Shown: piece by piece, positions 1 to 64,000 of the stretch | Position numbering within the stretch: position 1 is the stretch's first letter | Layout: each line of letters starts with the position of its first letter | DNA from: Mangrovicoccus sp. | Lineage (GTDB): Bacteria; Pseudomonadota; Alphaproteobacteria; Rhodobacterales; Rhodobacteraceae | Length of the DNA: 64,000 bases | Direction of reading: 5' to 3' | Assembly (NCBI GenBank): GCA_049603835.1 | Contig: JBMYSZ010000015.1 | Location: 19,576-83,575, forward strand | Position numbers and translations under genes: made by a program | The notes under the pieces: model-generated | What the model was told of the DNA's origin: nothing | What the model saw: only the letters and a program-made list of their open reading frames with translations | Databases searched by the model: none

Positions 1-407
1 GTCAAGCAAACCCGTCCCCGCCGGTAGGTCCGGCACTGGGTCAGCGCGGCATCAATATCATGGAATTCTGTAAAGCGTTTAACGCGAAAACAGCCGATAT
101 GGAGCCGGGTGCGCCTTGCCCGACCATCATCACCTACTACCAGGACAAATCCTTCACCATGGATATCAAGACGCCGCCTGCGTCTTATTATCTGAAGAAA
201 GCAGCTGGCCTGAAGCCAGTGGGCAAGCGGAACCGTCCGCGTGGTGCAGAAAACCCCGGTCGTGAGACTGTGGCCTCTGTTACCGCCGCTCAGCTGCGTG
301 AAATCGCGGAAGCGAAAATGAAGGACCTGTCGGCCAATGATGTAGAAGCAGCAATGCAGATCATCCTGGGTTCGGCGAAGTCCATGGGTATCGAGGTGAA
401 GGGCTAA
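1..407 (+). CDS. rplK: 50S ribosomal protein L11, 5' truncated by the window edge
   Basis: The frame upstream of the ORF-track Met continues as ...[28 protein letters not shown]..., the conserved L11 N-domain. It sits directly upstream of rplA. Confidence 0.9.
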
Positions 408-411
408 GCGA

Positions 412-1110
412 ATGGCAAAACTCGGAAAACGTATCAAAGCCGCTCGCGAAGCTTTTCAGGGCAAAGCGGATGTAACCGTTGAAGAAGCGGTTGCGCTGGT
501 CAAAGGCAATGCGACAGCGAAATTTGACGAAACCGTCGAAATCGCGATGAATCTGGGCATTGACCCGCGTCACGCAGACCAGATGGTGCGCGGCGTTGTT
601 TCCCTGCCTAATGGCACTGGTAAATCTGTGCGTGTTGCAGTTTTCGCCCGTGGCCCGAAAGCGGAAGAAGCTCAGGCAGCTGGCGCGGATATCGTCGGCG
701 CCGAAGACCTGATGGAAACCATTCAGGGCGGCACTATCGATTTCGATCGCTGCATTGCGACCCCGGATATGATGCCGATCGTTGGTCGTCTGGGTAAAAT
801 CCTGGGCCCGCGTAACCTGATGCCGAACCCGAAAGTTGGCACTGTGACTATGGATGTCGCTGACGCGGTTTCCAAAGCCAAAGGCGGCGAAGTTCAGTTT
901 AAAGCTGAGAAAGCCGGTGTTGTGCATGCGGGTGTTGGCAAAGCATCCTTCGACGAAGCCAAGCTGGTTGAAAACATCCGTGCTTTTGTTGACGCGGTTG
1001 CTAAGGCCAAGCCGTCGGGCGCAAAAGGTGCTTATATGCAGAAAATCGCCGTAAGCTCCACCATGGGGCCAGGCGTGTCGATCAATGTGGATAGCGCCAC
1101 AGGCGAGTAA
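412..1110 (+). CDS. rplA: 50S ribosomal protein L1
   Basis: 232 aa with typical L1 sequence ([15 protein letters not shown]...). Placed in the rplK-rplA order. Confidence 0.95.
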
Positions 1111-1137
1111 CTTTTTCCTCGCTGATTTGACAGTGAA

Positions 1138-1166
1138 GGCAGGGCTTTGCGGCTCTGCCTTTTTTC
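1138..1166 (+). terminator. Rho-independent terminator after rplA
   Basis: Hairpin GGCAGGGC-tttgcg-GCTCTGCC followed by TTTTTTC. Confidence 0.55.
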
Positions 1167-1284
1167 TTGCGCTAACCTGTCTGGGTGGGGCTTAAGGCTA
1201 TATTAAGCTCGTTCCGCCAGGAACTCATGCAAGCGCAGGGCCTCTGTTTTAGGGTGCCCGAGCGACTGAGGCGGGCGAAACGAG

Positions 1285-2157
1285 ATGGCGGAAATATCGA
1301 GTGGAGGCTTTTTTGCGGCTCCGTGCAGATTTGACAAAAGCTCTCGAGCGAATGGTTCGATAGAGCTTTTGCGCTTTGTCGGTGCGCTGGCGATCATAAA
1401 TTTCCATATGGGGTATCTCCAACCCGCTTGGTCTGTGTCGGCGCTTCAGCTCTTTGTTTTGCTTTTGGTGTTTCATGGGGTAGGGCGCGCCTTGCCGGAA
1501 CGGGCCGGGCGCCTTTTGCTCCCCTGGGTGTTTTGGAGTGCGATTTATGCAGGGCTTTTCGGGCTGCAGGCGGTTTTGGGTGGTGCGCCATTAGGTGACG
1601 TCTTTCAGCCTTGGATGATCCTGGCTGGTCCAAGTTTACATCTTTGGTTTCTGCCTTTTGGCCTTGGCTTTCTGGCGCTGTGCCGGGGACTACCGACGCT
1701 AATACTTGCCCCGATTTTGGGCTTGAGCTTGCTACTTCAGCTCGTCTTGCCCTATCCCACCAATCTGTCTGAACCTTTTGCGCAATGGTATTCGGTTTGG
1801 CCCATGGCGATTTTGGGGCTTGCATTGCCTATGGTTCAACGGTCTTGGCTCTTCGCTGCACTTGTGGGGCTTGGATTTTACCTGCTGAATGTTTTGGGGC
1901 ATTTCTCCTTTGCACTTCCATCAATGATCGCTTGCTTCCTGTTTGCTTTGGCTATGGCTGTTCGCCTTCCTTGCACGCCGGTGATCGGCTTTCTGGGGCA
2001 GATTTCCTTTGGGATGTATTTGGTGCATCCGATTTTCCATGCTGGATTTGAGCGGGCCTTCGATTTGTCCGGCGCCTCGCTTTTCTTTGCAATCGCGGGC
2101 GCTTCTGCTCTTGCCACTGCCGCGCTGCGCCCGATATTAGGGCCGAAACTTATCTAG
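1285..2157 (+). CDS. Acyltransferase family 3-like integral membrane protein (start uncertain)
   Basis: 290 aa, multi-TM, with T-rich membrane-protein codon bias. N-terminal ELLRFVGALAIINFH and C-terminal ISFGMYLVHPIF resemble the conserved acyltransferase-3 (OatA/ExoZ-type) motifs. Confidence 0.45.
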   Translation: MAEISSGGFFAAPCRFDKSSRANGSIELLRFVGALAIINFHMGYLQPAWSVSALQLFVLLLVFHGVGRALPERAGRLLLPWVFWSAIYAGLFGLQAVLGGAPLGDVFQPWMILAGPSLHLWFLPFGLGFLALCRGLPTLILAPILGLSLLLQLVLPYPTNLSEPFAQWYSVWPMAILGLALPMVQRSWLFAALVGLGFYLLNVLGHFSFALPSMIACFLFALAMAVRLPCTPVIGFLGQISFGMYLVHPIFHAGFERAFDLSGASLFFAIAGASALATAALRPILGPKLI

Positions 2158-2540
2158 GCGTCAGGTAAGACTGCTTTTTCCTTGCGAATACCCGGTGTGT
2201 TCAGGCTGCGACGCTTTGGCATCTGGAAAAATTGCGAGATGGTGGAATTTCCCCCTTTCCAAGCGATGCATTCATAGCTAGGTAACGAGCTTCGCACGGT
2301 CCGAATTTTGTGACGATTCGTGCGTTCTGTCCGAGATGGAGGGTGCGTCGAGCGCGATCTGCGGAAGCGGTGAACCGGGGCTTAATATTTCCTTCCTGAG
2401 ATGGGTATCGAGACGTTTCTCTGAGACCGGGCTCCCCGGTTCTTGGGCGATCTGGGCTCGGGACCATCACGGACCCGACCGCCGGGCTCGCCCGGCAAAT
2501 ATGAGCCGAGGGGGAAACCCCTCTAACTTGGAGTGAAACT

Positions 2541-3059
2541 GTGGATAGAGCCCAGAAAGAGCAAGTGGTCGAGGAACTCGGCCAGATCTTCGAAAGCTCT
2601 GGCGTTGTAGTGGTTGCCCACTATGCGGGTCTCACGGTTGCCGAAATGCAGGATCTTCGTGGGCGCATGCGCGCTGTCGAGGCATCCGTGCGTGTTGCCA
2701 AGAACCGGCTCGCCAAGATCGCCCTGAAGGGTCGCCCTGCGGAAGCAATGGGTGATCTGCTGACGGGTATGACTGTGCTGTCCTATTCCGAGGATCCTGT
2801 GGCTGCGGCCAAGGCTGCCGAGGATTTCGCCAAAGGGAACGATAAATTCGTGATCCTTGGCGGCGCAATGGGCGACACTGTTCTGGACCGTGCCGGTGTT
2901 GAAGCCGTCTCCAAAATGCCGTCCCGCGAGGAGCTTATCGCCTCCATCGTTGGCTGCATTGGGGCACCTGCTTCCAATATCGCCGGTGCAATTGGCGCGC
3001 CTGCAAGCAATATCGCTGGCATTCTTTCGACAATCGAGGAGCGCGGCGAGGCCGCGTGA
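2541..3059 (+). CDS. rplJ: 50S ribosomal protein L10 (GTG start)
   Basis: [40 protein letters not shown] is a typical L10 N-terminus. rplL follows. Confidence 0.93.
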
Positions 3060-3124
3060 CGCTGGACCCGTGTGGGGTTGTAATCCTGCACGTTGGAACA
3101 CACTTAGAGAAACGGAACTGAGAA

Positions 3125-3508
3125 ATGGCTGATCTTAAAGCACTCGCAGAGCAAATCGTTGGTTTGACCCTGCTCGAAGCACAAGAACTGAAAACCATCC
3201 TGAAGGATGAGTATGGCATCGAGCCCGCAGCTGGCGGCGCTGTGATGATGGCTGGCCCGGCAGGCGGTGACGCCGGCGGCGCAGCTGAAGAAGAGAAAAC
3301 TGAATTTGACGTGATCCTGAAATCCGCCGGTGGCGAGAAAATCAAGGTCATCAAAGAAGTTCGCGGCATCACCGGTCTTGGCCTGAAAGAAGCGAAAGCT
3401 CTGGTCGAAGAAGGCGGCAAAGCTGTTAAAGAAGGTGTCGACAAAGCAGAAGCTGAAGACATCAAAGCGAAGCTCGAAGCGGTTGGCGCTGAAATCGAGC
3501 TGAAGTAA
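3125..3508 (+). CDS. rplL: 50S ribosomal protein L7/L12
   Basis: 127 aa with an Ala/Gly-rich hinge and the C-terminal [19 protein letters not shown] motif. Confidence 0.95.
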
Positions 3509-3753
3509 TCGCGCGCGCGGCGGTTGCGCTGCGCCTGTTGATTTGAATTTGGCTGGTTCCGGTATTGTGCCGGGGCCAGCCATCCGCGTCTTGGGCAGGG
3601 CCTCTGAAATGGGGTTTTGCCCAGGGTGCGGATTGGTCGAGCGGCCCTCTTCGGGAGGGGGGCCAAGGATGGACCAGACCCCCTGCTTTCGAGGCCCCGC
3701 CCGGCTGCCCCACCGGAGCGCGTGCCAGCGAAACATGAAAGGTGACAGCGCGC

Positions 3754-6700
3754 ATGGCTCAGTCCTTCCTTGGCCAGAAACGACTTCGCAAATACTATGG
3801 ACGCATTCGGGAAGTATTGGATCTGCCCGATTTGATCGGCGTCCAGAAAAGTTCCTATGATTTATTTCTTCGCTCTGGCGATAGTGAAACCCCGCTTGAC
3901 GGCGAGGGGATCATGGGTGTTTTCCAATCGGTCTTTCCGATCAAGGATTTCAACGAAACGGCAATTTTGGAGTTCGTAAAATACGAGCTGGAAAAGCCGA
4001 AATATGACGTTGAAGAATGTCAGCAGCGCGACATGACCTATAGCGCGCCTCTGAAGGTGACTTTGCGTCTCATCGTATTTGATGTGGATGAAGACACCGG
4101 CGCGAAATCGGTCAAGGACATCAAAGAACAAGATGTCTTTATGGGCGACATGCCTTTGATGACCCCGAATGGCACATTTGTTGTGAACGGCACCGAGCGG
4201 GTGATCGTTTCTCAGATGCACCGGTCGCCGGGTGTGTTCTTTGACCATGACAAAGGCAAAACCCATGCCTCGGGTAAGCTGCTCTTTGCGTGCCGGATTA
4301 TTCCGTATCGCGGCTCTTGGCTCGATTTCGAGTTTGACGCCAAGGATATCGTCTTTGCCCGTATCGACCGTCGCCGGAAATTGCCGGTCACCACGCTGCT
4401 TTACGCGCTTGGCCTGGACCAAGAAGGCATCTGTGACGCCTATTACGATACGGTCAATTTCTCGCTGGACGGCCATCGCGGCTGGGTGACGAAATTCTTC
4501 CCTGAGCGGGTGAAGGGCACGCGTCCGACTTATGACCTGATCGATGCGGCCACTGGCGAAGTGATCGCAGAGGCGGGCAAGAAAGTAACTCCGCGCGCAG
4601 TGAAGAAGCTGGTCGAAGAGGGGACTGTTACCGATCTGCTCGTACCTTTTGATCATATCATTGGCCGTTTCGTTGCCAAAGATATCATCAATGAAGAAAC
4701 CGGCGCGATCTATGTGGAAGCGGGCGATGAGCTGACTGTCGAATATGACAAAGACGGCGAAATCATCGGCGGCACGCTGAAAGACCTGATGGATGCGGGC
4801 ATCACGGATATCCCGGTGCTCGATATCGATAACATCAATGTCGGCCCCTATATGCGCAACACCATGGCCACCGATAAAAACATGAACCGCGAAAGCGCGC
4901 TCATGGATATTTATCGCGTCATGCGTCCGGGCGAGCCGCCGACCGTTGAAGCGGCCTCTGCTCTGTTTGATACGCTGTTCTTCGATAGCGAGCGCTATGA
5001 TCTCTCGGCTGTTGGCCGAGTGAAAATGAATATGCGTCTGGCTCTGGATGCGCCGGATACAATGCGGACCTTGCGCAAAGAAGACATCATTTCCTGCATC
5101 AAAGCGCTGGTCGAGCTGCGCGATGGCAAGGGCGAGGTCGATGATATTGACCACCTGGGCAATCGTCGTGTTCGCTCCGTTGGCGAGCTGATGGAAAACC
5201 AGTACCGCGTTGGTCTGTTGCGGATGGAGCGTGCGATCAAAGAGCGTATGTCCAGCGTCGAAATTGACACGGTCATGCCGCAAGACCTGATCAATGCGAA
5301 ACCGGCTGCCGCAGCGGTGCGTGAATTCTTTGGCTCTTCGCAGCTGTCGCAATTCATGGACCAAACTAACCCGCTTTCGGAAGTCACCCATAAACGCCGT
5401 CTTTCGGCGCTTGGGCCGGGCGGTCTGACCCGCGAGCGTGCTGGCTTTGAGGTGCGCGACGTTCACCCGACCCATTATGGCCGGATGTGTCCGATTGAAA
5501 CGCCGGAAGGTCCGAATATTGGTCTGATCAACTCGCTGGCGACGTTTGCGCGTGTCAACAAATATGGCTTTATCGAAACGCCTTATCGTAAGGTTATCGA
5601 TGGTCAGGTGACAGATGACGTAAGCTACATGTCCGCCACCGAAGAGATGCGGCATACTGTGGCTCAGGCCAATGCGAAGCTCGATGGTGAAGGCCGGTTC
5701 ATCAATGACCTGGTCTCGACCCGGAAGTCGGGCGAATATATGCTCAACCCGCCAGAAGTGGTGGATTTGATCGACGTTTCGCCCAAGCAGTTGGTCTCGG
5801 TTGCGGCCTCGCTTATTCCGTTCTTGGAAAATGACGACGCGAACCGGGCTCTGATGGGGTCGAACATGCAACGTCAGGCTGTTCCGCTTCTGCAAGCCAC
5901 CGCGCCGCTTGTTGGCACGGGGATCGAGCAGGTCGTCGCCCGCGATAGTGGTGCGGCGATCATGGCGAAACGCGGCGGGATCATCGACCAGGTTGACGCA
6001 ACCCGGATCGTTGTGCGCGCGACAGATAACCTAGAGCCGGGCGATCCGGGCGTGGATATCTATCGTATGCGGAAATTCCAGCGCTCGAACCAGAATACCT
6101 GCATCAACCAGCGTCCGCTGGTGAAAGTGGGTGATCGGGTCAGCAAGGGCGAAGTGATTGCCGATGGTCCGTCCACCGATATGGGGGAACTGGCGCTTGG
6201 CAAAAACGTCATCGTCGCCTTCATGCCGTGGAATGGCTATAACTACGAAGATAGTATCCTGATTTCCGAGCGTATTGTTCGCGACGACGTCTTCACCTCG
6301 GTGCATATTGAAGAATTCGAAGTCGCCGCACGGGACACCAAGCTTGGGCCCGAGGAAATCACCCGCGATATCCCGAATGTCGGCGAAGAAGCTCTGCGCA
6401 ATCTCGACGAGGCGGGGATCGTTTATATCGGTGCCGAAGTTGGCCCTGGCGACATCTTGGTGGGTAAAATCACCCCCAAAGGCGAAAGCCCGATGACCCC
6501 AGAGGAAAAACTTCTGCGCGCGATTTTCGGCGAAAAGGCCTCGGATGTGCGTGATACCTCCCTGCGCTTGCCGCCGGGGGATTACGGGACCATCGTGGAA
6601 GTTCGCGTCTTTAACCGCCATGGTGTGGATAAAGATGAGCGGGCGATTCAGATCGAGCGGGAAGAGGTCGAAAGCCTGTCGCGCGACCGTGATGACGAGC

Positions 6701-7890
6701 TGGCGATCCTGGACCGCAACATCTATGCGCGTCTGAAGGAAATGATCCTGGGCAAAGTGGCTGTCAAAGGTCCGCGCGGGGTTATGGCTGGTGGCGTGAT
6801 CACCGAAGATCTCTTGGCGAGCCTGTCCAAAGGTCAGTGGTGGCAGCTTGCCCTCGAAGAAGAAGCAGAGGCCCAGATGGTCGAAGCTTTGAACGCGCAA
6901 TATGAGGCCCAGAAACGGGCTCTTGACGCGCGCTTTGAGGATAAGGTCGAAAAAGTCCGCCGTGGCGATGATCTGCCGCCGGGTGTGATGAAAATGGTCA
7001 AAGTCTTTGTCGCGGTGAAGCGTAAGCTGCAGCCGGGAGATAAGATGGCCGGTCGTCACGGCAACAAAGGGGTTATCTCCCGCGTTGTTCCCATGGAAGA
7101 CATGCCCTTCCTGTCCGATGGCACCCCGGTTGATTTCGTGCTGAACCCGCTGGGCGTTCCGTCGCGGATGAATGTCGGTCAGATTTTGGAAACCCATATG
7201 GGCTGGGCCTCGCGCGGCTTGGGGATCCAGATCGATGAAGCGCTCAATGAGTACCGCTATTCTGGCGATCTCACACCTGTGCGGGATGCGATGAAATTCG
7301 TCTATGGCGATGAAGTCTATGACGAAGGCATCGCGGATATGGATGATACCGAATTGCTGGAAGCAGCCGGTAATGTCCGGGGCGGTGTGCCGATTGCGAC
7401 CCCTGTTTTCGACGGGGCGAAGGAAGCGGAAATCAATGATGCGCTGGTGCGAGCCGGTTTCTCCACCTCGGGTCAGTCGGATCTATTCGACGGGCGTACA
7501 GGCGAGAAATTCAGCCGTCAGGTAACTGTGGGCGTGAAATATCTGCTCAAGCTTCACCACTTGGTTGATGACAAAATCCACGCGCGGTCCACTGGCCCGT
7601 ACAGCTTGGTCACCCAGCAGCCGCTGGGCGGTAAGGCGCAGTTCGGCGGTCAGCGTTTCGGGGAAATGGAGGTTTGGGCTCTGGAAGCTTACGGCGCTGC
7701 ATACACCCTGCAAGAAATGCTGACGGTGAAGTCGGATGACGTGGCAGGCCGGACCAAGGTCTATGAAAGCATCGTGAAGGGCGAGGATAATTTTGAAGCC
7801 GGCGTGCCGGAATCCTTCAATGTTCTCGTCAAAGAGGTCCGGGGTCTGGGCCTCAATATGGAACTCCTGGACGCAGAGGATGCCGAATAA
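3754..7890 (+). CDS. rpoB: DNA-directed RNA polymerase subunit beta
   Basis: About 1378 aa from [16 protein letters not shown]. The ORF track begins 12 nt earlier at a GTG. RpoB motifs are conserved throughout. Confidence 0.97.
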
Positions 7891-7891
7891 C

Positions 7892-7946
7892 GGTGGGCTT
7901 AAGCCCACCCTACTCTTCGTGGTGTAGGGTGGGCAATTTGCCCACC
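7892..7946. repeat. Inverted pair of a REP-like palindromic element (GGTGGGCTTAAGCCCACCCTAC ... GTAGGGTGGGCAATTTGCCCACC)
   Basis: Two 22-23 bp palindromic units in opposite orientation in the rpoB-rpoC intergenic region. The same unit recurs at five other sites in the window. Confidence 0.6.
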
Positions 7947-7974
7947 GCCTCTGCCCATTTTCAAGGATTGCCCA

Positions 7975-12267
<4,293 letters not shown>

Positions 12268-12289
12268 GCGTTTAGACGCGACTGAAAAC

Positions 12290-12328
12290 GGGGGCTGCCG
12301 GTGCGACACTGGCGGCCCCTTTTTTTTG
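12290..12328 (+). terminator. Rho-independent terminator after rpoC
   Basis: GC-rich hairpin GGGGGCTGCCGG...CTGGCGGCCCC followed by T8. Confidence 0.7.
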
Positions 12329-12430
12329 TGGAAATGACATACTGTTTCGGGAAATTATGACTTTGTTACCCTTGAGAGGAAGCTATAAGCGTCCTCAACA
12401 GTTTAAGTATGAAATAAAGGGGCTGGCAGA

Positions 12431-13078
12431 ATGCTTCAGTTGAGAAAGACACTCGCGCTAATTCTGATACTTGCAGCAGGGCAAGCATCGGCAAATTCGT
12501 GCAATGATAATCTAGAACGCATGATGCAAAATATGTGTGGGGATTTTGCGACGACAGCAGGGGGCCGCGCGGTTCAGCAAGTCGAGGCAGCGGTTCAGGC
12601 GAATTTCAGCAATGCGCTATTGCGCTTCATTGGTGCCGATGTGAGCGGGGGCGCGCAAGCCGCTTATGCAAATGCGCAAGACCGCTGGGAGGGTTACCCC
12701 CAGGATCAGATCCGGGCGATTCAAGAAGAGATCCGAGCTTGTAAGCTGCAAGCCGCGCAAATGTTTGCGGATCAGTTCTGCTCGACCGCGCCGAATACCA
12801 GCACCCCTGTTTCAAGCGCGCCGCAGCAAAGCCAGGCTGGCGCAGATTGGATCGCGGCGGTTATTCGGGATGATGACGGATATACCAATGTCCGCCAGGG
12901 ACCTAGCACTAGTTTTCCAATTGTGAGCCCGATCAATGACGGTACGATCTTTGCGGTGCAGCCCAGTGGCGAACGTTGGTGGAAAATCCGCTTTGCCTAT
13001 GCGCCGGAATATCGCCGTGCGCCCAGCGAGGTGATCGAAGGCTATATGCATGTCTCTCGCATCCAGGCTTTGCATTAA
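12431..13078 (+). CDS. Secreted hypothetical protein with a C-terminal bacterial SH3-like domain
   Basis: Signal peptide MLQLRKTLALILILAAGQASA. The C-terminal segment (YTNVRQGPSTSFPIVSPINDGTIFAV...WWKIRF) resembles SH3b. It is preceded by an AT-rich promoter-like region. Confidence 0.5.
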   Translation: MLQLRKTLALILILAAGQASANSCNDNLERMMQNMCGDFATTAGGRAVQQVEAAVQANFSNALLRFIGADVSGGAQAAYANAQDRWEGYPQDQIRAIQEEIRACKLQAAQMFADQFCSTAPNTSTPVSSAPQQSQAGADWIAAVIRDDDGYTNVRQGPSTSFPIVSPINDGTIFAVQPSGERWWKIRFAYAPEYRRAPSEVIEGYMHVSRIQALH

Positions 13079-13230
13079 GACCGCCACTTATACGGGCCCG
13101 CTCTGTCGGAGCCTGTGAGACAGACGGAAAACGCAGCCCCCGACTGCTGCGTTTTCTATTTTGATTCCTCGTCGTTTCGCCCCTAAAAGGGCAGGGGGCA
13201 GAGTAATCCACAGCTAAGCCCCGCTTCTTG

Positions 13231-13259
13231 TTGACAAGCCTGGCGACTCTGCATATACG
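13231..13259 (+). promoter_or_regulatory. Candidate sigma-70-type promoter for the str operon (TTGACA-17-TATACG)
   Basis: A consensus -35 hexamer and a 4/6 -10 hexamer lie about 240 nt upstream of rpsL. Confidence 0.3.
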
Positions 13260-13500
13260 CCGCCCAATCGCGTTGGGCGTTTTGCGCCTTCGACGCTTTC
13301 CATCGATGTAAGCGGTCATGATCCGGGCCCTAGAAAGCTCCGATCCTCTGAGGACCCACCGTGGCGTGCCCGGCTTTCGGGACGGTGCGGTTTTTGCGCT
13401 TTTTCCGGGCGACCGGTCAAGGCGACTCAGGGACCCAACGCACGGGTTGGTGCGCGAGAGACGACGAACAGAAACTGAGCAAAGCGGAGAAGACCCCGGA

Positions 13501-13872
13501 ATGCCAACTATTCAACAGCTGATCCGCAAGCCGCGGCAGCCTAAAATCAAGCGCTCCAAGTCGCAGCACTTGGAATCTTGCCCTCAGAAGCGCGGCGTTT
13601 GCACACGCGTTTACACCACCACTCCGAAAAAGCCGAACTCGGCGATGCGGAAAGTGGCCAAGGTGCGTTTGACCAATGGTTACGAAGTGATCAGCTATAT
13701 CCCGGGTGAAAGCCACAACCTGCAAGAGCACTCTGTTGTTCTGATCCGTGGCGGCCGGGTAAAAGACCTTCCGGGTGTGCGTTACCACATTCTGCGCGGT
13801 GTTCTGGATACCCAGGGCGTCAAAGATCGTAAGCAGCGTCGCTCCAAATACGGCGCGAAGCGTCCTAAGTAA
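13501..13872 (+). CDS. rpsL: 30S ribosomal protein S12
   Basis: [13 protein letters not shown]... 123 aa. The ORF-track extension upstream of this Met is not conserved S12 sequence. Confidence 0.95.
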
Positions 13873-14364
<492 letters not shown>

Positions 14365-14398
14365 AAATTGAACCTCCACGCCTGAAGGACACTCCCCC

Positions 14399-16516
14399 AT
14401 GGCACGTGAATATCCCCTAGAGCGGTACCGGAACTTCGGTATCATGGCCCATATCGACGCTGGTAAAACCACCACGTCGGAGCGGATCTTGTACTACACC
14501 GGTAAGTCCCACAATATCGGCGAAGTGCATGACGGCGCCGCGACTATGGACTGGATGGAGCAAGAGCAAGAGCGCGGTATCACCATTACCTCGGCTGCGA
14601 CCACCACCTTCTGGGAACGCACCGAAAACGGCACCGAAGCTCAGACTGAAAAGCACCGTTTCAACATCATCGACACCCCAGGCCACGTTGACTTCACCAT
14701 TGAAGTTGAGCGTTCCTTGGCGGTTCTTGATGGCGCTGTTTGTGTGCTTGATGCGAATGCAGGCGTGGAGCCGCAGACTGAAACCGTATGGCGTCAGGCT
14801 GACCGCTACAAAGTTCCGCGTATCGTTTTTGTCAACAAAATGGACAAAATCGGCGCTGACTTCTTCAACTGCCACAAAATGATCGAAGATCGTACCGGTG
14901 CCCGCGCGGTTCCGGTTGCTATTCCGATCGGCGCAGAAACCGAGCTGGAAGGCCTGCTCGATCTGGTGCTGATGAAAGAATGGCTGTGGAAAGGCGACGA
15001 TCTGGGCGCGACCTGGGAACTGGTCGACATCCGTCCGGAACTGCAAGACCAAGCTGACGAATGGCGTGAAGTCATGATCGAAGCTGCGGTCGAGATGGAC
15101 GAAGACGCCATGGAAGCCTATCTCGAAGGCAATGAGCCCGATGTAGAGACCCTGCGCGCGCTTATCCGTAAGGGCTGCTTGTCTATGTCCTTCGTTCCGA
15201 TGCTGGGCGGTTCTGCGTTCAAAAACAAAGGTGTTCAGCCGCTTCTGAACGCTGTGATCGACTATCTGCCGAGCCCGCTCGACGTTGTTGATTACATGGG
15301 CTTTAAGCCGGGCGACGAAGAAGAAGTTCGTGACATCGCACGTCGTGCGGAAGACGATATGCCGTTCGCTGGCCTGGCGTTCAAAATCATGAACGACCCC
15401 TTTGTTGGCTCGCTGACCTTCACTCGGATCTATTCCGGCGTGATGAACAAAGGCGACAGCATTCTGAACTCGACCAAGGGTAAGAAAGAGCGCATCGGTC
15501 GTATGATGATGATGCACTCCAACAACCGGGAAGAGATCGAAGAAGCCTTCGCAGGCGACATCATCGCGCTGGCGGGTCTGAAAGACACCACCACAGGTGA
15601 CACGCTGTGCGACATCAAAGATCCGGTGGTTCTGGAAACCATGACCTTCCCGGATCCGGTGATCGAGATCGCGGTTGAGCCGAAAACCAAAGGCGACCAA
15701 GAGAAAATGTCTCAGGGTCTGGCCCGTCTGGCGGCCGAAGATCCGTCCTTCCGTGTGGAAACTGACCTGGAATCTGGTCAGACCATCATGAAAGGTATGG
15801 GCGAACTTCACCTGGACATCCTGGTTGACCGTCTGAAGCGTGAATTTAAGGTTGAAGCGAATATTGGTGCGCCTCAGGTGGCCTATCGCGAAACCATCTC
15901 CCACGCGGCAGATGTCGATTACACCCACAAGAAACAGTCGGGTGGTTCCGGTCAGTTCGCGCGCGTCAAGCTGGAAATTCAGCCAACCGAAGCAGGCGAG
16001 GGCTATTCTTTCGAAAGCCGCATCGTTGGTGGTGCTGTTCCGAAGGAATATATCCCGGGTGTTGAAAAAGGCATCCAGTCGGTTATGGATAGCGGCCCTC
16101 TGGCTGGCTTCCCGGTTATCGACTTCAAAGTGGCTCTGGTTGACGGCGCGTTCCACGATGTGGACTCCAGCGTTCTCGCCTTCGAAATCGCGGCACGTGC
16201 CGGGATGCGCGAAGGTCTGAAGAAAGCGGGCGCGAAACTGCTTGAGCCGATGATGAAAGTGGAAGTGATCACGCCGGAAGAGTACACCGGTGGTATCATT
16301 GGTGACTTGACCTCTCGTCGTGGTCAGGTGTCCGGTCAGGAACCGCGCGGCAATGCGGTTGCGATCGACGCTTTCGTGCCGCTGGCAAATATGTTCGGCT
16401 ACATCAACACCTTGCGGTCGATGTCGTCGGGTCGTGCCCAGTTCACCATGCAGTTCGATCACTATGATCCGGTGCCGTCGAACATCTCGGACGAAATTCA
16501 GGCGAAATACGCGTAA
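14399..16516 (+). CDS. fusA: Elongation factor G
   Basis: 705 aa with GTPase motifs [17 protein letters not shown] and NKMD. Confidence 0.97.
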
Positions 16517-16534
16517 GCGCATGCTTGACCCGGT

Positions 16535-16592
16535 GGTGGGCAAATTGCCCACCCTACCCAATCCCCGTAGGGTGAGCGCTTGAGGCTCACCG
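16535..16592. repeat. REP-like element (GGTGGGCAAATTGCCCACCCTAC) plus an adjacent degenerate inverted arm
   Basis: Perfect 23-bp unit followed by GTAGGGTGAGCGCTTGAGGCTCACC, in the fusA-tuf intergenic region. Confidence 0.55.
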
Positions 16593-16617
16593 CTGGCGAA
16601 AATAACAGGAGGCCATC

Positions 16618-17793
16618 ATGGCAAAGGAAAAGTTTGAGCGTAATAAGCCGCATGTTAACATCGGCACGATCGGTCACGTTGACCATGGCAAGACGACTCT
16701 GACCGCAGCGATCACGAAATATTTCGGCGACTTCAAAGCCTATGATCAGATCGACGGCGCCCCGGAAGAAAAAGCGCGTGGCATCACCATCTCCACCGCC
16801 CATGTGGAATACGAAACCGAAAACCGCCACTACGCGCATGTGGACTGCCCCGGCCACGCTGACTATGTGAAAAACATGATCACCGGTGCGGCGCAGATGG
16901 ATGGCGGCATCCTGGTTGTGAACGCGGCTGACGGCCCAATGCCTCAGACCCGCGAGCACATCCTGCTGGCGCGTCAGGTTGGCGTTCCGGCTCTGGTTGT
17001 CTTCATGAACAAAGTTGACCAGGTTGACGACGAAGAGCTGCTGGAGCTCGTCGAAATGGAAATCCGCGAGCTGCTGGACAGCTACGAATTCCCCGGCGAC
17101 GATATTCCGATCATTGCGGGCTCTGCTCTGGCGGCGATGGAAGGCCGTGACGCGAATATCGGCGAAGAGAAAATCAAAGAGCTGATGGCAGCTGTTGATG
17201 ACTATATCCCGACCCCGGATCGTCCGAAGGATCAGCCTTTCTTGATGCCGATCGAAGACGTGTTCTCGATCTCTGGTCGCGGTACTGTTGTGACCGGTCG
17301 TGTTGAGCGTGGCGTGATCAATGTTGGCGACGAGATTGAAATCGTTGGCATTCGCGACACCACCAAAACCACCTGTACCGGTGTTGAGATGTTCCGCAAG
17401 CTGCTGGATTCTGGCGAAGCTGGCGACAATATCGGCGCGCTGCTGCGTGGTGTTGACCGCGAAGGCGTTGAGCGTGGCCAGGTTCTGTGTAAGCCGGGCT
17501 CCGTGACCCCGCACACCAAATTCAAGGCAGAAGCTTACATTCTGACCAAAGAAGAAGGTGGCCGTCACACCCCGTTCTTTGCGAATTACCGTCCGCAATT
17601 CTACTTCCGCACCACCGATGTGACCGGTTCTGTGACTTTGGAAGAAGGTACGGAAATGGTGATGCCGGGCGATAACGTTTCTTTCACCGTTGAGCTGATC
17701 GCTCCGATCGCGATGGAAGAAAAACTGCGCTTCGCGATCCGCGAAGGCGGCCGCACCGTCGGCGCAGGCGTCGTTGCGTCCATCATCGAGTAA
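16618..17793 (+). CDS. tuf: Elongation factor Tu
   Basis: 391 aa with [17 protein letters not shown] and NKVD motifs. Confidence 0.97.
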
Positions 17794-17807
17794 GTGAATT
17801 AAAGAAG

Positions 17808-17840
17808 GACGGTCTTCCAACCGGGAGGCCGTCTTTCTTT
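17808..17840 (+). terminator. Possible terminator after tuf
   Basis: Imperfect hairpin GGACGGTCTTCC...GGAGGCCGTC followed by TTTCTTT. Confidence 0.4.
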
Positions 17841-17957
17841 CGGTAGGAGCAATCTTACCATGGGCGAATTTATTTGCCCAAAACCGAGAATGTATGTGGG
17901 GTGCATAATTCTGTGCGCTCCACCTCTCGTTCTTTAAGGCCGAGAAAGGCATAACAT

Positions 17958-18266
17958 ATGCAAAGCCAGAGTATTCGCATCCGGCTCAAAGCGTTTGACT
18001 ACCGCGTGCTGGACGCCAGCACCCAGGAAATCGTCAACACCGCTAAGCGCACCGGTGCACAGGTTCGCGGGCCCATCCCGCTGCCGAACAAGATTGAAAA
18101 ATTCACGGTTCTGCGTGGTCCGCATGTCGACAAAAAGTCGCGCGACCAGTTCGAGATCCGTACCCATAAGCGTCTGCTCGACATTGTCGACCCGACCCCG
18201 CAAACCGTTGATGCTCTGATGAAGCTCGACCTTGCGGCCGGTGTCGATGTCGAGATCAAAGTTTAA
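17958..18266 (+). CDS. rpsJ: 30S ribosomal protein S10
   Basis: [19 protein letters not shown]... 102 aa. Confidence 0.95.
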
Positions 18267-18281
18267 GGAGGGCAGATAGCT

Positions 18282-19013
18282 ATGCGCTCCGGAATTATTG
18301 CGAAGAAAGTGGGCATGACCCGCTTGTTCCTTGAAGACGGCCGTCAGGTGCCGGTAACCGTTCTGCAGCTGGATGGCTTGCAGGTGGTTGCTCAGCGTAC
18401 CCCGGAAAAAGATGGCTATACCGCTGTTCAGCTGGGTGCCGGTTCTGCGAAAGCAAAACGCACCAGCCAAGCAATGCGCGGTCATTTCGCGGTGGCCAAT
18501 GTTGCGCCGAAGCGGAAGCTGGCGGAATTCCGGGTTGACCCGGAAAACCTGATCGAAGTGGGCGCCGAAATCTCGGCGGAGCATTTCGTTGCGGGCCAGA
18601 AAGTCGATGTTAGCGGCACCTCCATCGGTAAAGGTTTTGCCGGTGCGATGAAACGCCATAACTTTGGCGGTCTGCGTGCATCGCATGGTGTGTCCATCAG
18701 CCACCGTTCCCATGGTTCGACCGGTCAGTGTCAGGACCCGGGTCGTGTTTTCAAAGGCAAGAAAATGGCCGGCCATATGGGTGCTGCCCGTGTGACCACC
18801 CAGAATCTGGAAGTGGTGAAAACCGATGCAGATCGTGGCTTGATCATGGTCAAAGGCGCGGTTCCTGGCTCCAAAGGTGGCTGGGTCACTGTTAAGGATG
18901 CAGTTAAGAAGAAACTGCCAGACGGCGTGCCTTTCCCGGCGGCGCTGAAGGCTGTTGACGCTCCTGCTGCGGCCCCTGCCGAAGAAGCTCCGGCTGAAGG
19001 AGGTGCAGAATAA
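18282..19013 (+). CDS. rplC: 50S ribosomal protein L3
   Basis: 243 aa. [16 protein letters not shown]... is a typical L3 N-terminus. Confidence 0.95.
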
Positions 19014-19633
19014 TGAAAGCTCCTGTGATCAAATTGGATGCGGGCGAAGCTGGCGACATCGATCTGAACGAAGATGTTTTCGGCCTGGAACCGCGCGCTG
19101 ATATCTTGCATCGTGTTGTCCGCTGGCAGCGGTCGCGCATGCAGGCGGGCACTCACAAAGTGAAAACCCGTCGCGAGACCAGCTATTCCACCAAAAAGAT
19201 CGTTCGTCAGAAAGGCTCTGGCGGCGCACGTCACGGTGACCGGAATGCTCCGATCTTCCGTGGTGGTGGTATCTATAAAGGCCCGACCCCGCGGAGCCAC
19301 GCCCATGACTTGCCGAAGAAATTCCGCAAGCTCGGCCTGCGTCACGCTTTGTCGGCCAAGCAGGCTGCTGGTGAGCTGATCGTGATCGAAGAGGCGGTTT
19401 TGGCGGAAGCGAAAACCAAAGCTCTGTCCACCGCGGTGAAAAACCTCGGCTGGAAGCGCGCTCTGGTCATCGATGGTGCAGAAGTAAACGCAAATTTCGC
19501 AAAAGCAGCGGCGAATATCGAAGGTCTCGATATCCTGCCGAGCCAAGGTGCGAATGTTTATGACATCCTCAAGCGTGACACTCTGGTGCTCACCAAAGCA
19601 GGTGTCGAAGCGCTGGAGGCGCGCCTGAAATGA
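19013..19633 (+). CDS. rplD: 50S ribosomal protein L4
   Basis: 206 aa. Its start overlaps the rplC stop (TAATG). Confidence 0.95.
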
Positions 19634-19926
19634 GTGCAAAACCGGAGCATTACGACGTAATCCGTAAGCCGATCATCACCGAAAAAGCGACCATGGCCTC
19701 TGAAGCCAATGCGGTTGTTTTCGAAGTAGCGATCGACGCGGCGAAACCGCAGATCAAAGAAGCTGTTGAAGAGCTCTTTGGTGTGAAGGTGAAGGCGGTC
19801 AATACCACCATCACCAAAGGTAAGGTGAAGCGTTTCCGTGGCATGCTGGGCAAGCGTAAAGACGTTAAAAAAGCCTATGTGACCCTGGAAGAAGGCAACA
19901 CGATCGACGTATCGACCGGCCTTTAA
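19630..19926 (+). CDS. rplW: 50S ribosomal protein L23
   Basis: 98 aa. Its start overlaps the rplD stop (ATGA). Confidence 0.95.
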
Positions 19927-19937
19927 GCTTTGGCAGT

Positions 19938-19959
19938 GATGGGCAAATGCCCATCCTAC
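19938..19959. repeat. Single REP-like unit (GATGGGCAAATGCCCATCCTAC)
   Basis: Variant of the window-wide palindromic repeat, immediately 3' of rplW. Confidence 0.5.
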
Positions 19960-19970
19960 GCTTTTTGCAG

Positions 19971-19998
19971 CGCCTCCGCTTTTGCGGGGGCGTTTTGT
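19971..19998 (+). terminator. Terminator-like hairpin after rplW
   Basis: CGCCTCCGC-tttt-GCGGGGGCG followed by TTTTGTCT. Unexpected inside an S10 operon. Confidence 0.5.
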
Positions 19999-20125
19999 CT
20001 CATAAAGAGATTTCTTTGATTTTAGTGTATTCCTAATTTTGTGGAGCGTACATATTGGGGAGAAAGATCTCTAATTTGGACAAAGGGTTCTATTGAACCG
20101 AGCGCACGACGAAGGGAGGTAGACA

Positions 20126-20635
20126 ATGAACATCAATGCAGACCTCGCTGACCCCTCAGTACCAGTCTCCGATGCGTTGAACGTGGCTAATGAAATTCTG
20201 AAAATTGCAAAGCGCGAAGGTTTAGCTTTGACGCCTATGCAGTTAGTCAAGTTGACATATATCGCTCATGGATGGTCGCTTGCCATTCTCGAGCGTGATC
20301 TCTTTCAGGACCGGATTGAGGCTTGGAAATACGGTCCGGTTATTCCAGTGCTTTATCATGCTACAAAAAAATACGGTCGCGGAGTAATTCCTCTAGATTT
20401 AATAGATGAGGATACGCCGTCTCCCTTTGATGCCGATGTTACCGCATTGTTAGAAGATGTGGTGGCAAAATATGGGAACCTTAGCGGATACGCTTTGTCT
20501 AATTTAACGCACCGGGATGGAAGCCCATGGCAACAAGTGTTTAGGGAAGGTGTGATGAATATTCCCATAGGAGATGAAATTATCTCTCAGCACTATGGGG
20601 AGAAGCTCGATGCCTATAGACGTTCCACCTCCTGA
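20126..20635 (+). CDS. Panacea-domain (DUF4065 / COG3600 GepA-SocA-like) protein; putative PanA-type antitoxin or adaptor
   Basis: 169 aa. The strong SD GGGAGG lies 8 nt upstream. The segment ALNVANEILKIAKREGLALTPMQLVKLTYIAHGWSLAILERDLFQDRIEAWKYGPVIPVLYHATKKYG matches the conserved DUF4065 core (…ITNLKLQKLLYFAQGW…PLF.E.IEAW.YGPV.P.VY). Confidence 0.75.
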   Translation: MNINADLADPSVPVSDALNVANEILKIAKREGLALTPMQLVKLTYIAHGWSLAILERDLFQDRIEAWKYGPVIPVLYHATKKYGRGVIPLDLIDEDTPSPFDADVTALLEDVVAKYGNLSGYALSNLTHRDGSPWQQVFREGVMNIPIGDEIISQHYGEKLDAYRRSTS

Positions 20636-20960
20636 TGGTCCACTACCAGGACGTTGGGCGCAAGACGAAAGCGCTAGAAGAGAAAATCGCGACTGGGCGG
20701 ATGAAAGAAAATTAAGGGAAGCAAAGACATCGGCCGAGATTCTTTGGGCTAAATCCTACGGTTGGGCTATGATCGCGTTCCTAGCAGTGTTTTCGCTTCT
20801 TTTTTTGGGTAGTTTATCTGCCTGGTCACTTCATTACCTATTACCTGTCAAGTTTCATTGGTTGAGTTCTGATCAACTGTCAAAAGTTCAGTCTGTAATT
20901 TTTAGCGGAAGCCTTGGCGGTGTCGTGTCATTTGTTGCGCAAAAGCAATTGTCGAAATAG
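20610..20960 (+). CDS. Small single-pass membrane protein (toxin/effector candidate) overlapping the 3' end of the Panacea gene
   Basis: 116 aa from ATG 20610, with SD GGGGAGAAG 5 nt upstream. In-frame alternative starts lie at 20574 and 20595. It has a charged N-terminus, one hydrophobic helix (YGWAMIAFLAVFSLLFLGSLSAWSL) and a short C-terminal tail. The start overlaps the upstream stop by 26 nt. Confidence 0.55.
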   Translation: MPIDVPPPDGPLPGRWAQDESARRENRDWADERKLREAKTSAEILWAKSYGWAMIAFLAVFSLLFLGSLSAWSLHYLLPVKFHWLSSDQLSKVQSVIFSGSLGGVVSFVAQKQLSK

Positions 20961-21151
20961 CAAACCGCGTTCATAAAACTCCTAGACCCCCCTCTACCCA
21001 TCTGCTATTAGCGCCGGACCTAAACGGCCTCGGATTCGTTCCGGGGCCTTCTCTATTATAATTCGGGCACCTTCGGGGGCCTTTATTTGGGACCTGAGTC
21101 CGCGATCTCGCATCGCAAAAAAGGGCCCTCTAACAACGGAAGACAGAAACT

Positions 21152-21994
21152 ATGGCACTTAAGTCGTATAAACCGACGACGCCTGGCCAGCGTGGGCTGG
21201 TTCTGATCGACCGTTCGGAGCTTTGGAAAGGGCGCCCGGTCAAAAAACTCACTGAGGGTTTGACCAAATCGGGCGGTCGGAACAATACCGGACGGATCAC
21301 TTCTCGCCGTCGCGGCGGTGGCGCAAAACGCCTCTACCGTATCGTGGATTTCAAGCGTCGGAAATTCGATGTAGCGGCAACCGTCGAACGGATCGAATAT
21401 GACCCGAACCGGACCGCCTTTATCGCGCTGATCAAATATGACGATGGTGAGCAGGCCTATATCCTGGCACCGCAGCGTCTGGCGATTGGTGACAAAGTCA
21501 TCGCGGGCGCCAAAGCCGATATCAAGCCGGGCAATGCAATGCCGTTCTCCGGTCTGCCGATCGGGACCATCATTCACAATATCGAACTGAAGCCGGGCAA
21601 GGGCGGTCAAATCGCACGCGCTGCAGGCACTTACGCCCAGTTCGTTGGCCGTGATGGTGGCTATGCGCAGATCCGTCTGAGCTCGGGCGAGCTTCGCCTG
21701 GTCCGTCAGGAATGCATGGCAACTGTTGGCGCCGTGTCGAACCCGGATAATTCTAACCAAAACCTCGGTAAAGCTGGCCGTGTCCGTCACATGGGCAAAC
21801 GTCCGAGCGTTCGTGGTGTGGTTATGAACCCGATCGATCACCCCCATGGTGGTGGTGAAGGCCGGACTTCCGGTGGTCGTCACCCGGTTACCCCCTGGGG
21901 TAAGCCGACCAAAGGCGCGCGGACACGCGACACCAACAAAGCGTCGCAGAAGCTTATCATCCGCTCGCGTCACGCCAAGAAGAAGGGCCGCTAA
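21152..21994 (+). CDS. rplB: 50S ribosomal protein L2
   Basis: 280 aa. [17 protein letters not shown]... is a typical L2 N-terminus. Confidence 0.95.
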
Positions 21995-21997
21995 TCC

Positions 21998-22276
21998 ATG
22001 GCACGTTCCGTATGGAAAGGGCCTTTTGTGGACGCTTACGTCCTTAAGAAGGCTGAAAAGACCCGCGAGTCGGGCAAAAACGAAGTTATCAAGATCTGGT
22101 CGCGTCGTTCGACGATCCTACCTCAGTTTGTGGGGCTGACCTTCGGTGTTTATAACGGGCAGAAACATATCCCGGTAAATGTCTCCGAAGAGATGATTGG
22201 CCAGAAATTTGGTGAATACGCGCCGACCCGTACCTATTACGGTCACATGGCAGACAAAAAAGCGAAGCGGAAATAA
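21998..22276 (+). CDS. rpsS: 30S ribosomal protein S19
   Basis: 92 aa. [12 protein letters not shown]... is a typical S19 N-terminus. Confidence 0.95.
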
Positions 22277-22279
22277 GAG

Positions 22280-22660
22280 ATGGGTAAAGAGAAAAATCCC
22301 CGCCGCGTCGCGGAAAATGAAGCCATGGCAAAGGTTCGTATGCTGCGCACTAGCCCGCAGAAACTGAACCTGGTTGCACAGATGATCCGCGGCAAGAAAG
22401 TTGATAAGGCTCTGGCCGATCTGACTTTCTCGTCCAAGCGTATCTCTGACGATGTCAAGAAATGCCTGCAATCGGCGATCGCCAATGCTGAGAATAACCA
22501 CAATCTGGATGTGGATGAGCTCATCGTAGCGGAAGCTTATGTTGGTAAGAACCTGACCATGAAGCGCGGTCGTCCTCGGGCGCGTGGCCGTTACGGCCGT
22601 ATCATGAAGCCGTTCTCTGAACTGACCATCAAGGTCCGCCAGGTTGAGGAGCAAGCCTAA
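22280..22660 (+). CDS. rplV: 50S ribosomal protein L22
   Basis: 126 aa. Confidence 0.93.
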
Positions 22661-23400
22661 TGGGTCATAAAGTCAATCCGATTGGCATGCGCCTGCAGGT
22701 GAACCGCACCTGGGACAGCCGCTGGTACGCCGACACCAAAGATTACGGTGATCTGCTGCTCGAAGACCTCGCGATCCGTGAGTTCATCGGTAAAGAATGC
22801 AAGCAGGCCGGTGTTGCCCGTGTGATCATCGAACGCCCTCACAAGAAATGCCGTGTGACTGTTCACACTGCACGTCCGGGTGTGATCATCGGCAAAAAAG
22901 GTGCTGATATCGAAGTTCTGCGCAAAAAGCTGGCGTCGATGACCGATAGCGAATTGCATCTGAACATCGTTGAAGTGCGCAAGCCTGAGCTGGATGGTCA
23001 GCTGGTGGCGGAAAGCATTGCACAGCAGCTGGAGCGCCGGGTTTCCTTCCGTCGTGCCATGAAGCGCGCTGTTCAAAATGCGATGCGCATGGGGGCTTTG
23101 GGCATTCGTGTGAATGTTGCTGGTCGTCTGGGTGGTGCGGAAATCGCGCGGACCGAATGGTATCGTGAAGGTCGCGTGCCTTTGCATACTCTGCGGGCCG
23201 ATATCGATTACGCGACAGCCGAAGCGATGACCCCTTATGGCATCATCGGCATCAAGGTCTGGATCTTCAAAGGCGAGATCATGGAGCATGATCCAGCAGC
23301 CCGCGATCGCAAATCGCAGGAATTGCAGGACGGCCCGACACCGCGTGGTGCAGGGGGTGGCGATCGCCGCCGCAACCGTGACCGCGATAACGACCGCTGA
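22660..23400 (+). CDS. rpsC: 30S ribosomal protein S3
   Basis: 246 aa. [24 protein letters not shown]... is a typical S3 N-terminus. Confidence 0.95.
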
Positions 23401-23410
23401 GGACTAGAAA

Positions 23411-23824
23411 ATGCTACAGCCAAAGCGTACAAAATTCCGCAAAATGCATAAGGGCCGGATCCATGGCGAAGCCAAGGGCGGTAACCTTTTGAACTTTGGT
23501 CACTATGGCCTGAAAGCGACCGAGCCAGAGCGTGTGACTGCACGTCAGATCGAAGCGGCTCGTCGTGCCATGACGCGTCATATGAAACGTCAGGGCCGGG
23601 TTTGGATCCGGATCTTCCCGGATCTGCCTGTGACCTCCAAGCCGGTTGAAGTCCGGATGGGTAAAGGTAAAGGCTCGGTGGATTACTGGGCTTGCAAAGT
23701 GAAACCGGGCCGGATCATGTTCGAGATCGACGGTGTTTCAGAGGGCATCGCCCGCGAAGCGCTGCGTCTGGCGGCCATGAAATTGCCGGTGAAAACCCGC
23801 GTCGTGGTTCGCGAAGACTGGTAA
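23411..23824 (+). CDS. rplP: 50S ribosomal protein L16
   Basis: 137 aa. [16 protein letters not shown]... is a typical L16 N-terminus. Confidence 0.95.
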
Positions 23825-23836
23825 GCCTCTGCCAAT

Positions 23837-23942
23837 GATGGGCATATTGCCCATCCTACGAAATTGACCCCCGTCGTTACTTTAGCGGCGGGGGTTTTTT
23901 AATGTCGCGGATAGTGGGAGTAGGATGGGCATTTTGCCCATC
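23837..23942. repeat. Inverted pair of REP-like units bracketing a terminator
   Basis: GATGGGCATATTGCCCATCCTAC (23837-23859) and GTAGGATGGGCATTTTGCCCATC (23920-23942). Confidence 0.6.
23868..23900 (+). terminator. Rho-independent terminator immediately after rplP
   Basis: CCCCCGTCG-ttactttag-CGGCGGGGG followed by TTTTTT. Confidence 0.7.
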
Positions 23943-23987
23943 ATTGCCGTGAGATCGCGCGGCGGTTGATGCTCACCACGAAAAGCT

Positions 23988-24455
23988 TTAGCCGAGGCAG
24001 AGTGTGGTTTTCTGCGCCTGGCAGGCGGCGATCCGGTGCGGATAAGCGGCGCGATAGTCGTCTAGCTCAAACAGTGCCAATAGCGCTTCGGGATTTGGAT
24101 AGGTGCCAATCGCCACCAAATCCCAATCTTCTTCGCCGCCGATAAAGCTAGCTCCAAATGGCGCCACGAGCAAAAACCGGCCGCCAATTTTTTCGAGGCT
24201 CGGCATGCTCACCGCTGCATAGCGCTGGAACGCGTCTTGCCCCGAAACCGCCGCTGCATCCGCAGGATCACTCCCTGCAGGATAGGCTGCGATCCCTCGC
24301 ATTTTAAAGAAATTCACTAGGGTCACCGGCTGATCTTCGGGCAAGTCTATCAGCTCTGCCCAGGCGGCTTTATTGGGTAAGCCAACGCCCTCATCCCCCC
24401 ATTTGCCTAGGATAGCCTCAATACGTGCGGCGCGGTTTTGCGATGTCGAATTCAT
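23988..24455 (-). CDS. DUF1330-domain protein
   Basis: About 156 aa from MNSTSQNRAARIEAILG. Motifs PVTLVNFFKMRG...FQRYAAVSMPSLEKIGGRFL...EDWDLVAIGTYPNPEALLALFELDDYR fit the DUF1330 profile. The ORF-track N-extension is not supported. Confidence 0.55.
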   Translation of the reverse strand: MNSTSQNRAARIEAILGKWGDEGVGLPNKAAWAELIDLPEDQPVTLVNFFKMRGIAAYPAGSDPADAAAVSGQDAFQRYAAVSMPSLEKIGGRFLLVAPFGASFIGGEEDWDLVAIGTYPNPEALLALFELDDYRAAYPHRIAACQAQKTTLCLG

Positions 24456-24580
24456 GCGTCTCGTCTCCAAAAACTTCCGCCCCTCATGAGCGGTTGCGCA
24501 ACACCTATTGGCAAAGTACATATTCACAAGTAGGCAATTATTTTTGGGGTAGTACGCTTTTTGGTACTATTGGAGGCCGC

Positions 24581-24952
24581 ATGACCCAGCAAACCCAACA
24601 AAACCAGCCCGCCATTCCGGCAACTGCGGCCGGTATGTGTCAGCTGCCATGTCCCATGCCCGATATCGTTTCCCTGGTGGGCGGCAAATGGAAACTGATC
24701 ATCCTGCAAATTTTGGTCTTTGACGGCACGCAGCGTTTCGGTGAACTCAAGCGCCGCCTTGAGGGTGTCAGCCAAACCATGCTGACCAATCAGCTCCGTG
24801 GGTTAGAGGCAGATGGGCTGGTCTTCCGCAAGGTCTATGCCGAAGTGCCGCCGCGGGTCGAATATAGCGCCACGCCCTTGGCCCAGGATATGCAGCCGGT
24901 TTTCTTCGCCTTGCGCGATTGGTGGAAACGAAACCATCCTGAGCCGAAATAA
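24581..24952 (+). CDS. HxlR-family winged-helix transcriptional regulator
   Basis: About 123 aa from ATG 24581 (SD GGAGG at 24572). CPMPDIVSLVGGKWKLIILQIL...TQRFGELKRRLEGVSQTMLTNQLRGLEADGLV matches the HxlR fold. It is divergent from the DUF1330 gene. Confidence 0.7.
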   Translation: MTQQTQQNQPAIPATAAGMCQLPCPMPDIVSLVGGKWKLIILQILVFDGTQRFGELKRRLEGVSQTMLTNQLRGLEADGLVFRKVYAEVPPRVEYSATPLAQDMQPVFFALRDWWKRNHPEPK

Positions 24953-25060
24953 ATAAAGTAAGTTTCGAATTTAGCCATTAATGCCGCATTTCTCTTCACA
25001 TTGTTGGCGTGGTAATTGTTTTGACACCCCTCCGCGCTGCAGAAGAGAGCTCTGATTTCC

Positions 25061-26059
25061 ATGACAGTTTATGCGATTAATGGCCTTGGCCGCATGGGGA
25101 AGCTGATGCTGCGCCCCTTCCTAGAGCGCGGCGGTGAGCTGGCTTTTCTCAATGATCTGAACGCCACACCGGAGATGATCGCGCATCTGCTAGAATTCGA
25201 CACGATCCATGGTCGCTGGCCTGCGGAATTCGGTTTTGATGAAAACTCGATCCAGATTGATGGCCTGAAACTGCCGCTGCTCAATGAGGCGCGGATAGAA
25301 GATCTGCCACTTGACGGCGTCGATGTGGTGATCGATTGCACCGGCGTTTTCAAATCCGAAGCCAAGCTTGCCGCTTATTTCGCCGCCGGGGTGAAGAAGG
25401 TTGTGGTCTCCGCTCCGGTCAAAGACGGCCCCACGGCGAATATCGTCTATGGCGTCAATCAGCACATTTATGATCCGGCCGAACATCAGATCATCACTGC
25501 CGCAAGCTGCACAACCAATTGCATCGCGCCAGTGGTGAAGGTTCTGCATGAAGAGATCGGTATCAAACACGGCTCGATCACGACCATCCATGACGTGACC
25601 AATACGCAAACAATCGTGGATAAGCCCGCCAAAGATCTGCGCCGGGCGCGCTCTGCGATGAATTCCTTGATCCCTACCACCACCGGTTCGGCCACGGCGA
25701 TCACCTTGATCTATCCCGAGCTGACGGGGCGTCTGAATGGCCATGCGGTCCGGGTGCCTTTGCTCAATGCCTCGCTCACCGATTGCGTTTTCGAGATGGA
25801 GCGCGAAGTAACCGTCGAAGAGCTGAATGCCCGGTTCAAAGCGGCTGCAGAGGGGCCTTTGAAAGGGATCTTAGGATATGAAGAGCGACCGCTTGTTTCG
25901 GCGGATTACGTAAATGATCCGCGTTCGGGGATCGTCGATGGATTGTCCACAATGGTGGTCAATGGCACCCAAGCCAAGATCTATGTCTGGTATGATAACG
26001 AATGGGGCTATGTGTATCGCCTGGTCGATGTGGCGATGATGGTGGGGGAGGCGCTTTAA
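25061..26059 (+). CDS. gap: Type I glyceraldehyde-3-phosphate dehydrogenase-family protein (likely a second, accessory copy)
   Basis: 332 aa with a Rossmann N-terminus (INGLGRMGK), the catalytic SCTTNC motif and the C-terminal WYDNEWGY. Confidence 0.75.
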
Positions 26060-26110
26060 GCGCCGCCGCTCGGGTTTGGGCCAGGGGCCTCTAAGGGGCT
26101 AAGGGGGGTC

Positions 26111-27480
26111 TCAGGCCATTTGCGCCATGGATTGTGGGGCCGGGGCGCGCCGCCGCTCTGGCATGCGCCGTCTCTGCCGGGGCCGCGCTGTCCCCGCCGG
26201 GCTTGACCCGGCGGCTCTTTGCCCAGGGGTTTCGCTATAGCCTTCCGACAGGATCTGGGCAAAGACCCAATTCATTAGCGCCATGCCAGAAGCCGAAGCC
26301 AACACCAAAGGCAGGCCGCCAATATAATAGCTCAGCCCCGAAAGCAGCGTGCCAATCAAACGCCCCGCCGCATTGGACATATAGTAAAAGCCTACATCCA
26401 TGGCGGCGCGATCATCCTTGGTAAAGGCGAGGATGAGATAGGAATGCACCGAGGAATTCACCGCAAAGATCGCCCCAAAGATCAGCAGCCCCACCACCAG
26501 CACCGCAGTGAGCCAGCCCACCGGCCCGCCAGCGAGTAGCGCGGCAATGGTCAGCGCCACTGGCACAGTTACCAAAATCCCTGCCCAGCGGCGTGCCAAT
26601 TGGACAACGTCCTTTAGCTCTTTATCCTTAGCTTTCAGGAATTTCGGCGCATAGGCCTGCACCGCCCCATAGCCCACCAGCCATAGTGCCATAAAGGCGC
26701 CGATCATGAAAAAGGCCATGCGCATTCCTGGCACGGTGCCATCGCTTAGCACCTGATAGAAATAGGCGGGGATCCCGACCACAAACCAGGCATCGCGCGC
26801 GCCAAAGAGGAAAACTCGGGCGGCGGAGAGAATATTGATATTGCGATCCTTGGAAAAGACCTCTTGGAATTTCGCCGATTTTCGCCCAGTGGGCAGACCG
26901 CGCGGCATAAAGCTAAAGACCAGGCTCAACACCACGGCGAGGGCCACGGCCATGGAAAGCGTCGCCCCGGTAAAACCCAAAAGCGCCAGCAGAGCAGCGC
27001 CAAGCAAAAAGCCCAGCCCCTTCACCGCATTCTTTGAGCCGGTCAGCGCGGCGACCCATTTGAACAGCGCGCCTTTCTCTTCCTTTGGTGCCAGCAATTT
27101 CACCGCGCTTTTAGAGCTCATCTTGGTGAGGTCTTTCGCAACCCCGGCGCAGCCCTGCACCACCATCACAAAAGCGACGGAGGCCCAAAGCGCCCAAGCC
27201 GGGTTGAGCTGGGCCAGGGCAAGCAGAGCGCCGATTTGCAGCACAAGCCCCGCATAAAGCGTGACCGTCAGGCCAAACCGCGCGGCGAGCCATCCCGCGG
27301 TCAGATTGGTCACCATGCCCATGAATTCATAGAGTAAGAACATGAAAGCCAGCTGCACCGGGCTGAAGCCCAAAGTCTCAAAATGTAGCAGCACCAGCAT
27401 GCGCAAAGCGCCATCGGTGAGCATAAAAGCCCAATAGGCCGCCGTCACGGCAATATAAGCGGCAACAGGATTATGGTCGC
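26111..27480 (-). CDS. MFS transporter (true start uncertain)
   Basis: The C-terminal ~430 aa of the 657-aa ORF (from ...NPVAAYIAVTAAYWAFMLTDGALRMLVLLHF) form a 12-TM MFS-like core. The Ser/Arg/Pro-rich N-terminal extension is unlikely to be translated; the real start is probably a GTG or TTG near 27,400-27,500. Confidence 0.5.
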
Positions 27481-28209
27481 CGCGTCCATGCAGACGATCT
27501 TTCAGCGATGATTTTTGCGGCTGCGTGCTGGTCGCGCCTTCGCCCTTATTCGATAGGAAAGACAGCTTATCCGCGAAGGGGTTGGCCGGGCCGAAGCCGA
27601 ATTTTGCGGCGCTAGAAAGAGCGGCAAGGCCGAGACATAGCCCAATAAAGGCCAGGCCTGCTTGCTGCACCGAGGTGGAAAAAATGGCGACGGTTGAGAT
27701 GCCAAAAGCCACAACCGTCGTCCAAAGCGCGGAGCTTGTCCAAAAGCTGCTGCTTGTCTTTGCTTCGGCTCCCGCATCAGGCTTTGGCGTCCAGACTAGG
27801 GGAGGGAAGGCATAGCTCCGGCCATTCTTTGTCGCGTCCAGGCTACGCCAGCTGGGGCGCAATTTCGTGCGCGGCTTGGGGCGATCGACCGAGATTGTCC
27901 GCCCTTTGAGCTCGTGCAGCGACACAGAGGACTGACGCGAAGCTGTCGATGCGGCGGGCCTTGTCTGGGTAGGTTCGGGCACCTGCTTGCGATAGCGCTT
28001 TGGCGGGACACGGCGAGACATTTTTGAGGCGGCGCGAGATGCAGACATAGGGGAACTTCGAAAATCGTGATCAATTCGCCCCAATTTAGCCCGATAACTT
28101 TCGAAATGACTACTATTATATCCCGAATATTTTGCAGATCTTGGCAGATTGCGGCGGGAATGTTACCTAGCGCCAATGCGAATGCGGAGCTTTGAGGTAG
28201 CAAGCGGTA

Positions 28210-29529
28210 GTGTCTTCAGCGTCTTCAGTGGCTGCGGTTTGGCCAGCGAAAGAAATTTGGCTTTTGGCCCTGCGCGGCGGCGCTTCGGTGCTCAATGGCA
28301 TTTTGGCGGCCCTCGCTTTGCGGGCCTTCCCCGATCTTGATGCTATCGCCCGGCTTTCGCCTATTTTTATTCTTTTTGTAGCCATCGCACTGCTCACCGA
28401 TAGCAATCTGCGAGAGATGCTGCATGGGCATGTGGTGCTGGATTGGGTTAATCGCCGCTATGACGCTCTCCGGGCGGAAATTTCCCAGGCGCCCAAAGGG
28501 ATTGCCGCGCTTCGGGCGGTCAATTCTGGGGATCCCGTGGCGCTGACGGGCCATGTGGCGCTGGCGCTCAATAGTGTCTTTGCGATTTTAGCAGTGCTGG
28601 CGGGGCTCGCGATTTTATCGCGGGCGGCCTTTATTTTGCATCTGCTGGCCGTGGCGGTGATTGCGGCGATTTTATTTGTGGCATGGCTGGAAAAGGGCTT
28701 TGCCGCGCGGCTATCGGCTTGGCCGCATCTGCTGCCGAGCTTGGCTCTGGTCACGACGATCTTGCAGGTTTTCTTGCTGCCCGCGCTTTTGCCTGGCACC
28801 TCGACCGAGATTTTGGCCGGTTGTGCGATCCTTTCCCTGGCCATGGCTTTGCCGATCACGCGGATTGCCGATTTGCCCGAAAGCTTTGCGCTTCTGCGCG
28901 ATTTGCACCAACTGCCCCAGGGGGGGGACGATACGGAAACTCAGCCACCGCCACCGCCGCTTGGTTTTTCGGTCGATGGGCAAAGCTTTGGCGCGGGGGA
29001 TTGCCTGGTGATCCATTGCCGAACTGCGGTGCAGCAGCGTCAGATTATGCGTGGTTTTTCCGGGTCAGAGCCTTTGCCCAGCCATGTCGCCCAAGATCTT
29101 GGAGCCCAGGATAGCGCCATGGACGTGGCGCGGATTGCCCAGCAAACAGCCCCGGTTTTCGCCGATCCTATGCCATTCGTGCCGCCCATCACCGCAAGCG
29201 CTGCGCCGATTGCCTTGGGTCCGCTTGCCCATGCTTTGGAGTTGCCCGAAGATATCCTGACTTGGCCCGGCGGCTTTTTGCATCTGGAGGATGCTGTGCC
29301 AGGACCGGGGCTATTGGGCGCTATTTGCGATCCGCGTCCAGTGATCTTAGCGGAAATGCCAAAACGCTTTTTCGGGCCCACAGAGGCGGTGAAACGTCGG
29401 GCTTTGCTGGCAGCGGCGGCGAAATCCGGCAAGGTGCTGATCTGTGTCACCCATGGCGCCGCGCCGCCCGAGCCTAAGGGGGCGAAATTTTTGCTCATCG
29501 ATCTCACCCAAAAGGCCGCCCAGCCATGA
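28210..29529 (+). CDS. Hypothetical protein: N-terminal multi-TM domain plus a C-terminal soluble domain with degenerate ABC-NBD-like remnants
   Basis: 439 aa with a hydrophobic N-terminal half. The C-terminal half shows faint ABC-ATPase-like strings (GDCLVIHCRT..., KRRALLAAAAKSGKVLICVTH) but no Walker A motif. Its stop overlaps the next start (ATGA). Confidence 0.4.
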   Translation: MSSASSVAAVWPAKEIWLLALRGGASVLNGILAALALRAFPDLDAIARLSPIFILFVAIALLTDSNLREMLHGHVVLDWVNRRYDALRAEISQAPKGIAALRAVNSGDPVALTGHVALALNSVFAILAVLAGLAILSRAAFILHLLAVAVIAAILFVAWLEKGFAARLSAWPHLLPSLALVTTILQVFLLPALLPGTSTEILAGCAILSLAMALPITRIADLPESFALLRDLHQLPQGGDDTETQPPPPPLGFSVDGQSFGAGDCLVIHCRTAVQQRQIMRGFSGSEPLPSHVAQDLGAQDSAMDVARIAQQTAPVFADPMPFVPPITASAAPIALGPLAHALELPEDILTWPGGFLHLEDAVPGPGLLGAICDPRPVILAEMPKRFFGPTEAVKRRALLAAAAKSGKVLICVTHGAAPPEPKGAKFLLIDLTQKAAQP

Positions 29530-30374
29530 GCCCGCTTTTCCTGCTTTGGCGCATGATCACCGCCCAGCCGCGTATCGGGATCGTTTTGATCTTTCTGTCC
29601 ATCGCGGCGGCTCAGGTGCATGCCACGCTGCTTTTGCTGATCGTGACGAAAATCGCTGGGCTGCTCGACTTGGCTGACCGCTCTGTCACGCTTTGGATGC
29701 CGCTGCTCACGGGGCTCGCCAGCGTCGCGCTAGAAATCTTTGCGGGCTATTTCTCGCGGGTGTTTGCGACGGATCTGGAAGAAAAGCTCGACTTGCCCAA
29801 ACCGATCCTAGAAGAGCATTGCCGCTTGTTGCGCATCGCCTGCGCTTTGGCCTCGATCCTAGTGATGCTGTTTGTGTTCAATTGGGGACTGTTTTTGGCG
29901 GGAACTGTTTTACTGGCCTCGCTTTTGCGGGCGCTTTGGCGCGCAACGAATGAAAGCAAACCTGCCATGGAAGAGCAAAGGCGCGCGCAAGCGGTGATCG
30001 ATGAGAGCCTAGCGCAAATCGCCCAAAGCCCCGATACGGTGCGGGCCTATCCCGAAGCTGTGCGCGACATGCTGGGGCAAAGCATACGGGCCGATTTCAT
30101 CGCCGAGGGCCAGCGCGTACATGCGGCCAGCAAAGCCGGGGGGCGGCTGGGCTTCTGGTCGTTATTTCGCTGGTATATCGTGGTCTTTGCGGCGCTTTTC
30201 CTGTTGCCGCAATATGGGCTGAGCCCTCCAACTGTGCTGATCCTTTTGGCCTATCAATTGGTGTTGCTGGATCAATTCTCTAGCCTTTATCTCGCCCAAG
30301 CGCGGCGGATTGAGGCAGGGTCGCCAATGGAGCAAGAGATTTGGCAAGAAGTTGAGACATTCTTTGTTCGCTGA
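29526..30374 (+). CDS. ABC exporter transmembrane-domain-like protein (MsbA-like N-terminal TMD, no ATPase domain)
   Basis: 282 aa. DRSVTLWMPLLTGLASVALEIFAGYFSRVF closely resembles the MsbA TMD segment DRSVLVWMPLVVIGLMILRGITSYVSSY. Translationally coupled to the upstream ORF. Confidence 0.5.
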   Translation: MSPLFLLWRMITAQPRIGIVLIFLSIAAAQVHATLLLLIVTKIAGLLDLADRSVTLWMPLLTGLASVALEIFAGYFSRVFATDLEEKLDLPKPILEEHCRLLRIACALASILVMLFVFNWGLFLAGTVLLASLLRALWRATNESKPAMEEQRRAQAVIDESLAQIAQSPDTVRAYPEAVRDMLGQSIRADFIAEGQRVHAASKAGGRLGFWSLFRWYIVVFAALFLLPQYGLSPPTVLILLAYQLVLLDQFSSLYLAQARRIEAGSPMEQEIWQEVETFFVR

Positions 30375-30490
30375 TTGATTTTTAGCTAGCCTTAGGTCAA
30401 TGATTTGTTGAAAAGCGCTTTGTTGATCCTCTGGCATCATACAAAGTGCAGGGGCCATGAGGGCCCGATCTGATTTGGGCCAGACTTAAG

Positions 30491-31204
30491 GTGATTTCTA
30501 TGGCACGAACCACAAAGACGACCGGCACAAATGCTGACGAGACCGCAACCGACAAGGTTGAAGCGGTAAGCTCCGAAACCGAGGCCGAAGCTACAACCAG
30601 CGACGCGGCAAGCGCGGATGACAGCAAGGATGTTGTGGCTATGGACACCGCCGAGAGCGCGGAAGAGGCCAGCAGCGACGACATGGTTGAGCTGCCCTCG
30701 CAGGTTGAGATCGATAATCTGATCAAAGGCTATGTCATTGCCTCTATGGCCTCTGCGGCGATTCCGGTTCCGCCTGCCGATACGGCGGCGATCATCGCGA
30801 CCCAGGTGAAAATGATCCATGGCCTGGCCAAGCTTTATGATGTGCCATTCACCCGTGGCATCGCGCAAAATCTGGTTGTTTCGCTGATCGGCGGTGTTGC
30901 GCCTTTGGCGGTGACTATGGGCGTTGCGAGCCTGGCGAAAACCGTACCGGTGATCGGCACTTTTGGTGGCATGTCGGGCATGGTGATTTTGGCGGGCGCC
31001 TCTACTTATGCAACCGGCCAAGTTCTGGTGCATCACTTTGAGAATGGCGGCACTTTGGTGAATCTGGACACGGCGAAAATCCGCGAGGAATATCGCAATC
31101 AGCTGCGCAAAGGCAAAGAGCTGACCCGCCGTCTACGCGGCAAATCTGCCGAAGCGACCGCAGCAGAGAGCGTTAGTGCTGAGGGCGAGGCCCAGCCCGC
31201 CTAA
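30491..31204 (+). CDS. DUF697-like membrane-associated protein with an acidic low-complexity N-terminus
   Basis: 237 aa. The central region (KGYVIASMASAAIPVPPADTAAIIATQVKMIHGLAKLYDVPF...LIGGVAPLA) resembles the DUF697/YcjF C-terminal domain. Confidence 0.4.
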   Translation: MISMARTTKTTGTNADETATDKVEAVSSETEAEATTSDAASADDSKDVVAMDTAESAEEASSDDMVELPSQVEIDNLIKGYVIASMASAAIPVPPADTAAIIATQVKMIHGLAKLYDVPFTRGIAQNLVVSLIGGVAPLAVTMGVASLAKTVPVIGTFGGMSGMVILAGASTYATGQVLVHHFENGGTLVNLDTAKIREEYRNQLRKGKELTRRLRGKSAEATAAESVSAEGEAQPA

Positions 31205-31231
31205 TCCCGCCCTTTTGCGGAAGTTATCGTT

Positions 31232-32770
31232 TTGCGTGTGACCAAAGAAGATGTGAGCCCTCGGCGGAAGAAACCTGCTCCGCCGAGCTCTTGGCGCGAG
31301 CGACTGCATCGGATAGGGCGCGCCTTTAGCCGGATCTCTTTGGCGGTGGTGGTTCTCTTTTTGCTGCTGCTGGCTGCGATTTATCCGGCGGTGGTGCGGG
31401 TCGTCCCTGCCGGTGCGGCGGGGGTGATTTATAAGCCCCTGCGCGGCGGGACAGTGACAGACCGGATCTTTGGTGAAGGGGTCCATGTCAAATATCCTTG
31501 GGATACGCTTTACGTCTATAATACCCGGATCCAAACGATCCTGCATGATTTCACGGTTCTGACCAATAAGGGCCTGCCGGTCACGCTGCGCCTGGCGATC
31601 CGGTTTCATCCCGAGCGCGAGATGATCGGGCGGCTGCATAAGCAGGTTGGTCCGAATTACGCCGAGACGATTATTGTCTATCAGATCGAGTCTGTGCTCA
31701 GGAAACGTCTGGGCAAGGAAGACCCCGAAGACATTTACACCAATCGCTCGGGCACGCTGACGGATGTCTTCGAAAATGCGATTGAGGAAGTGGGCCAGCG
31801 CTATGTGCGCATCACTGATGTGATCATCCGCGAAATCGTGTTGCCAAGCCAGGTTGTGGCAGCAATCGAGGAAAAGCTGGTGCATCAGCAAAAGCTTGAA
31901 GCCTATGAGTTCCGCTTAGAAACCCAAGCCCGCGAGGCAGAGCGGATGCGGATCGAAGCGGCGGGGATCCGCGATTATCAAGCAACCATCAATGAAACCC
32001 TGAGCAAAGATCTGATCGTTTGGCAGGGGGTGAATGCAACGGTTGAGTTGGCGCAATCGGATAATGCCAAAATCGTGGTGGTCGGCTCGGGCGATAAGGG
32101 GCTGCCGGTGATTTTGGGCGCGGATAGTTTTGCCACTGGCCCAGAGGGGACGGGTGGCGGAGCGGGCTTGGCTGGCCCCGGCGCGGCGGTGGCCGCAAAT
32201 GCGGCGTCTGCGCCTGCGCCTGCGCCTGCGGAGCCCGGCGGAGCTGGGGCTATGGTGATGTCTCCCGATTTGCGTCTCTCCAGCGCCGCGCTTCCCCCGA
32301 TGCAAGAGCAAGTCCAAAGTCCGGTATCAGAGCCGGTGCCGCAGCAATCGCCCCGCCCTGGTCTAGAGCCGCTGCCGCAGCTTTGGGCCTTTTTGCCGCC
32401 CTTCCTGCAACCCAAAGAGGGGCCCGTGCCAAGCCAAGATCCAGCCGCGCCGCGCGCTGCACATGAGGCGGTGCCCTATGTCAGCGCGGCCGAGCAAACC
32501 GGCGCGACAGCTGCGGCGGGCGTCAACTCATACGGGCCGATGCGCCGCTATTCGCCTCTTGCGGGTGAAGCCATGCCGCCCTTTGTGTCGATCTTCCAGC
32601 GCCGCTATTCCCTGCCGCTCGATCCGGTCTTTGATCCGCATGCGCAAAATGGCAGCCCCGTCGCCGGGCGTTTGGGGCCAACCAGTCAGCACACAGCGCG
32701 GGCGCAGATTGGCAAACGCGGCTTGATTGCGGCGGAATTCCTGCAAAATCCATCTGATATTCTGCCATGA
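31232..32770 (+). CDS. SPFH/band-7 (prohibitin/HflC-like) domain protein with a long Pro/Ala-rich C-terminal tail
   Basis: An N-terminal TM helix followed by an SPFH core (VVRVVPAGAAGVIYKPLRGGTVTDRIFGEGVHVKYPWDTLYVYNTRIQT...). The C-terminal ~200 aa are low complexity. Confidence 0.6.
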   Translation: MRVTKEDVSPRRKKPAPPSSWRERLHRIGRAFSRISLAVVVLFLLLLAAIYPAVVRVVPAGAAGVIYKPLRGGTVTDRIFGEGVHVKYPWDTLYVYNTRIQTILHDFTVLTNKGLPVTLRLAIRFHPEREMIGRLHKQVGPNYAETIIVYQIESVLRKRLGKEDPEDIYTNRSGTLTDVFENAIEEVGQRYVRITDVIIREIVLPSQVVAAIEEKLVHQQKLEAYEFRLETQAREAERMRIEAAGIRDYQATINETLSKDLIVWQGVNATVELAQSDNAKIVVVGSGDKGLPVILGADSFATGPEGTGGGAGLAGPGAAVAANAASAPAPAPAEPGGAGAMVMSPDLRLSSAALPPMQEQVQSPVSEPVPQQSPRPGLEPLPQLWAFLPPFLQPKEGPVPSQDPAAPRAAHEAVPYVSAAEQTGATAAAGVNSYGPMRRYSPLAGEAMPPFVSIFQRRYSLPLDPVFDPHAQNGSPVAGRLGPTSQHTARAQIGKRGLIAAEFLQNPSDILP

Positions 32771-33978
32771 GACGGCTGCGCTATATTGCATCCGTGCTGG
32801 TGATCGCGGTGATGGTGCAAATTTCGGGGCTCGTGGATCTGGGCCTGCGTCTTGGCTCGCAAAGCCTGACCCTGCCGCGGCTGCCCGAGCCGGATTTCCC
32901 TGAGCCCGGCGAGAGCTGGATGATTGGCGTCTATTATTACGAGGCTCTGCATCCCGGATTTCTTGCGGGCGCAGAGCTGGCCGAGGCGGAGATCAATGCC
33001 AAGGGCGGCATTTTGGGACGCCCCATCAAGATCAAGGCGGTGGATGAAGCTGGGTTTTCGGAACGTGCCGAAGAGCGCAATCTAGCCGCCCGGCGCCATT
33101 TCGATCATGATCGAGTTTTGGCGGTGATGGGCGGGTCGTCAGATCTGATTATTCGTAATGCCTCGGATTGGTTTGACGATCTTGGGATCCTCTATTTCAA
33201 TCCGCTCTTTCCGCTGTCCAATGTGGGCAATCCAGGCAAGCCCTATGTCTTTGCCACGATCCCCGATCGCGAGCGGATCGGCGATAACCTGGCCCAAGCC
33301 ATGAGCGAAATGGGGGCAACGCGCATCGCGATTGTGGCAAGTCGGGAGCGGGCCGCGCAAGAGATCCGGCATTCGATCCAAGATATTGCCCCGAGCCTGG
33401 CTTTAGACGTGGTGGCGGATCTGGGTATGGCAGGGGCGGATGCCAGTTATATCGACGAGCTGGTTCGCCTCAGCTCGGCCCAGCCCGAGGCGATTGCGCT
33501 TTTGCTGCCCAAAGCCGAACGCGAGGTGTTTTTGCGCCAAGCCGCTCGGATGAAGCTGAATGCGCCGATTTTCTTAGGCCATCCGGAGGGGATCGTGCCA
33601 TGGGCCGAGGATTTCGCGGGGCTCACCGCAACGGAATGGCCAGAACTGGAACTGTGGCAGGCGGAACCGCTGGAAAATCCACGCGCCGATAGGGCCGGGC
33701 TGTCACGCTTTCAAACCAGCTATCAGAGCCGCTTTGATCAAGCTCCGAGCTATTGGGCCGCCCAAGGATATGATACTTTGCGGATGATCGCGCAGGTGGC
33801 GGAAGAGATTGGGTCGGATCACCCGCTCCAGATTGCCACGGCGCTGAATACGCAAACCGCCTGGACAGGCATTACCGGCCCGCATTCTTTCACCAATTCG
33901 GGTCGGATCTATACGAAGGACTGGCCTTATGGGCCGCTGCGCCTCACAGATTTGGCGCGTAACACTCTAAGCCATTGA
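32767..33978 (+). CDS. Periplasmic substrate-binding protein, LivK/branched-chain amino acid-binding (type 1 PBP) family
   Basis: 403 aa with an N-terminal signal anchor. WMIGVYYYEALHPGFLAGAELAEAEINAKGGILGRPIKIKAVDEAG is typical of Leu/Ile/Val-binding proteins. Its start overlaps the SPFH stop (ATGA). Confidence 0.55.
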   Translation: MRRLRYIASVLVIAVMVQISGLVDLGLRLGSQSLTLPRLPEPDFPEPGESWMIGVYYYEALHPGFLAGAELAEAEINAKGGILGRPIKIKAVDEAGFSERAEERNLAARRHFDHDRVLAVMGGSSDLIIRNASDWFDDLGILYFNPLFPLSNVGNPGKPYVFATIPDRERIGDNLAQAMSEMGATRIAIVASRERAAQEIRHSIQDIAPSLALDVVADLGMAGADASYIDELVRLSSAQPEAIALLLPKAEREVFLRQAARMKLNAPIFLGHPEGIVPWAEDFAGLTATEWPELELWQAEPLENPRADRAGLSRFQTSYQSRFDQAPSYWAAQGYDTLRMIAQVAEEIGSDHPLQIATALNTQTAWTGITGPHSFTNSGRIYTKDWPYGPLRLTDLARNTLSH

Positions 33979-33987
33979 GAGGCAGCT

Positions 33988-34173
33988 ATGATCATCGTCA
34001 AAGCGCATATGATGCCAGCAATTTTGATCTATCTTAGCATTTGCGGGGTGATCGGGCTGATGGGGCGGCGCAGAAAGCTGGGGGGCTGGGCGTATTTCTT
34101 TGCCTCGATCTGCCTGACGCCGTTGATTGGCTTTCTGCTCATCTCCGCATCGGATCCGCGTCCGCGATGGTGA
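33988..34173 (+). CDS. Small two-TM membrane protein (PLDc_N-like)
   Basis: 61 aa with AGAGG 7 nt upstream. GWAYFFASICLTPLIGFLLISAS resembles the PLD-nuclease N-terminal small membrane domain. Its stop overlaps the next ATG (ATGGTGA). Confidence 0.35.
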   Translation: MIIVKAHMMPAILIYLSICGVIGLMGRRRKLGGWAYFFASICLTPLIGFLLISASDPRPRW

Positions 34174-34961
34174 GAGCCTGGGCTTTTGGCGCGGCGCTTT
34201 TGGCAAGCCTGCCAGGTGCGGCATTGACGGAGACCCGGCGCGATCATGTGAAGCTGGCAGTGCCTTTCGCGCTGTTGCCTTATGCCCAGGCCGAGGCGAG
34301 CGCCTTTGCGGCAGAGCATCCGTTTAAGTTTCCCGAACTGCTTTCAGCGCGGGATTCGGCTATGCCATGGCTTTTTTGCCGGGGCGGGGTTTCTGATAGC
34401 CCGGATATGGGCCTGGCTTTTGCGCCGCTAAGCGCAGAGATTTCGGAGCTTTGCGCGACTTTTGGCAAAACCGATCTGACCCAGATGGCGGGCGGGGGGA
34501 TGCAGCTTTCGGCTTTTGCTCTGACCTCGCGTGATTTGGCGGGGATCGATTTGGCTGAGCTTGATTTGGCAGAGCTGAGCGCGGGGGATCTGTCTTGGCA
34601 GGATCTGCGGAGCGATCTGCCCGATGCGCCTTTGCGCTTTTATTTGCCAGGGGATGCGGCGCGGCTGGCTTTTGCTCAGGCCTTAGCAGAGCAATGTTCG
34701 CAGGAGGAGGGCTGCGCCTTTGAGCAAAGCCTGGCCAGCTATGAAAGCTTGCGCCGCCCGGAGGATCTGGATCCGAATGGGATCTATTTTATACCCGGCT
34801 CGGGCGCGGTGCAGCTGATCGGCTGGAGCCAGCTAGAGATCCAGCCTCAGATCGAGTTGCCGCTATATCTTTGGCTCAGAACCGAGCGGATTGAGACAGT
34901 AATTGGGGCAAAGCCGGCTGTGAAAGCATTGGCCCTTTGCGGCGGTGACAGTGCCTGTTGA
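34167..34961 (+). CDS. Hypothetical secreted protein
   Basis: Signal peptide MVRAWAFGAALLASLPGAALT, translationally coupled to the upstream small ORF. No recognisable domain, and the sequence is Asp/Leu-repetitive. Confidence 0.3.
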   Translation: MVRAWAFGAALLASLPGAALTETRRDHVKLAVPFALLPYAQAEASAFAAEHPFKFPELLSARDSAMPWLFCRGGVSDSPDMGLAFAPLSAEISELCATFGKTDLTQMAGGGMQLSAFALTSRDLAGIDLAELDLAELSAGDLSWQDLRSDLPDAPLRFYLPGDAARLAFAQALAEQCSQEEGCAFEQSLASYESLRRPEDLDPNGIYFIPGSGAVQLIGWSQLEIQPQIELPLYLWLRTERIETVIGAKPAVKALALCGGDSAC

Positions 34962-34969
34962 GCCCGAGC

Positions 34970-34992
34970 GGTGGGCCAATTGCCCACCCTAC
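34970..34992. repeat. Single REP-like unit (GGTGGGCCAATTGCCCACCCTAC)
   Basis: Near-perfect copy of the consensus palindrome. Confidence 0.5.
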
Positions 34993-35058
34993 ATTGCCTT
35001 CGCCATTAGCTCTGCTTGCGGCAGGCCTTAAACTTTGGGATAGGGGCCTCGCCTGGTT

Positions 35059-35700
35059 TTGCCCATAGGAGGTCCATCAATGGCCGAGATTGAATCGCTT
35101 TTTGTCACCCGCCTTTACCGCGCAGCTTTAACGGAATTCGGCGATACAATCGATCCGCAAGAGCTAGAGGCGTCTTGCTTTTCTATCGCCGAGGATGATG
35201 AGGCGGGCCAAGACTGGTGCGAGGAGAATGGCTATCCCGGCTATACGTCTTATGCCTCGCTCACGGATTTGCCCTGGCGCTTTCCAATTTTCGCCGATGT
35301 GGTGGCGGCGCTTGATAAACATGTGGCCGAATTTGCCAAGGATCTGGAATTCAATCTTGATGGCCGCGACTTGAAGCTCGAAGATCTGTGGATCAATATT
35401 CTGCCCGAAGGCGGTATGCATAGCTCGCATCTGCACCCGCATTCGGTGATCTCTGGTACGACTTACGTGTCTATGCCGAAAGGCACCAGCGCGCTGAAAC
35501 TGGAAGATCCGCGCTCGGGCCGGATGATGGCCGCGCCGGCCCGGATCAAAGACGCCCGGCGGGAGCTGCGGACCTTTGTCTATGCAGAGCCAAAGGCTGG
35601 CGATGTGCTGCTTTGGGAAAGCTGGCTGCGCCATGAAGTGCCGATGAATATGGCGGAAGAAGAGCGGGTCAGCGTCAGTTTCAACTACGCTTGGGCTTAA
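35059..35700 (+). CDS. TIGR02466-family putative 2OG-Fe(II) oxygenase-like protein
   Basis: 213 aa. LFVTRLYRA... at the N-terminus, with HLHPHSVISGTTYVSMP...WLRHEV...VSFNYAW matching the conserved family architecture. Confidence 0.55.
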   Translation: MPIGGPSMAEIESLFVTRLYRAALTEFGDTIDPQELEASCFSIAEDDEAGQDWCEENGYPGYTSYASLTDLPWRFPIFADVVAALDKHVAEFAKDLEFNLDGRDLKLEDLWINILPEGGMHSSHLHPHSVISGTTYVSMPKGTSALKLEDPRSGRMMAAPARIKDARRELRTFVYAEPKAGDVLLWESWLRHEVPMNMAEEERVSVSFNYAWA

Positions 35701-36298
35701 CGGGCACCCGCTTTGCCACTTCGCTGACTGTGGAATGGGCCAGATCGCTGGCCATGACCACAAAGATCAGCAAGGTCGATCCGGCAAAGGCAACGGTCAG
35801 GTTCAGATTTGCGGTCAGGCTAAGCCAATCCGTGTCGACTTTTGGCGATACGCTTTGGAACAGGCAAGAAAAGGTCGCATAGCCTAGGATAAGGTGGCGT
35901 ATGGCCCAGGTTTGCTTGCTTCGGGGCAGAACCGAGCGGCACAGCATATATGCCAGCGCTAAGGCCGATTGCACACAGAAATACAGCACCGGATGTGCGC
36001 GGGGCGCGTCGTCAAAGGCAAAGAAATGCCAGGGAAAGGCAAGGGCGCATCCCAGCGGGAAGAAGAGCAATACGAGGGTGGTCAGTTGTTTGCGGGTGGC
36101 ACAGATCTGGGCCGAGCGGGCGACAGCGGCGATGCCATGGATCCAACCGCCGATCCCCACAAAGGCCATGGCGACCGCAAACAGGCCCGCACCTTTATAG
36201 ACCACCGCCATGCGCGAGGCGAGATTGAGAAAGCCCATGACCGAGAAGGTGGTCAGGACCCATTTCGTATCTGGGCGAGATATCAGCTGCTGCAACAT
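35681..36298 (-). CDS. Hypothetical polytopic membrane protein
   Basis: 205 aa, hydrophobic throughout. Convergent with the TIGR02466 gene. Confidence 0.35.
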   Translation of the reverse strand: MLQQLISRPDTKWVLTTFSVMGFLNLASRMAVVYKGAGLFAVAMAFVGIGGWIHGIAAVARSAQICATRKQLTTLVLLFFPLGCALAFPWHFFAFDDAPRAHPVLYFCVQSALALAYMLCRSVLPRSKQTWAIRHLILGYATFSCLFQSVSPKVDTDWLSLTANLNLTVAFAGSTLLIFVVMASDLAHSTVSEVAKRVPVKPKRS

Positions 36299-36387
36299 GG
36301 CCGCTCTGGTGCCTCAGTCGGGCGTCGGTTACAAGGCTACAGAGCGCGCAGAGCCGCTTGACTGAATGGGAAAAGCTAGTGCGGTGC

Positions 36388-36446
36388 GATGGGCAAATTG
36401 CCCATCCTACATTTGGGCGGCGAGTAGGGTGGGCAATTTGCCCACC
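36388..36446. repeat. Inverted pair of REP-like units upstream of rpmC
   Basis: GATGGGCAAATTGCCCATCCTAC (36388-36410) and GTAGGGTGGGCAATTTGCCCACC (36424-36446). Confidence 0.6.
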
Positions 36447-36595
36447 AATCTCTGTAATGCGGCCGATTTTCCTTGTCATCGGCCTGTCACTCTCCTATAG
36501 GGGCCGCTCATCCACTACCTCCATCGGAATCAGGGTGACCCGCCGCGGATGCGGAATAGGGGCCTTCCGGTGACGTTGAACAAAGGAATAAGGCT

Positions 36596-36802
36596 ATGAA
36601 AGCCAGTGAACTGCGCGATCAGACCCCTGATCAGCTGCGCGAAAAGCTCGTAGAGCTGAAAAAAGAGGCGTTCAACCTCCGCTTCCAGCAGGCAACCAGC
36701 CAGCTTGAAAACACCGCTCGGGTTCGTCAAGTGCGCCGCGATGTTGCGCGCGTGAACACCATCTTGAACGAAAAAGCTGCAGCCGCAGCAGCGGAGGCTT
36801 GA
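36596..36802 (+). CDS. rpmC: 50S ribosomal protein L29
   Basis: 68 aa. [31 protein letters not shown]... is a typical L29 N-terminus. Confidence 0.93.
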
Positions 36803-36806
36803 TCTA

Positions 36807-37037
36807 ATGCCCAAAAGAATTCTGCAAGGCACTGTCACCAGCGCCAAAAACGACCAGACCGTCACTGTCCGCGTCGAGCGTCGCTTTAAGCACCCGGTTT
36901 TGTTGAAAACCATCAAGAAATCCAAGAAGTATCGCGCTCATGACGAGCAAAATACTTACAAGGAAGGCGATCAGGTTCGCATCATTGAATGCGCGCCGCG
37001 ATCCAAAACGAAACGCTGGGAAGTGCTGACCGCTTAA
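36807..37037 (+). CDS. rpsQ: 30S ribosomal protein S17
   Basis: 76 aa. [25 protein letters not shown]... is a typical S17 N-terminus. Confidence 0.95.
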
Positions 37038-37115
37038 GGTCAGCGCCTTTCAGTTTTTGCGAAACCCTGGGGCCAATGTCCTGAAAAGGCGACCCCAGTT
37101 GTCGGGAGAAACCAT

Positions 37116-37484
37116 ATGATCCAGATGCAGACTAACCTGGATGTTGCTGACAACTCCGGCGCGCGCCGAGTTCAGTGCATCAAGGTTCTGGGCGGATCCA
37201 AGCGTAAATACGCTTCTGTTGGCGACATCATCGTGGTGTCCGTGAAAGAAGCTATTCCGCGTGGCCGTGTGAAAAAAGGCGATGTCCGTAAGGCTGTTGT
37301 CGTGCGCACCGCTAAGGAAGTCCGCCGCGAAGATGGCACTGCCATCCGCTTTGACCGCAATGCTGCGGTTATCTTGAACAACAACATGGAGCCAGTCGGC
37401 ACCCGTATCTTCGGGCCGGTTGTTCGCGAACTTCGCGCGAAAAACTTCATGAAAATCATTTCGCTGGCGCCGGAGGTGCTCTGA
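37116..37484 (+). CDS. rplN: 50S ribosomal protein L14
   Basis: 122 aa. [28 protein letters not shown]... is a typical L14 N-terminus. Confidence 0.95.
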
Positions 37485-37485
37485 G

Positions 37486-37794
37486 ATGGCTGCGAAACTG
37501 AAAAAAGGCGATAAGGTTGTCGTTCTTGCTGGCAAAGACAAAGGCAAGCAGGGCGAGATCCAGTCGGTAGACCCGCAAGCTGGTAAAGCTGTGGTCGAAG
37601 GCATCAATATCTCGATCCGTCACACTCGTCAGAGCCAGCAATCCCAAGGCGGCCGCCTGCCAAAGGCGATGCCGATCCAGCTGAGCAACCTGGCGCTGGT
37701 TGATAGCAATGGCAAAGCAACCCGTGTTGGGTTCCGCTTTGACGACGAAGGCAAAAAAGTGCGCTTCGCCAAAACCACCGGGGAGGCCGTCTAA
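37486..37794 (+). CDS. rplX: 50S ribosomal protein L24
   Basis: 102 aa. [25 protein letters not shown]... is a typical L24 N-terminus. Confidence 0.95.
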
Positions 37795-38354
37795 TGCTGG
37801 ACGCAACCGAATACACCCCGCGCCTGAAGACGCTTTATCGCGAAACGATCCGCAGCAAAATGCAGGAAGAGTTTGGCTATAAAAACGTCATGCAGATACC
37901 GCGTCTGGAGAAAATCGTTCTCAATATGGGCGTTGGCGAAGCTGTAAACGACACCAAAAAGGTGAAATCGGCTCAGGAAGACCTGACCGCTATCGCTGGC
38001 CAGAAAGCTGTTGTCACCAAGGCGAAGAAATCCATCGCGGGTTTCCGGGTTCGTGAAGGCATGCCGCTGGGCACCAAAGTCACCCTGCGTGGTGATATGA
38101 TGTACGAATTCCTGGATCGTCTGATCACCATCGCGATGCCTCGTATCCGTGACTTCCGCGGCGTATCTGGCAAATCCTTTGATGGTCGCGGCAACTACGC
38201 CACCGGTCTGAAAGAGCACATCGTCTTCCCCGAAATCGACTTCGACAAAGTTGATAGCGTTCGCGGGATGGACATCATCATTTGTACCACCGCGCCGACT
38301 GACGCGGAAGCCAAGGCGCTGTTGAAGCATTTCAACATGCCGTTCAACAGCTAA
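37794..38354 (+). CDS. rplE: 50S ribosomal protein L5
   Basis: 186 aa. Confidence 0.95.
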
Positions 38355-38370
38355 GGCGAGGGGAATAGAC

Positions 38371-38676
38371 ATGGCTAAGAAATCCATGGTTGAGCGTGAA
38401 AAGAAGCGCCAGCGTTTGGTGGAAAAATACGCCGCCAAGCGTGCTGAGCTGAAAGAGATCGCCAATGACGAAGAGCGGCCGATGGAAGAGCGCTTCAAAG
38501 CGCGCCTGAAGCTGGCGAAACTGCCGCGCAACAGCTCGGCAACCCGTCTTCATAACCGTTGTCAGCTGACCGGTCGTCCGCATGCTTACTATCGTAAGCT
38601 GAAGGTCAGCCGTATCATGCTGCGCGAACTTGGCTCCGCTGGTCAGATCCCTGGCCTCGTGAAGTCTAGCTGGTAA
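38371..38676 (+). CDS. rpsN: 30S ribosomal protein S14
   Basis: 101 aa with the C-terminal [17 protein letters not shown]. Confidence 0.95.
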
Positions 38677-38690
38677 GGGAGGGACTGAAT

Positions 38691-39083
38691 ATGAACGATC
38701 CTCTCGGCGATATGCTGACCCGCATCCGCAACGCGCAGATGCGTCGCAAATCCACCGTGCGCAGCCCGGCGTCCAAGCTTCGCGCTTGGGTTCTCGATGT
38801 GCTGGCCGACGAAGGCTATATTCGCGGCTATGAAAAAGTGACCGACGAAAAAGGCCACCCGGCGCTGGAGATCAGCCTGAAATACTATGAAGGCTCTCCG
38901 GTTATCCGCGAGCTGAAGCGTGTTTCTACACCTGGTCGTCGCGTTTACACCGCTTCGCAAGAAATCCCGCAGGTTCGTCAGGGCCTGGGTGTTTCCATCG
39001 TGTCCACGTCGAAAGGCGTGATGTCGGATGCCAATGCTCGCCAAGCCAATATCGGCGGCGAAGTATTGTGCACCGTGTTCTAA
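38691..39083 (+). CDS. rpsH: 30S ribosomal protein S8
   Basis: 130 aa. [20 protein letters not shown]... is a typical S8 N-terminus. Confidence 0.95.
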
Positions 39084-39095
39084 GGGGGAAGACTT

Positions 39096-39629
39096 ATGTC
39101 TCGTATTGGCAAACGGCCGGTGGCGATCCCCTCTGGGGTCACGGCTGAGATCAAAGGCCAGGTTATTGAAGTTAAGGGTCCGAAAGGCTCTCGCAGCTTC
39201 ACCGCAACCGATCTGGTATCCATCACTCAGGAAGATGGTGCCATCACGGTTGAGCCGGCAAACAAAACCAAACGCGCGCGCCAGCAATGGGGCATGACCC
39301 GCACCATGATCGCTAATCTGATCACCGGTGTGACCGACGGTTTCAAGAAAGAGCTTGAGATCCAAGGTGTTGGTTATCGTGCTCAGATGCAGGGCAACAC
39401 TTTGAAACTGTCGCTGGGTTACTCCCATGACGTGAATTTCGAAGTGCCAGAAGGCATCACCGTGACTGCGCCGAAACCGACTGAGATCATTATCGAAGGT
39501 AATGACCAGCAGGTGGTTGGCCAGGTCGCCGCGAATATCCGCGAATGGCGTTCGCCGGAGCCGTATAAAGGCAAAGGCATCCGCTATAAGGGTGAATTCA
39601 TCTTCCGTAAGGAAGGTAAGAAGAAGTAA
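39096..39629 (+). CDS. rplF: 50S ribosomal protein L6
   Basis: 177 aa. [15 protein letters not shown]... is a typical L6 N-terminus. Confidence 0.95.
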
Positions 39630-39640
39630 GGACGAGCAGA

Positions 39641-40000
39641 ATGGCAAACAGCAAACGGGACCTGTTCCTGAAGCGCCGACTGCGCGTTCGGAACAAACTT
39701 CGCAAAATGGCCAATGGTCGGCCGCGCCTTTCGGTGCACCGCTCCAACAAAAATATCAGCGTTCAGCTGATCGACGATGTGGCGGGAGTAACCCTGGCTG
39801 CGGCGTCTTCGTTGGAAAAAGACCTGGGCATTGTGAACCAAAACAATGTGGAAGCAGCAGCCAAAGTTGGCGCGGCAATTGCCGAGCGGGCCAAGGCGAA
39901 AGGCGTCGAAGAATGCTATTTCGACCGCGGCGGTTTCCTTTTCCACGGCAAGATCAAAGCTCTGGCCGATGCAGCGCGCGAAGGCGGGCTGAAGTTCTAA
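39641..40000 (+). CDS. rplR: 50S ribosomal protein L18
   Basis: 119 aa. Confidence 0.93.
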
Positions 40001-40140
40001 TTGGAGAGGGCGGGGCATTTGCTCTGCCTTTTTCCACTTGTAGCGGGCGCTTTCGGGCGGCCGCTCGATGATCCGGGACCGTTTCGGTCACCGCGATTGA
40101 GCTAACAGGCTAAAAGCCCGTATTCAGGAGAATGCCACTC

Positions 40141-40716
40141 ATGGCAGAACGTGATAACCGCCGGGGTCGCGATCGCGACGAAACCCCGGAATTCGCAGAT
40201 CGTCTGGTTGCGATCAACCGTGTGTCCAAAACCGTAAAAGGTGGTAAGCGTTTCGGCTTTGCTGCTCTGGTGGTTGTGGGTGACCAAAAAGGCCGCGTTG
40301 GCTTTGGCAAAGGTAAAGCCAAAGAGGTGCCTGAAGCGATCCGTAAGGCAACTGAGCAAGCAAAACGCCAAATGATCCGCGTTCCGCTGCGCGAAGGCCG
40401 CACGCTGCACCATGACACTCAGGGCCGTTGGGGCGCTGGTAAAGTGGTTATGCGTACCGCACCGACCGGTACTGGTATCATCGCCGGTGGTCCGATGCGT
40501 GCCGTTTTCGAAATGCTTGGTGTGCAAGACGTTGTTGCGAAGTCCTTGGGCTCGCAGAACCCTTACAACATGATCCGCGCCACTTTGGATGGTCTGAAGC
40601 AAGAATCCAGCCCGCGCATGGTTGCCCAGCGTCGTGGTAAGAAAGTTGCTGACATCCTTCCGAAGCGTGATGAAGCACCGGCTGCAGACGCGGCTCCGGC
40701 CGAAGCTGAGGCATAA
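40141..40716 (+). CDS. rpsE: 30S ribosomal protein S5
   Basis: About 191 aa from [38 protein letters not shown]. The ORF track starts 9 nt earlier. Confidence 0.93.
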
Positions 40717-40727
40717 GGAAACGTCAC

Positions 40728-40919
40728 ATGTCGAAGAAAACCATCGTCGTTAAGCAGATCGGCAGCCCGATCCGTCGCCCAGAAAAACAGCGCAAAACGC
40801 TGATCGGCCTGGGCCTGAACAAGATGCACAAAACCCGCGAGCTGGAAGACACTCCTTCCGTGCGCGGCATGGTCAACTCGATCCCGCATCTGGTGGAAAT
40901 CGTCGAAGAGCGCGGCTAA
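40728..40919 (+). CDS. rpmD: 50S ribosomal protein L30
   Basis: 63 aa. [30 protein letters not shown]... is a typical L30 N-terminus. Confidence 0.93.
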
Positions 40920-40944
40920 TCCCTCTCTTTGAGCAAGAAATTAA

Positions 40945-40978
40945 GGGCCCTCTAGTGTAAGCTAGGGGGCCTTTTTCT
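40945..40978 (+). terminator. Rho-independent terminator after rpmD
   Basis: GGGCCCTCTAG-tgtaagc-CTAGGGGGCC followed by TTTTTCTTT. Confidence 0.6.
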
Positions 40979-41076
40979 TTGTGGGTCGGATTGGTTGTGG
41001 GGGGCCGTTCCGACCTATCGCCTATTGACCAATCCTCAAGCTGCAAGCCAGCTTAGGCGCATATGGGGGAAGAGAA

Positions 41077-41792
41077 TGTTCCAATTTCATGCCAAAGCCT
41101 GGGCTTTCGCGGCATTGCCGATACTGCTTGCGGGCTCGCCTTATGCGCAGCAGCCCCAAAATTGCACCGATGACGCTATGATCGTCTTTGATGGCTCGGG
41201 CTCCATGTCTGAGATGGGGTTTAACCAGCTTGATGAGCCCCGCATTTTTGAAGCCCGCCGCGCTCTGCGCCAGGTCATGCCGCGGGTAGAGAAATTCCGC
41301 CAAATTGGCCTGATCACCTATGGCCCCAGCCGTGGCGATATATGTGAAGGGGTAGAGCTGCGCTTCACGCCTCGAAAAGACGCCGCTTGGCCCGTGATCA
41401 CAACGATAGATGGGCTTCAGCCTGAGGGCGAAACACCGCTGACAGAGGCGGTGAGGCAAGCCGCAGAGGTGCTGACTGCCCGCGCCGCGAATGGGGTGGT
41501 TGTGCTGGTCACGGATGGCAAAGAAACCTGCGACGGGGCACCTTGCCAATTAGCGGCGCATTTGGCGGCGGATTGGCCGGGGCTAAGGGTGCATGTGATT
41601 GGTTTTAAGGTACGTGGCGACCGGTTTGATTGGGATGCCCAGGGGGTCAATGATTATACGGATGCCCAATCTCCGGCGCGCTGTTTGGCCGAGGCGACGG
41701 GCGGGGAATATGTGTCCGCTGAAACGGTTGAGCAGCTGATTGCAGCGCTACAAGTCACCCTTGGCTGCCCGCTTTTTGGGGCCCTTAGATAA
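41077..41792 (+). CDS. Secreted von Willebrand factor type A (vWA) domain protein
   Basis: Signal peptide MFQFHAKAWAFAALPILLAGSPYA. MIDAS-type motif DDAMIVFDGSGSM and a vWA fold. The ORF-track N-extension is unsupported. Confidence 0.6.
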
Positions 41793-41878
41793 AGCCTGGC
41801 GGATGCTGGATTGGGCACTGCGGGGCCCTAACCGCTCTGCACGCAAATCGGTGCAACTATCGAGAATGTTTAAGGGAA

Positions 41879-41954
<76 letters not shown>

Positions 41955-42011
41955 GGTGGAGCGCTAATAGCCAAACTCGTGAGGGGAATGCAAGGGCCTG
42001 TTTGCGGAAAT

Positions 42012-42254
42012 CTACAATTTAAGCCGTTCTATTTCAGCAGCCAGCTCGATCAGCTTTGGCACAGATTGAGTTCGACCAGATGCCGCCAGCTCAAAAGCCG
42101 CGAATTCCAATAGTTTAACGGCCATATCCTTGGCTTCTGGCGCGGCTTGCCCCATGTCATCCGTAGATTTGAGTTGATCAAAAATTTTTTGGAGCTGCTC
42201 TTCGCTGTCGGCGGAGTTCAGGACTTCGCCGTCAAAATTTACCAATCTTGCCAC
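42012..42254 (-). CDS. Small acidic helical hypothetical protein downstream of luxR
   Basis: 80 aa with lower GC than the host. No recognisable domain. Confidence 0.3.
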   Translation of the reverse strand: MARLVNFDGEVLNSADSEEQLQKIFDQLKSTDDMGQAAPEAKDMAVKLLEFAAFELAASGRTQSVPKLIELAAEIERLKL

Positions 42255-42322
42255 TGGAACCTCACAGGAAAACGCTGATTTTCCCGAGTAGCGCGCAAAT
42301 TGCCGCAGAGAAAGTCCCGCAA

Positions 42323-43117
42323 TTACGCGACAAGTTGCGTGCCGGTCCGCAGAAATCCCGAGGCAATGCCCGTGAGAACCGCAGAGGTTCGGTCGGTCAC
42401 GTCTAGCTTGCTAAAAATTCGGCGGGTCAGCGTATCGACTGTATGGCGAGACACCCCCATGATCTGGGCAATAGATGCCGTGCTTTTGCCGCAAGCGATC
42501 CATTCCAGGACTTCCTGCTCGCGTGCCGCTAAATGCAAATCCTGACCATTTGGCGTTTGGGTTTGGTTGCAAAATTTCAGATGGGCTGCTTGCAGGATCA
42601 GCTGCAATTCTTGCAGGCCCGTCTGGGACGGCAACTTATTCGGCGCAAAGCCCAGGCTCGCATAGCCATTGCGCAAATTCGGGCCAAATAGGCCCAAGGC
42701 AACACCATTGCTTAGCCCAGCCTGACGCCGTGCAACTAGTAATTTCTGTTGTTGCTCCGACAGATCTGTGAGTTGGCCGATTGTATGCCATGAGAAAGGC
42801 GCGCCGCTTCGCAAGGCCATCTCAACAATTGGGTCGAAGCGCACATAGCGGCAATCCACATATTCATCGACCCAGCTTTGCGGAAATCCTTCATGGATCA
42901 TGGTTGGGCCCCCACCTGGCGCAAGCTTGGCGGCGCCCAAGGGGTTATAATGGTGATAGCAAAGCTGCTCTGCACCCAAATCGGTCAGATAGCTTCTCAA
43001 CAAAGCCCAAAGGGACTCGGGGTCTGGGCTCTGAGAGATGCGGGCCAAAGCTGTTTGGATCGAAGCGATTGTCAATTGGATGTCCCAAGGCCGGGCACGC
43101 AGCAGGCAATAGGTCAA
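42323..43117 (-). CDS. LuxR-family transcriptional regulator (autoinducer-binding domain plus C-terminal HTH); LuxR solo
   Basis: 264 aa. C-terminal LuxR HTH (LTAREQEVLEWIACGKSTASIAQIMGVSRHTVDTLTRRIFSKLDV) with an N-terminal autoinducer-binding-like domain. No luxI-like gene is adjacent. Confidence 0.7.
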   Translation of the reverse strand: MTYCLLRARPWDIQLTIASIQTALARISQSPDPESLWALLRSYLTDLGAEQLCYHHYNPLGAAKLAPGGGPTMIHEGFPQSWVDEYVDCRYVRFDPIVEMALRSGAPFSWHTIGQLTDLSEQQQKLLVARRQAGLSNGVALGLFGPNLRNGYASLGFAPNKLPSQTGLQELQLILQAAHLKFCNQTQTPNGQDLHLAAREQEVLEWIACGKSTASIAQIMGVSRHTVDTLTRRIFSKLDVTDRTSAVLTGIASGFLRTGTQLVA

Positions 43118-43169
43118 AACTGCCGATACTACGGGTTCTGGCCGATATAAGATGTCGGTCTAGCAAAAC

Positions 43170-43244
43170 TGGTGGGTGATAAGAGATTCGAACTCCTGAC
43201 ATCTTCGATGTGAACGAAGCGCTCTACCACTGAGCTAATCACCC
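43170..43244 (-). tRNA. tRNA-Val (anticodon CAC)
   Basis: Reverse complement GGGTGATTAGCTCAGTGGTAGAGCGCTTCGTTCACATCGAAGATGTCAGGAGTTCGAATCTCTTATCACCCACCA. Near-identical to the other tRNA-Val except for the anticodon loop and a few stem positions. Confidence 0.85.
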
Positions 43245-43319
43245 TGAGAGGGCCCACATATCTTTGTAACAAAAACGCTGCAAGATGGTTTCGTGATTCT
43301 GACGTAGCGTCTTTTTTCG

Positions 43320-43895
43320 ATGAGAGCTTGTAATTTTGCGAATGGTTCGCAAATATTAGTCTTCGGCAATCTGCAAAAGGTTCTATTCTTGATCCAATCC
43401 AAAACTCCCAAGGTCTTTCGTATCCATACGGTGGATGACCTGGCCCGCATCCCGTTTGAAAATGGTATGGCGGCAGTCGAGGTTCCGGCGGAGCTATTGG
43501 ATAAGCTTGAGCTGAAAAACGAAATCCGAGGGGATAGTGCGCGGCTGCGCAGCTTGGAGAAATCAATTCGGTCTAAGGGCTATCGTCCTATTGAGCCGAT
43601 CACAGCCAGGATTAGCAAAAAGGGAAAATGGGTGGTTCTCAATGGCGGTCATCGCCTGACAGCCGCCCGCCGGATCTTAAAAGAGTTCTGGACCAATCTT
43701 TTCGGCGAAAAGGTCAAAAGCTTTTATTTCGTGCTGTTTCTCACCCCAGATAGTTGGAGCAAGAAAAGCCCGCCTGCCGGGGCTATTTTGAATTTCGGAG
43801 ATGTTGATAGCATCGCGGAAAGCCAACAATCCTGGGAACGGGCGGATCGGCGCGCTAATTTTATCCAGATTCATCCGCCAGAATCGGAAAGCTGA
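43320..43895 (+). CDS. ParB-like nuclease (ParB/Srx N-terminal) domain protein (start uncertain)
   Basis: LEKSIRSKGYRPIEPITARISKKGKWVVLNGGHRLTAARRIL matches the ParB N-domain GxRR core. No HTH or ParA partner is present, and the region is AT-rich. Confidence 0.5.
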   Translation: MRACNFANGSQILVFGNLQKVLFLIQSKTPKVFRIHTVDDLARIPFENGMAAVEVPAELLDKLELKNEIRGDSARLRSLEKSIRSKGYRPIEPITARISKKGKWVVLNGGHRLTAARRILKEFWTNLFGEKVKSFYFVLFLTPDSWSKKSPPAGAILNFGDVDSIAESQQSWERADRRANFIQIHPPESES

Positions 43896-43931
43896 CCGGA
43901 AACCTAACTGGGGACGGGCAGGGGGAAGGGC

Positions 43932-44261
43932 TCAGTGGGACGAGCTTTGGGAAAAGAGATTTAATACCAGAACGCCGGCGATGATCAGGCTCAGGCCCAA
44001 AATCGCCGGCCAGTCGAGCTTTTGCCCAAAGAGCGCCACGCCCAAAATAGCGATCGCGGCGATCCCCACGCCGGACCAGACCGCATAGGCGATGCCGACG
44101 GGGATTATTTTTAGAGCGAAGGACAGAAACACAAAGCTCACCCCATAAGAGCCAAGCGCCAATACGCCCCATCCCCAGCTGCTAAAACCATTCGAGGCGG
44201 TCAAAGCAGTCGTGCCGATGATTTCGCCGATGATCGCGGCGATTAAATAGAGCCAATGCAT
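43932..44261 (-). CDS. Small multidrug resistance (SMR/EmrE-SugE family) efflux protein
   Basis: 110 aa from MHWLYLIAAIIGEIIGTTALTASNGF..., four TM helices with the conserved Glu in TM1. The ORF-track N-extension is not used. Confidence 0.75.
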   Translation of the reverse strand: MHWLYLIAAIIGEIIGTTALTASNGFSSWGWGVLALGSYGVSFVFLSFALKIIPVGIAYAVWSGVGIAAIAILGVALFGQKLDWPAILGLSLIIAGVLVLNLFSQSSSH

Positions 44262-44472
44262 GCCCAGATCTCCAGTTTGAGAAAAAAATTTTAGTCCCAA
44301 TCCGGGGCTGAGAACAGATCGAACCTGTTTTTTGGCCTGTGTCCCTGTGGATAACTAAGGAAATTCAGCGACTTCCAAGATAATTGCGAAAAATTCGCAG
44401 ATTCTCCCTACGTCAGGTGCATTTCTTTGTTGACGACCCCCGCCGCAATATTTAATCACCCTCCTCACGCAA

Positions 44473-44549
44473 GCGGTTGTAGCTCAGTTGGTTAGAGTAC
44501 CGGCCTGTCACGCCGGGGGTCGCGGGTTCGAGCCCCGTCAACCGCGCCA
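44473..44549 (+). tRNA. tRNA-Asp (anticodon GTC)
   Basis: GCGGTTGTAGCTCAGTTGGTTAGAGTACCGGCCTGTCACGCCGGGGGTCGCGGGTTCGAGCCCCGTCAACCGCGCCA. Canonical cloverleaf with an encoded CCA. Confidence 0.9.
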
Positions 44550-44562
44550 CTACCCCAAGGCC

Positions 44563-45348
44563 TTAATTGGTCTTGGGGTGGGCGTAAAAATACCCACAAG
44601 ATGCTTCCTGAGTATGATCAAGACGGCTTAGAATATAGGTCAGATCATCTTGATTCGGATAATTCGGACGCGGCGCGCGTTGGGAAATCAGCGGGTGGAA
44701 TTTCGTGCCTAGGCGTTTGCGCACGGGGCGAAAAATGCTTCGCGCTCCTGCTAAGTTGAAACACTGCTTCATCCCATGCAAAACCGCCCAAGGGTCATCG
44801 CGGACCAGTTCATAGCGCACCAACATCAAGGCCACGCCACGACGACGCCAGGCCAGCAAGCTTGCCAATTTCGCCTGGCGCATATCCAAGATATTGGCAA
44901 AAGCAGTGCCGGTGATCGGATGACGGTCTAGCAAAAGCGGCTGGCCCAGATCATCGGCGCTAGAGCCGTGAAAATAGTCCATTCGGTCCACATAGCTATG
45001 CCAGGGCGTTCGAATAAATCCGCTATAATCTTGTTTTTGCAGCTGCTTTTTGGAATGCCAGGGGCGAGAATAGAGGCTGAGCGTCCAGTCGATCGCGTGC
45101 CGCACCACGCCGACCACCAAAACCGAAGAGGGAATGGCCAGCATGGTGGGAAACCCATGTTTCCAGCCATAGCGGCGGGTGGCGGAAAGGGGCGTGTTTT
45201 TCGCGATCAAGCGCTCTACATAGCTGGTGCCAGAGCAGCGCTCGCCAAAGACCTGAAAACTATCCAGGGGGGCTGGTTTAGGGGGCGGAAGATATTCCAC
45301 CCCATGGTCCGCGAGCAGGGCAAAGGTCGGGTTATCGGGAATTGTCAT
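44563..45348 (-). CDS. Sulfotransferase-family-like protein
   Basis: 261 aa. The P-loop-like FGERCSGTS resembles the sulfotransferase 5'-PSB motif; the rest is unassigned. Confidence 0.4.
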   Translation of the reverse strand: MTIPDNPTFALLADHGVEYLPPPKPAPLDSFQVFGERCSGTSYVERLIAKNTPLSATRRYGWKHGFPTMLAIPSSVLVVGVVRHAIDWTLSLYSRPWHSKKQLQKQDYSGFIRTPWHSYVDRMDYFHGSSADDLGQPLLLDRHPITGTAFANILDMRQAKLASLLAWRRRGVALMLVRYELVRDDPWAVLHGMKQCFNLAGARSIFRPVRKRLGTKFHPLISQRAPRPNYPNQDDLTYILSRLDHTQEASCGYFYAHPKTN

Positions 45349-45451
45349 TTGGTTATCAATCGTTTTAGACGGTCCCCGTTTACGATAAATTCAGTTGGGA
45401 GACGGTTAATCCTGACTGAAAACTCATTGCTCCACTGAATAAGAGGATCAG

Positions 45452-46321
45452 ATGCAAATTGCTGCTGCGGTCACTATGGTCCGTGACGATCCAGAATTTT
45501 TGGATATCTGGCTGCGCTATTATGGCGGCCTTTTTGGGCGGCAGGCGCTGTATGTGATCAATCATGGGCAGCAGGATTGGATCAAGGAAATGGCCCAGGG
45601 ATGCAATATTATCGGCATTCCTGGTTTTGCTCATAAGGGGTTTGATGCCAAACGGTGGCGGCTGTTAAATCACTTGGTTCAGGGGCTGCGGCAGTATCAT
45701 AAACATGTGATTGTCGGCGATGTGGATGAGCTGGTGCTGCGCGACCCGGCTTTGGGCAGTCTCGGAGATTTCCTGGAGGAAACGCGCAAAGGGACGGTGA
45801 TAACCGCTTTCGGCTTGGAGCTGGTTCATCGCAGCTATGAAGAGCCTGCGGCTTTCACCGCTCCGATCTTGGGCGGGCGGCGCTTTGTGCGTGTATCCCC
45901 GCTTTACACCAAACCCTGCATCGTCAGCGCGGCGACCCAGATTTCTCGTGGCGGGCATTATGCAACCGCTGAGACGCTGGATATGCCGGAGGGGCTTTAT
46001 CTGTTTCACCTGAAATTCGCGGATCGGGGGCTTTATAGCCGGGTGCTGGATCGCCGGAATGCAGTGGCAGAGGCCACCGGGGCAGAGCGGCCGCGCGATG
46101 CGATGATTGGCCGGCACTGGTTTGCTCAGACCCGCGATGACAGTTTGCAATTTGCTGTGATAGATGACGCGCCAGTATCCGCTGATTTCGACTTCACCGC
46201 GCATCGCGCCGCTATGGCGTCAAGCTGGGCGCCGCGTGGCGATGACGGCTATTGGCAGTTCGACCGCCATGATGACGCTCAGCTATATGAAGTGCCTGAG
46301 CGGTTTTGGCGGATGTTTTAG
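45452..46321 (+). CDS. Putative glycosyltransferase-like protein (GT-A-type, DxD motif GDVDE)
   Basis: 289 aa. The N-terminal MVRDDPEFLDIWLRYYG... and VIVGDVDELV suggest a nucleotide-sugar transferase fold. Weak assignment. Confidence 0.35.
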   Translation: MQIAAAVTMVRDDPEFLDIWLRYYGGLFGRQALYVINHGQQDWIKEMAQGCNIIGIPGFAHKGFDAKRWRLLNHLVQGLRQYHKHVIVGDVDELVLRDPALGSLGDFLEETRKGTVITAFGLELVHRSYEEPAAFTAPILGGRRFVRVSPLYTKPCIVSAATQISRGGHYATAETLDMPEGLYLFHLKFADRGLYSRVLDRRNAVAEATGAERPRDAMIGRHWFAQTRDDSLQFAVIDDAPVSADFDFTAHRAAMASSWAPRGDDGYWQFDRHDDAQLYEVPERFWRMF

Positions 46322-46500
46322 CGCCTGTTGCGCGAAGCGAAGGGCGGGGCCTATATGGGGCAGAGGTCCTAGAAAGGGCAGAGCAGGAGCCACCGGGTCG
46401 GGGCCCGGTGGAGCAAGCACATAAATTCACCCAATGCCGCTTTGCGTATATGTCAGAAATCTATGCCGAGGCTAAGGCAAGCGAAATGAGCCAGCCTTAG

Positions 46501-47940
46501 GAGACTGTCCAGAATTCTGTGCCCTGGCGCTTTGATTACGCCATTGGGAAGCGGTCTTCGAACATGATTGCGAACTGGCTTTTAACGGCGTGCCATTCAC
46601 GCACTGAACGCTTCCACTCCTGAGAGGTAGCATTCAGCGCGAGATAGATCAATTTCGCTGCTGCCTCGTCGCTTGGGAGTGAGGAGGAACGGAAAACAAC
46701 GTGGGGTGTTGTTTTCCCGACGAACCCGCGCGTTCGGACAGCGCGGCGGATCTTTGAGTTCAGCGCTTCTATGGCATTCGTGGTGTAGATCAGCCTGTGG
46801 ACCTCGGGCGGATAGTCGAGGAACGGAACTACTTCGTTTCAGGCCCGCCGCCAGCTCGGCGCGATGGCCGGATATTTGGCGGCGAGGTCGCTATCTTCGA
46901 AATCGGCCAGCGCGGCCTCTGCGGCTTCGGCGTCCACGGCGGTATAGACGGCCTTCAGAGCCACAGCGACGGCCTTGCGATCCTTGTAGCTGGCGAAGCT
47001 CATTGAATGGCGCAGAAGATGGAGTAAGGCATTGGTCGCCATCGGTTCGAGACCGATGCCGAACGCAGGTTTGGACCTGGGTCTGGGGAAAGGCCGCCTC
47101 GATGGCCTGCGGGAAGCCCTTGAGGCCATCCACGACCGCGATGAGGATGTCCTGAGCACCCCGATTGCGCAGATCGTTCAGGACCTCTGCCCAGAACTTG
47201 GCCCCCTCATTGGCCTGGAACCACAGGCCCAGAACGTCCCGTGTGCCATCAGGCAGAATTGCCAGCGCCACGAAGACCGCTTTGTTCGAGACCGCGCCGT
47301 CGCTGCGAATGTTGACCCGGATCGCGTCCATGAATGAGGCGGACAAGACATCGTGGATGGCCCCGCGATGTCCCGCCGAATGACCGGATAGCACGGCTCC
47401 AAGGGTCGATTTTGCCACGCCGTTACCTCATCCATGACGGCGTCGGTGATTGCAGAAATCAGGCTCGGAGACGCCTCTATGCCGTAGATTTCTTCGATAT
47501 GGCCCTGGATCTCGCGGGTCGTCATGCCCCGCGCGTACATGCTGATGATCTTGGTGTCGAACTCGGGGAACCGGCGCTGATACTTGGCGATCAGCACCGG
47601 ATCGAAGCTGCCGTTGCGGTCGCGGGGAATGTCCAGAACCACCTTGCCATTGTCCGTTGTTACCGTCTTTGGGCTGGTCCCATTACGCCGGTTGGGCGGC
47701 TTGTTATGCCCCTCCGGCGGCGGATCGGCGCGTTCCTCAGTGAGATGTTGCTCCAGTTCAGTGCTCAAAGCGCGCTCTGCCAGCGCTTTGGTCAATTCCT
47801 GCAGAATCCCGTCTTTGCCGAACAGGTCACCGGGTGAGCGACCTGCCATCAGCTGGTCCAAAAGGTCTTTGTCGATGCTCATACGTGGGTCTCCTCATCT
47901 AAGAGCTACCACGCCAGGGCACAGAATTCCGGACAGTCTC
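46501..47940 (-). mobile_element. IS256-family insertion sequence (1440 bp) with 29-bp imperfect terminal inverted repeats and an 8-bp target-site duplication AGCCTTAG
   Basis: Left end GAGACTGTCCAGAATTCTGTGCCCTGGCG (46501-46529). The right end (47912-47940) is its reverse complement with one mismatch. AGCCTTAG sits directly outside both ends (46493-46500 and 47941-47948). Confidence 0.8.
46839..47882 (-). pseudogene. IS256-family (Mutator-like) transposase, disrupted by at least two frameshifts and C-terminally truncated
   Basis: Homologous segments lie in three different frames: 47178-47882 (MSIDKDLLDQLMAG...ARGMTTREIQGHIEEIYG...), 46891-47418 (...GAVSNKAVFVALAILPDGTRDVLGLWFQANEGAKFW...DGLKGFPQAIEAAFPQTQVQTC) and 46839-47159 (...SYKDRKAVAVALKAVYTA...). 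The last ~100 codons are missing. Confidence 0.7.
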
Positions 47941-48052
47941 AGCCTTAGCGCTGCTTCCCATATCCCCGAGCGCGGCAGGCAGGGCAGGCCCCACCGGGCC
48001 CCGACCCGGTGGCTCTTTTGGTTTGGCGGGGCGATCCCCCAGCTTCCGCCGC

Positions 48053-49459
48053 TTAGCCCTGCAGTCCCGCCAGAATGCGCGCCCAGCTGCGGGTGCCTTT
48101 GTGGAAGCTCTCCAGATCATATTTCTCATTGGGCGAATGGATCTGGTCGTCATCGCGGCCAAAGCCCACCAGCATCGCATCCATGCCGAGATAGGTCTTG
48201 AAATAGCCGGCAATCGGGATCGAGCCGCCGCAGCCCACAAAAGCCGCCGGTTGCTGCCATTCCGCCGTCAAAGCCTCGCGTGCGATCTCGAATGCCGGAT
48301 GCTCCGTGCTCATCTGACCCGCAGGGGAGGCGCCATGATCGGCAAAGCTCACCTGGCAATCGCCTGGCACCATATCCCGCACCATAGCTCGGAAATTCTC
48401 GCGGATCGCATGCGGGTCTTGCTGGCCCACAAGGCGGAAGCTGATCTTGGCCGAGGCTTTAGAGGGCAGCACGGTCTTAAAGCCTTCGCCCGTATAGCCC
48501 GAGCTCATGCCATTGACCTCGCAAGTGGGCTCAGACCAGACCATTTCCAGCGGCAGCTTGCCTTGTTCGCCTGCGGGGTCTTTCAGCCCGACCTCGCCCA
48601 GGAAGCCGCCCGCGTCAAAACCCAGCCCCTCCCATTGGGCGCGCAGATCCCCGGGCAGGGGGGGCACGCCGTCATAAAAGCCCGGCACCGTCACCCGGCC
48701 CGTATCATCATGCAAGCTGGCGATAATCCGCGACAGCACCCGCGCCGGGTTCATCGCCAAACCGCCGAACATGCCCGAATGCAGATCTTTACTCGGCCCG
48801 GTAATGGTGACTTCCTCGCCCAAAAGCCCGCGCAGCTGAGTGACAATCGCCGGCACCGTATCGCGGAACAGACCCGTATCGCAGATCAACGCCACATCGG
48901 CTTTCAGCTCGTCGGCATTTTCCTTCATGAAAGGGATCAGCGAGGGCGAACCGCTTTCCTCTTCGCCTTCAAAGAAAATCGTGATCTTGCCGGGCAGATT
49001 GCCATGGACCGCTTTCCAGGCGCGGCAAGCTTCGACAAAGGTCATCAGCTGGCCCTTATCATCGGAACTGCCCCGACCACGCAAAACCCGGCCCTTGGGG
49101 GTTTCCTCGATCGCTGGATCAAACGGGTCGCGATCCCACAGCTCTAGCGGATCCACCGGCTGCACATCGTAATGGCCATAAAAGAGCAGATGCGGCCCGT
49201 CTCCTTCGCAATGGGCAACCACCATGGGATGGCCGGGCGTCGTGCGCTTGCTTGCCTCAAAGCCCAGTACTTGCAAATCCGCCACCAACCAATCGGCGGC
49301 CGTATCGCAATCGGCCTTATGCGCCGGGTCGGTGGAGATCGATGGGATTCGCAAAAGTGCCATCAATCTTTCCAGTGCGGCATCAAGATCGCTATCGATC
49401 TGGTCTAAAACACTGGCCAATTCAGAGGAGACTGCCATGGAGGGTTCCTTTTTCGTCAC
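48053..49459 (-). CDS. M20-family metallopeptidase/deacylase (ArgE/DapE/CPG2-like)
   Basis: 468 aa with the N-terminal metal-binding region (LLFYGHYDVQP...) and the M20 dimerisation/catalytic architecture. Confidence 0.75.
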   Translation of the reverse strand: MTKKEPSMAVSSELASVLDQIDSDLDAALERLMALLRIPSISTDPAHKADCDTAADWLVADLQVLGFEASKRTTPGHPMVVAHCEGDGPHLLFYGHYDVQPVDPLELWDRDPFDPAIEETPKGRVLRGRGSSDDKGQLMTFVEACRAWKAVHGNLPGKITIFFEGEEESGSPSLIPFMKENADELKADVALICDTGLFRDTVPAIVTQLRGLLGEEVTITGPSKDLHSGMFGGLAMNPARVLSRIIASLHDDTGRVTVPGFYDGVPPLPGDLRAQWEGLGFDAGGFLGEVGLKDPAGEQGKLPLEMVWSEPTCEVNGMSSGYTGEGFKTVLPSKASAKISFRLVGQQDPHAIRENFRAMVRDMVPGDCQVSFADHGASPAGQMSTEHPAFEIAREALTAEWQQPAAFVGCGGSIPIAGYFKTYLGMDAMLVGFGRDDDQIHSPNEKYDLESFHKGTRSWARILAGLQG

Positions 49460-49549
49460 AATTACACCAAAGTCTAGGCAGTCAGAGACGAAGGTCTAGG
49501 GGCAAACTTGCATCTGCAAAATGCTAAAGATTTCATCAGGAAAGCCGAA

Positions 49550-49563
49550 TTGATCCGGCTCAA
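49550..49563 (+). promoter_or_regulatory. Candidate FNR/FnrL-type box (TTGAT-CCGG-CTCAA) upstream of hemA
   Basis: 9/10 match to TTGAT-N4-ATCAA, about 150 nt upstream of the hemA start. Confidence 0.25.
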
Positions 49564-49705
49564 AGAGAAACTTTGACGAATATGCTTGCATTTTTGCGGC
49601 AAAATGCGTGCTGGTGCGTTCAGGGTTGGCGCCTAGCATATGTGACTTGAACTTCCTTCTCCGATTGTGTTTCGGTGGAGGCCCTTAAGCTATAGGTGAC
49701 GCCCC

Positions 49706-50929
49706 GTGGACTACACAGCTAAGCTCGAACTAGCCCTGGACCGCTTGCATCAAGAAGGTCGCTATCGGACTTTCATTGATATTGAACGCAAGCGTGGGCA
49801 GTTCCCCCATGCAACTTGGACCAAGCCCGATGGGTCCGAAAAGCCGGTGACCGTATGGTGTGGCAATGACTATCTGGGCATGGGGCAGCACCCTGTTGTG
49901 CTGGCGGCAATGCATGAGGCGATCGATGCCACTGGCGCAGGATCGGGCGGCACGCGCAATATTTCCGGCACCACAGTCTATCACAAGGCGCTGGAAGACG
50001 AGCTATCCGATCTGCATGGCACCGAAGCGGCGCTGCTGTTCACCTCGGCCTATATCGCCAATGACGCAACGCTTTCGACGCTGCCAAAGCTGTTTCCTGG
50101 GCTGATCATCATTTCGGATGAACTGAACCATGCCTCGATGATCGAAGGCATTCGCCATGGTCTGTGCGAAAAACATATCTTCCGCCATAATGACCTAGAC
50201 CATCTGCGCGAAATTCTGAGCCGCCTGGATCCCAAGGCCCCCAAGGTCATCGCCTTTGAATCGGTCTATTCCATGGATGGCGATTTCGGCCCGATCGAGG
50301 CGATCTGCGATCTGGCGGATGAATTCGGGGCGCTGACTTATATCGACGAAGTCCATGCGGTTGGCATGTATGGCGCCCGCGGTGGCGGCGTGACCGAGCA
50401 GCTGGGCCTGGCCCATCGCATCGACATCATCAATGGCACTTTGGGCAAAGCTTTCGGCGTGCATGGCGGCTATATCGCGGCTTCGGCCAAAATGTGCGAT
50501 GCGATCCGCTCTTATGCGCCGGGCTTCATCTTCACCACCTCGCTGCCGCCCAGTGTAGCAGCAGGGGCGGCGGCCTCGATCCGGCATCTGAAATCCGATC
50601 AGTCCTTGCGGGATCAACACCAAACCCAAGCGCGCATCTTGAAAACCCGCCTCAAGGGCATGGGTCTGCCGCTGATCGATCATGGCAGCCATATTGTGCC
50701 GGTGATCGTCGGGGATCCGGTGAAATGCAAAATGATCTCTGATCGTCTGCTGGACGAACATGGGATCTATGTGCAGCCGATCAACTTCCCCACGGTTCCG
50801 CGCGGCACAGAGCGTCTGCGTTTCACCCCATCGCCGGTGCATGGACCGAAGGAAATGGATGCTTTGGTGCAAGCGCTTGATTCGCTTTGGGCCCAATGCG
50901 CCCTGAACCGCCAGGCTCTTTCTGCCTAA
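49706..50929 (+). CDS. hemA: 5-aminolevulinate synthase
   Basis: 407 aa, closely similar to Rhodobacter HemA (MDY...[15 protein letters not shown]..., [16 protein letters not shown]..., and the PLP-lysine region SLGKAFG). Confidence 0.93.
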
Positions 50930-50962
50930 GCGCTGCATATTTAGTCAAATTGCGTGAATTAA

Positions 50963-50990
50963 GCGGATCCAAGCGGGTCCGCTTTTTCCT
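50963..50990 (+). terminator. Rho-independent terminator after hemA
   Basis: GCGGATCC-aagc-GGGTCCGC followed by TTTTTCC. Confidence 0.55.
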
Positions 50991-51130
50991 TTTATATCCA
51001 TATATCTAAGCCAGAACGGCTATGGGCGTGACTTTTGCTGCACGCTTTTGGGGAATTGTGGTAACGGTTCATTATATAAGCCGCGCTAGTCGAATCGCGG
51101 GGCACATGGGGAAACGGGCGGTTACATGGG

Positions 51131-52417
51131 ATGGATCCTATGACCGGGCGCAACCAAGCGCCCGAACACAGTTTAGACACTCAACCAAAGGGCTTTGACG
51201 AATACGAACTAGTCCTTGGTGATATTTTGCGCGGCGAACGGGCCACATTGGGCAAGTCCCTGTTGGATGTTCAGCGCGATATCAAAATCAAAGCCAGCTA
51301 TGTGGCGGCCATCGAGAATTGTGATCTCAGCGCTTTTGAAACGCCGGGATTCATCGCGGGCTATGTGCGGTCTTATGGGCGCTATCTGGGGCTCGAACCG
51401 GATCTGGTCTATCAGGCCTTCTGCGAAGAAAGCGGCTTTTCCCATGTGGAAGGGCTTGATGCGCAAGTCTATGCCAAACGCCCGTCGCAGCGCCGCCCCT
51501 CGCCAGCGGCGCGCCGGGCCGCGGCCAATAGCGATGCGGTTTTGGCGCGTAATCCGATCTATGCGGCGCCGCGCCAGAATGTCATGGCCGAAATTAAGCC
51601 CGGCGCAGTGACGTCTATCCTGACCCTTGGGCTGCTGCTGATTGGCTTGGGCTATGGCGGTTGGTCGGTTTTGCAAGAAATCCAGCGGGTCACTGTCGCG
51701 CCGCTTGATGGCCCGACGCAGGTCTTGGATGACGGTCCTGAAATTGCCGGTGTCGTGGATGTGGCGCCCAGCTCGGAACAGGCGGAGTTGCCCACTGCGC
51801 CAAGCGCGGAGGCTCTGGACCGGCTTTACCGTCCCAAAGCATTGGATGCGCCGGTTTTGGTGGCGCGGGATGGTCCGATTGCGAATATCGATCCGGCAAG
51901 CCAAGGGGTCTATGCGGCTCTGGCTCTGCCTCAAGCGGCCAGTGCTGCGGCGCAATATTCTTCACCCGCCGCGCCGCTCTCGGTGCTTGCGACAGCTGGC
52001 TTGCCCTTGCCCCCGGCGGAGCCGTTGCCAAATGGCCAAGTGCCAGAGGTGCAGGTTGTGGCCGAGGCCCCGCCCGAAGTGGTCATGTTCGCCCGCCGCC
52101 CGGTTTGGGTCCGCGTGCGCTCGGCGGATGGCACGGTTCTGCTAGAGAAAATCCTAGAAGAAGGGGAGCGTTACGTGCTGCCCCAAACGGAGCGCGCCCC
52201 AGTTTTGCGGGCTGGCAATTCCGGCTCGCTGTTCTTCGCGGTCAATGGCGAAACCATCGGGCCAGCAGGGCCAGGCGCCTCTGTGGCAAAGAATGTGTCC
52301 CTCGCCGCGGCGGATCTGACCGAGAAATATGGCCCGGCGAATTTAGACGCGGATCCCGAGCTGAAACGCTTGGCCGCCTTGGTCATTGCACCCGTAGAGC
52401 AGCAGAGCGGCGAATAA
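51131..52417 (+). CDS. rodZ: RodZ-like cytoskeleton protein (N-terminal HTH plus DUF4115-type C-terminus)
   Basis: The N-terminal HTH_XRE-like segment (LGDILRGERATLGKSLLDVQRDIKIKASYVAAIE) is followed by a TM segment, a Pro/Ala-rich linker and a C-terminal domain. Confidence 0.6.
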   Translation: MDPMTGRNQAPEHSLDTQPKGFDEYELVLGDILRGERATLGKSLLDVQRDIKIKASYVAAIENCDLSAFETPGFIAGYVRSYGRYLGLEPDLVYQAFCEESGFSHVEGLDAQVYAKRPSQRRPSPAARRAAANSDAVLARNPIYAAPRQNVMAEIKPGAVTSILTLGLLLIGLGYGGWSVLQEIQRVTVAPLDGPTQVLDDGPEIAGVVDVAPSSEQAELPTAPSAEALDRLYRPKALDAPVLVARDGPIANIDPASQGVYAALALPQAASAAAQYSSPAAPLSVLATAGLPLPPAEPLPNGQVPEVQVVAEAPPEVVMFARRPVWVRVRSADGTVLLEKILEEGERYVLPQTERAPVLRAGNSGSLFFAVNGETIGPAGPGASVAKNVSLAAADLTEKYGPANLDADPELKRLAALVIAPVEQQSGE

Positions 52418-52529
52418 GCCCAGCTGAAAACTTTGGGGGCGCGTTGCGATACGCCCCTAATCGGCCTATCTAGACGATAACTCACCGCAGCGCCTAACGC
52501 CAAAGCGCGCTGCCTGAATTCGCGGAACT

Positions 52530-53681
52530 ATGCCGACCATGAGCCTCAATCATATTCGCCCCTGGAAAAACATCTATCGCCGGGAAAGCCGTCAAATCCA
52601 TGTGGGCAATGTGCCTGTGGGGGGCGGTGCGCCGATTGCGGTGCAGACCATGACCAATACCGATAGCAGCGATGTGAAGGCGACTTTGGGCCAGGTGCTT
52701 GCTGCCGCTGAGGCTGGGGCGGATATTGTGCGGATCTCTACCCCCGATGAGGCGGCGACCAAGGCCCTGCATGAAATCACCCGCGAAAGCCCGGTGCCCA
52801 TCGTGGCCGATATCCATTTCCATTACCGCCGCGCCATTGAAGCGGCCGAGGCGGGGGCGGCTTGCCTGCGGATCAATCCCGGCAATATCGGCGATGAAAA
52901 GCGGGTCAAAGAGGTGATCCAAGCCGCCAAAGACCATGGCTGCTCGATCCGCATTGGCGTGAATGCCGGCAGCTTGGAAAAGCATCTGCTGGAAAAATAT
53001 GGCGAACCATGCCCCGATGCGATGGTTGAATCGGCGCTAGAGCATATCCGCATCCTCGAAGATAACGATTTCCGCGAATATAAGGTCAGTGTGAAGGCCT
53101 CGGATGTTTTCCTTACCGCCGCCGCCTATCAGGCTCTGGCCGAGGCCACAGATTGCCCGCTGCATCTGGGCGTGACCGAGGCGGGCGGCTTTGTGGCCGG
53201 CACGATCAAATCGGCGATTGGCCTGGGCAATCTGCTTTGGATGGGCATTGGCGATACGCTGCGGGTCTCGCTCTCTGCTGATCCGGTGGAGGAGGTGAAA
53301 GTCGGCTATGAGATTCTCAAATCCCTGGGCCTGCGCCATCGCGGGGTGAATATCATCTCTTGCCCTTCCTGCGCGCGGCAAGGTTTTGACGTGATTAAAA
53401 CCGTTGAGATCCTGGAAAAGCGGCTGGAGCATATCAAAACCCCCATGAGCCTTTCTATCATCGGCTGTGTGGTCAATGGGCCGGGCGAGGCGCTGATGAC
53501 CGATGTGGGCTTTACCGGCGGCGGGGCCGGGGCGGGCATGGTCTATCTGGCGGGCAAGCAAAGCCATAAGCTGAGCAATGACCAAATGGTCGATCATATC
53601 GTCGAGCAGGTCGAAGCCAAAGCCGCTGAAATCGAAGCCGCCACTGCCGCTGACGAAGAAACCGTAAACGCGGCCGAATAG
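52530..53681 (+). CDS. ispG: 4-hydroxy-3-methylbut-2-en-1-yl diphosphate synthase (flavodoxin)
   Basis: 383 aa. [24 protein letters not shown]... with conserved Cys ligands near the C-terminus. Confidence 0.93.
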
Positions 53682-53784
53682 CCTGTTTCTTGGCGTGGTG
53701 TGACGGGGCGTGACGTGACGGGGCCAGAAACGAAAAAGCGCGCCGCAATGGGCGCGCTTTGCAAAATTGCCGAAAGGCTCGGGC

Positions 53785-54567
53785 TCACTCGGCCCGGATC
53801 TGCTCCACCATGGCGAGCATCCCGTCAAAGGGCACATAGCCACGCAGCAATTCGTCTTCGAGAACAAAGGTCGGCGTGCCGCGGATTTGCAGCGTTTCGG
53901 CCAAAGCGCGAGTGGCGCGGATTTCGGCCAGAACCTCTTCGCTTTCCATTTTCGCCAGGATTTCCTTGTGATCAAGCCCGGCATTTTTCGCCACTTTCGC
54001 AAGCGCCGGTTCATTGGCCGAGCCGCGCATTGTGATCAGCTCTTCATGCACAGCGCCATAAGCCTCATCCCCATGCAGCTGCTTGATGGCGATGGCAAAT
54101 TTCGACGAGGCCAGGGAATCTTCGCCCAAGATTGGGAATTCTTTGACGATCAGACGAATATTGCCGTCAAAATCCAATAGCTTGGCCACATCCGCATGGG
54201 CTTTGCGGCAATAGCCACAGCGGTAATCCATGAACTCGACGATCGTGATATCCCCATCGGGATTGCCGCCAATCCAGGAAAACCCGTCATTGAAAATTGC
54301 CTCTGCATTATCGGCGATCAGATTGACTTCGGCGGCGGCTTGTTCGGCGGCTTGGCGCTCTTCCAGGGATTGGACGGCCTCTAGGATGACCTGTGGGTTA
54401 TCCATCAGATAGGCGCGGATTTCAGCGCGGAAAGCACTGCGCTCCGCATCGGACATATTGGACAGGTCAAAGCCAAGCGCCGGAGCGGCGCATAAAGCGG
54501 CCAGGCTGGTGGACAGGGCAAGAGCGCGGGCGGTGGTGAACATGGGGTAAGTCTCCTGGGTCATCAT
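53785..54567 (-). CDS. DsbA-family thiol:disulfide oxidoreductase
   Basis: Signal peptide and the thioredoxin-fold active site YRCGYC (ITIVEFMDYRCGYCRKAH). Confidence 0.7.
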   Translation of the reverse strand: MMTQETYPMFTTARALALSTSLAALCAAPALGFDLSNMSDAERSAFRAEIRAYLMDNPQVILEAVQSLEERQAAEQAAAEVNLIADNAEAIFNDGFSWIGGNPDGDITIVEFMDYRCGYCRKAHADVAKLLDFDGNIRLIVKEFPILGEDSLASSKFAIAIKQLHGDEAYGAVHEELITMRGSANEPALAKVAKNAGLDHKEILAKMESEEVLAEIRATRALAETLQIRGTPTFVLEDELLRGYVPFDGMLAMVEQIRAE

Positions 54568-55895
54568 TTCTTCGCTGCTTGTTCAGCGCTGCGTAGGATA
54601 TCTTGTGCCTTGGCCCAGCCGGGCGAGCCGGTGGGCAATTGTCCTTCGGCGCGACGGGCATGCAAGGCGGCGTCTTTGGGTTTGCCGGTCAGGGCATAGC
54701 GTTCTGCGGTGGTCAATGCTGCCATACCGGGTTGCTTGGCCTTTGCATAAGCCAGAGATAAGTCCCGCAACATCCGCGGGTTATAAGGATCGCGGGCGCG
54801 GGATTTTGCCAGAACCTCTAGCGCCAAGGCGTCATTCTGAGCCCCCCCAACAGCCATCAAGGCGCGACCATATCCGGCCAGGATCTGCGGCTCTTTCGGG
54901 GCCAGTTGCGCGGCGGCTTTATATGCGGGCAGGGCGGCGCGGGCTTGGCCTGCTTCTAGCAGTACCCATCCGCGCAATTCCTGGGCGAAAGGATCCTCGG
55001 GGCGGGCGGCGATCAACGCGTCGATTTCCGCCAGAGCCTTGTCAGTCGCGCCCTGATGATAATGCGCCAAAGCGCGCTCGATCCGGGCCGTGTCAGAGCT
55101 ATCGCCGGGCTTAACCCGCTGGAATGTATAGCCGGGGCTGCGGAGATAGGCGCTTAGCTTGCCCTGGGCGCGCTCGAACCAATATTGCGCATCCTCGGCG
55201 CTGGTGCCTTGCGGCGAGATGACTTCGCCATAGGCTTCGATGGCGCGGACCCGTTCGCGCGACAAGGGGTGACTGCGCAGATAGGGAATGCTGCCGCTGA
55301 TGGCCATGGCTTCTTGGCCTTCCAAAATCCGCATCACCCGCGCCATGGCCAGGGGATCGATCCCCGCCAGGGCCAAAAATCGCATGCCTGATCGGTCGGC
55401 GGCGGATTCTTCTTCGCGGCTATGGCTGGCCAGCACGCCTTGGGCGCTATAGCGGCTGCCCAAAGCCAGCCCTGCTCCTAGCCCGGCTTCTCCACTCGCG
55501 GCGCCTGCTGCCAAAGCCAGCGCCAAGGCGATGCCAGAGCCAAGCTTTGCCGTTTGGGCATTTTGCCCGCGTCGGGTGAGATGGCCATTGGTGATATGCG
55601 CCGCTTCATGGGCGATCACCGCTTGCAGCTCTTCGACCGTGGACACGCGCAGGATCATGCCCGCATTCAGCGCGATAATGCGGTTATTGGCGGCGTAAGC
55701 ATTCAGCCTAAGATCGTTGATCACATAGATCTTTGTGCGATAGGGCGACAGACCCGCTGCAGCGAGGATCGGTTGCGAAATGATCCGCAGCGCATGTTCC
55801 AGACCCGCATCGCGCAGCAAGCCCGCCGCTTGTGCCGGGGTAAGCGGCCAGGCGAGCATGGCCAAAACGGGTAGGATGCGACGAAGAAATTGCAT
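54564..55895 (-). CDS. M48-family Zn metallopeptidase with C-terminal TPR repeats (BepA-like)
   Basis: About 444 aa from MQFLRRILPVLAMLAWPLTPAQA (signal peptide), with the HEAAHITNGH HEXXH motif and a C-terminal TPR-like region. The ORF-track N-extension is unsupported. The gene overlaps the dsbA-like start by 4 nt. Confidence 0.7.
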   Translation of the reverse strand: MQFLRRILPVLAMLAWPLTPAQAAGLLRDAGLEHALRIISQPILAAAGLSPYRTKIYVINDLRLNAYAANNRIIALNAGMILRVSTVEELQAVIAHEAAHITNGHLTRRGQNAQTAKLGSGIALALALAAGAASGEAGLGAGLALGSRYSAQGVLASHSREEESAADRSGMRFLALAGIDPLAMARVMRILEGQEAMAISGSIPYLRSHPLSRERVRAIEAYGEVISPQGTSAEDAQYWFERAQGKLSAYLRSPGYTFQRVKPGDSSDTARIERALAHYHQGATDKALAEIDALIAARPEDPFAQELRGWVLLEAGQARAALPAYKAAAQLAPKEPQILAGYGRALMAVGGAQNDALALEVLAKSRARDPYNPRMLRDLSLAYAKAKQPGMAALTTAERYALTGKPKDAALHARRAEGQLPTGSPGWAKAQDILRSAEQAAKK

Positions 55896-56058
55896 TCGGG
55901 CTATCTGGGATCTCGATGGTTTTCTTGTGCATAGCGGGGCTCGGGGATTGGCCGCAAGCATTAGGGGGCGCTGATAGCCGTAACGTGATGCGCGGCAGCG
56001 CGCCGGTGCCTGCGTCGGGGCTGGGCGGCGCCGGGTTTTTAGGCTAAACTCCTGGAAA

Positions 56059-57279
56059 ATGAGGCGATCAACGCTGATGAGCAGAGCTTTGAGTTTCCTG
56101 GCGGTTTTAAGCGCCCTGCTTTGCGCCCTGTCTGTTTTCGGGCTGGGGCCGGTTGCTGTGCGCCCGGCTTTTGCCGCCGAAGCCGCGATCATGGATGCGC
56201 CGCGATCTTATTGGAAGGCCCGCAGAGGTGGGTTGCAGCTGCGATTGCGGCTAAGCCATGGGGTGCCCTATCGCGTGGCCTTTTTGGAAAATCCGGTGCG
56301 TTTGGTACTGGAATTTGAGGCTTTGGATCTGCCAGACGCGCCGAAAACCCCGAAACCGGCCAAAGGCATAACCGAGCAGCGGCTTTATGATTTGGTGCCT
56401 GGGGTGACGCGGCTAGAGGCGGAGCTAAGTGATCCGATGGTGCTGCAAAGCGCGGGTCTGCGCCTGGGTCCCGATGGCCAGGGGGCCGAGCTGGACCTTG
56501 CCCTTGTGCCCTCCGATGCGGTGGGTTTTGCAGTTGCGGTGGCCAATTCGCCGGATCTGACCCATGCCATTCTGGACCAGCCGCGCGGCGCAGGGGCGCA
56601 TGAAAAGCTGCATATTGTGCTCGATCCCGGCCATGGGGGGCTTGATAGCGGCGCCGAGCATGGCGGCATCCGCGAAGCGGATCTGGTGTTGGAATTCGCC
56701 CAAGAGCTGCAACAGCTTTTGCGCGATACCACAGATTTTGAGGTCTCTCTGACCCGCGAGGATGATAGCTTTGTGTCCCTGCGTGACCGGATGAGCATCG
56801 CCCGAAAGGCCGAGGCGGATTTGATGATTTCGCTGCATGCGGACGCGGTCACAGTGGGCACAGCCACCGGGGCGACTGTGCATGTCTTGGGCGAAAAGGA
56901 CCAAGCCCGCGCCTCAAGCTATCTAACCGCAAGAATGGCGCGGGATGATTTGGTGCAAGGCGCGGATCTTCGCCAGACCGAAGACGCGGTTGCGGCGGCT
57001 TTGATGGATTTGGCCCGCTCGGATGCGGCACCCAAAAGCCGCGATTTCGCCGCTGCCCTGCTTTATTCGCTGCGCGAGTTAGAGCTGCCGCTTTACAAAA
57101 AACCGCTCAAACAGGCGAATTTCGTGGTGTTGCGGGCGCCAGATATGGCCTCCGTCCTGTTTGAACTGGGATTTCTGTCTAACCCGGAGGATCGAGCGCG
57201 GCTGGTGGACCCGGCCTTTCGCCATGATCTGGCCTTGGCGGTGCGGGCGGCTCTTTTGCAATGGAACTCGCAGGGCTGA
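56059..57279 (+). CDS. N-acetylmuramoyl-L-alanine amidase (AmiC/Amidase_3 family)
   Basis: A signal peptide and an AMIN-like N-terminal region precede the Amidase_3 catalytic domain (HIVLDPGHGGLDSGAEHGGIREADLVL...SLHAD). Confidence 0.75.
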   Translation: MRRSTLMSRALSFLAVLSALLCALSVFGLGPVAVRPAFAAEAAIMDAPRSYWKARRGGLQLRLRLSHGVPYRVAFLENPVRLVLEFEALDLPDAPKTPKPAKGITEQRLYDLVPGVTRLEAELSDPMVLQSAGLRLGPDGQGAELDLALVPSDAVGFAVAVANSPDLTHAILDQPRGAGAHEKLHIVLDPGHGGLDSGAEHGGIREADLVLEFAQELQQLLRDTTDFEVSLTREDDSFVSLRDRMSIARKAEADLMISLHADAVTVGTATGATVHVLGEKDQARASSYLTARMARDDLVQGADLRQTEDAVAAALMDLARSDAAPKSRDFAAALLYSLRELELPLYKKPLKQANFVVLRAPDMASVLFELGFLSNPEDRARLVDPAFRHDLALAVRAALLQWNSQG

Positions 57280-57461
57280 CCAAGCGTTGCCAATTTGTGA
57301 TTTTGACCGCGTTAAGGCTTCGGTCTATAGACTGGGGATTGCCTCAGAGCGTGTCAAAACCTAGGTGACGCGCGAACCAGCTGCCCGGCCCTTGCCGATG
57401 GCGAAACCAGATTTCTCGTGTTTTGGGATTGTCCCGAAATACGCTAAACAGTGAGTAAGCG

Positions 57462-60008
57462 ATGATCCGCGCTTTTGCGAGCCTCTTTGGCTCTGTCTTC
57501 AGCTTCTTTACCGCCGGCGCCGTTTTCGGCGTGCTGGTGCTGGGGGCCATCTTTTACATGTATGGCCGCGATTTGCCTAATCACGAGCAATTGGCCACTT
57601 ACGCACCGCCGACTATCAGTCGGGTCTATTCCGGCGAAGGCGAGCTGATCGATGAATTCGCCGAAGAGCGACGGCTTTTCGCGCCATCCAGCGAAATCCC
57701 GGAACTGGTGAAACAGGCCTTTATTTCCGCCGAGGATAAAAACTTTTACAGCCACAAAGGCTATGACCCGCTGGGCATCGCAAAGGCGGTGGTCGATGCG
57801 GCCCAAGGCGCGCGGTTGCGCGGGGCCTCGACCATTACTCAGCAGGTGATGAAGAACTTTTTGCTAAGCTCGGATCGCTCGGCGGAGCGCAAAATCAAAG
57901 AGCTGATCTTGGCCGCGCGGCTAGAGGAAACCCTAAGCAAAGAGCAGATCCTAGAGCTCTATTTGAACGAGATTTATCTAGGCCAAAACAGCTATGGGGT
58001 CGCCGCCGCCGCGCAGACTTATTTCAACAAAAAACTGTCGGATCTGAATGCCGAAGAGGCGGCTTATCTTGCCGCGCTGCCGAAAGCACCGTCTTCGCTG
58101 CATCCGGTGCGGGCCTATGATCGGGCGATGGATCGGCGAAATTTCGTGCTGCGCGAGATGCATGAAAATGGCTATCTGGCCCAGGCAGCCTATCAAGAGG
58201 CGCGGGCCGAACCGCTGCTGACCGTGCAAAATGGCGATATCGAAAGCTTCCGCCGGTCTTTGCCGCCGCGCGGCTATTTCACCGATGAGGTGCGCCGCCA
58301 GCTGAGCCAAGATTTCGGCGAGACGGAGTTCTTTACCGGTGGCCTGAGCATCCGCTCGACTTTTAACCCGGAAATGCAGGATCATGCGGCGCGGGCTTTG
58401 CGCAATGGGTTGGAAAAATACGATCGCCGCCACGGGATTTGGCGCGGGACCGAAGCGACTGTGCCGACCGAAGTCCTGGGCGATGACGCCGCGTGGCGCG
58501 AGGCTTTGGCCGCAATCCCGACCCAAGATGCGCCGCGCGATATCGAAGGCTGGTATCCGGCGGTGGTCCTGTCTGTGTCTGGCGACAAGGCTCAGCTCGG
58601 CATCGAGGGCTTGCCGCGCGACCCCGAAACCCAATTCATCCCGACCCGCGATGTGACCTGGGCCCGTAAACCAGGCGGCCGCAAAGCGCGCAGCCCTGGC
58701 GATTTGCTGGCACCTGGCGAGGTGGTCTTGGTCAAGCAAGTGCTAAAAGACGGCGAATTCGACTACTGGTCCCTGCGTCAGATCCCGCTTTTGGAAGGCG
58801 CTTTCATGGCCATGGACGTCAATACCGGCCGGGTCATCGCGATGCAGGGCGGGTTTTCCTATCAGCATTCGGTGTTTAACCGCACCACCCAAGCGACGCG
58901 GCAGCCGGGCTCTTCGTTTAAGCCCTTTGTCTATGCCTCGGCGCTGGATAATGGCTATACCCCCGCCACCATCGTCGTGGATGCGCCGGTGGAAATCGCG
59001 GCAGGCGATGGAACGATCTGGCGCCCCAAAAATGCCAGCAACAAATTCTATGGCCCCACGCCGCTGCGCACAGGGATCGAACGCTCGCGGAACTTGATGA
59101 CGGTGCGTCTGGCCAATGCGGTCGGAATGGATATCGTCGCCAATTACGCGGAACGTTTTGGGGTTTATGATGATATGGCCACCCATTTGGCCAATGCTCT
59201 GGGCTCTGAGGAAACCACCTTGTTCCGAATGGTGTCGGCCTATGCCATGTTTGCCAATGGCGGCGAGCGGGTGGAACCGACCCTGGTGGACCGGGTGCAA
59301 AACCGTTTTGGCGATACGATCTACCGCCATGATCAGCGCGATTGTGTCGATTGTGAGGCATTTCGCCTGCCAGAGGGGCAATCGCCCAGAATTCTGTCCA
59401 ATCGCGAGCGGGTGATGGACCCGATCACCGCTTATCAGCTGACCTCTATGATGCGCGGCGTGGTCGAGCGGGGCACAGCGGCGCGAACAGTTAACCTGGA
59501 TGTGCCCATTGCGGGCAAAACCGGCACCACTAATGACGCCAAAGATGTGTGGTTTGTTGGCTTTTCCTCAAATATCGTCGCGGGATGTTTCATGGGTTAT
59601 GACCAGCCGCGCACAATGGGGCGGGGCGCCTCGGGCGGTGGCATGTGCGGCCCGGTCTTCAATGAATTCATGCAAGAAGCGATCAAAGTCTATGGCGGCG
59701 GCGAATTCCGCGTCCCGCCGGGGGGGCGTTTCATCAAAATCGACCGGATCTCTGGTCAACGGCTGCCCTCCAATGCCACGGGCGCGAGCGTGGTCAGTGA
59801 ATATTTCCGTGTGATCGATGGAATGGAGCCGATCTTTGGCCTGGCCGCGACGGTGGATGGCGGCTTTACCATGGGGGGCGGGCTATCGCTTTATTCCCGT
59901 GATGAGGCGTTGCAAGGCACTCAGGATGTGGTGACGTCCACTGGCGAGGTTAAAAAGATCCCGAAAAAGGCAAGTTTCGGTTCTTTGTCTTCTGGTGGCT
60001 TGTACTGA
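57462..60008 (+). CDS. mrcA: Penicillin-binding protein 1A (bifunctional transglycosylase/transpeptidase)
   Basis: 848 aa with an N-terminal TM segment, glycosyltransferase motifs (EDKNFYSHKGYD, RGASTITQQ) and transpeptidase motifs SSFK and KTGT. Confidence 0.85.
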   Translation: MIRAFASLFGSVFSFFTAGAVFGVLVLGAIFYMYGRDLPNHEQLATYAPPTISRVYSGEGELIDEFAEERRLFAPSSEIPELVKQAFISAEDKNFYSHKGYDPLGIAKAVVDAAQGARLRGASTITQQVMKNFLLSSDRSAERKIKELILAARLEETLSKEQILELYLNEIYLGQNSYGVAAAAQTYFNKKLSDLNAEEAAYLAALPKAPSSLHPVRAYDRAMDRRNFVLREMHENGYLAQAAYQEARAEPLLTVQNGDIESFRRSLPPRGYFTDEVRRQLSQDFGETEFFTGGLSIRSTFNPEMQDHAARALRNGLEKYDRRHGIWRGTEATVPTEVLGDDAAWREALAAIPTQDAPRDIEGWYPAVVLSVSGDKAQLGIEGLPRDPETQFIPTRDVTWARKPGGRKARSPGDLLAPGEVVLVKQVLKDGEFDYWSLRQIPLLEGAFMAMDVNTGRVIAMQGGFSYQHSVFNRTTQATRQPGSSFKPFVYASALDNGYTPATIVVDAPVEIAAGDGTIWRPKNASNKFYGPTPLRTGIERSRNLMTVRLANAVGMDIVANYAERFGVYDDMATHLANALGSEETTLFRMVSAYAMFANGGERVEPTLVDRVQNRFGDTIYRHDQRDCVDCEAFRLPEGQSPRILSNRERVMDPITAYQLTSMMRGVVERGTAARTVNLDVPIAGKTGTTNDAKDVWFVGFSSNIVAGCFMGYDQPRTMGRGASGGGMCGPVFNEFMQEAIKVYGGGEFRVPPGGRFIKIDRISGQRLPSNATGASVVSEYFRVIDGMEPIFGLAATVDGGFTMGGGLSLYSRDEALQGTQDVVTSTGEVKKIPKKASFGSLSSGGLY

Positions 60009-60093
60009 TGTGAAAACTGCGCAAGGCTGGTCATCAATAGCTTACCAGTTTTGCGATAGTTTCCCAGGCACGTATTTTCCACAAGGACTCGCT

Positions 60094-60288
60094 ATGACTG
60101 CCCCATTTGATCTAAAGCCCGGAACTGAATTCACCTGCCCCCATTGCGAGGCGCGCTATGTGGTTTCAGTAACGCCGCTGGCGGATCAGGATCGAGACTC
60201 CGTCAATTGTCTGTGCTGCGCGCGGGTCATGCGGGAATGGCAGGACAAGGTTAGCCCGACATTTACGCTGCTTGATCAGGGGCATTAG
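60094..60288 (+). CDS. Small zinc-ribbon protein (CxxC...CxxC)
   Basis: 64 aa. MTAPFDLKPGTEFTCPHCEARYVV...CLCCARVMREW. Upstream of prfB. Confidence 0.4.
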   Translation: MTAPFDLKPGTEFTCPHCEARYVVSVTPLADQDRDSVNCLCCARVMREWQDKVSPTFTLLDQGH

Positions 60289-60396
60289 CGCGGGTCTTTC
60301 ACGGCGGCCTAAAGCGCGAAATCTCCGGTTTGGGTCGTTGCGTCTGGCGGCGGGCCAAGATATGGACTTCTTTGCTGATCTTTGACCGGACCTGTT

Positions 60397-61524
60397 ATGC
60401 GCGCTGAAATCCAAAATATCGTCACCGAAATTGAAAAATCTCTCGCCCTTTTGGCGCAGCGAATGGATTATGAAACCGCGCCGCATCGGTTGGAAGAATT
60501 CAATGCGATGACCGAGGATCCAGAGCTGTGGAATGATCCGGCCCGCGCCCAGAAACTTATGCGCGAGCGGCAGACTTTGTTGGATGCGGTCCAAAGCTAT
60601 GAGGGGCTGCGCCAGGATCTGGCCGATAATATTGAGCTGATCGAAATGGGCGAGATGGAGGATGATGACGAAATCATCGCCGAGGCAGAGGCCACCATCA
60701 AATCGCTCAAAGGCATCGCCGCTCAAAAAGAGATCGAGGCTCTGCTAGATGGCGAGGCCGATGCGAATGACACATTCCTAGAGATCAATTCCGGCGCTGG
60801 CGGCACGGAAAGCTGCGATTGGGCCTCGATGTTGGCGCGCATGTATGTGCGTTGGGCCGAGAAGCAGGGCTATCAAGTCGAGCTGCAATCGGAAAGCGCC
60901 GGGGAAGAGGCGGGGATCAAATCCGCCGCTTACAAGATTTCGGGCCATAATGCCTATGGTTGGCTAAAGGGCGAAAGCGGCGTGCATCGCTTGGTGCGGA
61001 TTTCGCCTTATGACAGCGCGGCGCGGCGGCATACGTCCTTTAGCTCGGTTTGGGTTTATCCGGTGGTGGATGATAATATCGAGATCGAGGTCAATCCGGC
61101 CGATATTCGGATCGATACTTATCGTTCCTCAGGGGCAGGTGGACAGCATGTGAACACCACCGACTCTGCGGTGCGGATTACCCATATCCCCACCGGGATC
61201 GTTGTGACCAGCTCGGAAAAGTCTCAGCACCAAAACCGCGATATTGCCATGAAAGCCTTGAAGTCCCGGCTCTATCAACAAGAGCTGGACCGCCGGAATG
61301 CCGCGATCAATGAGGCGCATGAGAATAAAGGCGATGCAGGCTGGGGCAACCAGATCCGCTCTTACGTGCTTCAGCCCTATCAGATGGTCAAAGATCTGCG
61401 CACAAATGTGGAAACCTCTGATACCCAAGGGGTGTTAGACGGCGATCTGAATAAATTCATGGCTGCAACTTTGGCCCAAGATGTGGCTGGTAAATCGCGG
61501 AGCGAGGCCCGCGCCGAAGATTAA
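60397..61524 (+). CDS. prfB: Peptide chain release factor 2 (no programmed frameshift)
   Basis: 375 aa from MRAEIQNIV..., with the SPF tripeptide and the GGQ motif. The N-terminal region is continuous in one frame through the position where E. coli has its UGA. Confidence 0.9.
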
Positions 61525-61651
61525 TGCGCTTAATTTTCTAAAAAACGCATTATCTTCTGCGGATACCTTTGACAAAACCCTCTGGGCTGCGGCATTTTTT
61601 CCTCAGGCTTGCGCGAGCAAAACGCGCAACTGGTAGGAGGAGTCCAGAAAA

Positions 61652-62446
61652 ATGCCGTCATTTACTGAAACCACCGATCTTAATGCGCCCGCCGCTAGCC
61701 CGGCACCGGTGATTAAGCCCATAACTCAGGAAACCATTAAGGCCTGTCTGCACCAAGGCTTCGAAGATTTCAAAACAGCGCCCTCTTATGGCCTGTTCTT
61801 CGGGGCGGTCTATGCCATTGGTGGGCTGGTCTTGTATATTATCGCGCGTGGGCTGGGGATGAGCTTTATCGCGCTGCCCCTGGCTCTGATTTTCCCATTG
61901 ATTGGGCCCTTTGTGGCCATCGGGCTTTACGAAGTCAGCCGCCGCTTACATGCGAAAGAAGAGCTGACCTGGCCCGCCGTGCTTGGAGTGCTCTTTAGCC
62001 AACGTCACCGTCAGCTGCCTTATATCGGCGCGATCATGGTGTTTATGGTGATGATTTGGCTTGTGATCAGCCGCCTAACTTTCGCGGTTTTCCTGGGCAA
62101 TAACAGCATCATCAATTTCTATAGCTCCATGGACACGATGTTGACCCTGGATGGTCTGACGATGATTTTGGTCAATATTGCGGTTGGGGCTTCGGTTGCG
62201 TTTCTGCTTTTTGCCATCACCGTGATCAGTATTCCCATGCTGATGGAGCGGGAAATGGACTTCGTCACCGCCATGATCACCAGCTTTGAATTCGTGACCG
62301 AAAATCTGGTGCCGATGCTCACCTGGGGGGCGGCCGTTATTGGGCTGTTGTTGGTTGCGATGCTGCCCGCCTTTTTGGGGCTGATCGTGGTGCTGCCGGT
62401 GCTGGGCCATGCGACCTGGCATCTGTACCGCGCCGCTGTGGAATAA
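61652..62446 (+). CDS. DUF2189-like integral membrane protein
   Basis: 264 aa, polytopic, with a strong RBS (AGGAGG). Family assignment is tentative. Confidence 0.45.
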   Translation: MPSFTETTDLNAPAASPAPVIKPITQETIKACLHQGFEDFKTAPSYGLFFGAVYAIGGLVLYIIARGLGMSFIALPLALIFPLIGPFVAIGLYEVSRRLHAKEELTWPAVLGVLFSQRHRQLPYIGAIMVFMVMIWLVISRLTFAVFLGNNSIINFYSSMDTMLTLDGLTMILVNIAVGASVAFLLFAITVISIPMLMEREMDFVTAMITSFEFVTENLVPMLTWGAAVIGLLLVAMLPAFLGLIVVLPVLGHATWHLYRAAVE

Positions 62447-62480
62447 GCCCGTCATTCGGACATGGCTTGAACTTAGGATT

Positions 62481-62506
62481 GCAGCCCCTCGGGGCTGCTT
62501 TTTTCT
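62481..62506 (+). terminator. Rho-independent terminator after the DUF2189-like gene
   Basis: GCAGCCCC-tc-GGGGCTGC followed by TTTTTTC. Confidence 0.6.
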
Positions 62507-62531
62507 TTAAGGGCATGTATTGCCCGCAAAG

Positions 62532-62558
62532 AAAAAACCCCACCAAAGGGCGGGGTTT
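62532..62558 (-). terminator. Rho-independent terminator for the minus-strand bactofilin operon
   Basis: Minus strand reads CCCCGCCC-ttt-GGTGGGG followed by TTTTTT. Confidence 0.5.
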
Positions 62559-62581
62559 GACCTATTGGGATCAGACCTAAT

Positions 62582-63079
62582 TTAGGCTTGGGGTTTTGCC
62601 GGCGGTGCTTTTTTCGCGGCAGGGGCTGCGTTTAGCGGATCTTCCTGACGCTGCACAGAGCCTTCGAAATGCGCGCCGGCTTCGATAGCGATGGTCTTGT
62701 GAATGATATCGCCTTCGACGCGAGCGGTCGAAGTCAGGCGCACTTTCAAACCGCGCAACCGGCCGATGACACGGCCATTCACCACAACATCATCCGCAAC
62801 GATTTCGCCCGAAACAACCGCGCCTTCGCCGATGGTCAACAGATGGGCGCGAATATCGCCTTCAACCTGGCCTTGGATTTGGATATCGCCAGCGGTCTGG
62901 ATATTGCCTTTGATCTTAAGATCCGAACTCAGAACCGAGGCAGGCGGCTTCGGAGCAGCTTGCGGTGCCGTCGGAGTTGCCTGGGCGGTTTGCCCGGCCG
63001 GTTTTGCATCCGTGGCCCGTTTCTCAGGCTCGGTCGGGGATTTTTGGTTCGGTTCGTTGATCCGGCTCTTAGAAAACAT
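62582..63079 (-). CDS. Bactofilin (CcmA/BacA family) with a disordered Pro/Ala-rich C-terminus
   Basis: The bactofilin beta-helix core is ...GDIQIQGQVEGDIRAHLLTIGEGAVVSGEIVADDVVVNGRVIGRLRGLKVRLTSTARVEGDIIHKTIAIEAGAHFEG. Confidence 0.75.
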   Translation of the reverse strand: MFSKSRINEPNQKSPTEPEKRATDAKPAGQTAQATPTAPQAAPKPPASVLSSDLKIKGNIQTAGDIQIQGQVEGDIRAHLLTIGEGAVVSGEIVADDVVVNGRVIGRLRGLKVRLTSTARVEGDIIHKTIAIEAGAHFEGSVQRQEDPLNAAPAAKKAPPAKPQA

Positions 63080-64000
63080 TTCGCGCTGCCCTGATATAAG
63101 TCATGGGGTTAGTGGCTTTGCCGCCCACGCGAACTTCATAATGCAAATGGGTGCCCGTGGAGCGGCCAGAGCTTCCCATAGCACCGATAAGTTTTCCGCG
63201 CGAGACCTTTTGCCCTACTTTGACGTTTATCTTGGCCAAATGCGCATAGCGAGTCTCAATACCGAATTCATGCTTAATTTTCACCAAACGGCCATAGCCA
63301 GACTGCCAACCGGCGAAAACAACCACCCCATCAGCGGTGGCTTTGACGGCTGTGCCATAGGCACCAGCCCAATCGACCCCCGCATGCAGGCGTGAACCGC
63401 CCCGGATTGGGTCGCGACGATAGCCAAAGCCCGAGGTCCGGCGCACGCTAGAATCCACCGGCAGCGCCACGGGCAGGGCGTCCACCGCCATGCGATAGAG
63501 GTTCAGCTCTTCCATATGGGCCAGGATATTATTGGCGCGTTGGGTATCTGGATGCTGCTCGCCTTTGGTGGAAATTGAGATTGGCGTCAGCGGACCACCT
63601 TGGCCATCATAGCGGCTGCGCATGGCATTGATCAGACTATCGCTGCTCATACCGACCTGGCGGAAAACATTATCCAGCGGCGCCATAGTGACCGAAACGG
63701 CTTTTTCCAGCTTGCCGAATAGGTGGTCATTACGGATCGTGGTTTCATAAGCCTGGCGCTCTAGCTCAGCGATTTGGCCTTCCGCTTCGCTGAGATCCGC
63801 GCTCAGCGCGTCACGTTCCTCGGTCACATCGCTCAGCGTGCGGGTGACCATTTGCAATGTCCCGCTATTGCCCATAACCGGCCCGGTCAGCTGGCCTGCG
63901 GAGCCTTCAGAGCCCTCCAGAGATGCCAAGCGCGTTTCCGCCGCGGCACGAGAGCGATTAGCGCTGTCCAACAAATCCCGCAGCGCGGCGGCTTCTTGCG
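63069..64000 (-). CDS. M23-family peptidase with an N-terminal coiled coil (3' part in window; N-terminus beyond the window edge)
   Basis: LytM/M23 motifs HAGVDWAGAYGTAV and GSSGRSTGTHLHYEVR. The gene overlaps the bactofilin start by 11 nt. Confidence 0.75.
   Translation of the reverse strand, partial: QEAAALRDLLDSANRSRAAAETRLASLEGSEGSAGQLTGPVMGNSGTLQMVTRTLSDVTEERDALSADLSEAEGQIAELERQAYETTIRNDHLFGKLEKAVSVTMAPLDNVFRQVGMSSDSLINAMRSRYDGQGGPLTPISISTKGEQHPDTQRANNILAHMEELNLYRMAVDALPVALPVDSSVRRTSGFGYRRDPIRGGSRLHAGVDWAGAYGTAVKATADGVVVFAGWQSGYGRLVKIKHEFGIETRYAHLAKINVKVGQKVSRGKLIGAMGSSGRSTGTHLHYEVRVGGKATNPMTYIRAARNVF

Follow-up and report, generated by a model that had tools for sequence, protein, structure and literature searches.

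Chromosomal defence islands and integration hotspots flanked by core genes are catalogued for E. coli and other species. Toxin-antitoxin (TA) systems that use the Panacea domain (DUF4065) have SocAB of Caulobacter, a type VI system, as the founding member of the family; SocB is a soluble DnaN-binding toxin that is degraded by ClpXP, with SocA acting as the adaptor. In the PanA:PanT systems, the toxin of Bartonella apis, which belongs to toxin cluster T12, is pore-forming and causes depolarisation and SYTOX uptake, and it is neutralised by a stand-alone PanA; neutralisation by PanA requires neither ClpXP nor Lon (Kurata et al. 2022, PMC8832971). The Panacea domain contacts the N-terminal region of the toxin, and the mutations Y56A and H120E abolish neutralisation (Kurata 2022 / Ernits 2023). 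Cluster T12 also lists D11S_2262 of phage S1249, encoded in the same antitoxin-toxin order, and the antitoxin-toxin overlaps of this cluster range from -14 to -29 nt in the published dataset (Kurata et al. 2022, PMC8832971).

The window, a 64,000-nucleotide stretch of a Mangrovicoccus sp. metagenome-assembled genome (MAG), carries a module of this kind between two ribosomal-protein genes. The rplW ORF (ribosomal protein L23; 19630..19926, + strand) and the rplB ORF (ribosomal protein L2; 21152..21994, +) are separated by 1225 bp holding two overlapping genes. The encoded RplW is 87-95% identical to the RplW of 80 Rhodobacterales genomes and the RplB is 87-97% identical to that of its relatives, and rpsS, rplV, rpsC and rplP follow directly after rplB with junctions of at most 11 bp. 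The locus is best explained as a horizontally acquired type II PanA-PanT TA cassette residing in a pre-existing, lineage-wide cargo slot, a reading to which a probability of roughly 0.8 is assigned.

An earlier sequence-only reading of this DNA had described a sharply AT-rich, foreign island that accounts for most of a separation of about 1.2 kb, and the measured values agree with this description; the individual sequence features that it named are all present at or near the places where it put them. The GC content of the island (19997-20983) is 0.450, which is the lowest value of 631 overlapping 987-bp segments of the window (mean 0.567, sd 0.028), and the GC3 values of its two ORFs are 0.44 and 0.385, compared with 0.57-0.69 in the neighbouring ribosomal-protein genes. 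The island is thus compositionally foreign. The AT-rich 5' region of the cassette (19999..20125, +; GC 0.43-0.45) ends in the Shine-Dalgarno sequence AGGGAGG ahead of the first gene. The panAT promoter and operator presumably lie within this region and are placed there by inference, since a sigma-70 consensus scan of 19400-21400 finds no promoter; for the same reason, the promoter assignments made below draw solely on comparative conservation. Direct and inverted repeats around the island amount to short, chance-level matches with no target duplication, and no phage genes, integrase or att site are found near this copy.

The first ORF (20126..20635, +) encodes a 169-residue protein that matches the complete PF13274 SocA_Panacea profile (E 2.9e-18; 67.3 bits against a cut-off of 25.7; profile positions 1-113 of 113), as had been anticipated from its translation, and it is annotated as panA, a stand-alone Panacea-domain antitoxin. 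The protein also matches phrog_1281 (2e-38), and its best NCBIfam match is SocA (NF047745) at 94.3 bits, which falls below the equivalog cut-off of 190 and therefore indicates that it is not a SocA orthologue. Its 598 homologues reach a top identity of about 70%, and 179 phage records match, including P. aeruginosa phages at 53% identity. The YGPV motif, mutation of which inactivates a validated PanA (Kurata et al. 2022, PMC8832971), is retained at residues 69-72, and a TH dipeptide at residues 128-129 is shared with the PanA of phage S1249. A sequence search of the PDB finds no match for this protein, and neither protein of the module matches a PADLOC-DB v2 model at E <= 1.

The second ORF (20610..20960, +) is annotated as panT on the basis of its family profile, hydropathy and an AlphaFold2 (AF2) model, and is predicted to encode a 116-residue small membrane toxin. 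The start codon that agrees with the homologues is the ATG at 20610 rather than the one at 20574, which gives an overlap of 26 nt with panA. Hydropathy and the AF2 single-chain model (pLDDT 82), which contains helices at residues 20-77 and 87-115, point to a charged N-terminus, a transmembrane helix at about residues 49-77 and a second helix at residues 87-115. The relatives of this protein comprise 700 cluster representatives at E <= 1e-3, and the family alignment, A1, has 21 invariant columns. No match is found in Pfam, NCBIfam or PADLOC, the best PHROGs match has an E-value of only 0.2, and the best pairwise tblastn match to phages is only at E about 2. The family profile nevertheless matches D11S_2262 of phage S1249 (YP_003344835), with 28 bits for A1 and 72 bits for a broad profile, the latter corresponding to E 7e-24 in a search of just three sequences. 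This phage protein places the second protein in toxin cluster T12 (Kurata et al. 2022) and, by co-clustering, is also the indirect link to the validated Bartonella toxin. The T3 PanT of E. coli was considered as a homologue as well and was rejected, as it scores 2.5-6 bits and does not match.

In all 27 other loci that have upstream DNA, the gene immediately preceding the panT homologue is a Panacea gene on the same strand, and the wider contexts of these loci are unrelated (beside an IS, beside an integrase, on a viral contig). The PanA/PanT-type architecture with an overlapping small membrane protein, which had been recognised from the sequence, is therefore a conserved antitoxin-then-toxin bicistron. 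The accompanying view that this pairing was uncharacterised does not hold, because the second protein belongs by profile to T12, whose Bartonella apis member is a validated PanT. The module of the window adds one more member, composed of PanA and a T12 membrane toxin, to a known TA family.

The position of the module was compared among the 80 Rhodobacterales genomes closest by RplW similarity, a sample that is not phylogenetically balanced and of which 78 genomes are informative. In 63 of the 78, the spacer between rplW and rplB is expanded, with lengths from 265 bp to more than 4 kb; overall, the spacer measures 93 to 3423 bp in 62 genomes and exceeds 4 kb in 15 more, and the six other S10 junctions that were measured are all 164 bp or shorter. 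Cultured relatives with an occupied slot include Ruegeria sp. ANG-S4 and Aliisedimentitalea scapharcae KCTC 42119. The location had been regarded as highly unusual, a view that is not supported for this lineage. The expectation that the island would be absent from relatives is correct, since none of the 80 genomes has a Panacea or T12-family gene at a distance of up to 4 kb from rplW, while the expectation that rplW and rplB would be adjacent there fails, since most of these genomes carry other cargo.

This cargo almost always differs between genomes, and 114 cargo ORFs fall into 98 clusters. Full-length matches are obtained to AbiP2 (3.7e-188) and AbiU (8e-186), and to SoFic (2e-95) in the slot of another Mangrovicoccus MAG; other cargo ORFs match OLD, SIR2 and a kinase, and many are ordinary accessory genes, such as a desaturase, DUF2200 and transporters. 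No recombinase is present among the individually scanned cargo proteins or among the 25 commonest of 85 Pfam families, and flanking repeats are likewise lacking at the site, which suggests that homologous recombination in the ribosomal flanks, which hardly vary, may be the route of exchange. An origin of the promoter region at the right edge of occupied slots as a duplicated 3' end of rplW, which would indicate a duplicative insertion, was also considered and is not supported as a general rule, as z is about 0 in most loci relative to shuffled sequences and only L070, L009 and L082 reach z values of 2.9-4.4 by local alignment.

The spacer is bracketed by conserved elements. Between rplW and the terminator lies a hairpin formed by a host REP-like unit, GGGCAAATGCCCATCCTAC (19941..19959, +), of a family with 9 copies in the window compared with 0.22 expected; it folds at -15.3 kcal/mol (z = -3.8), and relatives have similar units in this spacer. 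It is followed by an intrinsic-terminator-like element (19970..19998, +) that would close the rpsJ-rplW unit, consisting of a hairpin at 19970-19992 with a 10-bp GC stem (-21.6 kcal/mol, z = -4.6) and the U-run UUUUGU. Counting the window, 60 of 64 occupied sites have an equivalent hairpin with a T-run no more than 110 nt from the stop codon of rplW. A REP unit and a terminator upstream of the island had thus been correctly noticed, but both are native to the slot and are not parts of the island.

On the other side, a promoter-like element for rplB (20983..21011, +) consists of TAGACC and CTATTA separated by 16-17 nt. In the occupied sites, the same -35 (TTGACC, TAGACA or TTGCCA) and the same -10 (CTAAAC, CTATAC or TTACAC) keep a constant spacing to the hairpin that follows, and 39 of 47 sites match a post hoc regular expression that 0.4% of random windows match, the consensus being derived from the same alignment on which the matches were counted. 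The putative rplB leader starts with a conserved hairpin, GGCCTCGG-ATTCGTT-CCGGGGCC (21026..21048, +; -18.6 kcal/mol, z = -4.7). All 44 distinct sequences of this hairpin form a stem of at least 7 bp around an invariant loop, and compensatory changes from G-C to A-T are seen at 3 positions. Base pairs were tallied by a custom script that used the loop as its anchor; MAFFT leaves the 6-nt and 7-nt loops ungapped.

The L2-Alphaproteobacteria ribosomal-protein leader (Rfam RF03142) follows at 21065..21149 (+; 48.1 bits against a gathering threshold of 37.8) and 16 of 20 relatives tested have it immediately ahead of rplB, whether the site is compact or occupied. In the available part of its published description, RF03142 is an L2 leader candidate rated '?', and the regulated genes named there (rplB, rpsS, rplV and rpsC) agree with the gene order of the window (Eckert & Weinberg 2020, PMC7247131); a variable upstream cargo region is not mentioned in that part. 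The Rfam model contains neither the upstream covarying hairpin nor the promoter-like element.

These features bear on how rplB and the genes downstream are transcribed. The module had been placed inside a single transcription unit, such as the S10 unit that extends from rpsJ to rpsQ in E. coli, yet the terminator-like hairpin after rplW and the promoter-like element before rplB suggest that rplB has a transcription unit of its own. An internal promoter is favoured over read-through because of the expanded spacers, the hairpins after rplW, and the promoter-like element, hairpin and L2 leader before rplB. The opposite arrangement, in which read-through of S10 transcripts across the island feeds rplB and the following genes, so that TA expression is tied to ribosome synthesis and the essential context stabilises the module, is considered unlikely. 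The cassette is indeed co-oriented with the operon, no terminator follows the panT stop (20960) ahead of the rplB promoter region and leader, and the consensus scan returns no sigma-70 promoter. These points are outweighed by the strength of the terminator-like hairpin that separates rplW from the island and by its retention in occupied sites, as well as by the fact that compact and occupied genomes alike have the conserved promoter-like element, the hairpin and RF03142 ahead of rplB. Elsewhere, 46 cargo ORFs lie on the + strand and 22 on the - strand, which means that about one third run against the operon. This orientation argues against a need for read-through and, taken together with the spacers of more than 4 kb and the bracketing elements, indicates that rplB cannot generally depend on it. 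Because no terminator follows panT, panAT transcripts may enter the rplB leader, and some transcriptional coupling is possible.

In the favoured arrangement, an intrinsic terminator after rplW would split the S10 cluster in most Rhodobacterales, and rplB-rpsS-rplV-rpsC-rplP would restart from their own promoter with the conserved 5' hairpin and the L2 leader. Since the rplB unit would restart itself, the DNA between terminator and promoter could be swapped and the ribosomal genes would not be cut off. Different species hold different cassettes in the slot, including single-gene abortive-infection systems, and the cargo would be exchanged by recombination in the conserved flanks.

For the cassette itself, homology to the Bartonella T12 toxin predicts that free PanT, as a two-helix inner-membrane protein, would depolarise and permeabilise the membrane, and that PanA would neutralise it by binding directly to the hydrophilic N-terminal region of the toxin. 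The 26-nt overlap may provide translational coupling in which the antitoxin is made first. The most likely role of such a cassette is phage defence or selfish maintenance. It is slightly less probable than read-through that the pair is not a strict TA system, in which case panT would encode a harmless membrane partner (an anchor, or a superinfection-exclusion or holin-like protein) and the Panacea protein would be a phage-associated sensor, the two acting only during phage infection. Panacea proteins are widespread in temperate phages, as reflected in the phage records that match panA, a sensory role of Panacea has been proposed by Ernits et al., and some predicted PanT candidates are not toxic, ten NetFlax systems showing no toxicity in E. 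coli (Ernits et al. 2023). However, the closest characterised relatives, those of T12, include a proven toxin that is neutralised by a stand-alone PanA, and overlapping genes in a strict antitoxin-then-toxin order are the hallmark of classical type II systems.

A misjoin of foreign low-GC DNA between two ribosomal genes, introduced during assembly or binning, would fit the MAG origin and the sharp compositional difference of the island but is very improbable, as an independent Logan contig (L004, run SRR27204692; 2609 bp), whose rplW copy carries a recorded Pfam Ribosomal_L23 domain, is 100% identical to positions 18623-21231 and spans both junctions, isolate genomes of many relatives, complete chromosomes included, carry cargo at exactly the same junction, and the two flanking genes keep their expected order and orientation, with the native terminator and leader intact.

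The site is more informative than the module. The genes rplW and rplB, which are usually treated as inseparable, are regularly separated in one of the major orders of marine bacteria, and the split hosts hypervariable defence and accessory genes. It is tentatively proposed, at somewhat less than even odds, that the spacer is an undescribed family-wide slot, insulated by the terminator on one side and by the promoter, hairpin and L2 leader on the other, in which small cassettes turn over rapidly. No relevant paper emerged from a literature search on a rplW-rplB hotspot, on S10 insertions in Rhodobacterales and on TA modules within ribosomal operons, with most subscription journals outside its coverage, which is weak evidence that the slot is previously undescribed. 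Read as occupants of such a slot, the cassettes would be PanAT in the window and AbiP2, AbiU, SoFic, OLD and SIR2 elsewhere.

Gene-transfer-agent particles, which package roughly 4 kb, are common in Rhodobacterales. If the proposal is correct, a single particle could accommodate a whole cassette with both flanks and might serve as the vehicle of exchange. The split also supplies a rationale for a dedicated L2 leader, which was rated uncertain by its discoverers, and the slot provides a fixed, PCR-addressable locus, flanked by two strongly conserved genes, for sampling the diversity of defence genes in Roseobacter-group populations. For annotation, it suggests caution, in that foreign genes that appear to be embedded in an operon should be judged against the operon structure of the lineage concerned.

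A comparison with the catalogued hotspots reveals that the slot shares with them fixed core flanks and a highly variable content that includes several unrelated anti-phage systems. It differs in that its flanks are neighbours within the S10 ribosomal-protein cluster, in that the measured cargo is small (at most 3.4 kb) and has no integrase among the ORFs examined in detail, in that defence cargo is mixed with ordinary accessory genes, and in that conserved elements enclose the slot, a putative terminator on one side and a putative promoter with the ribosomal leader on the other.

Among the described TA systems, the PanA:PanT pairs of Bartonella apis/choladocola (T12 in Kurata 2022; node D11 in Ernits et al. 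2023) share most with the module. In both, a stand-alone Panacea antitoxin is encoded ahead of a small toxin (about 115-125 aa) whose N-terminal region is charged and whose transmembrane helices are C-terminal, with genes that overlap or almost touch. By analogy, pore formation and depolarisation that are neutralised through direct Panacea binding would be expected of the module. The sequences are divergent, and the module differs in its Rhodobacterales host and its site between rplW and rplB. The PanA-T12 pairs of temperate phages (D11S_2261/2262 of Aggregatibacter phage S1249; P. aeruginosa phage vB_Pae_CF183a and relatives) have the same two-gene architecture and order. The Pseudomonas phage PanA, the 53%-identity match noted above, has a panT-like gene downstream, and the downstream toxins of these phages score 58-72 bits on the panT-family profile; unlike the copy in the window, the phage pairs sit in prophage accessory regions.

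The more distant systems share the general scheme. The PanAT of E. coli (toxin cluster T3; PanA and PanT are annotated in phage PhiR47_1), a validated pore-forming system, likewise combines a Panacea antitoxin with a membrane toxin whose N-terminus is charged and whose transmembrane helices lie towards the C-terminus. However, its PanT is a 182-residue protein with no detectable similarity to the T12 family described here, and its PanA is only about 36% identical to that of the window. SocA of Caulobacter has the same Pfam domain as the PanA of the window, whereas the PanT of the window, unlike the soluble SocB, is a predicted membrane protein with two helices and no Pfam or NCBIfam match.

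The AT-rich island claimed by the sequence-only reading does separate rplW from rplB in this metagenome-assembled Mangrovicoccus sp. contig. The ORF coordinates (rplW end at 19926, rplB start at 21152) leave a gap of 1225 bp, and the GC content of 0.450 at 19997-20983 is the minimum among 631 overlapping windows of equal length (mean 0.567, sd 0.028). The GC3 values of ORF1 (0.44) and ORF2 (0.385) compare with 0.57-0.69 for the adjacent ribosomal-protein genes. A contig from an independent Logan assembly is identical to the window over 18623-21231, which indicates that the island junctions are not a scaffolding artefact. The two elements reported upstream of the island are also present: a REP unit of a host repeat family at 19941-19959, and a terminator-like hairpin at 19970-19992 (-21.6 kcal/mol) followed by a U-run. 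Copies of the REP-like family GGCAAATTGCCCAYCCTAC, many arranged as inverted pairs, are found at 7895-7942, 16539-16576, 23841-23938, 34974-34992 and 36392-36442 (9 copies per 64 kb versus 0.22 expected). The island is best explained, with a probability of roughly 80%, as a horizontally acquired PanA-PanT cassette in a lineage-wide slot.

A strong Shine-Dalgarno sequence precedes ORF1 (20126-20635), which matches PF13274 (SocA_Panacea) across the entire profile (E 2.9e-18), in line with its earlier reading as a Panacea protein; judged by sequence, it is of the stand-alone type. A SocA orthologue is ruled out, as the equivalog score of 94 bits lies far under the cut-off of 190 bits. The preferred start of ORF2 is the ATG at 20610, which agrees with the NCBI annotation and every homologue and yields a protein of 116 aa (20610-20960) with a 26-nt overlap with ORF1. 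ORF2 has no match in Pfam, NCBIfam or PADLOC. Its 17 close homologues have 21 invariant positions in common, and a profile search at E <= 1e-3 retrieves 700 cluster representatives, almost all with lengths of 110-135 aa; this conservation marks ORF2 as a genuine protein. According to hydropathy and an AlphaFold model (pLDDT 82), its N-terminal region is charged and is followed by a long helix, the distal part of which (about 49-77) is predicted to be transmembrane, as expected of the small membrane protein originally proposed. In the model, a short, conserved linker (HY..P...W.WL) leads to a second predicted helix at 87-115, which is rich in Gly/Ser.

The two genes are consistently found together. 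In all 27 loci in which an ORF2 homologue could be recovered with upstream DNA (3 assemblies, 23 metagenome contigs and 1 IMG/VR viral contig), a Panacea gene lies directly 5' on the same strand. The surroundings of these loci are unrelated: Jannaschia formosa has an IS-like gene beside the pair, Cohaesibacter has a phage-type integrase, and elsewhere the neighbours are metabolic genes. None of the 27 lies between rplW and rplB. The Panacea and ORF2-type genes therefore move as a unit. In Jannaschia formosa, a 72-aa ORF (L001:4323-4541) directly adjoins the beginning of the panA homologue and the IS-like gene follows panT, which hints at a three-gene or IS-associated form of the module.

The slot was surveyed in the rplW regions of the 80 genomes with the RplW closest to that of the window, which do not represent a balanced phylogenetic sample; two loci end too soon past rplW, leaving 78 informative genomes. 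The spacer is compact (93-181 bp) in 15 genomes and expanded to a measured 265-3423 bp in 47; in 15 others rplB is not reached within about 4 kb, and in one the contig breaks off 925 bp into the cargo. Expanded sites thus account for 63 of the 78, whereas in these loci none of the other six junctions from rpsJ to rpsC is longer than 164 bp. The cargo is almost never alike (98 clusters from 114 heuristically called ORFs), and about a third of its ORFs are antisense. An insertion at this junction is accordingly not the highly unusual event that had been supposed. The module itself is absent from the relatives, as had been expected, with no Panacea or T12 gene in the slot of any other sampled genome, but their slot is mostly filled with other cargo rather than empty. 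All sampled loci are from Rhodobacterales except L083 (JBLXCH010000168.1), which is recorded as a Motiliproteus (Gammaproteobacteria) MAG and is probably mis-binned; its rplW-rplB region is of the Rhodobacterales type, with the same hairpin and leader, and RplW and RplB are 90% and 97% identical to those of the window.

Several cargo genes resemble defence systems. Full-length matches are found to SoFic in another Mangrovicoccus MAG (L022:2985-4247, E 2e-95), AbiU in Ruegeria sp. ANG-S4 (L053:5126-6811, E 8e-186) and the AbiP2 reverse transcriptase (L069:4592-6148, E 3.7e-188). Further examples are an OLD-family fragment (L030:4593-5792), a SIR2/ThsA-like protein adjoining a ParA-like ATPase (L061:3210-5116), a PD-T4-6/mad6-type Ser/Thr kinase (L074:5654-6898) and a Schlafen-AlbA protein. 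Everyday accessory genes, including a fatty-acid desaturase, DUF2200, transporters and regulators, are also present. A family of 183-214 aa recurs in several Ruegeria species, a Phaeobacter MAG and a Mangrovicoccus MAG (L022:2282-2884, L053:4375-4926, L057:4375-4926, L063:3262-3813 and L067:3772-4416), as the first gene past rplW except in the Phaeobacter locus (L067), and looks like a semi-conserved slot resident; the one member scanned individually (L022) has no Pfam match. No paper on the slot was found in the searchable literature, the coverage of which is incomplete.

The slot has constant edges. Compact sites show, in order, the rplW stop, a GC-rich hairpin, a second hairpin, the conserved AACGGAAGACAGAAAGC and the rplB ATG. 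On the left, 60 of 64 occupied sites, the window counted, have a terminator-like hairpin with a T-run no more than 110 nt past the rplW stop (19970-19998 in the window). On the right, a promoter-like element (20983-21011), a hairpin (21026-21048) and the Rfam L2 leader RF03142 (21065-21149) follow in constant order. The promoter-like element consists of -35 TTGACC/TAGACA/TTGCCA, a spacer of 16-17 nt and -10 CTAAAC/CTATAC/TTACAC, a consensus derived from the same alignment on which the matches are counted. The hairpin, GGCCYCGG-ATTCGT(T)-CCGGGGCC, begins about 15 nt further on, lies outside the RF03142 model and often has a T-rich run after it. Its loop is invariant, all 44 distinct sequences (the window and its equivalents among L005-L083) form a stem of 7 bp or more, and three positions of the stem show compensatory G-C to A-T changes; in most compact sites the stem is retained with differing loops. 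This hairpin could be an attenuator or a protein-binding site.

From these motifs we infer promoter and terminator activity at the slot edges. Antisense cargo and spacers of more than 4 kb in relatives make a reliance of rplB on read-through appear implausible. In the three compact sites alignable on the hairpin loop (L066, L025 and L049), the same motifs, here -35 ATTGAC and -10 TAATAG, fall in the final ~35 nt of rplW, within its terminal codons and stop codon; the rplB promoter would there be embedded in the rplW coding sequence. As the window has no terminator between panT and the putative promoter of rplB, panAT transcription may continue into the rplB leader. The lineage-wide slot and its bearing on the L2 leader weigh more than the toxin-antitoxin identity of the cargo.

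A second interruption, 12.8 kb of ordinary genes at 23825-36595, separates rplP (end at 23824) from rpmC (36596-36802), rpsQ (36807-37037) and rplN (37116-37484). It has host-like GC, encodes, among others, GAPDH, an MFS transporter, a Band 7/SPFH protein and a periplasmic binding protein, and is flanked by REP-like pairs at both edges (23841-23938 and 36392-36442); the rplB-rplN distance in seven compact relatives leaves no room for an insertion of this type. This break underlines that the S10-spc cluster is not inviolate in the lineage. The window also contains a Rhodo-rpoB cis-regulatory RNA (RF03074, 49.6 bits) at 3634-3722 and three tRNA genes at 41882-41954 (-), 43173-43244 (-) and 44473-44546 (+).

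In the proposed working of the cassette, PanT would insert into the inner membrane and, when free, cause depolarisation and permeabilisation. PanA, translated first from the shared mRNA, would bind the hydrophilic N-terminal part of PanT, which may be freed upon loss or inactivation of PanA or by a trigger that Panacea senses, a role put forward by Ernits et al. (PMC10440598). Single-gene abortive-infection systems fill the same slot in relatives, which by analogy favours a possible defence role over self-maintenance alone. No recombinase or target duplication is seen among the window repeats, the scanned cargo proteins and the 25 commonest of 85 Pfam families; putative recombination in the highly conserved flanks would be the simplest idea for cargo entry.

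PanA/PanT systems were defined by Kurata et al. (2022), who validated three membrane toxins (PMC8832971). The T12 toxin causes strong depolarisation and SYTOX uptake, read as large-pore formation (PMC8832971), and the stand-alone Panacea of its system neutralises directly via the toxin N-terminal region, an activity lost with Y56A and H120E (Ernits et al., 2023, PMC10440598). The T12 members in the Kurata dataset, including that of Aggregatibacter phage S1249, have the antitoxin-toxin order with overlaps of -14 to -29 nt (PMC8832971). The phage S1249 protein scores 28 bits on the 17-sequence profile of the ORF2 family and 72 bits on the 149-sequence profile (E 7e-24, three-sequence search), with an aligned HY.LP..WH.L...QL motif. 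An E. coli phage protein annotated as PanT (presumably T3 type) shows no match to the ORF2 family, at 2.5-6 bits. In temperate phages of P. aeruginosa, a PanA 53% identical to ORF1 is followed by a protein scoring 58 bits on the ORF2-family profile; vB_Pae_CF183a (L112:2501-3344) and 13 related phage records carry this PanA with a 129-aa protein, and in the record examined (H16) the panA gene is unannotated and an antisense ORF is called in its place. By profile similarity, ORF2 is a T12-family PanT, tied indirectly to the validated Bartonella toxin via the phage S1249 member. The pairing, which had been thought uncharacterised, is thus already characterised, and the module is a further member of a known family.

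Follow-up and report, generated by a model that had tools for sequence, protein, structure and literature searches.

In this study, we show that a 64,000-nucleotide stretch of Mangrovicoccus sp. DNA (hereafter the window) carries, between the ribosomal-protein genes rplW and rplB, two overlapping genes of foreign composition, the first encoding a Panacea-domain protein (ORF1) and the second a small predicted membrane protein (ORF2) homologous to a toxin cluster of the PanAT systems. Taken as a whole, these findings make it very probable that the two genes form an acquired type II PanA-PanT cassette, consisting of a T12/D11-family toxin and a stand-alone Panacea antitoxin, lodged in a permissive rplW-rplB spacer. 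The two genes are as follows:

20126..20635, + strand: panA (ORF1), predicted stand-alone Panacea-domain antitoxin, 169 aa from ATG to stop
20610..20960, + strand: panT-like gene (ORF2), predicted membrane protein of 116 aa, overlapping panA by 26 nt, with the SD sequence GGGGAG at 20596-20601

The Panacea-domain protein and its partner gene

A preliminary description, made from the letters of the sequence, had recognized a Panacea/DUF4065 core in ORF1, quoting a peptide that corresponds to amino acids 35-84. A search with hmmscan against Pfam bears this out: PF13274 (SocA_Panacea) is the sole Pfam family matched, at E 2.9e-18 and 67.3 bits against a gathering cutoff of 25.7, and the alignment covers profile positions 1-113 of 113 over amino acids 40-136, a match far beyond chance. 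Neither outcome that the description had named as refuting it, an E-value above threshold or a best hit to an unrelated family, was obtained. PF13274 is present in all 598 homologs found in a protein database search, the closest of which is 71% identical, and in PHROGs the protein falls into phrog_1281 (E 2e-38), a family of unknown function. The Panacea call is not new, because the NCBI annotation of the Mangrovicoccus metagenome-assembled genome (MAG) already labels the ORF1 protein "Panacea domain-containing protein". The strong SD sequence mentioned in the same description is likewise in place, GGGAGG lying at 20113-20118, 7 nt 5' of the ATG.

ORF1 has no added N- or C-terminal domains and is therefore a stand-alone Panacea protein. 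Its AF2 model, built with 40 relatives in the alignment (pLDDT 93.6, pTM 0.87), predicts seven helices and two short strands, a fold which agrees with the alpha1-alpha7 plus beta1-beta2 architecture described for the Panacea domain (Ernits et al., 2023; PMC10440598). The motif W67-K-Y69-G70-P71-V72 is conserved; Y69, G70, P71 and also H129 do not vary among the 40 relatives, and V72 hardly does. In the model, Y69 immediately precedes strand 2 and H129 closes helix 5. Substitution of Y56 or H120 abolishes neutralization by the Bartonella PanA (PMC10440598), and Y69 and H129, matched by position without a direct alignment, would be the equivalent residues in ORF1. The GPV motif has been mutated experimentally in the V. 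harveyi PanA (Kurata et al., 2022; PMC8832971). Comparison of ORF1 with the PDB, by sequence and by fold (Foldseek), gave nothing significant, and no solved Panacea structure was among the matches. Neither ORF1 nor ORF2 matched anything in PADLOC, and therefore no known defence-system label applies to them. PanAT is absent from PADLOC.

The partner gene begins at ATG 20610, 8 nt 3' of its own SD sequence. A longer version starting at 20574 (128 aa, as in the ORF list) was rejected; the N-termini of homologs, the SD sequence and an independent gene call all favor ATG 20610. The protein matches no model in Pfam or NCBIfam. It has a charged and proline-rich N-terminus of about 44 amino acids (8 K/R and 10 D/E in the first 44) followed by a predicted transmembrane (TM) helix at about residues 50-76, where the Kyte-Doolittle profile peaks at 2.2 (highest window 53-71), and the AF2 model places helices at 32-77 and 87-115, the latter, C-terminal one being rich in Gly and Ser. 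A word-indexed search recovered only nine family members, the protein of the window among them, whereas an exhaustive profile search recovered 661 cluster representatives at E<=1e-3; nearly all of the best 150 of these are 110-135 aa long. Comparison of ORF2 with phage and plasmid collections by tblastn found no match, the family being visible there through profiles only. An N-terminal motif, PPP...W...A..E, is invariant in the family and would fit a conserved binding surface.

The two genes keep company far beyond the window. An ORF2-family gene lies directly 3' of the PanA gene in all ten contexts that were compared, namely four reached through ORF2 homologs, four through the closest PanA homologs (in one of which the partner had not been called and was detected by six-frame hmmsearch), one IMG/VR contig, and the window itself; the conserved partner that the preliminary description proposed to look for is thus present in every case. 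The genes either overlap by 14-29 nt or stand 2 nt apart, and the neighbors of the pair are unrelated from one context to the next. On the IMG/VR contig, which is phage-like, the pair adjoins a gene whose translation, judged by eye, resembles an S24 (LexA/CI-type) repressor. The order rplD-rplW-ORF1-ORF2-rplB is also found on a Logan assembly contig of SRR27204692, a run that may be the source sample of the MAG itself. Such constant linkage amid unrelated neighbors is, on the evidence of gene order, the signature of a mobile two-gene module.

Relationship of the pair to known PanAT and SocAB systems

The preliminary description held that the partner would define the system type, and this proved to be the case, since ORF2 is a small predicted membrane protein homologous to the validated T12/D11 cluster of PanT toxins. 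Kurata et al. (2022) validated three membrane-targeting PanTs, one of which, the T12 toxin of B. apis, is neutralized by its PanA; for T12 their supplementary table puts the toxin gene second (A-T order), and overlaps of -14 and -26 nt are among the spacings that it gives (PMC8832971). The PanT D11:PanA pair of Bartonella choladocola/apis is of the same T12 type; modeling and mutagenesis indicate that its stand-alone Panacea domain neutralizes the toxin directly, contacting the unstructured N-terminal region of the toxin and a short helix that precedes the TM segment (Ernits et al., 2023; PMC10440598). As a T12 reference standing in for the Bartonella sequences we used YP_003344835.1, a listed T12 member from Aggregatibacter phage S1249. 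The ORF2 profile aligned to this protein with a probability of 96.0% (hhalign, E 3.8e-9, 17% identity), and the extended profile of about 150 representatives reached 73.5 bits (E 6.7e-24). Moreover, in temperate phages of Pseudomonas the gene behind a 53%-identical PanA proved, by profile comparison, to be homologous to the ORF2 family.

The pair was also compared with a T3 system, that of E. coli STEC O31/phage PhiR47_1, whose annotated PanA/PanT pair was assigned to T3 by its matching +22-nt spacing. There too a PanA, 36% identical to ORF1, is followed by a membrane-spanning toxin, but this toxin is 182 aa long and shows no similarity to ORF2 that hhalign (probability 0.3%) or hmmsearch (E 0.18) could detect, and membership of ORF2 in T3 was rejected. 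The profile homology is to the T12 toxin and not to T3, and ORF1 and ORF2 are therefore best described as a PanA-PanT pair of T12 type. The resemblance to T12/D11 extends to the general plan, with a stand-alone Panacea antitoxin upstream of an overlapping toxin gene of about 115 aa, a toxin with a charged N-terminus and a predicted C-terminal TM region, the A-T gene order with short overlaps, and the common motif H..P..WH.L...QL..I. The similarity to the T12 member is only remote, at the 17% identity of the hhalign alignment, and a conserved PPP-W N-terminus and an FSGSLGG C-terminal helix are peculiar to the ORF2 subfamily. To judge from these comparisons, the pair is a fresh example of the established type II PanAT systems.

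It could still be argued that the two genes are not a toxin-antitoxin (TA) module, and that ORF2 is a harmless membrane protein, such as a prophage-derived superinfection-exclusion or holin-like protein, with the Panacea protein as its regulator or chaperone. ORF2 has no direct match to any described toxin model, its relatives are found in prophage-like settings near repressor genes, and many predicted PanAT pairs failed validation or were non-toxic in E. coli (Kurata et al., 2022; PMC8832971; Ernits et al., 2023; PMC10440598). We nevertheless regard this explanation as unlikely, in view of the homology of ORF2 to a cluster whose representative is toxic and is neutralized by PanA, and of the strict linkage of two overlapping reading frames that is typical of type II TA modules.

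The description of ORF1 as SocA-like was correct as regards the domain and not as regards orthology. The pair has the Panacea/DUF4065 domain in common with the Caulobacter SocA-SocB type VI system, the name SocA is part of the name of PF13274, and the best NCBIfam match of ORF1 is SocA_antitoxin (NF047745, E 6.5e-27). This match scores 94.3 bits against an equivalog cutoff of 190, and ORF1 is therefore not a SocA ortholog. The mechanism proposed for SocA-SocB is that of a protease adaptor rather than binding. It is highly improbable that ORF1 is a ClpXP adaptor which degrades its toxin in such a type VI manner: its partner is a 116-aa, T12-type predicted membrane protein with no NCBIfam match and not, as judged from the NCBIfam and PanT profile comparisons, a SocB-like replication inhibitor, and PanAT pairs were shown to work by forming a complex (Kurata et al., 2022; PMC8832971). 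On this evidence the pair would not be a SocAB system, and the T12-type PanAT reading is retained in what follows.

The rplW-rplB spacer and the origin of the cassette

The gene order in the window is tuf, rpsJ, rplC, rplD, rplW, ORF1, ORF2, rplB, rpsS, rplV, rpsC, rplP. The gap between rplW and rplB is organized as follows:

19630..19926, + strand: rplW (L23), which closes the upstream ribosomal-protein unit and forms the left border of the gap (ORF list, PF00276)
19969..19999, + strand: predicted intrinsic terminator downstream of rplW, made up of an 11-bp stem rich in G+C and a U-run behind it (scan match 19977-19992)
19998..20125, + strand: cassette leader, AT-rich (GC 0.398), containing the SD sequence GGGAGG
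19998-20982: approximate extent of the cargo
20983..21010, + strand: promoter-like block for rplB, recognized as a sequence motif only, with -35 TAGACC (20983-20988), a 16-nt C-rich spacer and -10 CTATTA (21005-21010)
21026..21048, + strand: hairpin 1, GGCCTCGG-ATTCG-TTCCGGGGCC, conserved and native to the rplB leader region
21065..21149, + strand: L2-Alphaproteobacteria leader (Rfam RF03142; cmscan 48.1 bits against a gathering cutoff of 37.8, full model 1-66)
21152..21994, + strand: rplB (L2), with which the downstream ribosomal-protein unit opens (ORF list, tblastn to 56 related loci)

The RNA of 19927-20005 is predicted to fold at -39.7 kcal/mol (z = -5.4), in keeping with a strong terminator, and an SmY match at 19920-19993 (21.6 bits against 39) was discarded as chance. 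The promoter-like block forms the right border of the cargo and was recognized only by comparing loci; a sigma-70 promoter scan of 19500-21400 returned zero matches, with none before ORF1. No terminator belonging to the cassette was found before this block. The claim that panA is independently expressed is plausible and borne out in part: the strong terminator after rplW and the good SD sequence speak in its favor, and no consensus promoter was recognized before ORF1. The cassette promoter presumably lies within the leader at 19998..20125. The cassette spans a spacer between two units, because the terminator bounds it on one side and the promoter-like block on the other. The view that it interrupts an operon was revised accordingly; in the genomes with a filled site, the site appears to lie between two transcription units.

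The cassette is foreign, and two lines of evidence support the horizontal acquisition that the preliminary description had proposed. Firstly, its composition stands apart from that of its surroundings. GC is 0.453 in 20001-21000 against 0.55-0.58 on both sides (45% for the cassette and 56% for the host background), and GC3 is 0.44 in ORF1 and 0.385 in ORF2 against 0.61-0.66 in rplW, rplB and tuf. Secondly, in a blastn comparison with the other Mangrovicoccus MAG, homology ends at 19924, at the rplW stop, and resumes at 21025, and that genome holds a different cargo in the same gap. Direct and inverted repeats flanking the cassette were short and at chance level only, with no target-site repeats, and neither the gap nor the sequence next to it contains an integrase, a transposase or a tRNA. 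The cassette was probably acquired by homologous recombination on the conserved flanks. It is possible, as a matter of speculation, that exchange occurs through fragments carried by gene transfer agents, which hold 4-5 kb.

The same site varies widely among related bacteria. In the L23 loci taken from the genomes of 80 related Rhodobacteraceae species, the rplW-rplB gap is hypervariable, the shortest being 93 bp long and the longest exceeding 3 kb: it measures 93-181 bp in 15 of the 80, 265-2861 bp in 41 and more than 3 kb in 21 (L2 lying beyond the flank), and the remaining 3 end at a contig edge. An empty site consists of the rplW stop, about 18 nt, the hairpin GGCCCCGG-ATTCG-CCGGGGCC, a second structured element, and AACGGAAGACAGAAAGC-ATG. 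In filled sites, hairpin 1 is always found on the rplB side, mostly 103-216 nt before rplB where the pattern was found. Hairpin 1 was found in 39 of 42 filled sites, the window included, and in all of these the printed alignment shows the promoter-like block, of the form TTGAC/TAGAC, 16-17 nt, CTAnAn, at the same place ahead of the hairpin; the strict pattern T[TA]G[AC]C-N16/17-[CT]TAnnn was matched in 26 of the 39, 12-15 nt before the hairpin. Among 64 filled or open sites, 55 (the window and 54 related loci) have a strong canonical terminator behind rplW, 46-73 nt past the stop with two exceptions at 131 and 156 nt. The window conforms to the layout of the filled sites, with terminator, cargo, promoter-like block, hairpin, L2 leader and rplB in that order. 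It seems that, in Rhodobacteraceae, a terminator behind rplW divides the canonical S10 operon, which resumes with the promoter-like block, the hairpin and the L2 leader, and that the spacer so formed between two ribosomal-protein units is owned and repeatedly refilled by many members of the family.

The cargo itself is unrelated between species, its ORFs being mostly singletons in an all-against-all BLAST, in which no cargo ORF at the related loci resembled ORF1 or ORF2. Family scans of the cargo proteins identified the following, in which single-gene defence systems are plainly recognizable:

SoFic, in the other Mangrovicoccus MAG (locus L028), E 2e-95
AbiP2 reverse transcriptase, full length (locus L075), E 3.7e-188
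AbiP2 reverse transcriptase, fragmentary (locus L063), E 1e-127
AbiU/AIPR, in a Ruegeria (locus L059), E 8e-186
OLD-family nuclease (Old; locus L036), E 6e-37
Schlafen/AlbA_2 protein (locus L052)
STAND-like NTPases (loci L053 and L089)
PD-T4-6-type kinases, two

Non-defence cargo is present as well, including desaturases, redoxins, MarR, DUF2200 and transporters, and therefore location alone is no proof of a defence role. The degraded state of some of this cargo, such as the AbiP2 fragments in L063, together with the failure of the promoter scan to find a promoter for the cassette, might suggest that the window holds an inactive remnant, passively carried in a recombination-prone spacer. We consider this very unlikely, in light of the fact that ORF1 and ORF2 are full length relative to their families, that both have SD sites and keep all of the family-invariant residues, and that the geometry of their overlap is identical to that of their relatives.

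The rplW-rplB gap has the look of a defence hotspot without an integrase. Defence hotspots with core genes on either side have been described for the pan-genomes of E. coli and Pseudomonas. The gap is similar to these in its fixed position, in a content that varies between genomes, and in its enrichment in small defence systems. It differs from them in that it sits within the ribosomal-protein supercluster, bordered by a predicted terminator at the rplW end and by a dedicated rplB promoter-like block with the L2 leader at the other end, in the very small size of its cargo (0.3 to 2.9 kb where the gap is closed, with more than 3 kb in 21 further loci), and in that no integrase or tRNA adjoins it. 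A search of the accessible literature found no description of a hotspot at rplW-rplB; a similar variable region has been reported at a different junction, rpmD-rplO (Christie-Oleza et al., 2012; PMC3305630).

Proposed mechanism and significance

By analogy with the Bartonella pair, ORF2 would belong to the PanT T12/D11 family and act as a small toxin in the inner membrane, with a charged cytoplasmic N-terminus followed by a TM helix. PanA may bind the N-terminal cytoplasmic segment of PanT through the Panacea core around Y69 and H129, and the bound antitoxin would keep the toxin from damaging the membrane. If PanA were lost or displaced, PanT would depolarize or permeabilize the membrane and growth would stop. 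The 26-nt overlap of the two genes suggests translational coupling, antitoxin first and then toxin. The role of the cassette is most likely abortive-infection-type defence and/or selfish addiction, because the spacer is, in related Rhodobacteraceae, a hotspot of gene turnover in which anti-phage systems consisting of a single gene are often found. To our knowledge, T12-type PanAT has not been linked to any phage-defence phenotype. The points that weigh against the reading as a PanA-PanT cassette are the absence of a family-model match for ORF2, the remoteness of its link to T12, and the fact that no cassette promoter was recognized.

A bolder view, which we think unlikely, is that across the whole Roseobacter group the rplW-rplB spacer is a defence hotspot without integrases, deliberately placed beside the most strongly transcribed operons of the cell, with a cargo, such as the PanAT cassette, that is wired to ribosomal-protein transcription. 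Under such an arrangement, transcription running on from the S10 unit would keep the labile antitoxin in supply, and the membrane toxin would be freed once a phage or the stringent response shut off ribosomal-protein transcription.

The PanA-ORF2 pair by itself is one more PanAT module. The ORF2 family is of wider use, for it constitutes a sizeable, unannotated T12-like subfamily with no Pfam model which could enter TA and defence annotation. The most interesting by-product of this work is the rplW-rplB spacer as a compact hotspot of defence and accessory genes in Rhodobacteraceae, which raises the question of how small cassettes are swapped there with no integrases. Compact and sharply bounded as it is, the gap may be used for discovery, and the unknown genes that it holds in hundreds of marine genomes would be candidate defence systems.

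Variability and borders of the rplW-rplB gap

The gap that holds panA and the panT-like gene in the window was compared with loci L011-L090, which were fetched from related genomes.

19927-21151, rplW-rplB gap

Among 80 Rhodobacteraceae species genomes this gap is hypervariable, with a length of only 93 bp at one extreme and over 3 kb at the other, and its cargo (the genes filling it) is unrelated from species to species, with SoFic, AbiP2, AbiU, Old, and PD-T4-6 among the contents. It is bordered by a terminator 3' of rplW and, 5' of rplB, by a conserved promoter-like block followed by a hairpin and the L2 leader.

In some filled loci (L017, L028, L038, L082, and L011), an extra GGCCCCGG...CCGGGGCC-type hairpin is present near rplW, besides the copy that precedes rplB. 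This second copy at the rplW side hints that cargo exchange involves recombination or duplication at the hairpin.

Recurrent genes in related loci

The biggest cargo cluster is an uncharacterised protein of 180-240 aa found at eight loci; the single member scanned, that of L028 from another Mangrovicoccus MAG, had no match in Pfam or PADLOC.

L028 2282-2881, 180-240-aa cargo protein
L056, L059, L063, and L069, about 3262-3926, 180-240-aa cargo protein
L048, L071, and L073, further loci of the same protein

Its gene is the first after rplW in L028, L056, L059, L063, and L069, and the second gene behind it, where identified, differs by locus: SoFic in L028, AbiU in L059, an AbiP2 fragment in L063, and a fatty-acid-desaturase-family protein in L069.

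A conserved Lys/Arg-rich ORF of 72 aa (MPKGPQGQRRPAD...) lies directly against the PanA gene, at its start, in Jannaschia formosa and Sulfitobacter. The window lacks this ORF, and no Pfam match is on record for it.

L094 3783-4001, 72-aa Lys/Arg-rich ORF
L096/L097 3783-4001, 72-aa Lys/Arg-rich ORF

Other junctions of the ribosomal-protein gene cluster

Two further non-ribosomal genes lie at cluster junctions, and an RNA element is found 5' of rpoB.

1285-2157, Acyl_transf_3 membrane protein, between rplA and rplJ
3634-3722, + strand, Rhodo-rpoB RNA (Rfam RF03074)
12431-13078, small protein with an SH3_3 match, between rpoC and rpsL

The RNA element scored 49.6 bits against an Rfam gathering score of 33.6. 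The SH3_3 match, at 26.1 bits, falls slightly under the Pfam cutoff of 27; the N-terminus of this small protein appears signal-peptide-like by eye.

Moreover, rplP and rpmC are about 12.7 kb apart (23825-36595), with non-ribosomal genes between them that include those for DUF1330, GAPDH-like, SPFH/Band 7, and periplasmic binding proteins and for a 2OG-Fe(II) oxygenase, so that the S10/spc cluster is interrupted at this point as well.

The 23 kb remaining after rpmD (40920-64000) opens with a VWA-domain protein gene, and a lower-GC stretch with three tRNA genes lies near its start.

40995-41792, VWA-domain protein
41882-41954, - strand, tRNA gene
43173-43244, - strand, tRNA gene
44473-44546, + strand, tRNA gene

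No rplO or secY ORF was recognisable by eye in the + strand ORF list for this region. The rpmD|rplO junction is reported to vary among roseobacters (Christie-Oleza et al., 2012, PMC3305630), and the region after rpmD in the window lies at that same junction.

Follow-up and report, generated by a model that had tools for sequence, protein, structure and literature searches.

The locus analyzed here raises the question of what two small genes are doing between two genes for ribosomal proteins, and in particular whether the second of them, which encodes a hypothetical protein, is a gene at all. In the window, by which we mean the whole 64,000-nucleotide stretch of Mangrovicoccus sp. DNA under analysis, the gene order is tuf, rpsJ, rplC, rplD, rplW (ending at 19926), a 1,225-nt spacer, rplB (from 21152), rpsS, rplV, rpsC, and rplP. 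The spacer holds two open reading frames on the same strand, at 20126–20635 (169 aa) and at 20574–20960 (128 aa from its first ATG). Judging from sequence homology and gene architecture, we consider it probable that the region 20126–20960 is a type II PanA-PanT toxin-antitoxin pair with a membrane toxin resembling those of toxin cluster T12, carried in a horizontally acquired cassette.

The second frame, on the plus strand, contains three in-frame ATG codons, at 20574, 20595, and 20610, which give overlaps with panA of 62, 41, and 26 nt, respectively. The sequence thus bears out an earlier note on this DNA, which had listed the same three codons and a start-dependent overlap of 26–62 nt; that note favored ATG 20610 while calling the start ambiguous, and here the preference holds and the ambiguity is removed. 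Among 5.8 billion proteins searched there were 17 homologs, each of 115–122 aa and, the identical database copy aside, 35–64% identical to the window protein. In all 17 the alignment begins at the Met that ATG 20610 encodes (MPIDVPPP, the consensus being x-DVPPP). At seven homologous loci an earlier in-frame start is absent, and at two of these a stop codon lies directly before the start; the NCBI annotation of the identical protein, from a Mangrovicoccus sp. MAG, is 116 aa long. From sequence reading, a Shine-Dalgarno sequence, GGGGAGAAG, occupies 20597–20605 (plus strand) within the 3′ end of panA and ends 4 nt before ATG 20610, not 5 nt as had been stated, with its GGAG core 7 nt before it. 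When the RNA around the panT start is folded, this element pairs with a downstream CCUCC, but its stability does not exceed that of shuffled sequence (z −0.18). Across eight loci the proportions of differing sites at codon positions 1, 2, and 3 of panT are 0.42, 0.31, and 0.66 (0.29, 0.20, and 0.65 over the last 40 codons), a pattern that indicates a coding frame under purifying selection. panT (20610–20960, plus strand) is a real, conserved gene that starts at ATG 20610, encodes 116 aa, and overlaps panA by 26 nt.

The gene upstream, panA (20126–20635, plus strand), has a Shine-Dalgarno sequence, GGGAGG, at 20113–20118, 7 nt 5′ of its ATG at 20126 as read from the sequence, and encodes a 169-aa Panacea-domain antitoxin that has no additional N-terminal domain. 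Residues 40–136 cover the full Pfam profile PF13274 (SocA_Panacea, DUF4065; E 2.9e-18; 67.3 bits, with the cut-off at 25.7), the protein matches phrog_1281 at 2.1e-38, and it shares 35% identity with its phage S1249 counterpart, a PanA whose partner is a T12 toxin. The GPV motif that forms the Panacea signature is present as W67-K-Y-G70-P71-V72. This motif has been reported as critical for neutralization, and the mutants G62A and V64S appear in the plasmid table of that study (Kurata et al., 2022, PNAS, PMC8832971).

The pairing of the two genes extends well beyond the window. In every homologous locus checked for which the upstream DNA is complete (L001–L005, L007, L088–L090, and L092/L093), a Panacea (PF13274) gene lies directly 5′ of panT on the same strand and overlaps it by 4–32 nt; the homologous loci come from metagenomes, Jannaschia formosa, Cohaesibacter, and Rugamonas rubra. 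By tblastn, PanA was placed upstream of panT in 10 of 10 loci. The same method recovered the Panacea gene at L088 and L089, where gene calling had missed it, and gave a PanA match at L091 even though the upstream gene there is cut by the contig end. The two genes are adjacent on one strand and overlap, within the spacing of less than 100 nt expected of PanA-PanT pairs, and their adjacency is conserved across homologs. Identity to the window pair falls in parallel for PanA and PanT (70/62, 55/53, and 41/37%), as is expected for a co-inherited pair, and on this comparison the two genes move and diverge together. Their neighbors, an integrase, IS1-like transposases, flagellar genes, or housekeeping genes, are different at every locus, and the pair is therefore a mobile two-gene module. 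No conserved promoter or operator 5′ of panA emerged from an alignment of the upstream regions of seven loci, and a sigma-70 promoter scan of 19600–21400 gave no site. With no sigma-70-type promoter detected and no conservation upstream of the pair from one locus to the next, expression of panAT stands as a prediction.

What, then, is PanT? Residues 1–48 form a charged region (the first 50 aa contain 9 K/R and 10 D/E), which is followed by a hydrophobic helix at residues ~49–75 (SYGWAMIAFLAVFSLLFLGSLSAWSLH, encoded at 20754–20834 on the plus strand) with a 19-residue Kyte-Doolittle maximum of 2.23; the corresponding values range from 2.1 to 3.2 across 35 family members. In all 35, K and R residues are more numerous on the N-terminal side of the helix than on its C-terminal side (mean 2.8 versus 0.3), and by the positive-inside rule the N-terminus of PanT is predicted to be cytoplasmic. 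The charged N-terminus and single hydrophobic helix described in the earlier note, which had called for such a topology prediction, are thus upheld, whereas its “short C-terminal tail” is in fact a 41-aa part that is the most conserved region of the family (H-Y-x-x-P...W-H-W-L...QLSKIQSVIFSGSLGG). Here a conserved turn, H-Y-L-x-P...W-H-W-L, leads into a near-invariant helix, QLSKIQSVIFSGSLGGVVS, and the segment 87–115 (SDQLSKVQSVIFSGSLGGVVSFVAQKQLS, encoded at 20868–20954 on the plus strand), delimited by conservation and by AlphaFold, carries most of the invariant columns of the alignment. The AlphaFold model, built from the 35-sequence alignment (pLDDT 86), has helices at 15–18, 20–30, 32–77, and 87–115, of which the last two pack as a hairpin, with 87–115 at a pLDDT above 90. 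A second membrane span formed by this C-terminal helix is uncertain. It is non-amphipathic, with a Kyte-Doolittle value of 1.25–1.47 (0.6–1.0 in the Pasteurellaceae branch), and because this is below the usual threshold of 1.6 we set a second transmembrane helix aside.

Annotated families and solved structures offered no direct identification of PanT. It has no match in Pfam, PHROG, or NCBIfam, nor by tblastn in 50,697 phage and 72,556 plasmid records; a sequence profile search of the PDB gave nothing above noise (the best hit, at E 0.009, was a GPCR fusion), and Foldseek with the AlphaFold model found no PDB entry at E ≤ 0.001, its matches being helical hairpins of a generic kind. The relationship that places the protein came instead from a comparison of profiles. 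Nine toxins neutralized by PanA have been validated, and those acting on membranes are from E. coli (T3), Bartonella apis (T12), and a Helicobacter species. In the T3 and T12 PanTs the N-terminal part is described as charged and the C-terminal part as transmembrane, and the E. coli and B. apis toxins cause strong depolarization and permeability to SYTOX. The protein D11S_2262 of phage S1249 is listed in T12 beside the validated B. apis PanT (Kurata et al., 2022). By hhalign, the PanT family profile matches S1249 D11S_2262 at 96.2% (E 2.5e-9) and a 19-sequence Pasteurellaceae T12 profile at 97.4% (E 1.4e-11, 77 columns). The match starts in the basic segment that precedes the helix and takes in the helix, the turn, and the C-terminal helix, with the common motif H-x-L-x-P-x-x-W-H-[FW]-L-x3-Q-L. 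PanT hence resembles T12 both in sequence homology and, in 35 of 35 members, in the layout of a charged N-terminus and a transmembrane helix, and the link to the validated B. apis toxin runs via other T12 members and the clustering by the authors of that study. When the combined alignment was used for an exhaustive HMM search, a wider PanT superfamily emerged, with 1,023 cluster representatives reaching E ≤ 1e-3, 229 of them E ≤ 1e-10, and most of them 110–140 aa long; no Pfam, PHROG, or NCBIfam model covers it. The suggestion in the earlier note that this small membrane protein falls in a toxin class neutralized by Panacea antitoxins is accordingly supported, in that PanT is homologous to members of a cluster with a validated depolarizing toxin.

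The comparison with known systems shows both what is shared and what is particular to the window pair. Like the T12 pair of B. apis (WP_077993240.1/WP_077993242.1), it has a Panacea-only antitoxin 5′, a small overlap or gap, and a toxin of ~115 aa whose N-terminal half is charged and whose C-terminal half is hydrophobic. It differs in that the window PanT shares only ~15–20% identity, in pairwise alignment, with the T12 members from Pasteurellaceae and phage, in that its sub-family has a C-terminal signature of its own, QLSKIQSVIFSGSLGG, and in that this sub-family is so far confined to marine Alphaproteobacteria and metagenomes. With the T3 toxin of E. coli STEC O31 (WP_000019185.1) the likeness, a charged N-terminus and a C-terminal transmembrane region, is by description only; T3 is possibly homologous to T12 and is a validated depolarizing and permeabilizing toxin (Kurata et al., 2022). 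A comparison can also be made with type I toxins such as Hok and TisB, since depolarization of the inner membrane by a small hydrophobic protein is expected in both cases. Such toxins have 20–60 aa and are controlled by antisense RNA, whereas PanT has 116 aa, a large cytoplasmic region, and a protein antitoxin, and we found no sequence relationship between PanT and type I toxins. It should be noted that HokB served as the comparison in the study of the PanTs (Kurata et al., 2022).

Based on these data, we put forward a mechanism for the window pair. PanA would be translated first from a common transcript, and the 26-nt overlap favors a coupling in which toxin synthesis follows that of the antitoxin. 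The small overlaps that recur across the family are compatible with translational coupling, as the earlier note had supposed from the single overlap in the window. PanT would be an inner-membrane protein with a cytoplasmic charged region of ~48 aa at its N-terminus, one transmembrane helix, and the conserved C-terminal helix. From the T12 homology we infer that PanT is toxic and that free PanT would insert into the membrane, oligomerize, and, by pore formation or depolarization, dissipate the potential or permeabilize the membrane, halting growth. PanA is proposed to neutralize PanT through direct binding, most plausibly at the cytoplasmic N-terminal region; PanA-PanT complexes have been pulled down for five soluble toxins only and for no membrane toxin (Kurata et al., 2022). 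The earlier note also allowed for inverted roles of the two genes. We judge this unlikely, as the T12 pairs in the supplementary table, with spacings of −29 to +28 nt, all have the antitoxin before the toxin (Kurata et al., 2022) and as PanA has the GPV motif. Finally, the ~1.1-kb cassette would have been acquired horizontally, into a spacer between rplW and the L2 leader that is naturally permissive and has a terminator-like hairpin on either side.

Several features of the spacer bear on this last step. The inserted low-GC cassette lies at 19945–21024, with an approximate left edge, between the end of rplW at 19926 and the conserved native spacer 5′ of rplB. Its GC content is 45–48% against 55–59% in the flanks, and GC3 is 0.44 for panA and 0.385 for panT against 0.57–0.69 for the ribosomal genes; the cassette is of foreign composition. 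Terminator scans and RNA folding located a terminator-like GC hairpin at 19969–19992 (plus strand), 3′ of rplW and 5′ of panA and followed by UUUUGUCU, with a folding energy of −21.6 kcal/mol (z −4.9) that was matched by 0 of 200 shuffles. A second hairpin, GGCCTCGGATTCGTTCCGGGGCC, at 21026–21048 (plus strand; −18.6 kcal/mol, z −4.8) is followed by a U-rich tail, its stem and loop are kept in relatives, and it looks like a terminator for the cassette, a function that we infer for it. Downstream, at 21065–21149 (plus strand), the Rfam model RF03142, the L2-Alphaproteobacteria leader RNA, is matched over its full length (48.1 bits versus a gathering score of 37.8, E 2.1e-9); this leader is native, stands outside the cassette, and is located 5′ of rplB (21152–21994). 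With hairpins on both sides and an L2 leader, the rplW-rplB junction would be a natural transcriptional break.

The same junction was then compared among relatives, with the L23 protein as the query that brought in 80 genomes of the Rhodobacteraceae. Both genes are present at 61 of the loci, where the rplW-rplB spacer ranges from 93 to 3,390 nt; the other 19 mostly have no rplB in the ~3.5 kb retrieved downstream, and a few are cut by the contig end. The spacer is thus variable across the Rhodobacteraceae, running from 93 to more than 3,400 nt over the 80 genomes. The shortest spacers consist of the hairpin and leader only, the conserved part of the spacer in such genomes starts ~19–23 nt past the rplW stop, and only positions 21020–21151 of the window spacer match the spacers of relatives. 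Inserts are always found between the rplW stop and the hairpin with the conserved stem and loop (GGATTCGT), which in most insert-bearing Rhodobacteraceae loci is 100–175 nt upstream of rplB. Their cargo is heterogeneous and on both strands, with 89 Pfam families in 140 ORFs. PanAT was found at 0 of the 80 related rplW loci, and we rejected it as a common cargo of the hotspot. The junctions of the window are reproduced exactly in an independently assembled contig (L007).

One could go further and propose that the rplW-rplB spacer of the Rhodobacteraceae is a previously undescribed, site-specific gene-capture site in the S10 cluster, marked by the hairpin GGCCYCGGATTCGTYCCGGGGCC 5′ of the L2 leader, with PanAT as one of its cargoes. 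We regard this as a long shot. If there were such a site, PanAT might aid the retention of inserts, or it might be an abortive-infection module whose expression depends on read-through of the rplW terminator, and this is speculation, as are a dedicated capture mechanism and a coupling to transcription of the ribosomal operon.

Any function put forward for the pair must be weighed against alternatives, the strongest of which shares the parts and the toxic step of the proposed toxin-antitoxin mechanism and differs from it in biological role only. It holds that the pair serves primarily in abortive infection against phages, such that infection inactivates or depletes PanA, or triggers PanT directly, and depolarization kills the infected cell before phage release. 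We consider this rather unlikely. The T12 pair of phage S1249 is located in the lysogeny and moron region, where cI and the integrase flank it and the lysis genes are distant, one homolog adjoins a phage-type integrase, resolvases, and a Bro-N gene, and the rplW-rplB hotspot of relatives contains matches to the defense genes AbiP2 (3.7e-188), PD-T4-6, and Old, all of which would fit a defensive role. However, PADLOC has no match for PanA or PanT (no family for either at E ≤ 1), most of the hotspot cargo is non-defense (ABC transporters, desaturases, and redoxins), and several homologs are situated amid housekeeping genes.

A second alternative is that the small protein is non-toxic and acts as a membrane anchor or partner that localizes PanA, or is a holin-like or accessory membrane protein. 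The absence of matches to annotated families and solved structures is in keeping with such a role, and eight predicted PanTs were non-toxic in E. coli (Kurata et al., 2022). We nevertheless think this improbable, given the homology to a cluster with a validated toxic member and the strict antitoxin-then-toxin architecture with its overlap, which is typical of toxin-antitoxin pairs. Assignment to the holin or lysis proteins in particular is disfavored by the lack of a PHROG or Pfam match and by the position of the S1249 homolog outside the lysis cassette of that phage, which is elsewhere in its genome.

A third alternative takes the SocA-SocB system of Caulobacter crescentus (type VI) as its model, so that PanA would be a proteolytic adaptor handing the small protein to ClpXP instead of blocking it by binding. 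SocB is a soluble inhibitor of replication, and the SocAB mechanism is based on a ClpXP adaptor. The antitoxins of the two systems have the same Pfam domain, SocA_Panacea, and PanA aligns with the NCBIfam model SocA_antitoxin (NF047745; E 6.5e-27), but at 94.3 bits it falls far under the equivalog cut-off of 190, and the small membrane protein with which it is paired bears no relation to SocB. Furthermore, the PanAs tested neutralize their toxins with no need for ClpXP or Lon, while direct and proteolytic mechanisms need not exclude each other (Kurata et al., 2022). On balance an adaptor mechanism of this kind seems very unlikely for the window pair. Finally, the reading of panT as an open frame that arose by chance in foreign DNA of higher AT content, which the earlier note had entertained and for which the missing database annotation is the sole point in favor, is refuted to the extent that we give it next to no credence, in view of the 17 close homologs and the 1,023 representatives of the wider superfamily, the conserved length, common start, and PanA pairing, and the codon-position pattern of a coding frame.

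The essence of our proposal is that a hypothetical protein can be assigned a start codon, a family, and, as the probable membrane toxin of a PanA-PanT pair, a function open to testing. The pair is a divergent new member of an already known kind, and it would extend the Panacea membrane-toxin class to marine Rhodobacteraceae. The PanT superfamily to which it belongs is large and unnamed, its 1,023 cluster representatives having no Pfam entry, and the near-invariant C-terminal helix is an obvious target for mutagenesis. The sole unusual feature of the pair is its place in a variable hotspot between two genes for ribosomal proteins. We propose that a toxin cassette may be tolerated between these essential and highly expressed genes because transcription is already interrupted at the junction, where there are a terminator-like hairpin and a separate L2 leader, and across the Rhodobacteraceae the rplW-rplB junction is a hotspot of gene turnover.

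The spacer between rplW and rplB (positions 19927-21151 in the window), which carries the PanAT pair of a Panacea antitoxin (panA) and a small membrane candidate toxin (panT), is a hypervariable insertion hotspot across the Rhodobacteraceae. When the region 3' of rplW was compared in 80 genomes of the family (loci L008-L087), the spacer was short, at 93-181 nt, in about 15; the rest had longer spacers, from 265 nt up to more than 3,400 nt. The cargo lies on both strands and bears no relation from genome to genome: its 140 ORFs gave matches to 89 Pfam families, and some of it matches the defence genes AbiP2, PD-T4-6 and Old. Neither integrase nor transposase is among the commonest Pfam families listed for this cargo, and a literature search found no paper describing an rplW-rplB hotspot in the Rhodobacteraceae.

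The right edge of every insert is marked by a hairpin, GGCCYCGGATTCGT(T)CCGGGGCC, located at 21026-21048 in the window and 100-175 nt 5' of rplB in most insert-bearing loci (L071, L066, L018 and L025, for example). Both its stem and its loop are kept across many genera, and in insert-free genomes the loop of the hairpin at the equivalent site 5' of rplB varies. The element may simply be a terminator, but it may also belong to the L2 leader as an upstream portion, or serve as a site of recombination.

Homologues of PanAT also occur at loci elsewhere. In two of these, one from Jannaschia formosa and one from a metagenome contig (L003, 5323-7289; L004, about 5350-7280), panA is directly preceded by a shared short ORF (about 72 aa) that abuts it, and an IS1-like DDE transposase lies about 45 nt 3' of panT; the insertion sequence may be a travelling companion of the toxin-antitoxin pair there. 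A distant homologue in Rugamonas rubra (L093) has among its neighbours (5044-5277) a gene with a Cytotoxic domain (PF09000) as well as an HTH_3 protein, which suggests that it resides in a toxin-rich islet.

At the start of panT in the window (20597-20632), the Shine-Dalgarno sequence GGGAG can base-pair with a CCUCC that lies near the panA stop codon and encodes a conserved PPP motif. The stability of this fold is no better than that of shuffled sequence (z -0.18). One might imagine, purely as a thought, the pairing being opened by ribosomes that are completing panA.

The ribosomal-protein cluster of the window is broken a second time, between rplP (ending at 23824) and rpmC (starting at 36596), where about 12.8 kb of non-ribosomal genes (23825-36595) encode DUF1330, GAPDH, an MFS transporter, DUF697, SPFH/Band 7, a periplasmic binding protein and a 2OG-Fe(II) oxygenase. 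Directly 5' of rplB is an L2-Alphaproteobacteria ribosomal-protein leader (Rfam RF03142, 48.1 bits; 21065-21149). The presence of this leader implies separate control, in this lineage, of rpsJ-rplW on the one hand and of rplB with the genes that follow it on the other.

What the first reader, a model, noticed from the sequence alone, without database searches (positions are those of the whole stretch)
40920..41076. The spc operon terminates after rpmD; rplO-secY-adk and the alpha operon are absent downstream
- A clean rho-independent terminator (40945-40978) follows rpmD.
- The next genes are a secreted vWA protein, tRNAs and island-like genes, not rplO/secY/adk/rpsM/rpsK/rpoA/rplQ.
- Together with the two other interruptions, this genome shows unusual fragmentation of the ribosomal supercluster.
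- The essential secY and rplO must lie elsewhere.
Basis: partly seen in the sequence, partly recalled or inferred. Interest (0 to 1): 0.5.

Follow-up and report, generated by a model that had tools for sequence, protein, structure and literature searches.

The report
Ribosomal operon split after rpmD
In this marine Rhodobacteraceae genome the long ribosomal-protein operon does stop at a terminator after rpmD and its second half (rplO-secY...) lies on another contig, but the split is the normal, already described state of the whole family, here carried to full separation.

Summary
rpmD (40728-40919) is followed by a strong intrinsic terminator (14-bp hairpin 40943-40974 plus T-run). Next come a vWA gene, three tRNA genes, accessory genes and an IS. 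No rplO, secY, adk, rpsM, rpsK, rpoA or rplQ occurs anywhere in the 64 kb.

The "unusual fragmentation" reading is only partly right. In 80 Rhodobacteraceae genomes rpmD and rplO are never operon-tight: the gap is 117 bp to 6.4 kb (median 1.2 kb), and 8 of 70 informative genomes have no rplO within 9.7 kb. A terminator follows rpmD in 67 of 76. rplO carries its own promoter and a conserved structured leader. The spacer and the lack of co-transcription were shown for Ruegeria pomeroyi in 2012 (PMC3305630).

rplO-secY of what is very probably the same organism (a Mangrovicoccus sp. MAG) lies on a different contig, behind lon, a metallo-beta-lactamase-fold (MBL) gene and a YCII gene, with promoter-like sequence and leader present. 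A relative with an intact spacer (rpmD...vWA-MBL-rplO) places the break between vWA and MBL. A chimeric join at 40,950 is excluded by a second assembly of the same sequencing run.

Verdict: a new member of a known kind, of low interest. The rplO leader, absent from Rfam 15, is the most novel by-product.

The parts
36472..36500 (+). Promoter-like site (CTTGTC, 17 nt, CTATAG) about 95 nt upstream of rpmC. It is the probable start of the unit that ends at the rpmD terminator.
   Evidence: It is the only match in the whole window to the family motif CTTGnn-N16-18-YTAWA. The same motif lies upstream of rpmC in 25 of 68 relatives and upstream of rplO in 51 of 62. It is found at 0 of 3 tight-junction controls and in 3 of 400 random windows. 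Function is inferred.
36596..40919 (+). The spc-proximal module: rpmC, rpsQ, rplN, rplX, rplE, rpsN, rpsH, rplF, rplR, rpsE, rpmD. All internal junctions are tight.
   Evidence: ORFs. NCBIfam identifies L18, S5 and L30. Homologues occur in 68-81 loci, with junction gaps of 0-132 nt in the window and similar values in relatives.
40728..40919 (+). rpmD (L30), the last gene of the unit.
   Evidence: TIGR01308 rpmD_bact, E = 1.4e-24.
40943..40982 (+). Intrinsic terminator: 14-bp hairpin 40943-40974 with GUAA loop, then a T-run.
   Evidence: -23.8 kcal/mol for the hairpin alone. An equivalent hairpin plus T-run lies within 150 nt of the rpmD stop in 67 of 76 relatives, against 0 of 80 after rpsE and 17 of 400 random windows.
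41076..41792 (+). vWA-domain protein, probably secreted. It is an old resident of the rpmD-rplO spacer in this lineage.
   Evidence: Pfam VWA/VWA_2. It is 72% identical to the vWA gene in the intact rpmD-rplO spacer of L170. It is 70-73% identical to the Mangrovicoccus ximenensis gene directly upstream of rplO. Homologues at 42-55% identity lie in the spacer of L002, L049 and L068, and directly after rpmD in L064, which has no rplO within 9.8 kb.
41793..41878 (.). Inferred rearrangement breakpoint interval, between the vWA stop and tRNA-Val. In the relative with an intact spacer, the MBL gene and rplO follow here.
   Evidence: L170 has the order vWA-MBL-rplO. The MBL gene next to this organism's rplO (L089) is 57% identical over its full length to the L170 MBL. 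No repeat, IS or tRNA scar is shared by the two junctions. The interval is an inference.
41879..41954 (-). tRNA-Val(tac).
   Evidence: ARAGORN and Rfam tRNA at 70.5 bits. Logan contig L001 ends 29 nt inside this gene.
42323..43117 (-). LuxR-family regulator with no adjacent luxI-type gene identified, lying between the two tRNA-Val genes.
   Evidence: Sub-threshold NCBIfam matches to autoinducer-binding LuxR-type regulators such as SdiA and TraR.
43170..43244 (-). tRNA-Val(cac). Its first 60 nt are 92% identical to the other tRNA-Val gene, and the remaining 16 nt are identical.
44473..44549 (+). tRNA-Asp(gtc).
   Evidence: Logan contig L085 ends inside it.
46501..47940 (-). IS256-family insertion sequence, 1440 bp, with 29-bp terminal inverted repeats and an intact 8-bp target duplication AGCCTTAG. 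It is a simple insertion, not a rearrangement scar.
   Evidence: Inverted repeat I1; flanks read; Transposase_mut / IS256 hits for 47178-47882.
48053..63974 (.). Conserved core block: M20 peptidase, aminotransferase, RodZ-like, ispG, DsbA-like, M48-TPR, AmiC, PBP1A, prfB, DUF2189, M23. In relatives the part from the M20 peptidase to PBP1A is not linked to ribosomal genes.
   Evidence: Pfam. The same gene set from the M20 peptidase to PBP1A occurs in Plastorhodobacter daqingensis (L083) and Mesobacterium sp. (L084), without neighbouring r-protein or tRNA genes.

Best explanation
The feature at 40920-41076 is the 3' end of an autonomous rpmC-to-rpmD transcription unit in a Rhodobacteraceae genome (a MAG labelled Mangrovicoccus sp.).

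In this family the ancestral spc operon is split at rpmD|rplO. The upstream half ends at an intrinsic terminator. The downstream half (rplO-secY-adk-rpsM-rpsK-rpoA-rplQ) has its own promoter and a conserved structured 5' leader. Co-transcription is therefore not needed, and the spacer between the halves tolerates insertions and rearrangements.

In this genome the lineage's spacer (rpmD ... vWA - MBL - rplO) was broken between vWA and MBL by a chromosomal rearrangement. vWA stayed with rpmD and is now followed by tRNA genes, accessory genes and an unrelated core block. MBL, a YCII gene, the promoter-like sequence, the leader, rplO and secY now sit behind lon on another contig.

Shown: the gene content, the terminator structure, the family-wide pattern, and the location and leader of rplO. 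Inferred: termination in vivo, the ancestral order, and the breakpoint position. Unknown: the type of rearrangement.
For: 1. Terminator and gene content.

2. Family-wide split. In 62 of 80 Rhodobacteraceae loci rplO lies 117-6448 bp (median 1234) after the rpmD stop, never operon-tight. In 8 of 70 informative loci it is not within 9.7 kb or more. A terminator follows rpmD in 67 of 76, against 0 of 80 and 17 of 400 in controls. The spacer cargo is hypervariable: no gene family is present in more than 6 loci.

3. Autonomy of the rplO unit. The roughly 130 nt upstream of rplO are conserved (CTTGAT/CTTGCA, 17 nt, CTATACG, then a leader) even though the flanking DNA is unrelated. The leader hairpin shows covariation: 97% of cells paired, 71 double-change cells against 21 in shuffles, 0 of 500 shuffles as high. 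Covariance model R1 hits exactly once per locus, next to rplO, in 63 loci. It has no hit in the window and none in loci that lack rplO.

4. The modules move independently. In L013 the rpmC-rpmD module is inverted relative to both rplB-rplP and rplO-secY.

5. Experiment in a relative. RT-PCR in Ruegeria pomeroyi found no transcript joining rpmD to the spacer genes, or the spacer genes to rplO. A TransTerm terminator was predicted, and the spacer was noted as variable (0.1-1.5 kb) (PMC3305630).

6. This organism's rplO. P0245, labelled 'MAG: L15 [Mangrovicoccus sp.]', is on an NCBI contig of 92,449 bp. vWA and the M20 peptidase are on the 85,330-bp contig. Logan contig L089, from the same run SRR27204692, carries lon, MBL, YCII, the leader (R1 63 bits), rplO and secY. 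Its GC content is 0.568 against 0.567 for the window.

7. Ancestral order. L170 has rpmD ... PepSY(-) - vWA - MBL - rplO. M. ximenensis has PepSY(-) - vWA - promoter/leader - rplO. Identities to this organism are vWA 70-73%, MBL 57% and L15 77%.

8. The junction is not a chimera. L001 matches 40554-41907 at 100%.
Against: - There are no transcript data for this organism. The terminator's efficiency and possible read-through into the co-oriented vWA gene are unknown.
- Assigning L089 to the same genome as the window rests on the same sequencing run, the same NCBI organism label, equal GC content and a consistent divergence pattern. It does not rest on physical linkage.
- The MAG contig's path across three tRNA genes and the IS is not confirmed by the second assembly, because the three Logan contigs recovered end inside tRNA-Val(tac), tRNA-Asp and the IS; no contig spanning tRNA-Val(cac) was recovered.
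- Even so, lon-MBL-YCII directly upstream of rplO shows that the spacer is interrupted by a core gene whatever lies beyond tRNA-Val.
- No repeats, IS ends or integrase were found at either new junction, so the mechanism of the rearrangement is unresolved.
- MBL orthology at 57% identity, together with its position, is suggestive rather than proven.
Confidence: 0.8

Rival explanations
1. Assembly artefact. The MAG contig is a chimeric join, either at about 40,950, or at one of the tRNA genes or the IS further downstream. In the real genome rplO-secY would follow rpmD as usual.
For: The window comes from a metagenome-assembled genome. The three Logan contigs of the same run that were recovered end inside tRNA-Val(tac), tRNA-Asp and the IS, so the path across these repeats has no support from a second assembly.
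Against: L001 spans rpsE-rpmD-terminator-vWA and runs into tRNA-Val at 100% identity, with unique sequence on both sides of 40,950. The rplO attributed to this organism has lon-MBL-YCII for 2.9 kb upstream, not vWA or rpmD. rpmD and rplO therefore cannot be neighbours in the family-typical way, whatever the path beyond tRNA-Val. Eight of 70 relatives, including isolate genomes, show the same dislocation.
Confidence: 0.05
2. Simple large insertion. Nothing was relocated. A long stretch of DNA (more than 23 kb) was inserted into the rpmD-rplO spacer, and rplO lies further downstream on the same chromosome stretch, beyond the window.
For: Spacers of up to 6.4 kb exist in relatives. The 41.8-48 kb stretch has lower GC content (0.51-0.54), unknown ORFs and an IS.
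Against: From 48 kb on, the DNA is a conserved core block (ispG, PBP1A, prfB and others). The part from the M20 peptidase to PBP1A is syntenic with relatives, where it is not near ribosomal genes. rplO is preceded by the core gene lon in the same orientation and is on a different contig. Core genes on both sides mean a rearrangement of backbone DNA, not the gain of an island.
Confidence: 0.08
3. Rearrangement mediated by a mobile element. Either an IS256 copy or a tRNA-targeting integrative island caused the separation, by IS-IS recombination or by integrase action at tRNA-Val or tRNA-Asp.
For: Three tRNA genes and an IS256-family element lie within 7 kb of rpmD. tRNA genes are almost never found in the spacer of relatives: 1 of 37 loci scanned.
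Against: The IS has intact 29-bp inverted repeats and an identical 8-bp target duplication on both sides, so it inserted cleanly and has not recombined since. It also lies 4.7 kb from the inferred breakpoint. No integrase or recombinase domain was found in 41-48 kb. There is no direct repeat of a tRNA 3' end. No IS or tRNA remnant is present at the lon|MBL junction, and the two junctions share no sequence.
Confidence: 0.07

Closest known systems
The rpmD-rplO spacer of Ruegeria pomeroyi DSS-3 and its closest sequenced Roseobacter relatives (Christie-Oleza et al. 2012, BMC Genomics 13:73, PMC3305630)
   Same: A predicted Rho-independent terminator follows rpmD. Non-conserved genes follow it. 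rplO is transcribed separately, as RT-PCR showed no product across either junction. The spacer's size and sequence vary between species.
   Different: In R. pomeroyi rplO is still 1.8 kb downstream. Here the two halves are on different contigs, with core genes (lon on one side, the ispG-PBP1A-prfB block on the other) now flanking them. The 2012 paper did not describe dislocated genomes, the promoter or the leader.
The canonical spc operon of Escherichia coli and Bacillus (rplN ... rpsE-rpmD-rplO-secY-rpmJ/adk), followed by the alpha operon
   Same: Gene order and tight spacing from rplN to rpmD are the same. The downstream module keeps the order rplO-secY-adk-rpsM-rpsK-rpoA-rplQ in relatives.
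   Different: rpmD and rplO are co-transcribed and almost contiguous in E. coli (established knowledge). Here a terminator, a spacer and a separate promoter and leader divide them. rpmC-rpsQ are joined to the spc genes rather than to the S10 genes.
[quoted passage not shown]
   Same: The evolutionary logic is the same. [quoted passage not shown]
   Different: The events selected for detailed analysis in that paper lie between operons (rpoBC-str, str-S10) or at rplL-rsmC. Here the break is inside what is one operon (spc) in E. coli, and in a different class (Alphaproteobacteria).
L2-Alphaproteobacteria ribosomal-protein leader (Rfam RF03142; Eckert and Weinberg 2020, PMC7247131)
   Same: It marks another family-wide loose junction (rplW|rplB), where a module has its own leader. 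It is present in the window at 21065-21149. It is analogous to the leader found in front of rplO.
   Different: It is a different RNA with a different position. The rplO leader matches no Rfam 15 family and is not among the 20 leaders of that paper.

Membership tests
Intrinsic (Rho-independent) terminator | Stable G+C-rich stem-loop | tested here: met
   14-bp stem at 40943-40974 with 7 G-C pairs and a GUAA loop; -23.8 kcal/mol, z = -3.9, 0 of 200 shuffles as stable.
Intrinsic (Rho-independent) terminator | U-rich tract immediately 3' of the stem | tested here: met
   TTTTTCTTT overlaps the end of the stem at 40972-40980.
Intrinsic (Rho-independent) terminator | Lies just downstream of a stop codon on the coding strand, at a position conserved in relatives | tested here: met
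   It starts 23 nt after the rpmD stop. An equivalent element occurs in 67 of 76 relatives, against 0 of 80 after rpsE and 17 of 400 random windows.
Intrinsic (Rho-independent) terminator | Transcripts end there in vivo | not testable with these tools
   The only data are from a relative: no RT-PCR product across rpmD and the spacer in R. pomeroyi (PMC3305630).
Canonical contiguous spc operon (rplN ... rpmD-rplO-secY) | rplN to rpmD in the canonical order with tight junctions | tested here: met
   junction gaps of 0-132 nt.
Canonical contiguous spc operon (rplN ... rpmD-rplO-secY) | rplO and secY directly downstream of rpmD in one transcription unit | tested here: not met
   No rplO or secY anywhere in the window. 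A terminator follows rpmD. rplO is on another contig.
Roseobacter-type split spc (variable rpmD-rplO spacer) | Terminator after rpmD followed by lineage-specific, non-ribosomal genes | tested here: met
Roseobacter-type split spc (variable rpmD-rplO spacer) | rplO unit with its own promoter and leader | tested here: met
   L089 has a promoter-like CTTGCT ... GTAAAG and the leader (R1 63 bits, 2851-2916) directly before rplO. The motif occurs upstream of rplO in 51 of 62 relatives, and the leader was found in 63 loci.
Roseobacter-type split spc (variable rpmD-rplO spacer) | rplO still within about 0.1-6 kb downstream of rpmD | tested here: not met
   rplO is absent from the 23 kb downstream and sits on a different contig. 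This genome belongs to the 8-of-70 minority with full dislocation.
tRNA-associated genomic island | Integrase next to the tRNA gene and a direct repeat of the tRNA 3' end at the far border | tested here: not met
   No integrase or recombinase domain in 41-48 kb. No tRNA-derived direct repeat apart from the two paralogous tRNA-Val genes.
tRNA-associated genomic island | Deviant base composition | tested here: inconclusive
   GC is 0.51-0.54 at 42-46 kb, against 0.567 for the window as a whole. The shift is mild.
IS-mediated rearrangement | IS copy at the breakpoint, lacking matching target-site duplications | tested here: not met
   The IS at 46501-47940 has identical 8-bp duplications (AGCCTTAG) and lies 4.7 kb from the inferred breakpoint.
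Chimeric contig join at about 40,950 | The junction is not reproduced by another assembly of the data | tested here: not met
   Logan contig SRR27204692_740275 (L001) matches 40554-41907 at 100% with no gaps.
Known Rfam ribosomal-protein leaders (for the rplO leader seen in relatives) | Match to a curated covariance model | tested here: not met
   No hit at gathering score in L002, L008, L017 or L079. Only noise at E <= 10 in L049:13080-13240.

The most novel reading that the evidence does not exclude
The rpmD|rplO split of Rhodobacteraceae may be more than a passive spacer. It may reflect an old regulatory rewiring. Under this reading the rplO-secY-adk-rpsM-rpsK-rpoA-rplQ module gained its own promoter and a structured 5' leader: an invariant GCCG/CGGC stem, an internal loop, and a covarying 5-bp stem with a loop containing CGCU, ending 2-5 nt before the Shine-Dalgarno sequence. 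This RNA is absent from Rfam 15 and from the published r-leader sets I could check. It would be a new autoregulatory ribosomal-protein leader. Its existence would explain why the junction became a hotspot for insertion, inversion and, as in this window, complete dislocation.
Probability: 0.45. Interest if true: 0.5.

Novelty: new member of a known kind. Interest (0 to 1): 0.25.

Why it matters
For annotation and comparative genomics the lesson is practical. In Rhodobacteraceae the S10-spc-alpha supercluster should be treated as at least three separately transcribed, separately movable modules: rplB-rplP, rpmC-rpmD and rplO-rplQ. A missing rplO-secY after rpmD is therefore neither an assembly error nor a sign of an exceptional genome.

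The case also shows, in an alphaproteobacterial family, a principle described for Gammaproteobacteria and Bacilli: once units are uncoupled by an insertion, synteny decays to full disconnection.

The one element that could matter beyond this is the conserved, covarying leader in front of rplO. If it binds a ribosomal protein, it would add a new r-protein autoregulatory RNA in a well-studied marine group.

Tried and rejected
1. REP element at the junction. The 157-nt interval has no second copy in the window. The palindrome TGGGCAAATTGCCCA, found at 7 exact or near-exact sites plus a 1-nt-deletion variant at about 19941, is absent here.

2. Looking up the window's own rpmD, vWA and M20 proteins by exact sequence to fetch the parent NCBI contig. 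Only short Logan contigs were returned, so the 85,330-bp and 92,449-bp NCBI contigs could not be read.

3. Synteny of the 41.8-64 kb ORFs with the 10 kb downstream of rpmD in 80 relatives. There were no hits at all, so the downstream DNA is not shared spacer cargo.

4. tRNA genes as a common spacer feature. Only 1 of 37 loci has one.

5. Testing a single-inversion model (lon|tRNA-Val as the ancestral partner junction). A metagenome scan with the MBL protein returned only homologues at 38% identity or less. A literature search for lon-hupB-tRNA-Val linkage found nothing. No fetched locus contains lon or the window's LuxR, SMR or GT2 genes. The model remains untested.

6. Orthology of all vWA hits. 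A second Mangrovicoccus MAG carries a 65%-identical vWA gene in a different context (gatCA-lactamase-vWA-DUF1489-nrd). The family therefore has paralogues, and only the 70-73% hits next to rplO or rpmD were used for the reconstruction.

7. Two exact-sequence look-ups (P0165, P0126) were not on record.

8. My first terminator script under-counted (54 of 79), because stems that run into the T-tract were missed. It was replaced by the version with controls.

Full report
**1. What is in the window**

The window is a stretch of the ribosomal/RNA-polymerase supercluster of a Rhodobacteraceae bacterium:
- rplKA, rplJL, rpoBC, rpsLG, fusA, tuf;
- rpsJ through rplW;
- [1.2-kb insert];
- rplB through rplP;
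- [12.8-kb insert];
- rpmC, rpsQ, rplN through rpsE, rpmD.

rpmD (40728-40919) is confirmed by TIGR01308. Twenty-three nt after its stop lies a 14-bp hairpin with a GUAA loop (40943-40974), running into TTTTTCTTT. The hairpin alone folds at -23.8 kcal/mol, and none of 200 shuffles is as stable.

After the terminator come:
- a 238-aa vWA-domain protein with a hydrophobic N-terminus (41076-41792);
- tRNA-Val(tac);
- a LuxR-type regulator;
- tRNA-Val(cac);
- an unknown ORF and an SMR transporter;
- tRNA-Asp;
- further unknown ORFs and a GT2-like gene;
- an IS256-family element.

From 48 kb to the window end the genes are core genes: M20 peptidase, aminotransferase, RodZ-like, ispG, DsbA-like, M48-TPR, AmiC, PBP1A, prfB, DUF2189 and M23.

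tblastn with L15, SecY, Adk, S13, S11, RpoA and L17 from relatives finds nothing in the 64 kb.

**2. Is the junction an assembly artefact?**

Exact-sequence look-ups show that the window comes from an NCBI MAG labelled Mangrovicoccus sp., on a contig of 85,330 bp.

Logan contigs are a separate assembly of run SRR27204692. They match the window at 100%:
- L001 = 40554-41907;
- L085 = 44522-47052;
- L082 = 47910-50152.

L001 crosses rpsE, rpmD, the terminator and vWA, and runs into tRNA-Val. A chimeric join near 40,950 is therefore excluded.

The three Logan contigs recovered end inside tRNA-Val(tac), tRNA-Asp and the IS. The MAG's path across those repeats, and across tRNA-Val(cac), is not confirmed by the second assembly. 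Section 5 shows that the main conclusion does not depend on it.

**3. How unusual is it?**

I fetched 80 Rhodobacteraceae loci centred on rpsE, with 10 kb on each side.

*The rpmD|rplO junction.* rpmD and rplO are never operon-tight.
- In 62 loci the gap is 117-6448 bp, with a median of 1234 bp.
- In 8 of 70 informative loci there is no rplO within 9.7 kb or more.
- A hairpin plus T-run lies within 150 nt of the rpmD stop in 67 of 76 loci. The controls give 0 of 80 after rpsE and 17 of 400 random windows.
- The spacer cargo is hypervariable: no gene family occurs in more than 6 loci.

*All junctions compared.* The same analysis shows exactly three loose junctions in the family:
- rplW|rplB: median 262 bp, up to 2.4 kb;
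- rplP|rpmC: median 2.2 kb, up to 6 kb;
- rpmD|rplO.

Every other junction is tight. The window's three interruptions sit at these three sites. They are only larger than usual: 1.2 kb, 12.8 kb and full dislocation.

*An independent inversion.* In L013 the rpmC-rpmD module is inverted relative to both rplB-rplP and rplO-secY. The modules therefore rearrange independently.

*Prior publication.* Christie-Oleza et al. 2012 (PMC3305630) described the following for Ruegeria pomeroyi:
- a 1.8-kb region between rpmD and rplO;
- a TransTerm terminator after rpmD;
- no RT-PCR product between rpmD and the spacer genes, or between those genes and rplO.

**4. Why the split is tolerated**

Upstream of rplO, about 130 nt are conserved in nearly all relatives, although the DNA further upstream is unrelated. 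The conserved stretch has four parts:
- a promoter-like CTTGAT/CTTGCA, 17 nt, CTATACG;
- a variable hairpin;
- a hairpin made of an invariant GCCG/CGGC stem and a 5-bp stem rich in compensatory changes;
- the Shine-Dalgarno sequence, directly after the second hairpin.

Covariation is strong. 97% of cells are paired, against 83% in shuffles. There are 71 double-change cells, against 21 in shuffles. No shuffle out of 500 reaches the observed score, and slid registers collapse to 26-51% paired.

A covariance model (R1) hits once per locus, directly before rplO, in 63 loci. These include L013, on the inverted strand, and loci not used for training. R1 has no hit in the window and none in loci lacking rplO.

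No Rfam 15 family matches. The RNA is also not among the 20 leaders of Eckert and Weinberg 2020.

The promoter motif CTTGnn-N16-18-YTAWA is found:
- upstream of rplO in 51 of 62 loci;
- upstream of rpmC in 25 of 68;
- at none of three tight-junction controls;
- in 3 of 400 random windows.

Its only occurrence in the window is at 36472, about 95 nt before rpmC. The unit that ends at the terminator therefore probably runs from about 36.5 kb to 40.98 kb. The rplB module has the known L2-Alphaproteobacteria leader (window 21065-21149).

**5. Where rplO and secY are, and where the break lies**

*Closest relatives of the vWA gene.* The closest named homologue of the window's vWA protein is in Mangrovicoccus ximenensis (70-73% identity). 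There it sits directly upstream of the rplO promoter, leader and rplO-secY, and rpmD is not within 10 kb (L086).

*The rplO of this organism.* A search with the M. ximenensis L15 returned P0245. It is labelled 'MAG: 50S ribosomal protein L15 [Mangrovicoccus sp.]' and is on an NCBI contig of 92,449 bp, not 85,330 bp. It also occurs in Logan contig L089, from the same run SRR27204692.

L089 carries, in one orientation:
- the C-terminal part of lon, with its own terminator;
- a metallo-beta-lactamase-fold (MBL) gene;
- a YCII gene;
- a promoter-like sequence and the leader (R1 63 bits);
- rplO and secY.

Its GC content is 0.568, against 0.567 for the window.

*A relative with an intact spacer.* An ENA contig from a related organism (L170) still has the complete spacer: rpmD, four genes, PepSY(-), vWA, MBL, rplO. 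Its identities to this organism are:
- vWA, 72% to the window's;
- MBL, 57% over full length to the L089 gene;
- L15, 77%;
- L30, 92%.

*The reconstruction.* The simplest reading is an ancestral order rpmD ... vWA - MBL - promoter/leader - rplO. In this organism it broke between vWA and MBL. The break intervals are window 41793-41878 and L089 1160-1319. In M. ximenensis vWA remains directly upstream of rplO, and rpmD is not within the 10 kb upstream of it.

*Robustness.* lon is a core gene that was never seen in the spacer of relatives, and it now directly precedes MBL-YCII-rplO. The dislocation therefore holds even if the MAG contig were wrong beyond tRNA-Val.

**6. Mechanism of the rearrangement**

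The mechanism is unresolved.
- The IS256-family element (46501-47940) has 29-bp inverted repeats and identical 8-bp target duplications. It inserted cleanly and did not mediate the event.
- No integrase and no tRNA-derived direct repeat is present.
- The two new junctions share no sequence.
- A single inversion joining vWA|MBL with lon|tRNA-Val is possible.

**7. Verdict**

The inference that rplO and secY lie elsewhere is confirmed, and the genes have been located.

The claim of unusual fragmentation is not supported at family level. This is the Rhodobacteraceae-typical split spc cluster, described in 2012, in its less common (8 of 70) fully dislocated form.

It is a new member of a known kind, and its interest is low. 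The conserved rplO leader, absent from Rfam 15, is the most novel thing met on the way. It lies outside the window.

Noticed in passing
Relatives, e.g. L049:13163-13230, L002:16083-16150, L086:11006-11069, L089:2851-2916 (not in the window): There is a conserved structured 5' leader directly upstream of rplO in Rhodobacteraceae, preceded by a promoter-like CTTGAT, 17 nt, CTATACG. It has strong covariation, occurs once per genome locus and always travels with rplO. It matches no Rfam 15 family and is not in the Eckert and Weinberg 2020 leader set. It is a candidate new ribosomal-protein leader.
   Followed up: partly
window 21065-21149 (+) and 3634-3722 (+): Two known cis-regulatory RNAs are present. 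The L2-Alphaproteobacteria r-protein leader lies just before rplB (48.1 bits). The Rhodo-rpoB RNA lies just before rpoB (49.6 bits).
   Followed up: no
window 20126-20960 (+): A low-GC (0.45) two-gene insert lies between rplW and the L2 leader/rplB. It encodes a SocA/Panacea-domain protein (169 aa) overlapping a 128-aa ORF with a hydrophobic stretch and no Pfam match. This looks like a Panacea-type toxin-antitoxin pair dropped into the rplW|rplB spacer.
   Followed up: partly
window 7930, 16537, 23839, 23926, 34972, 36390, 36430 (15-nt sites), plus a variant near 19941: The REP-like palindrome TGGGCAAATTGCCCA recurs in intergenic spots of the cluster: rpoB|rpoC, fusA|tuf, after rplP, before rpmC and after rplW. 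Both strands together give 15 matches, against 0.3 expected. None is at the rpmD junction.
   Followed up: partly
window 46501-47940; also 46387-46414 and 47988-48015: An IS256-family element has 29-bp terminal inverted repeats and an 8-bp target duplication AGCCTTAG. Its transposase is split over at least two ORFs, so it may be frameshifted. It sits between two copies of a 28-nt GC-rich palindrome (GAGCCACCGGGTCGGGGCCCGGTGGAGC).
   Followed up: partly
window 23825-36595: The 12.8-kb insert at rplP|rpmC carries HxlR, GAPDH, an MFS transporter, unknown ORFs, DUF697, SPFH/Band7, a periplasmic binding protein and a 2OG-Fe(II) oxygenase (35059-35700). The oxygenase has homologues in 59 of the fetched loci, and lies between rplP and rpmC in the 28-29 loci where both flanks could be measured. 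It is therefore an old spacer resident.
   Followed up: partly
L013 (MAG, Paracoccaceae) 1-19515: The rpmC-rpmD module is inverted relative to rplB-rplP (16870-19515, minus) and to leader-rplO-secY (3-1275, minus). The 2OG-Fe oxygenase stays with the rplP side. This is a clean example of inversion between the two loose junctions.
   Followed up: yes
window 41879-43244: Two tRNA-Val genes (anticodons tac and cac) are 92% identical over the first 60 nt and identical over the remaining 16 nt. They lie in direct orientation, 1.29 kb apart, and flank a LuxR-type regulator with no adjacent luxI-type gene identified.
   Followed up: no
window 40001-40131 (rplR|rpsE): The in-operon spacer between rplR and rpsE is long for a tight operon: 132 nt here, 55-320 nt in relatives, and over 100 nt in 67 of 79. 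It might hold a further regulatory element.
   Followed up: no
window 1285-2157 (+) and 12431-13078 (+): There are further non-ribosomal genes inside the supercluster. An acyltransferase-3 family gene lies between rplA and rplJ. An SH3-domain protein lies between rpoC and rpsL. Whether these insertions are family-wide was not checked.
   Followed up: no
L086 (Mangrovicoccus ximenensis) 1356-8565: A contractile-injection-system gene cluster (sheath, tube, baseplate gp25, PAAR-like) lies a few kb upstream of vWA-rplO-secY in M. ximenensis, where rpmD would be expected.
   Followed up: no
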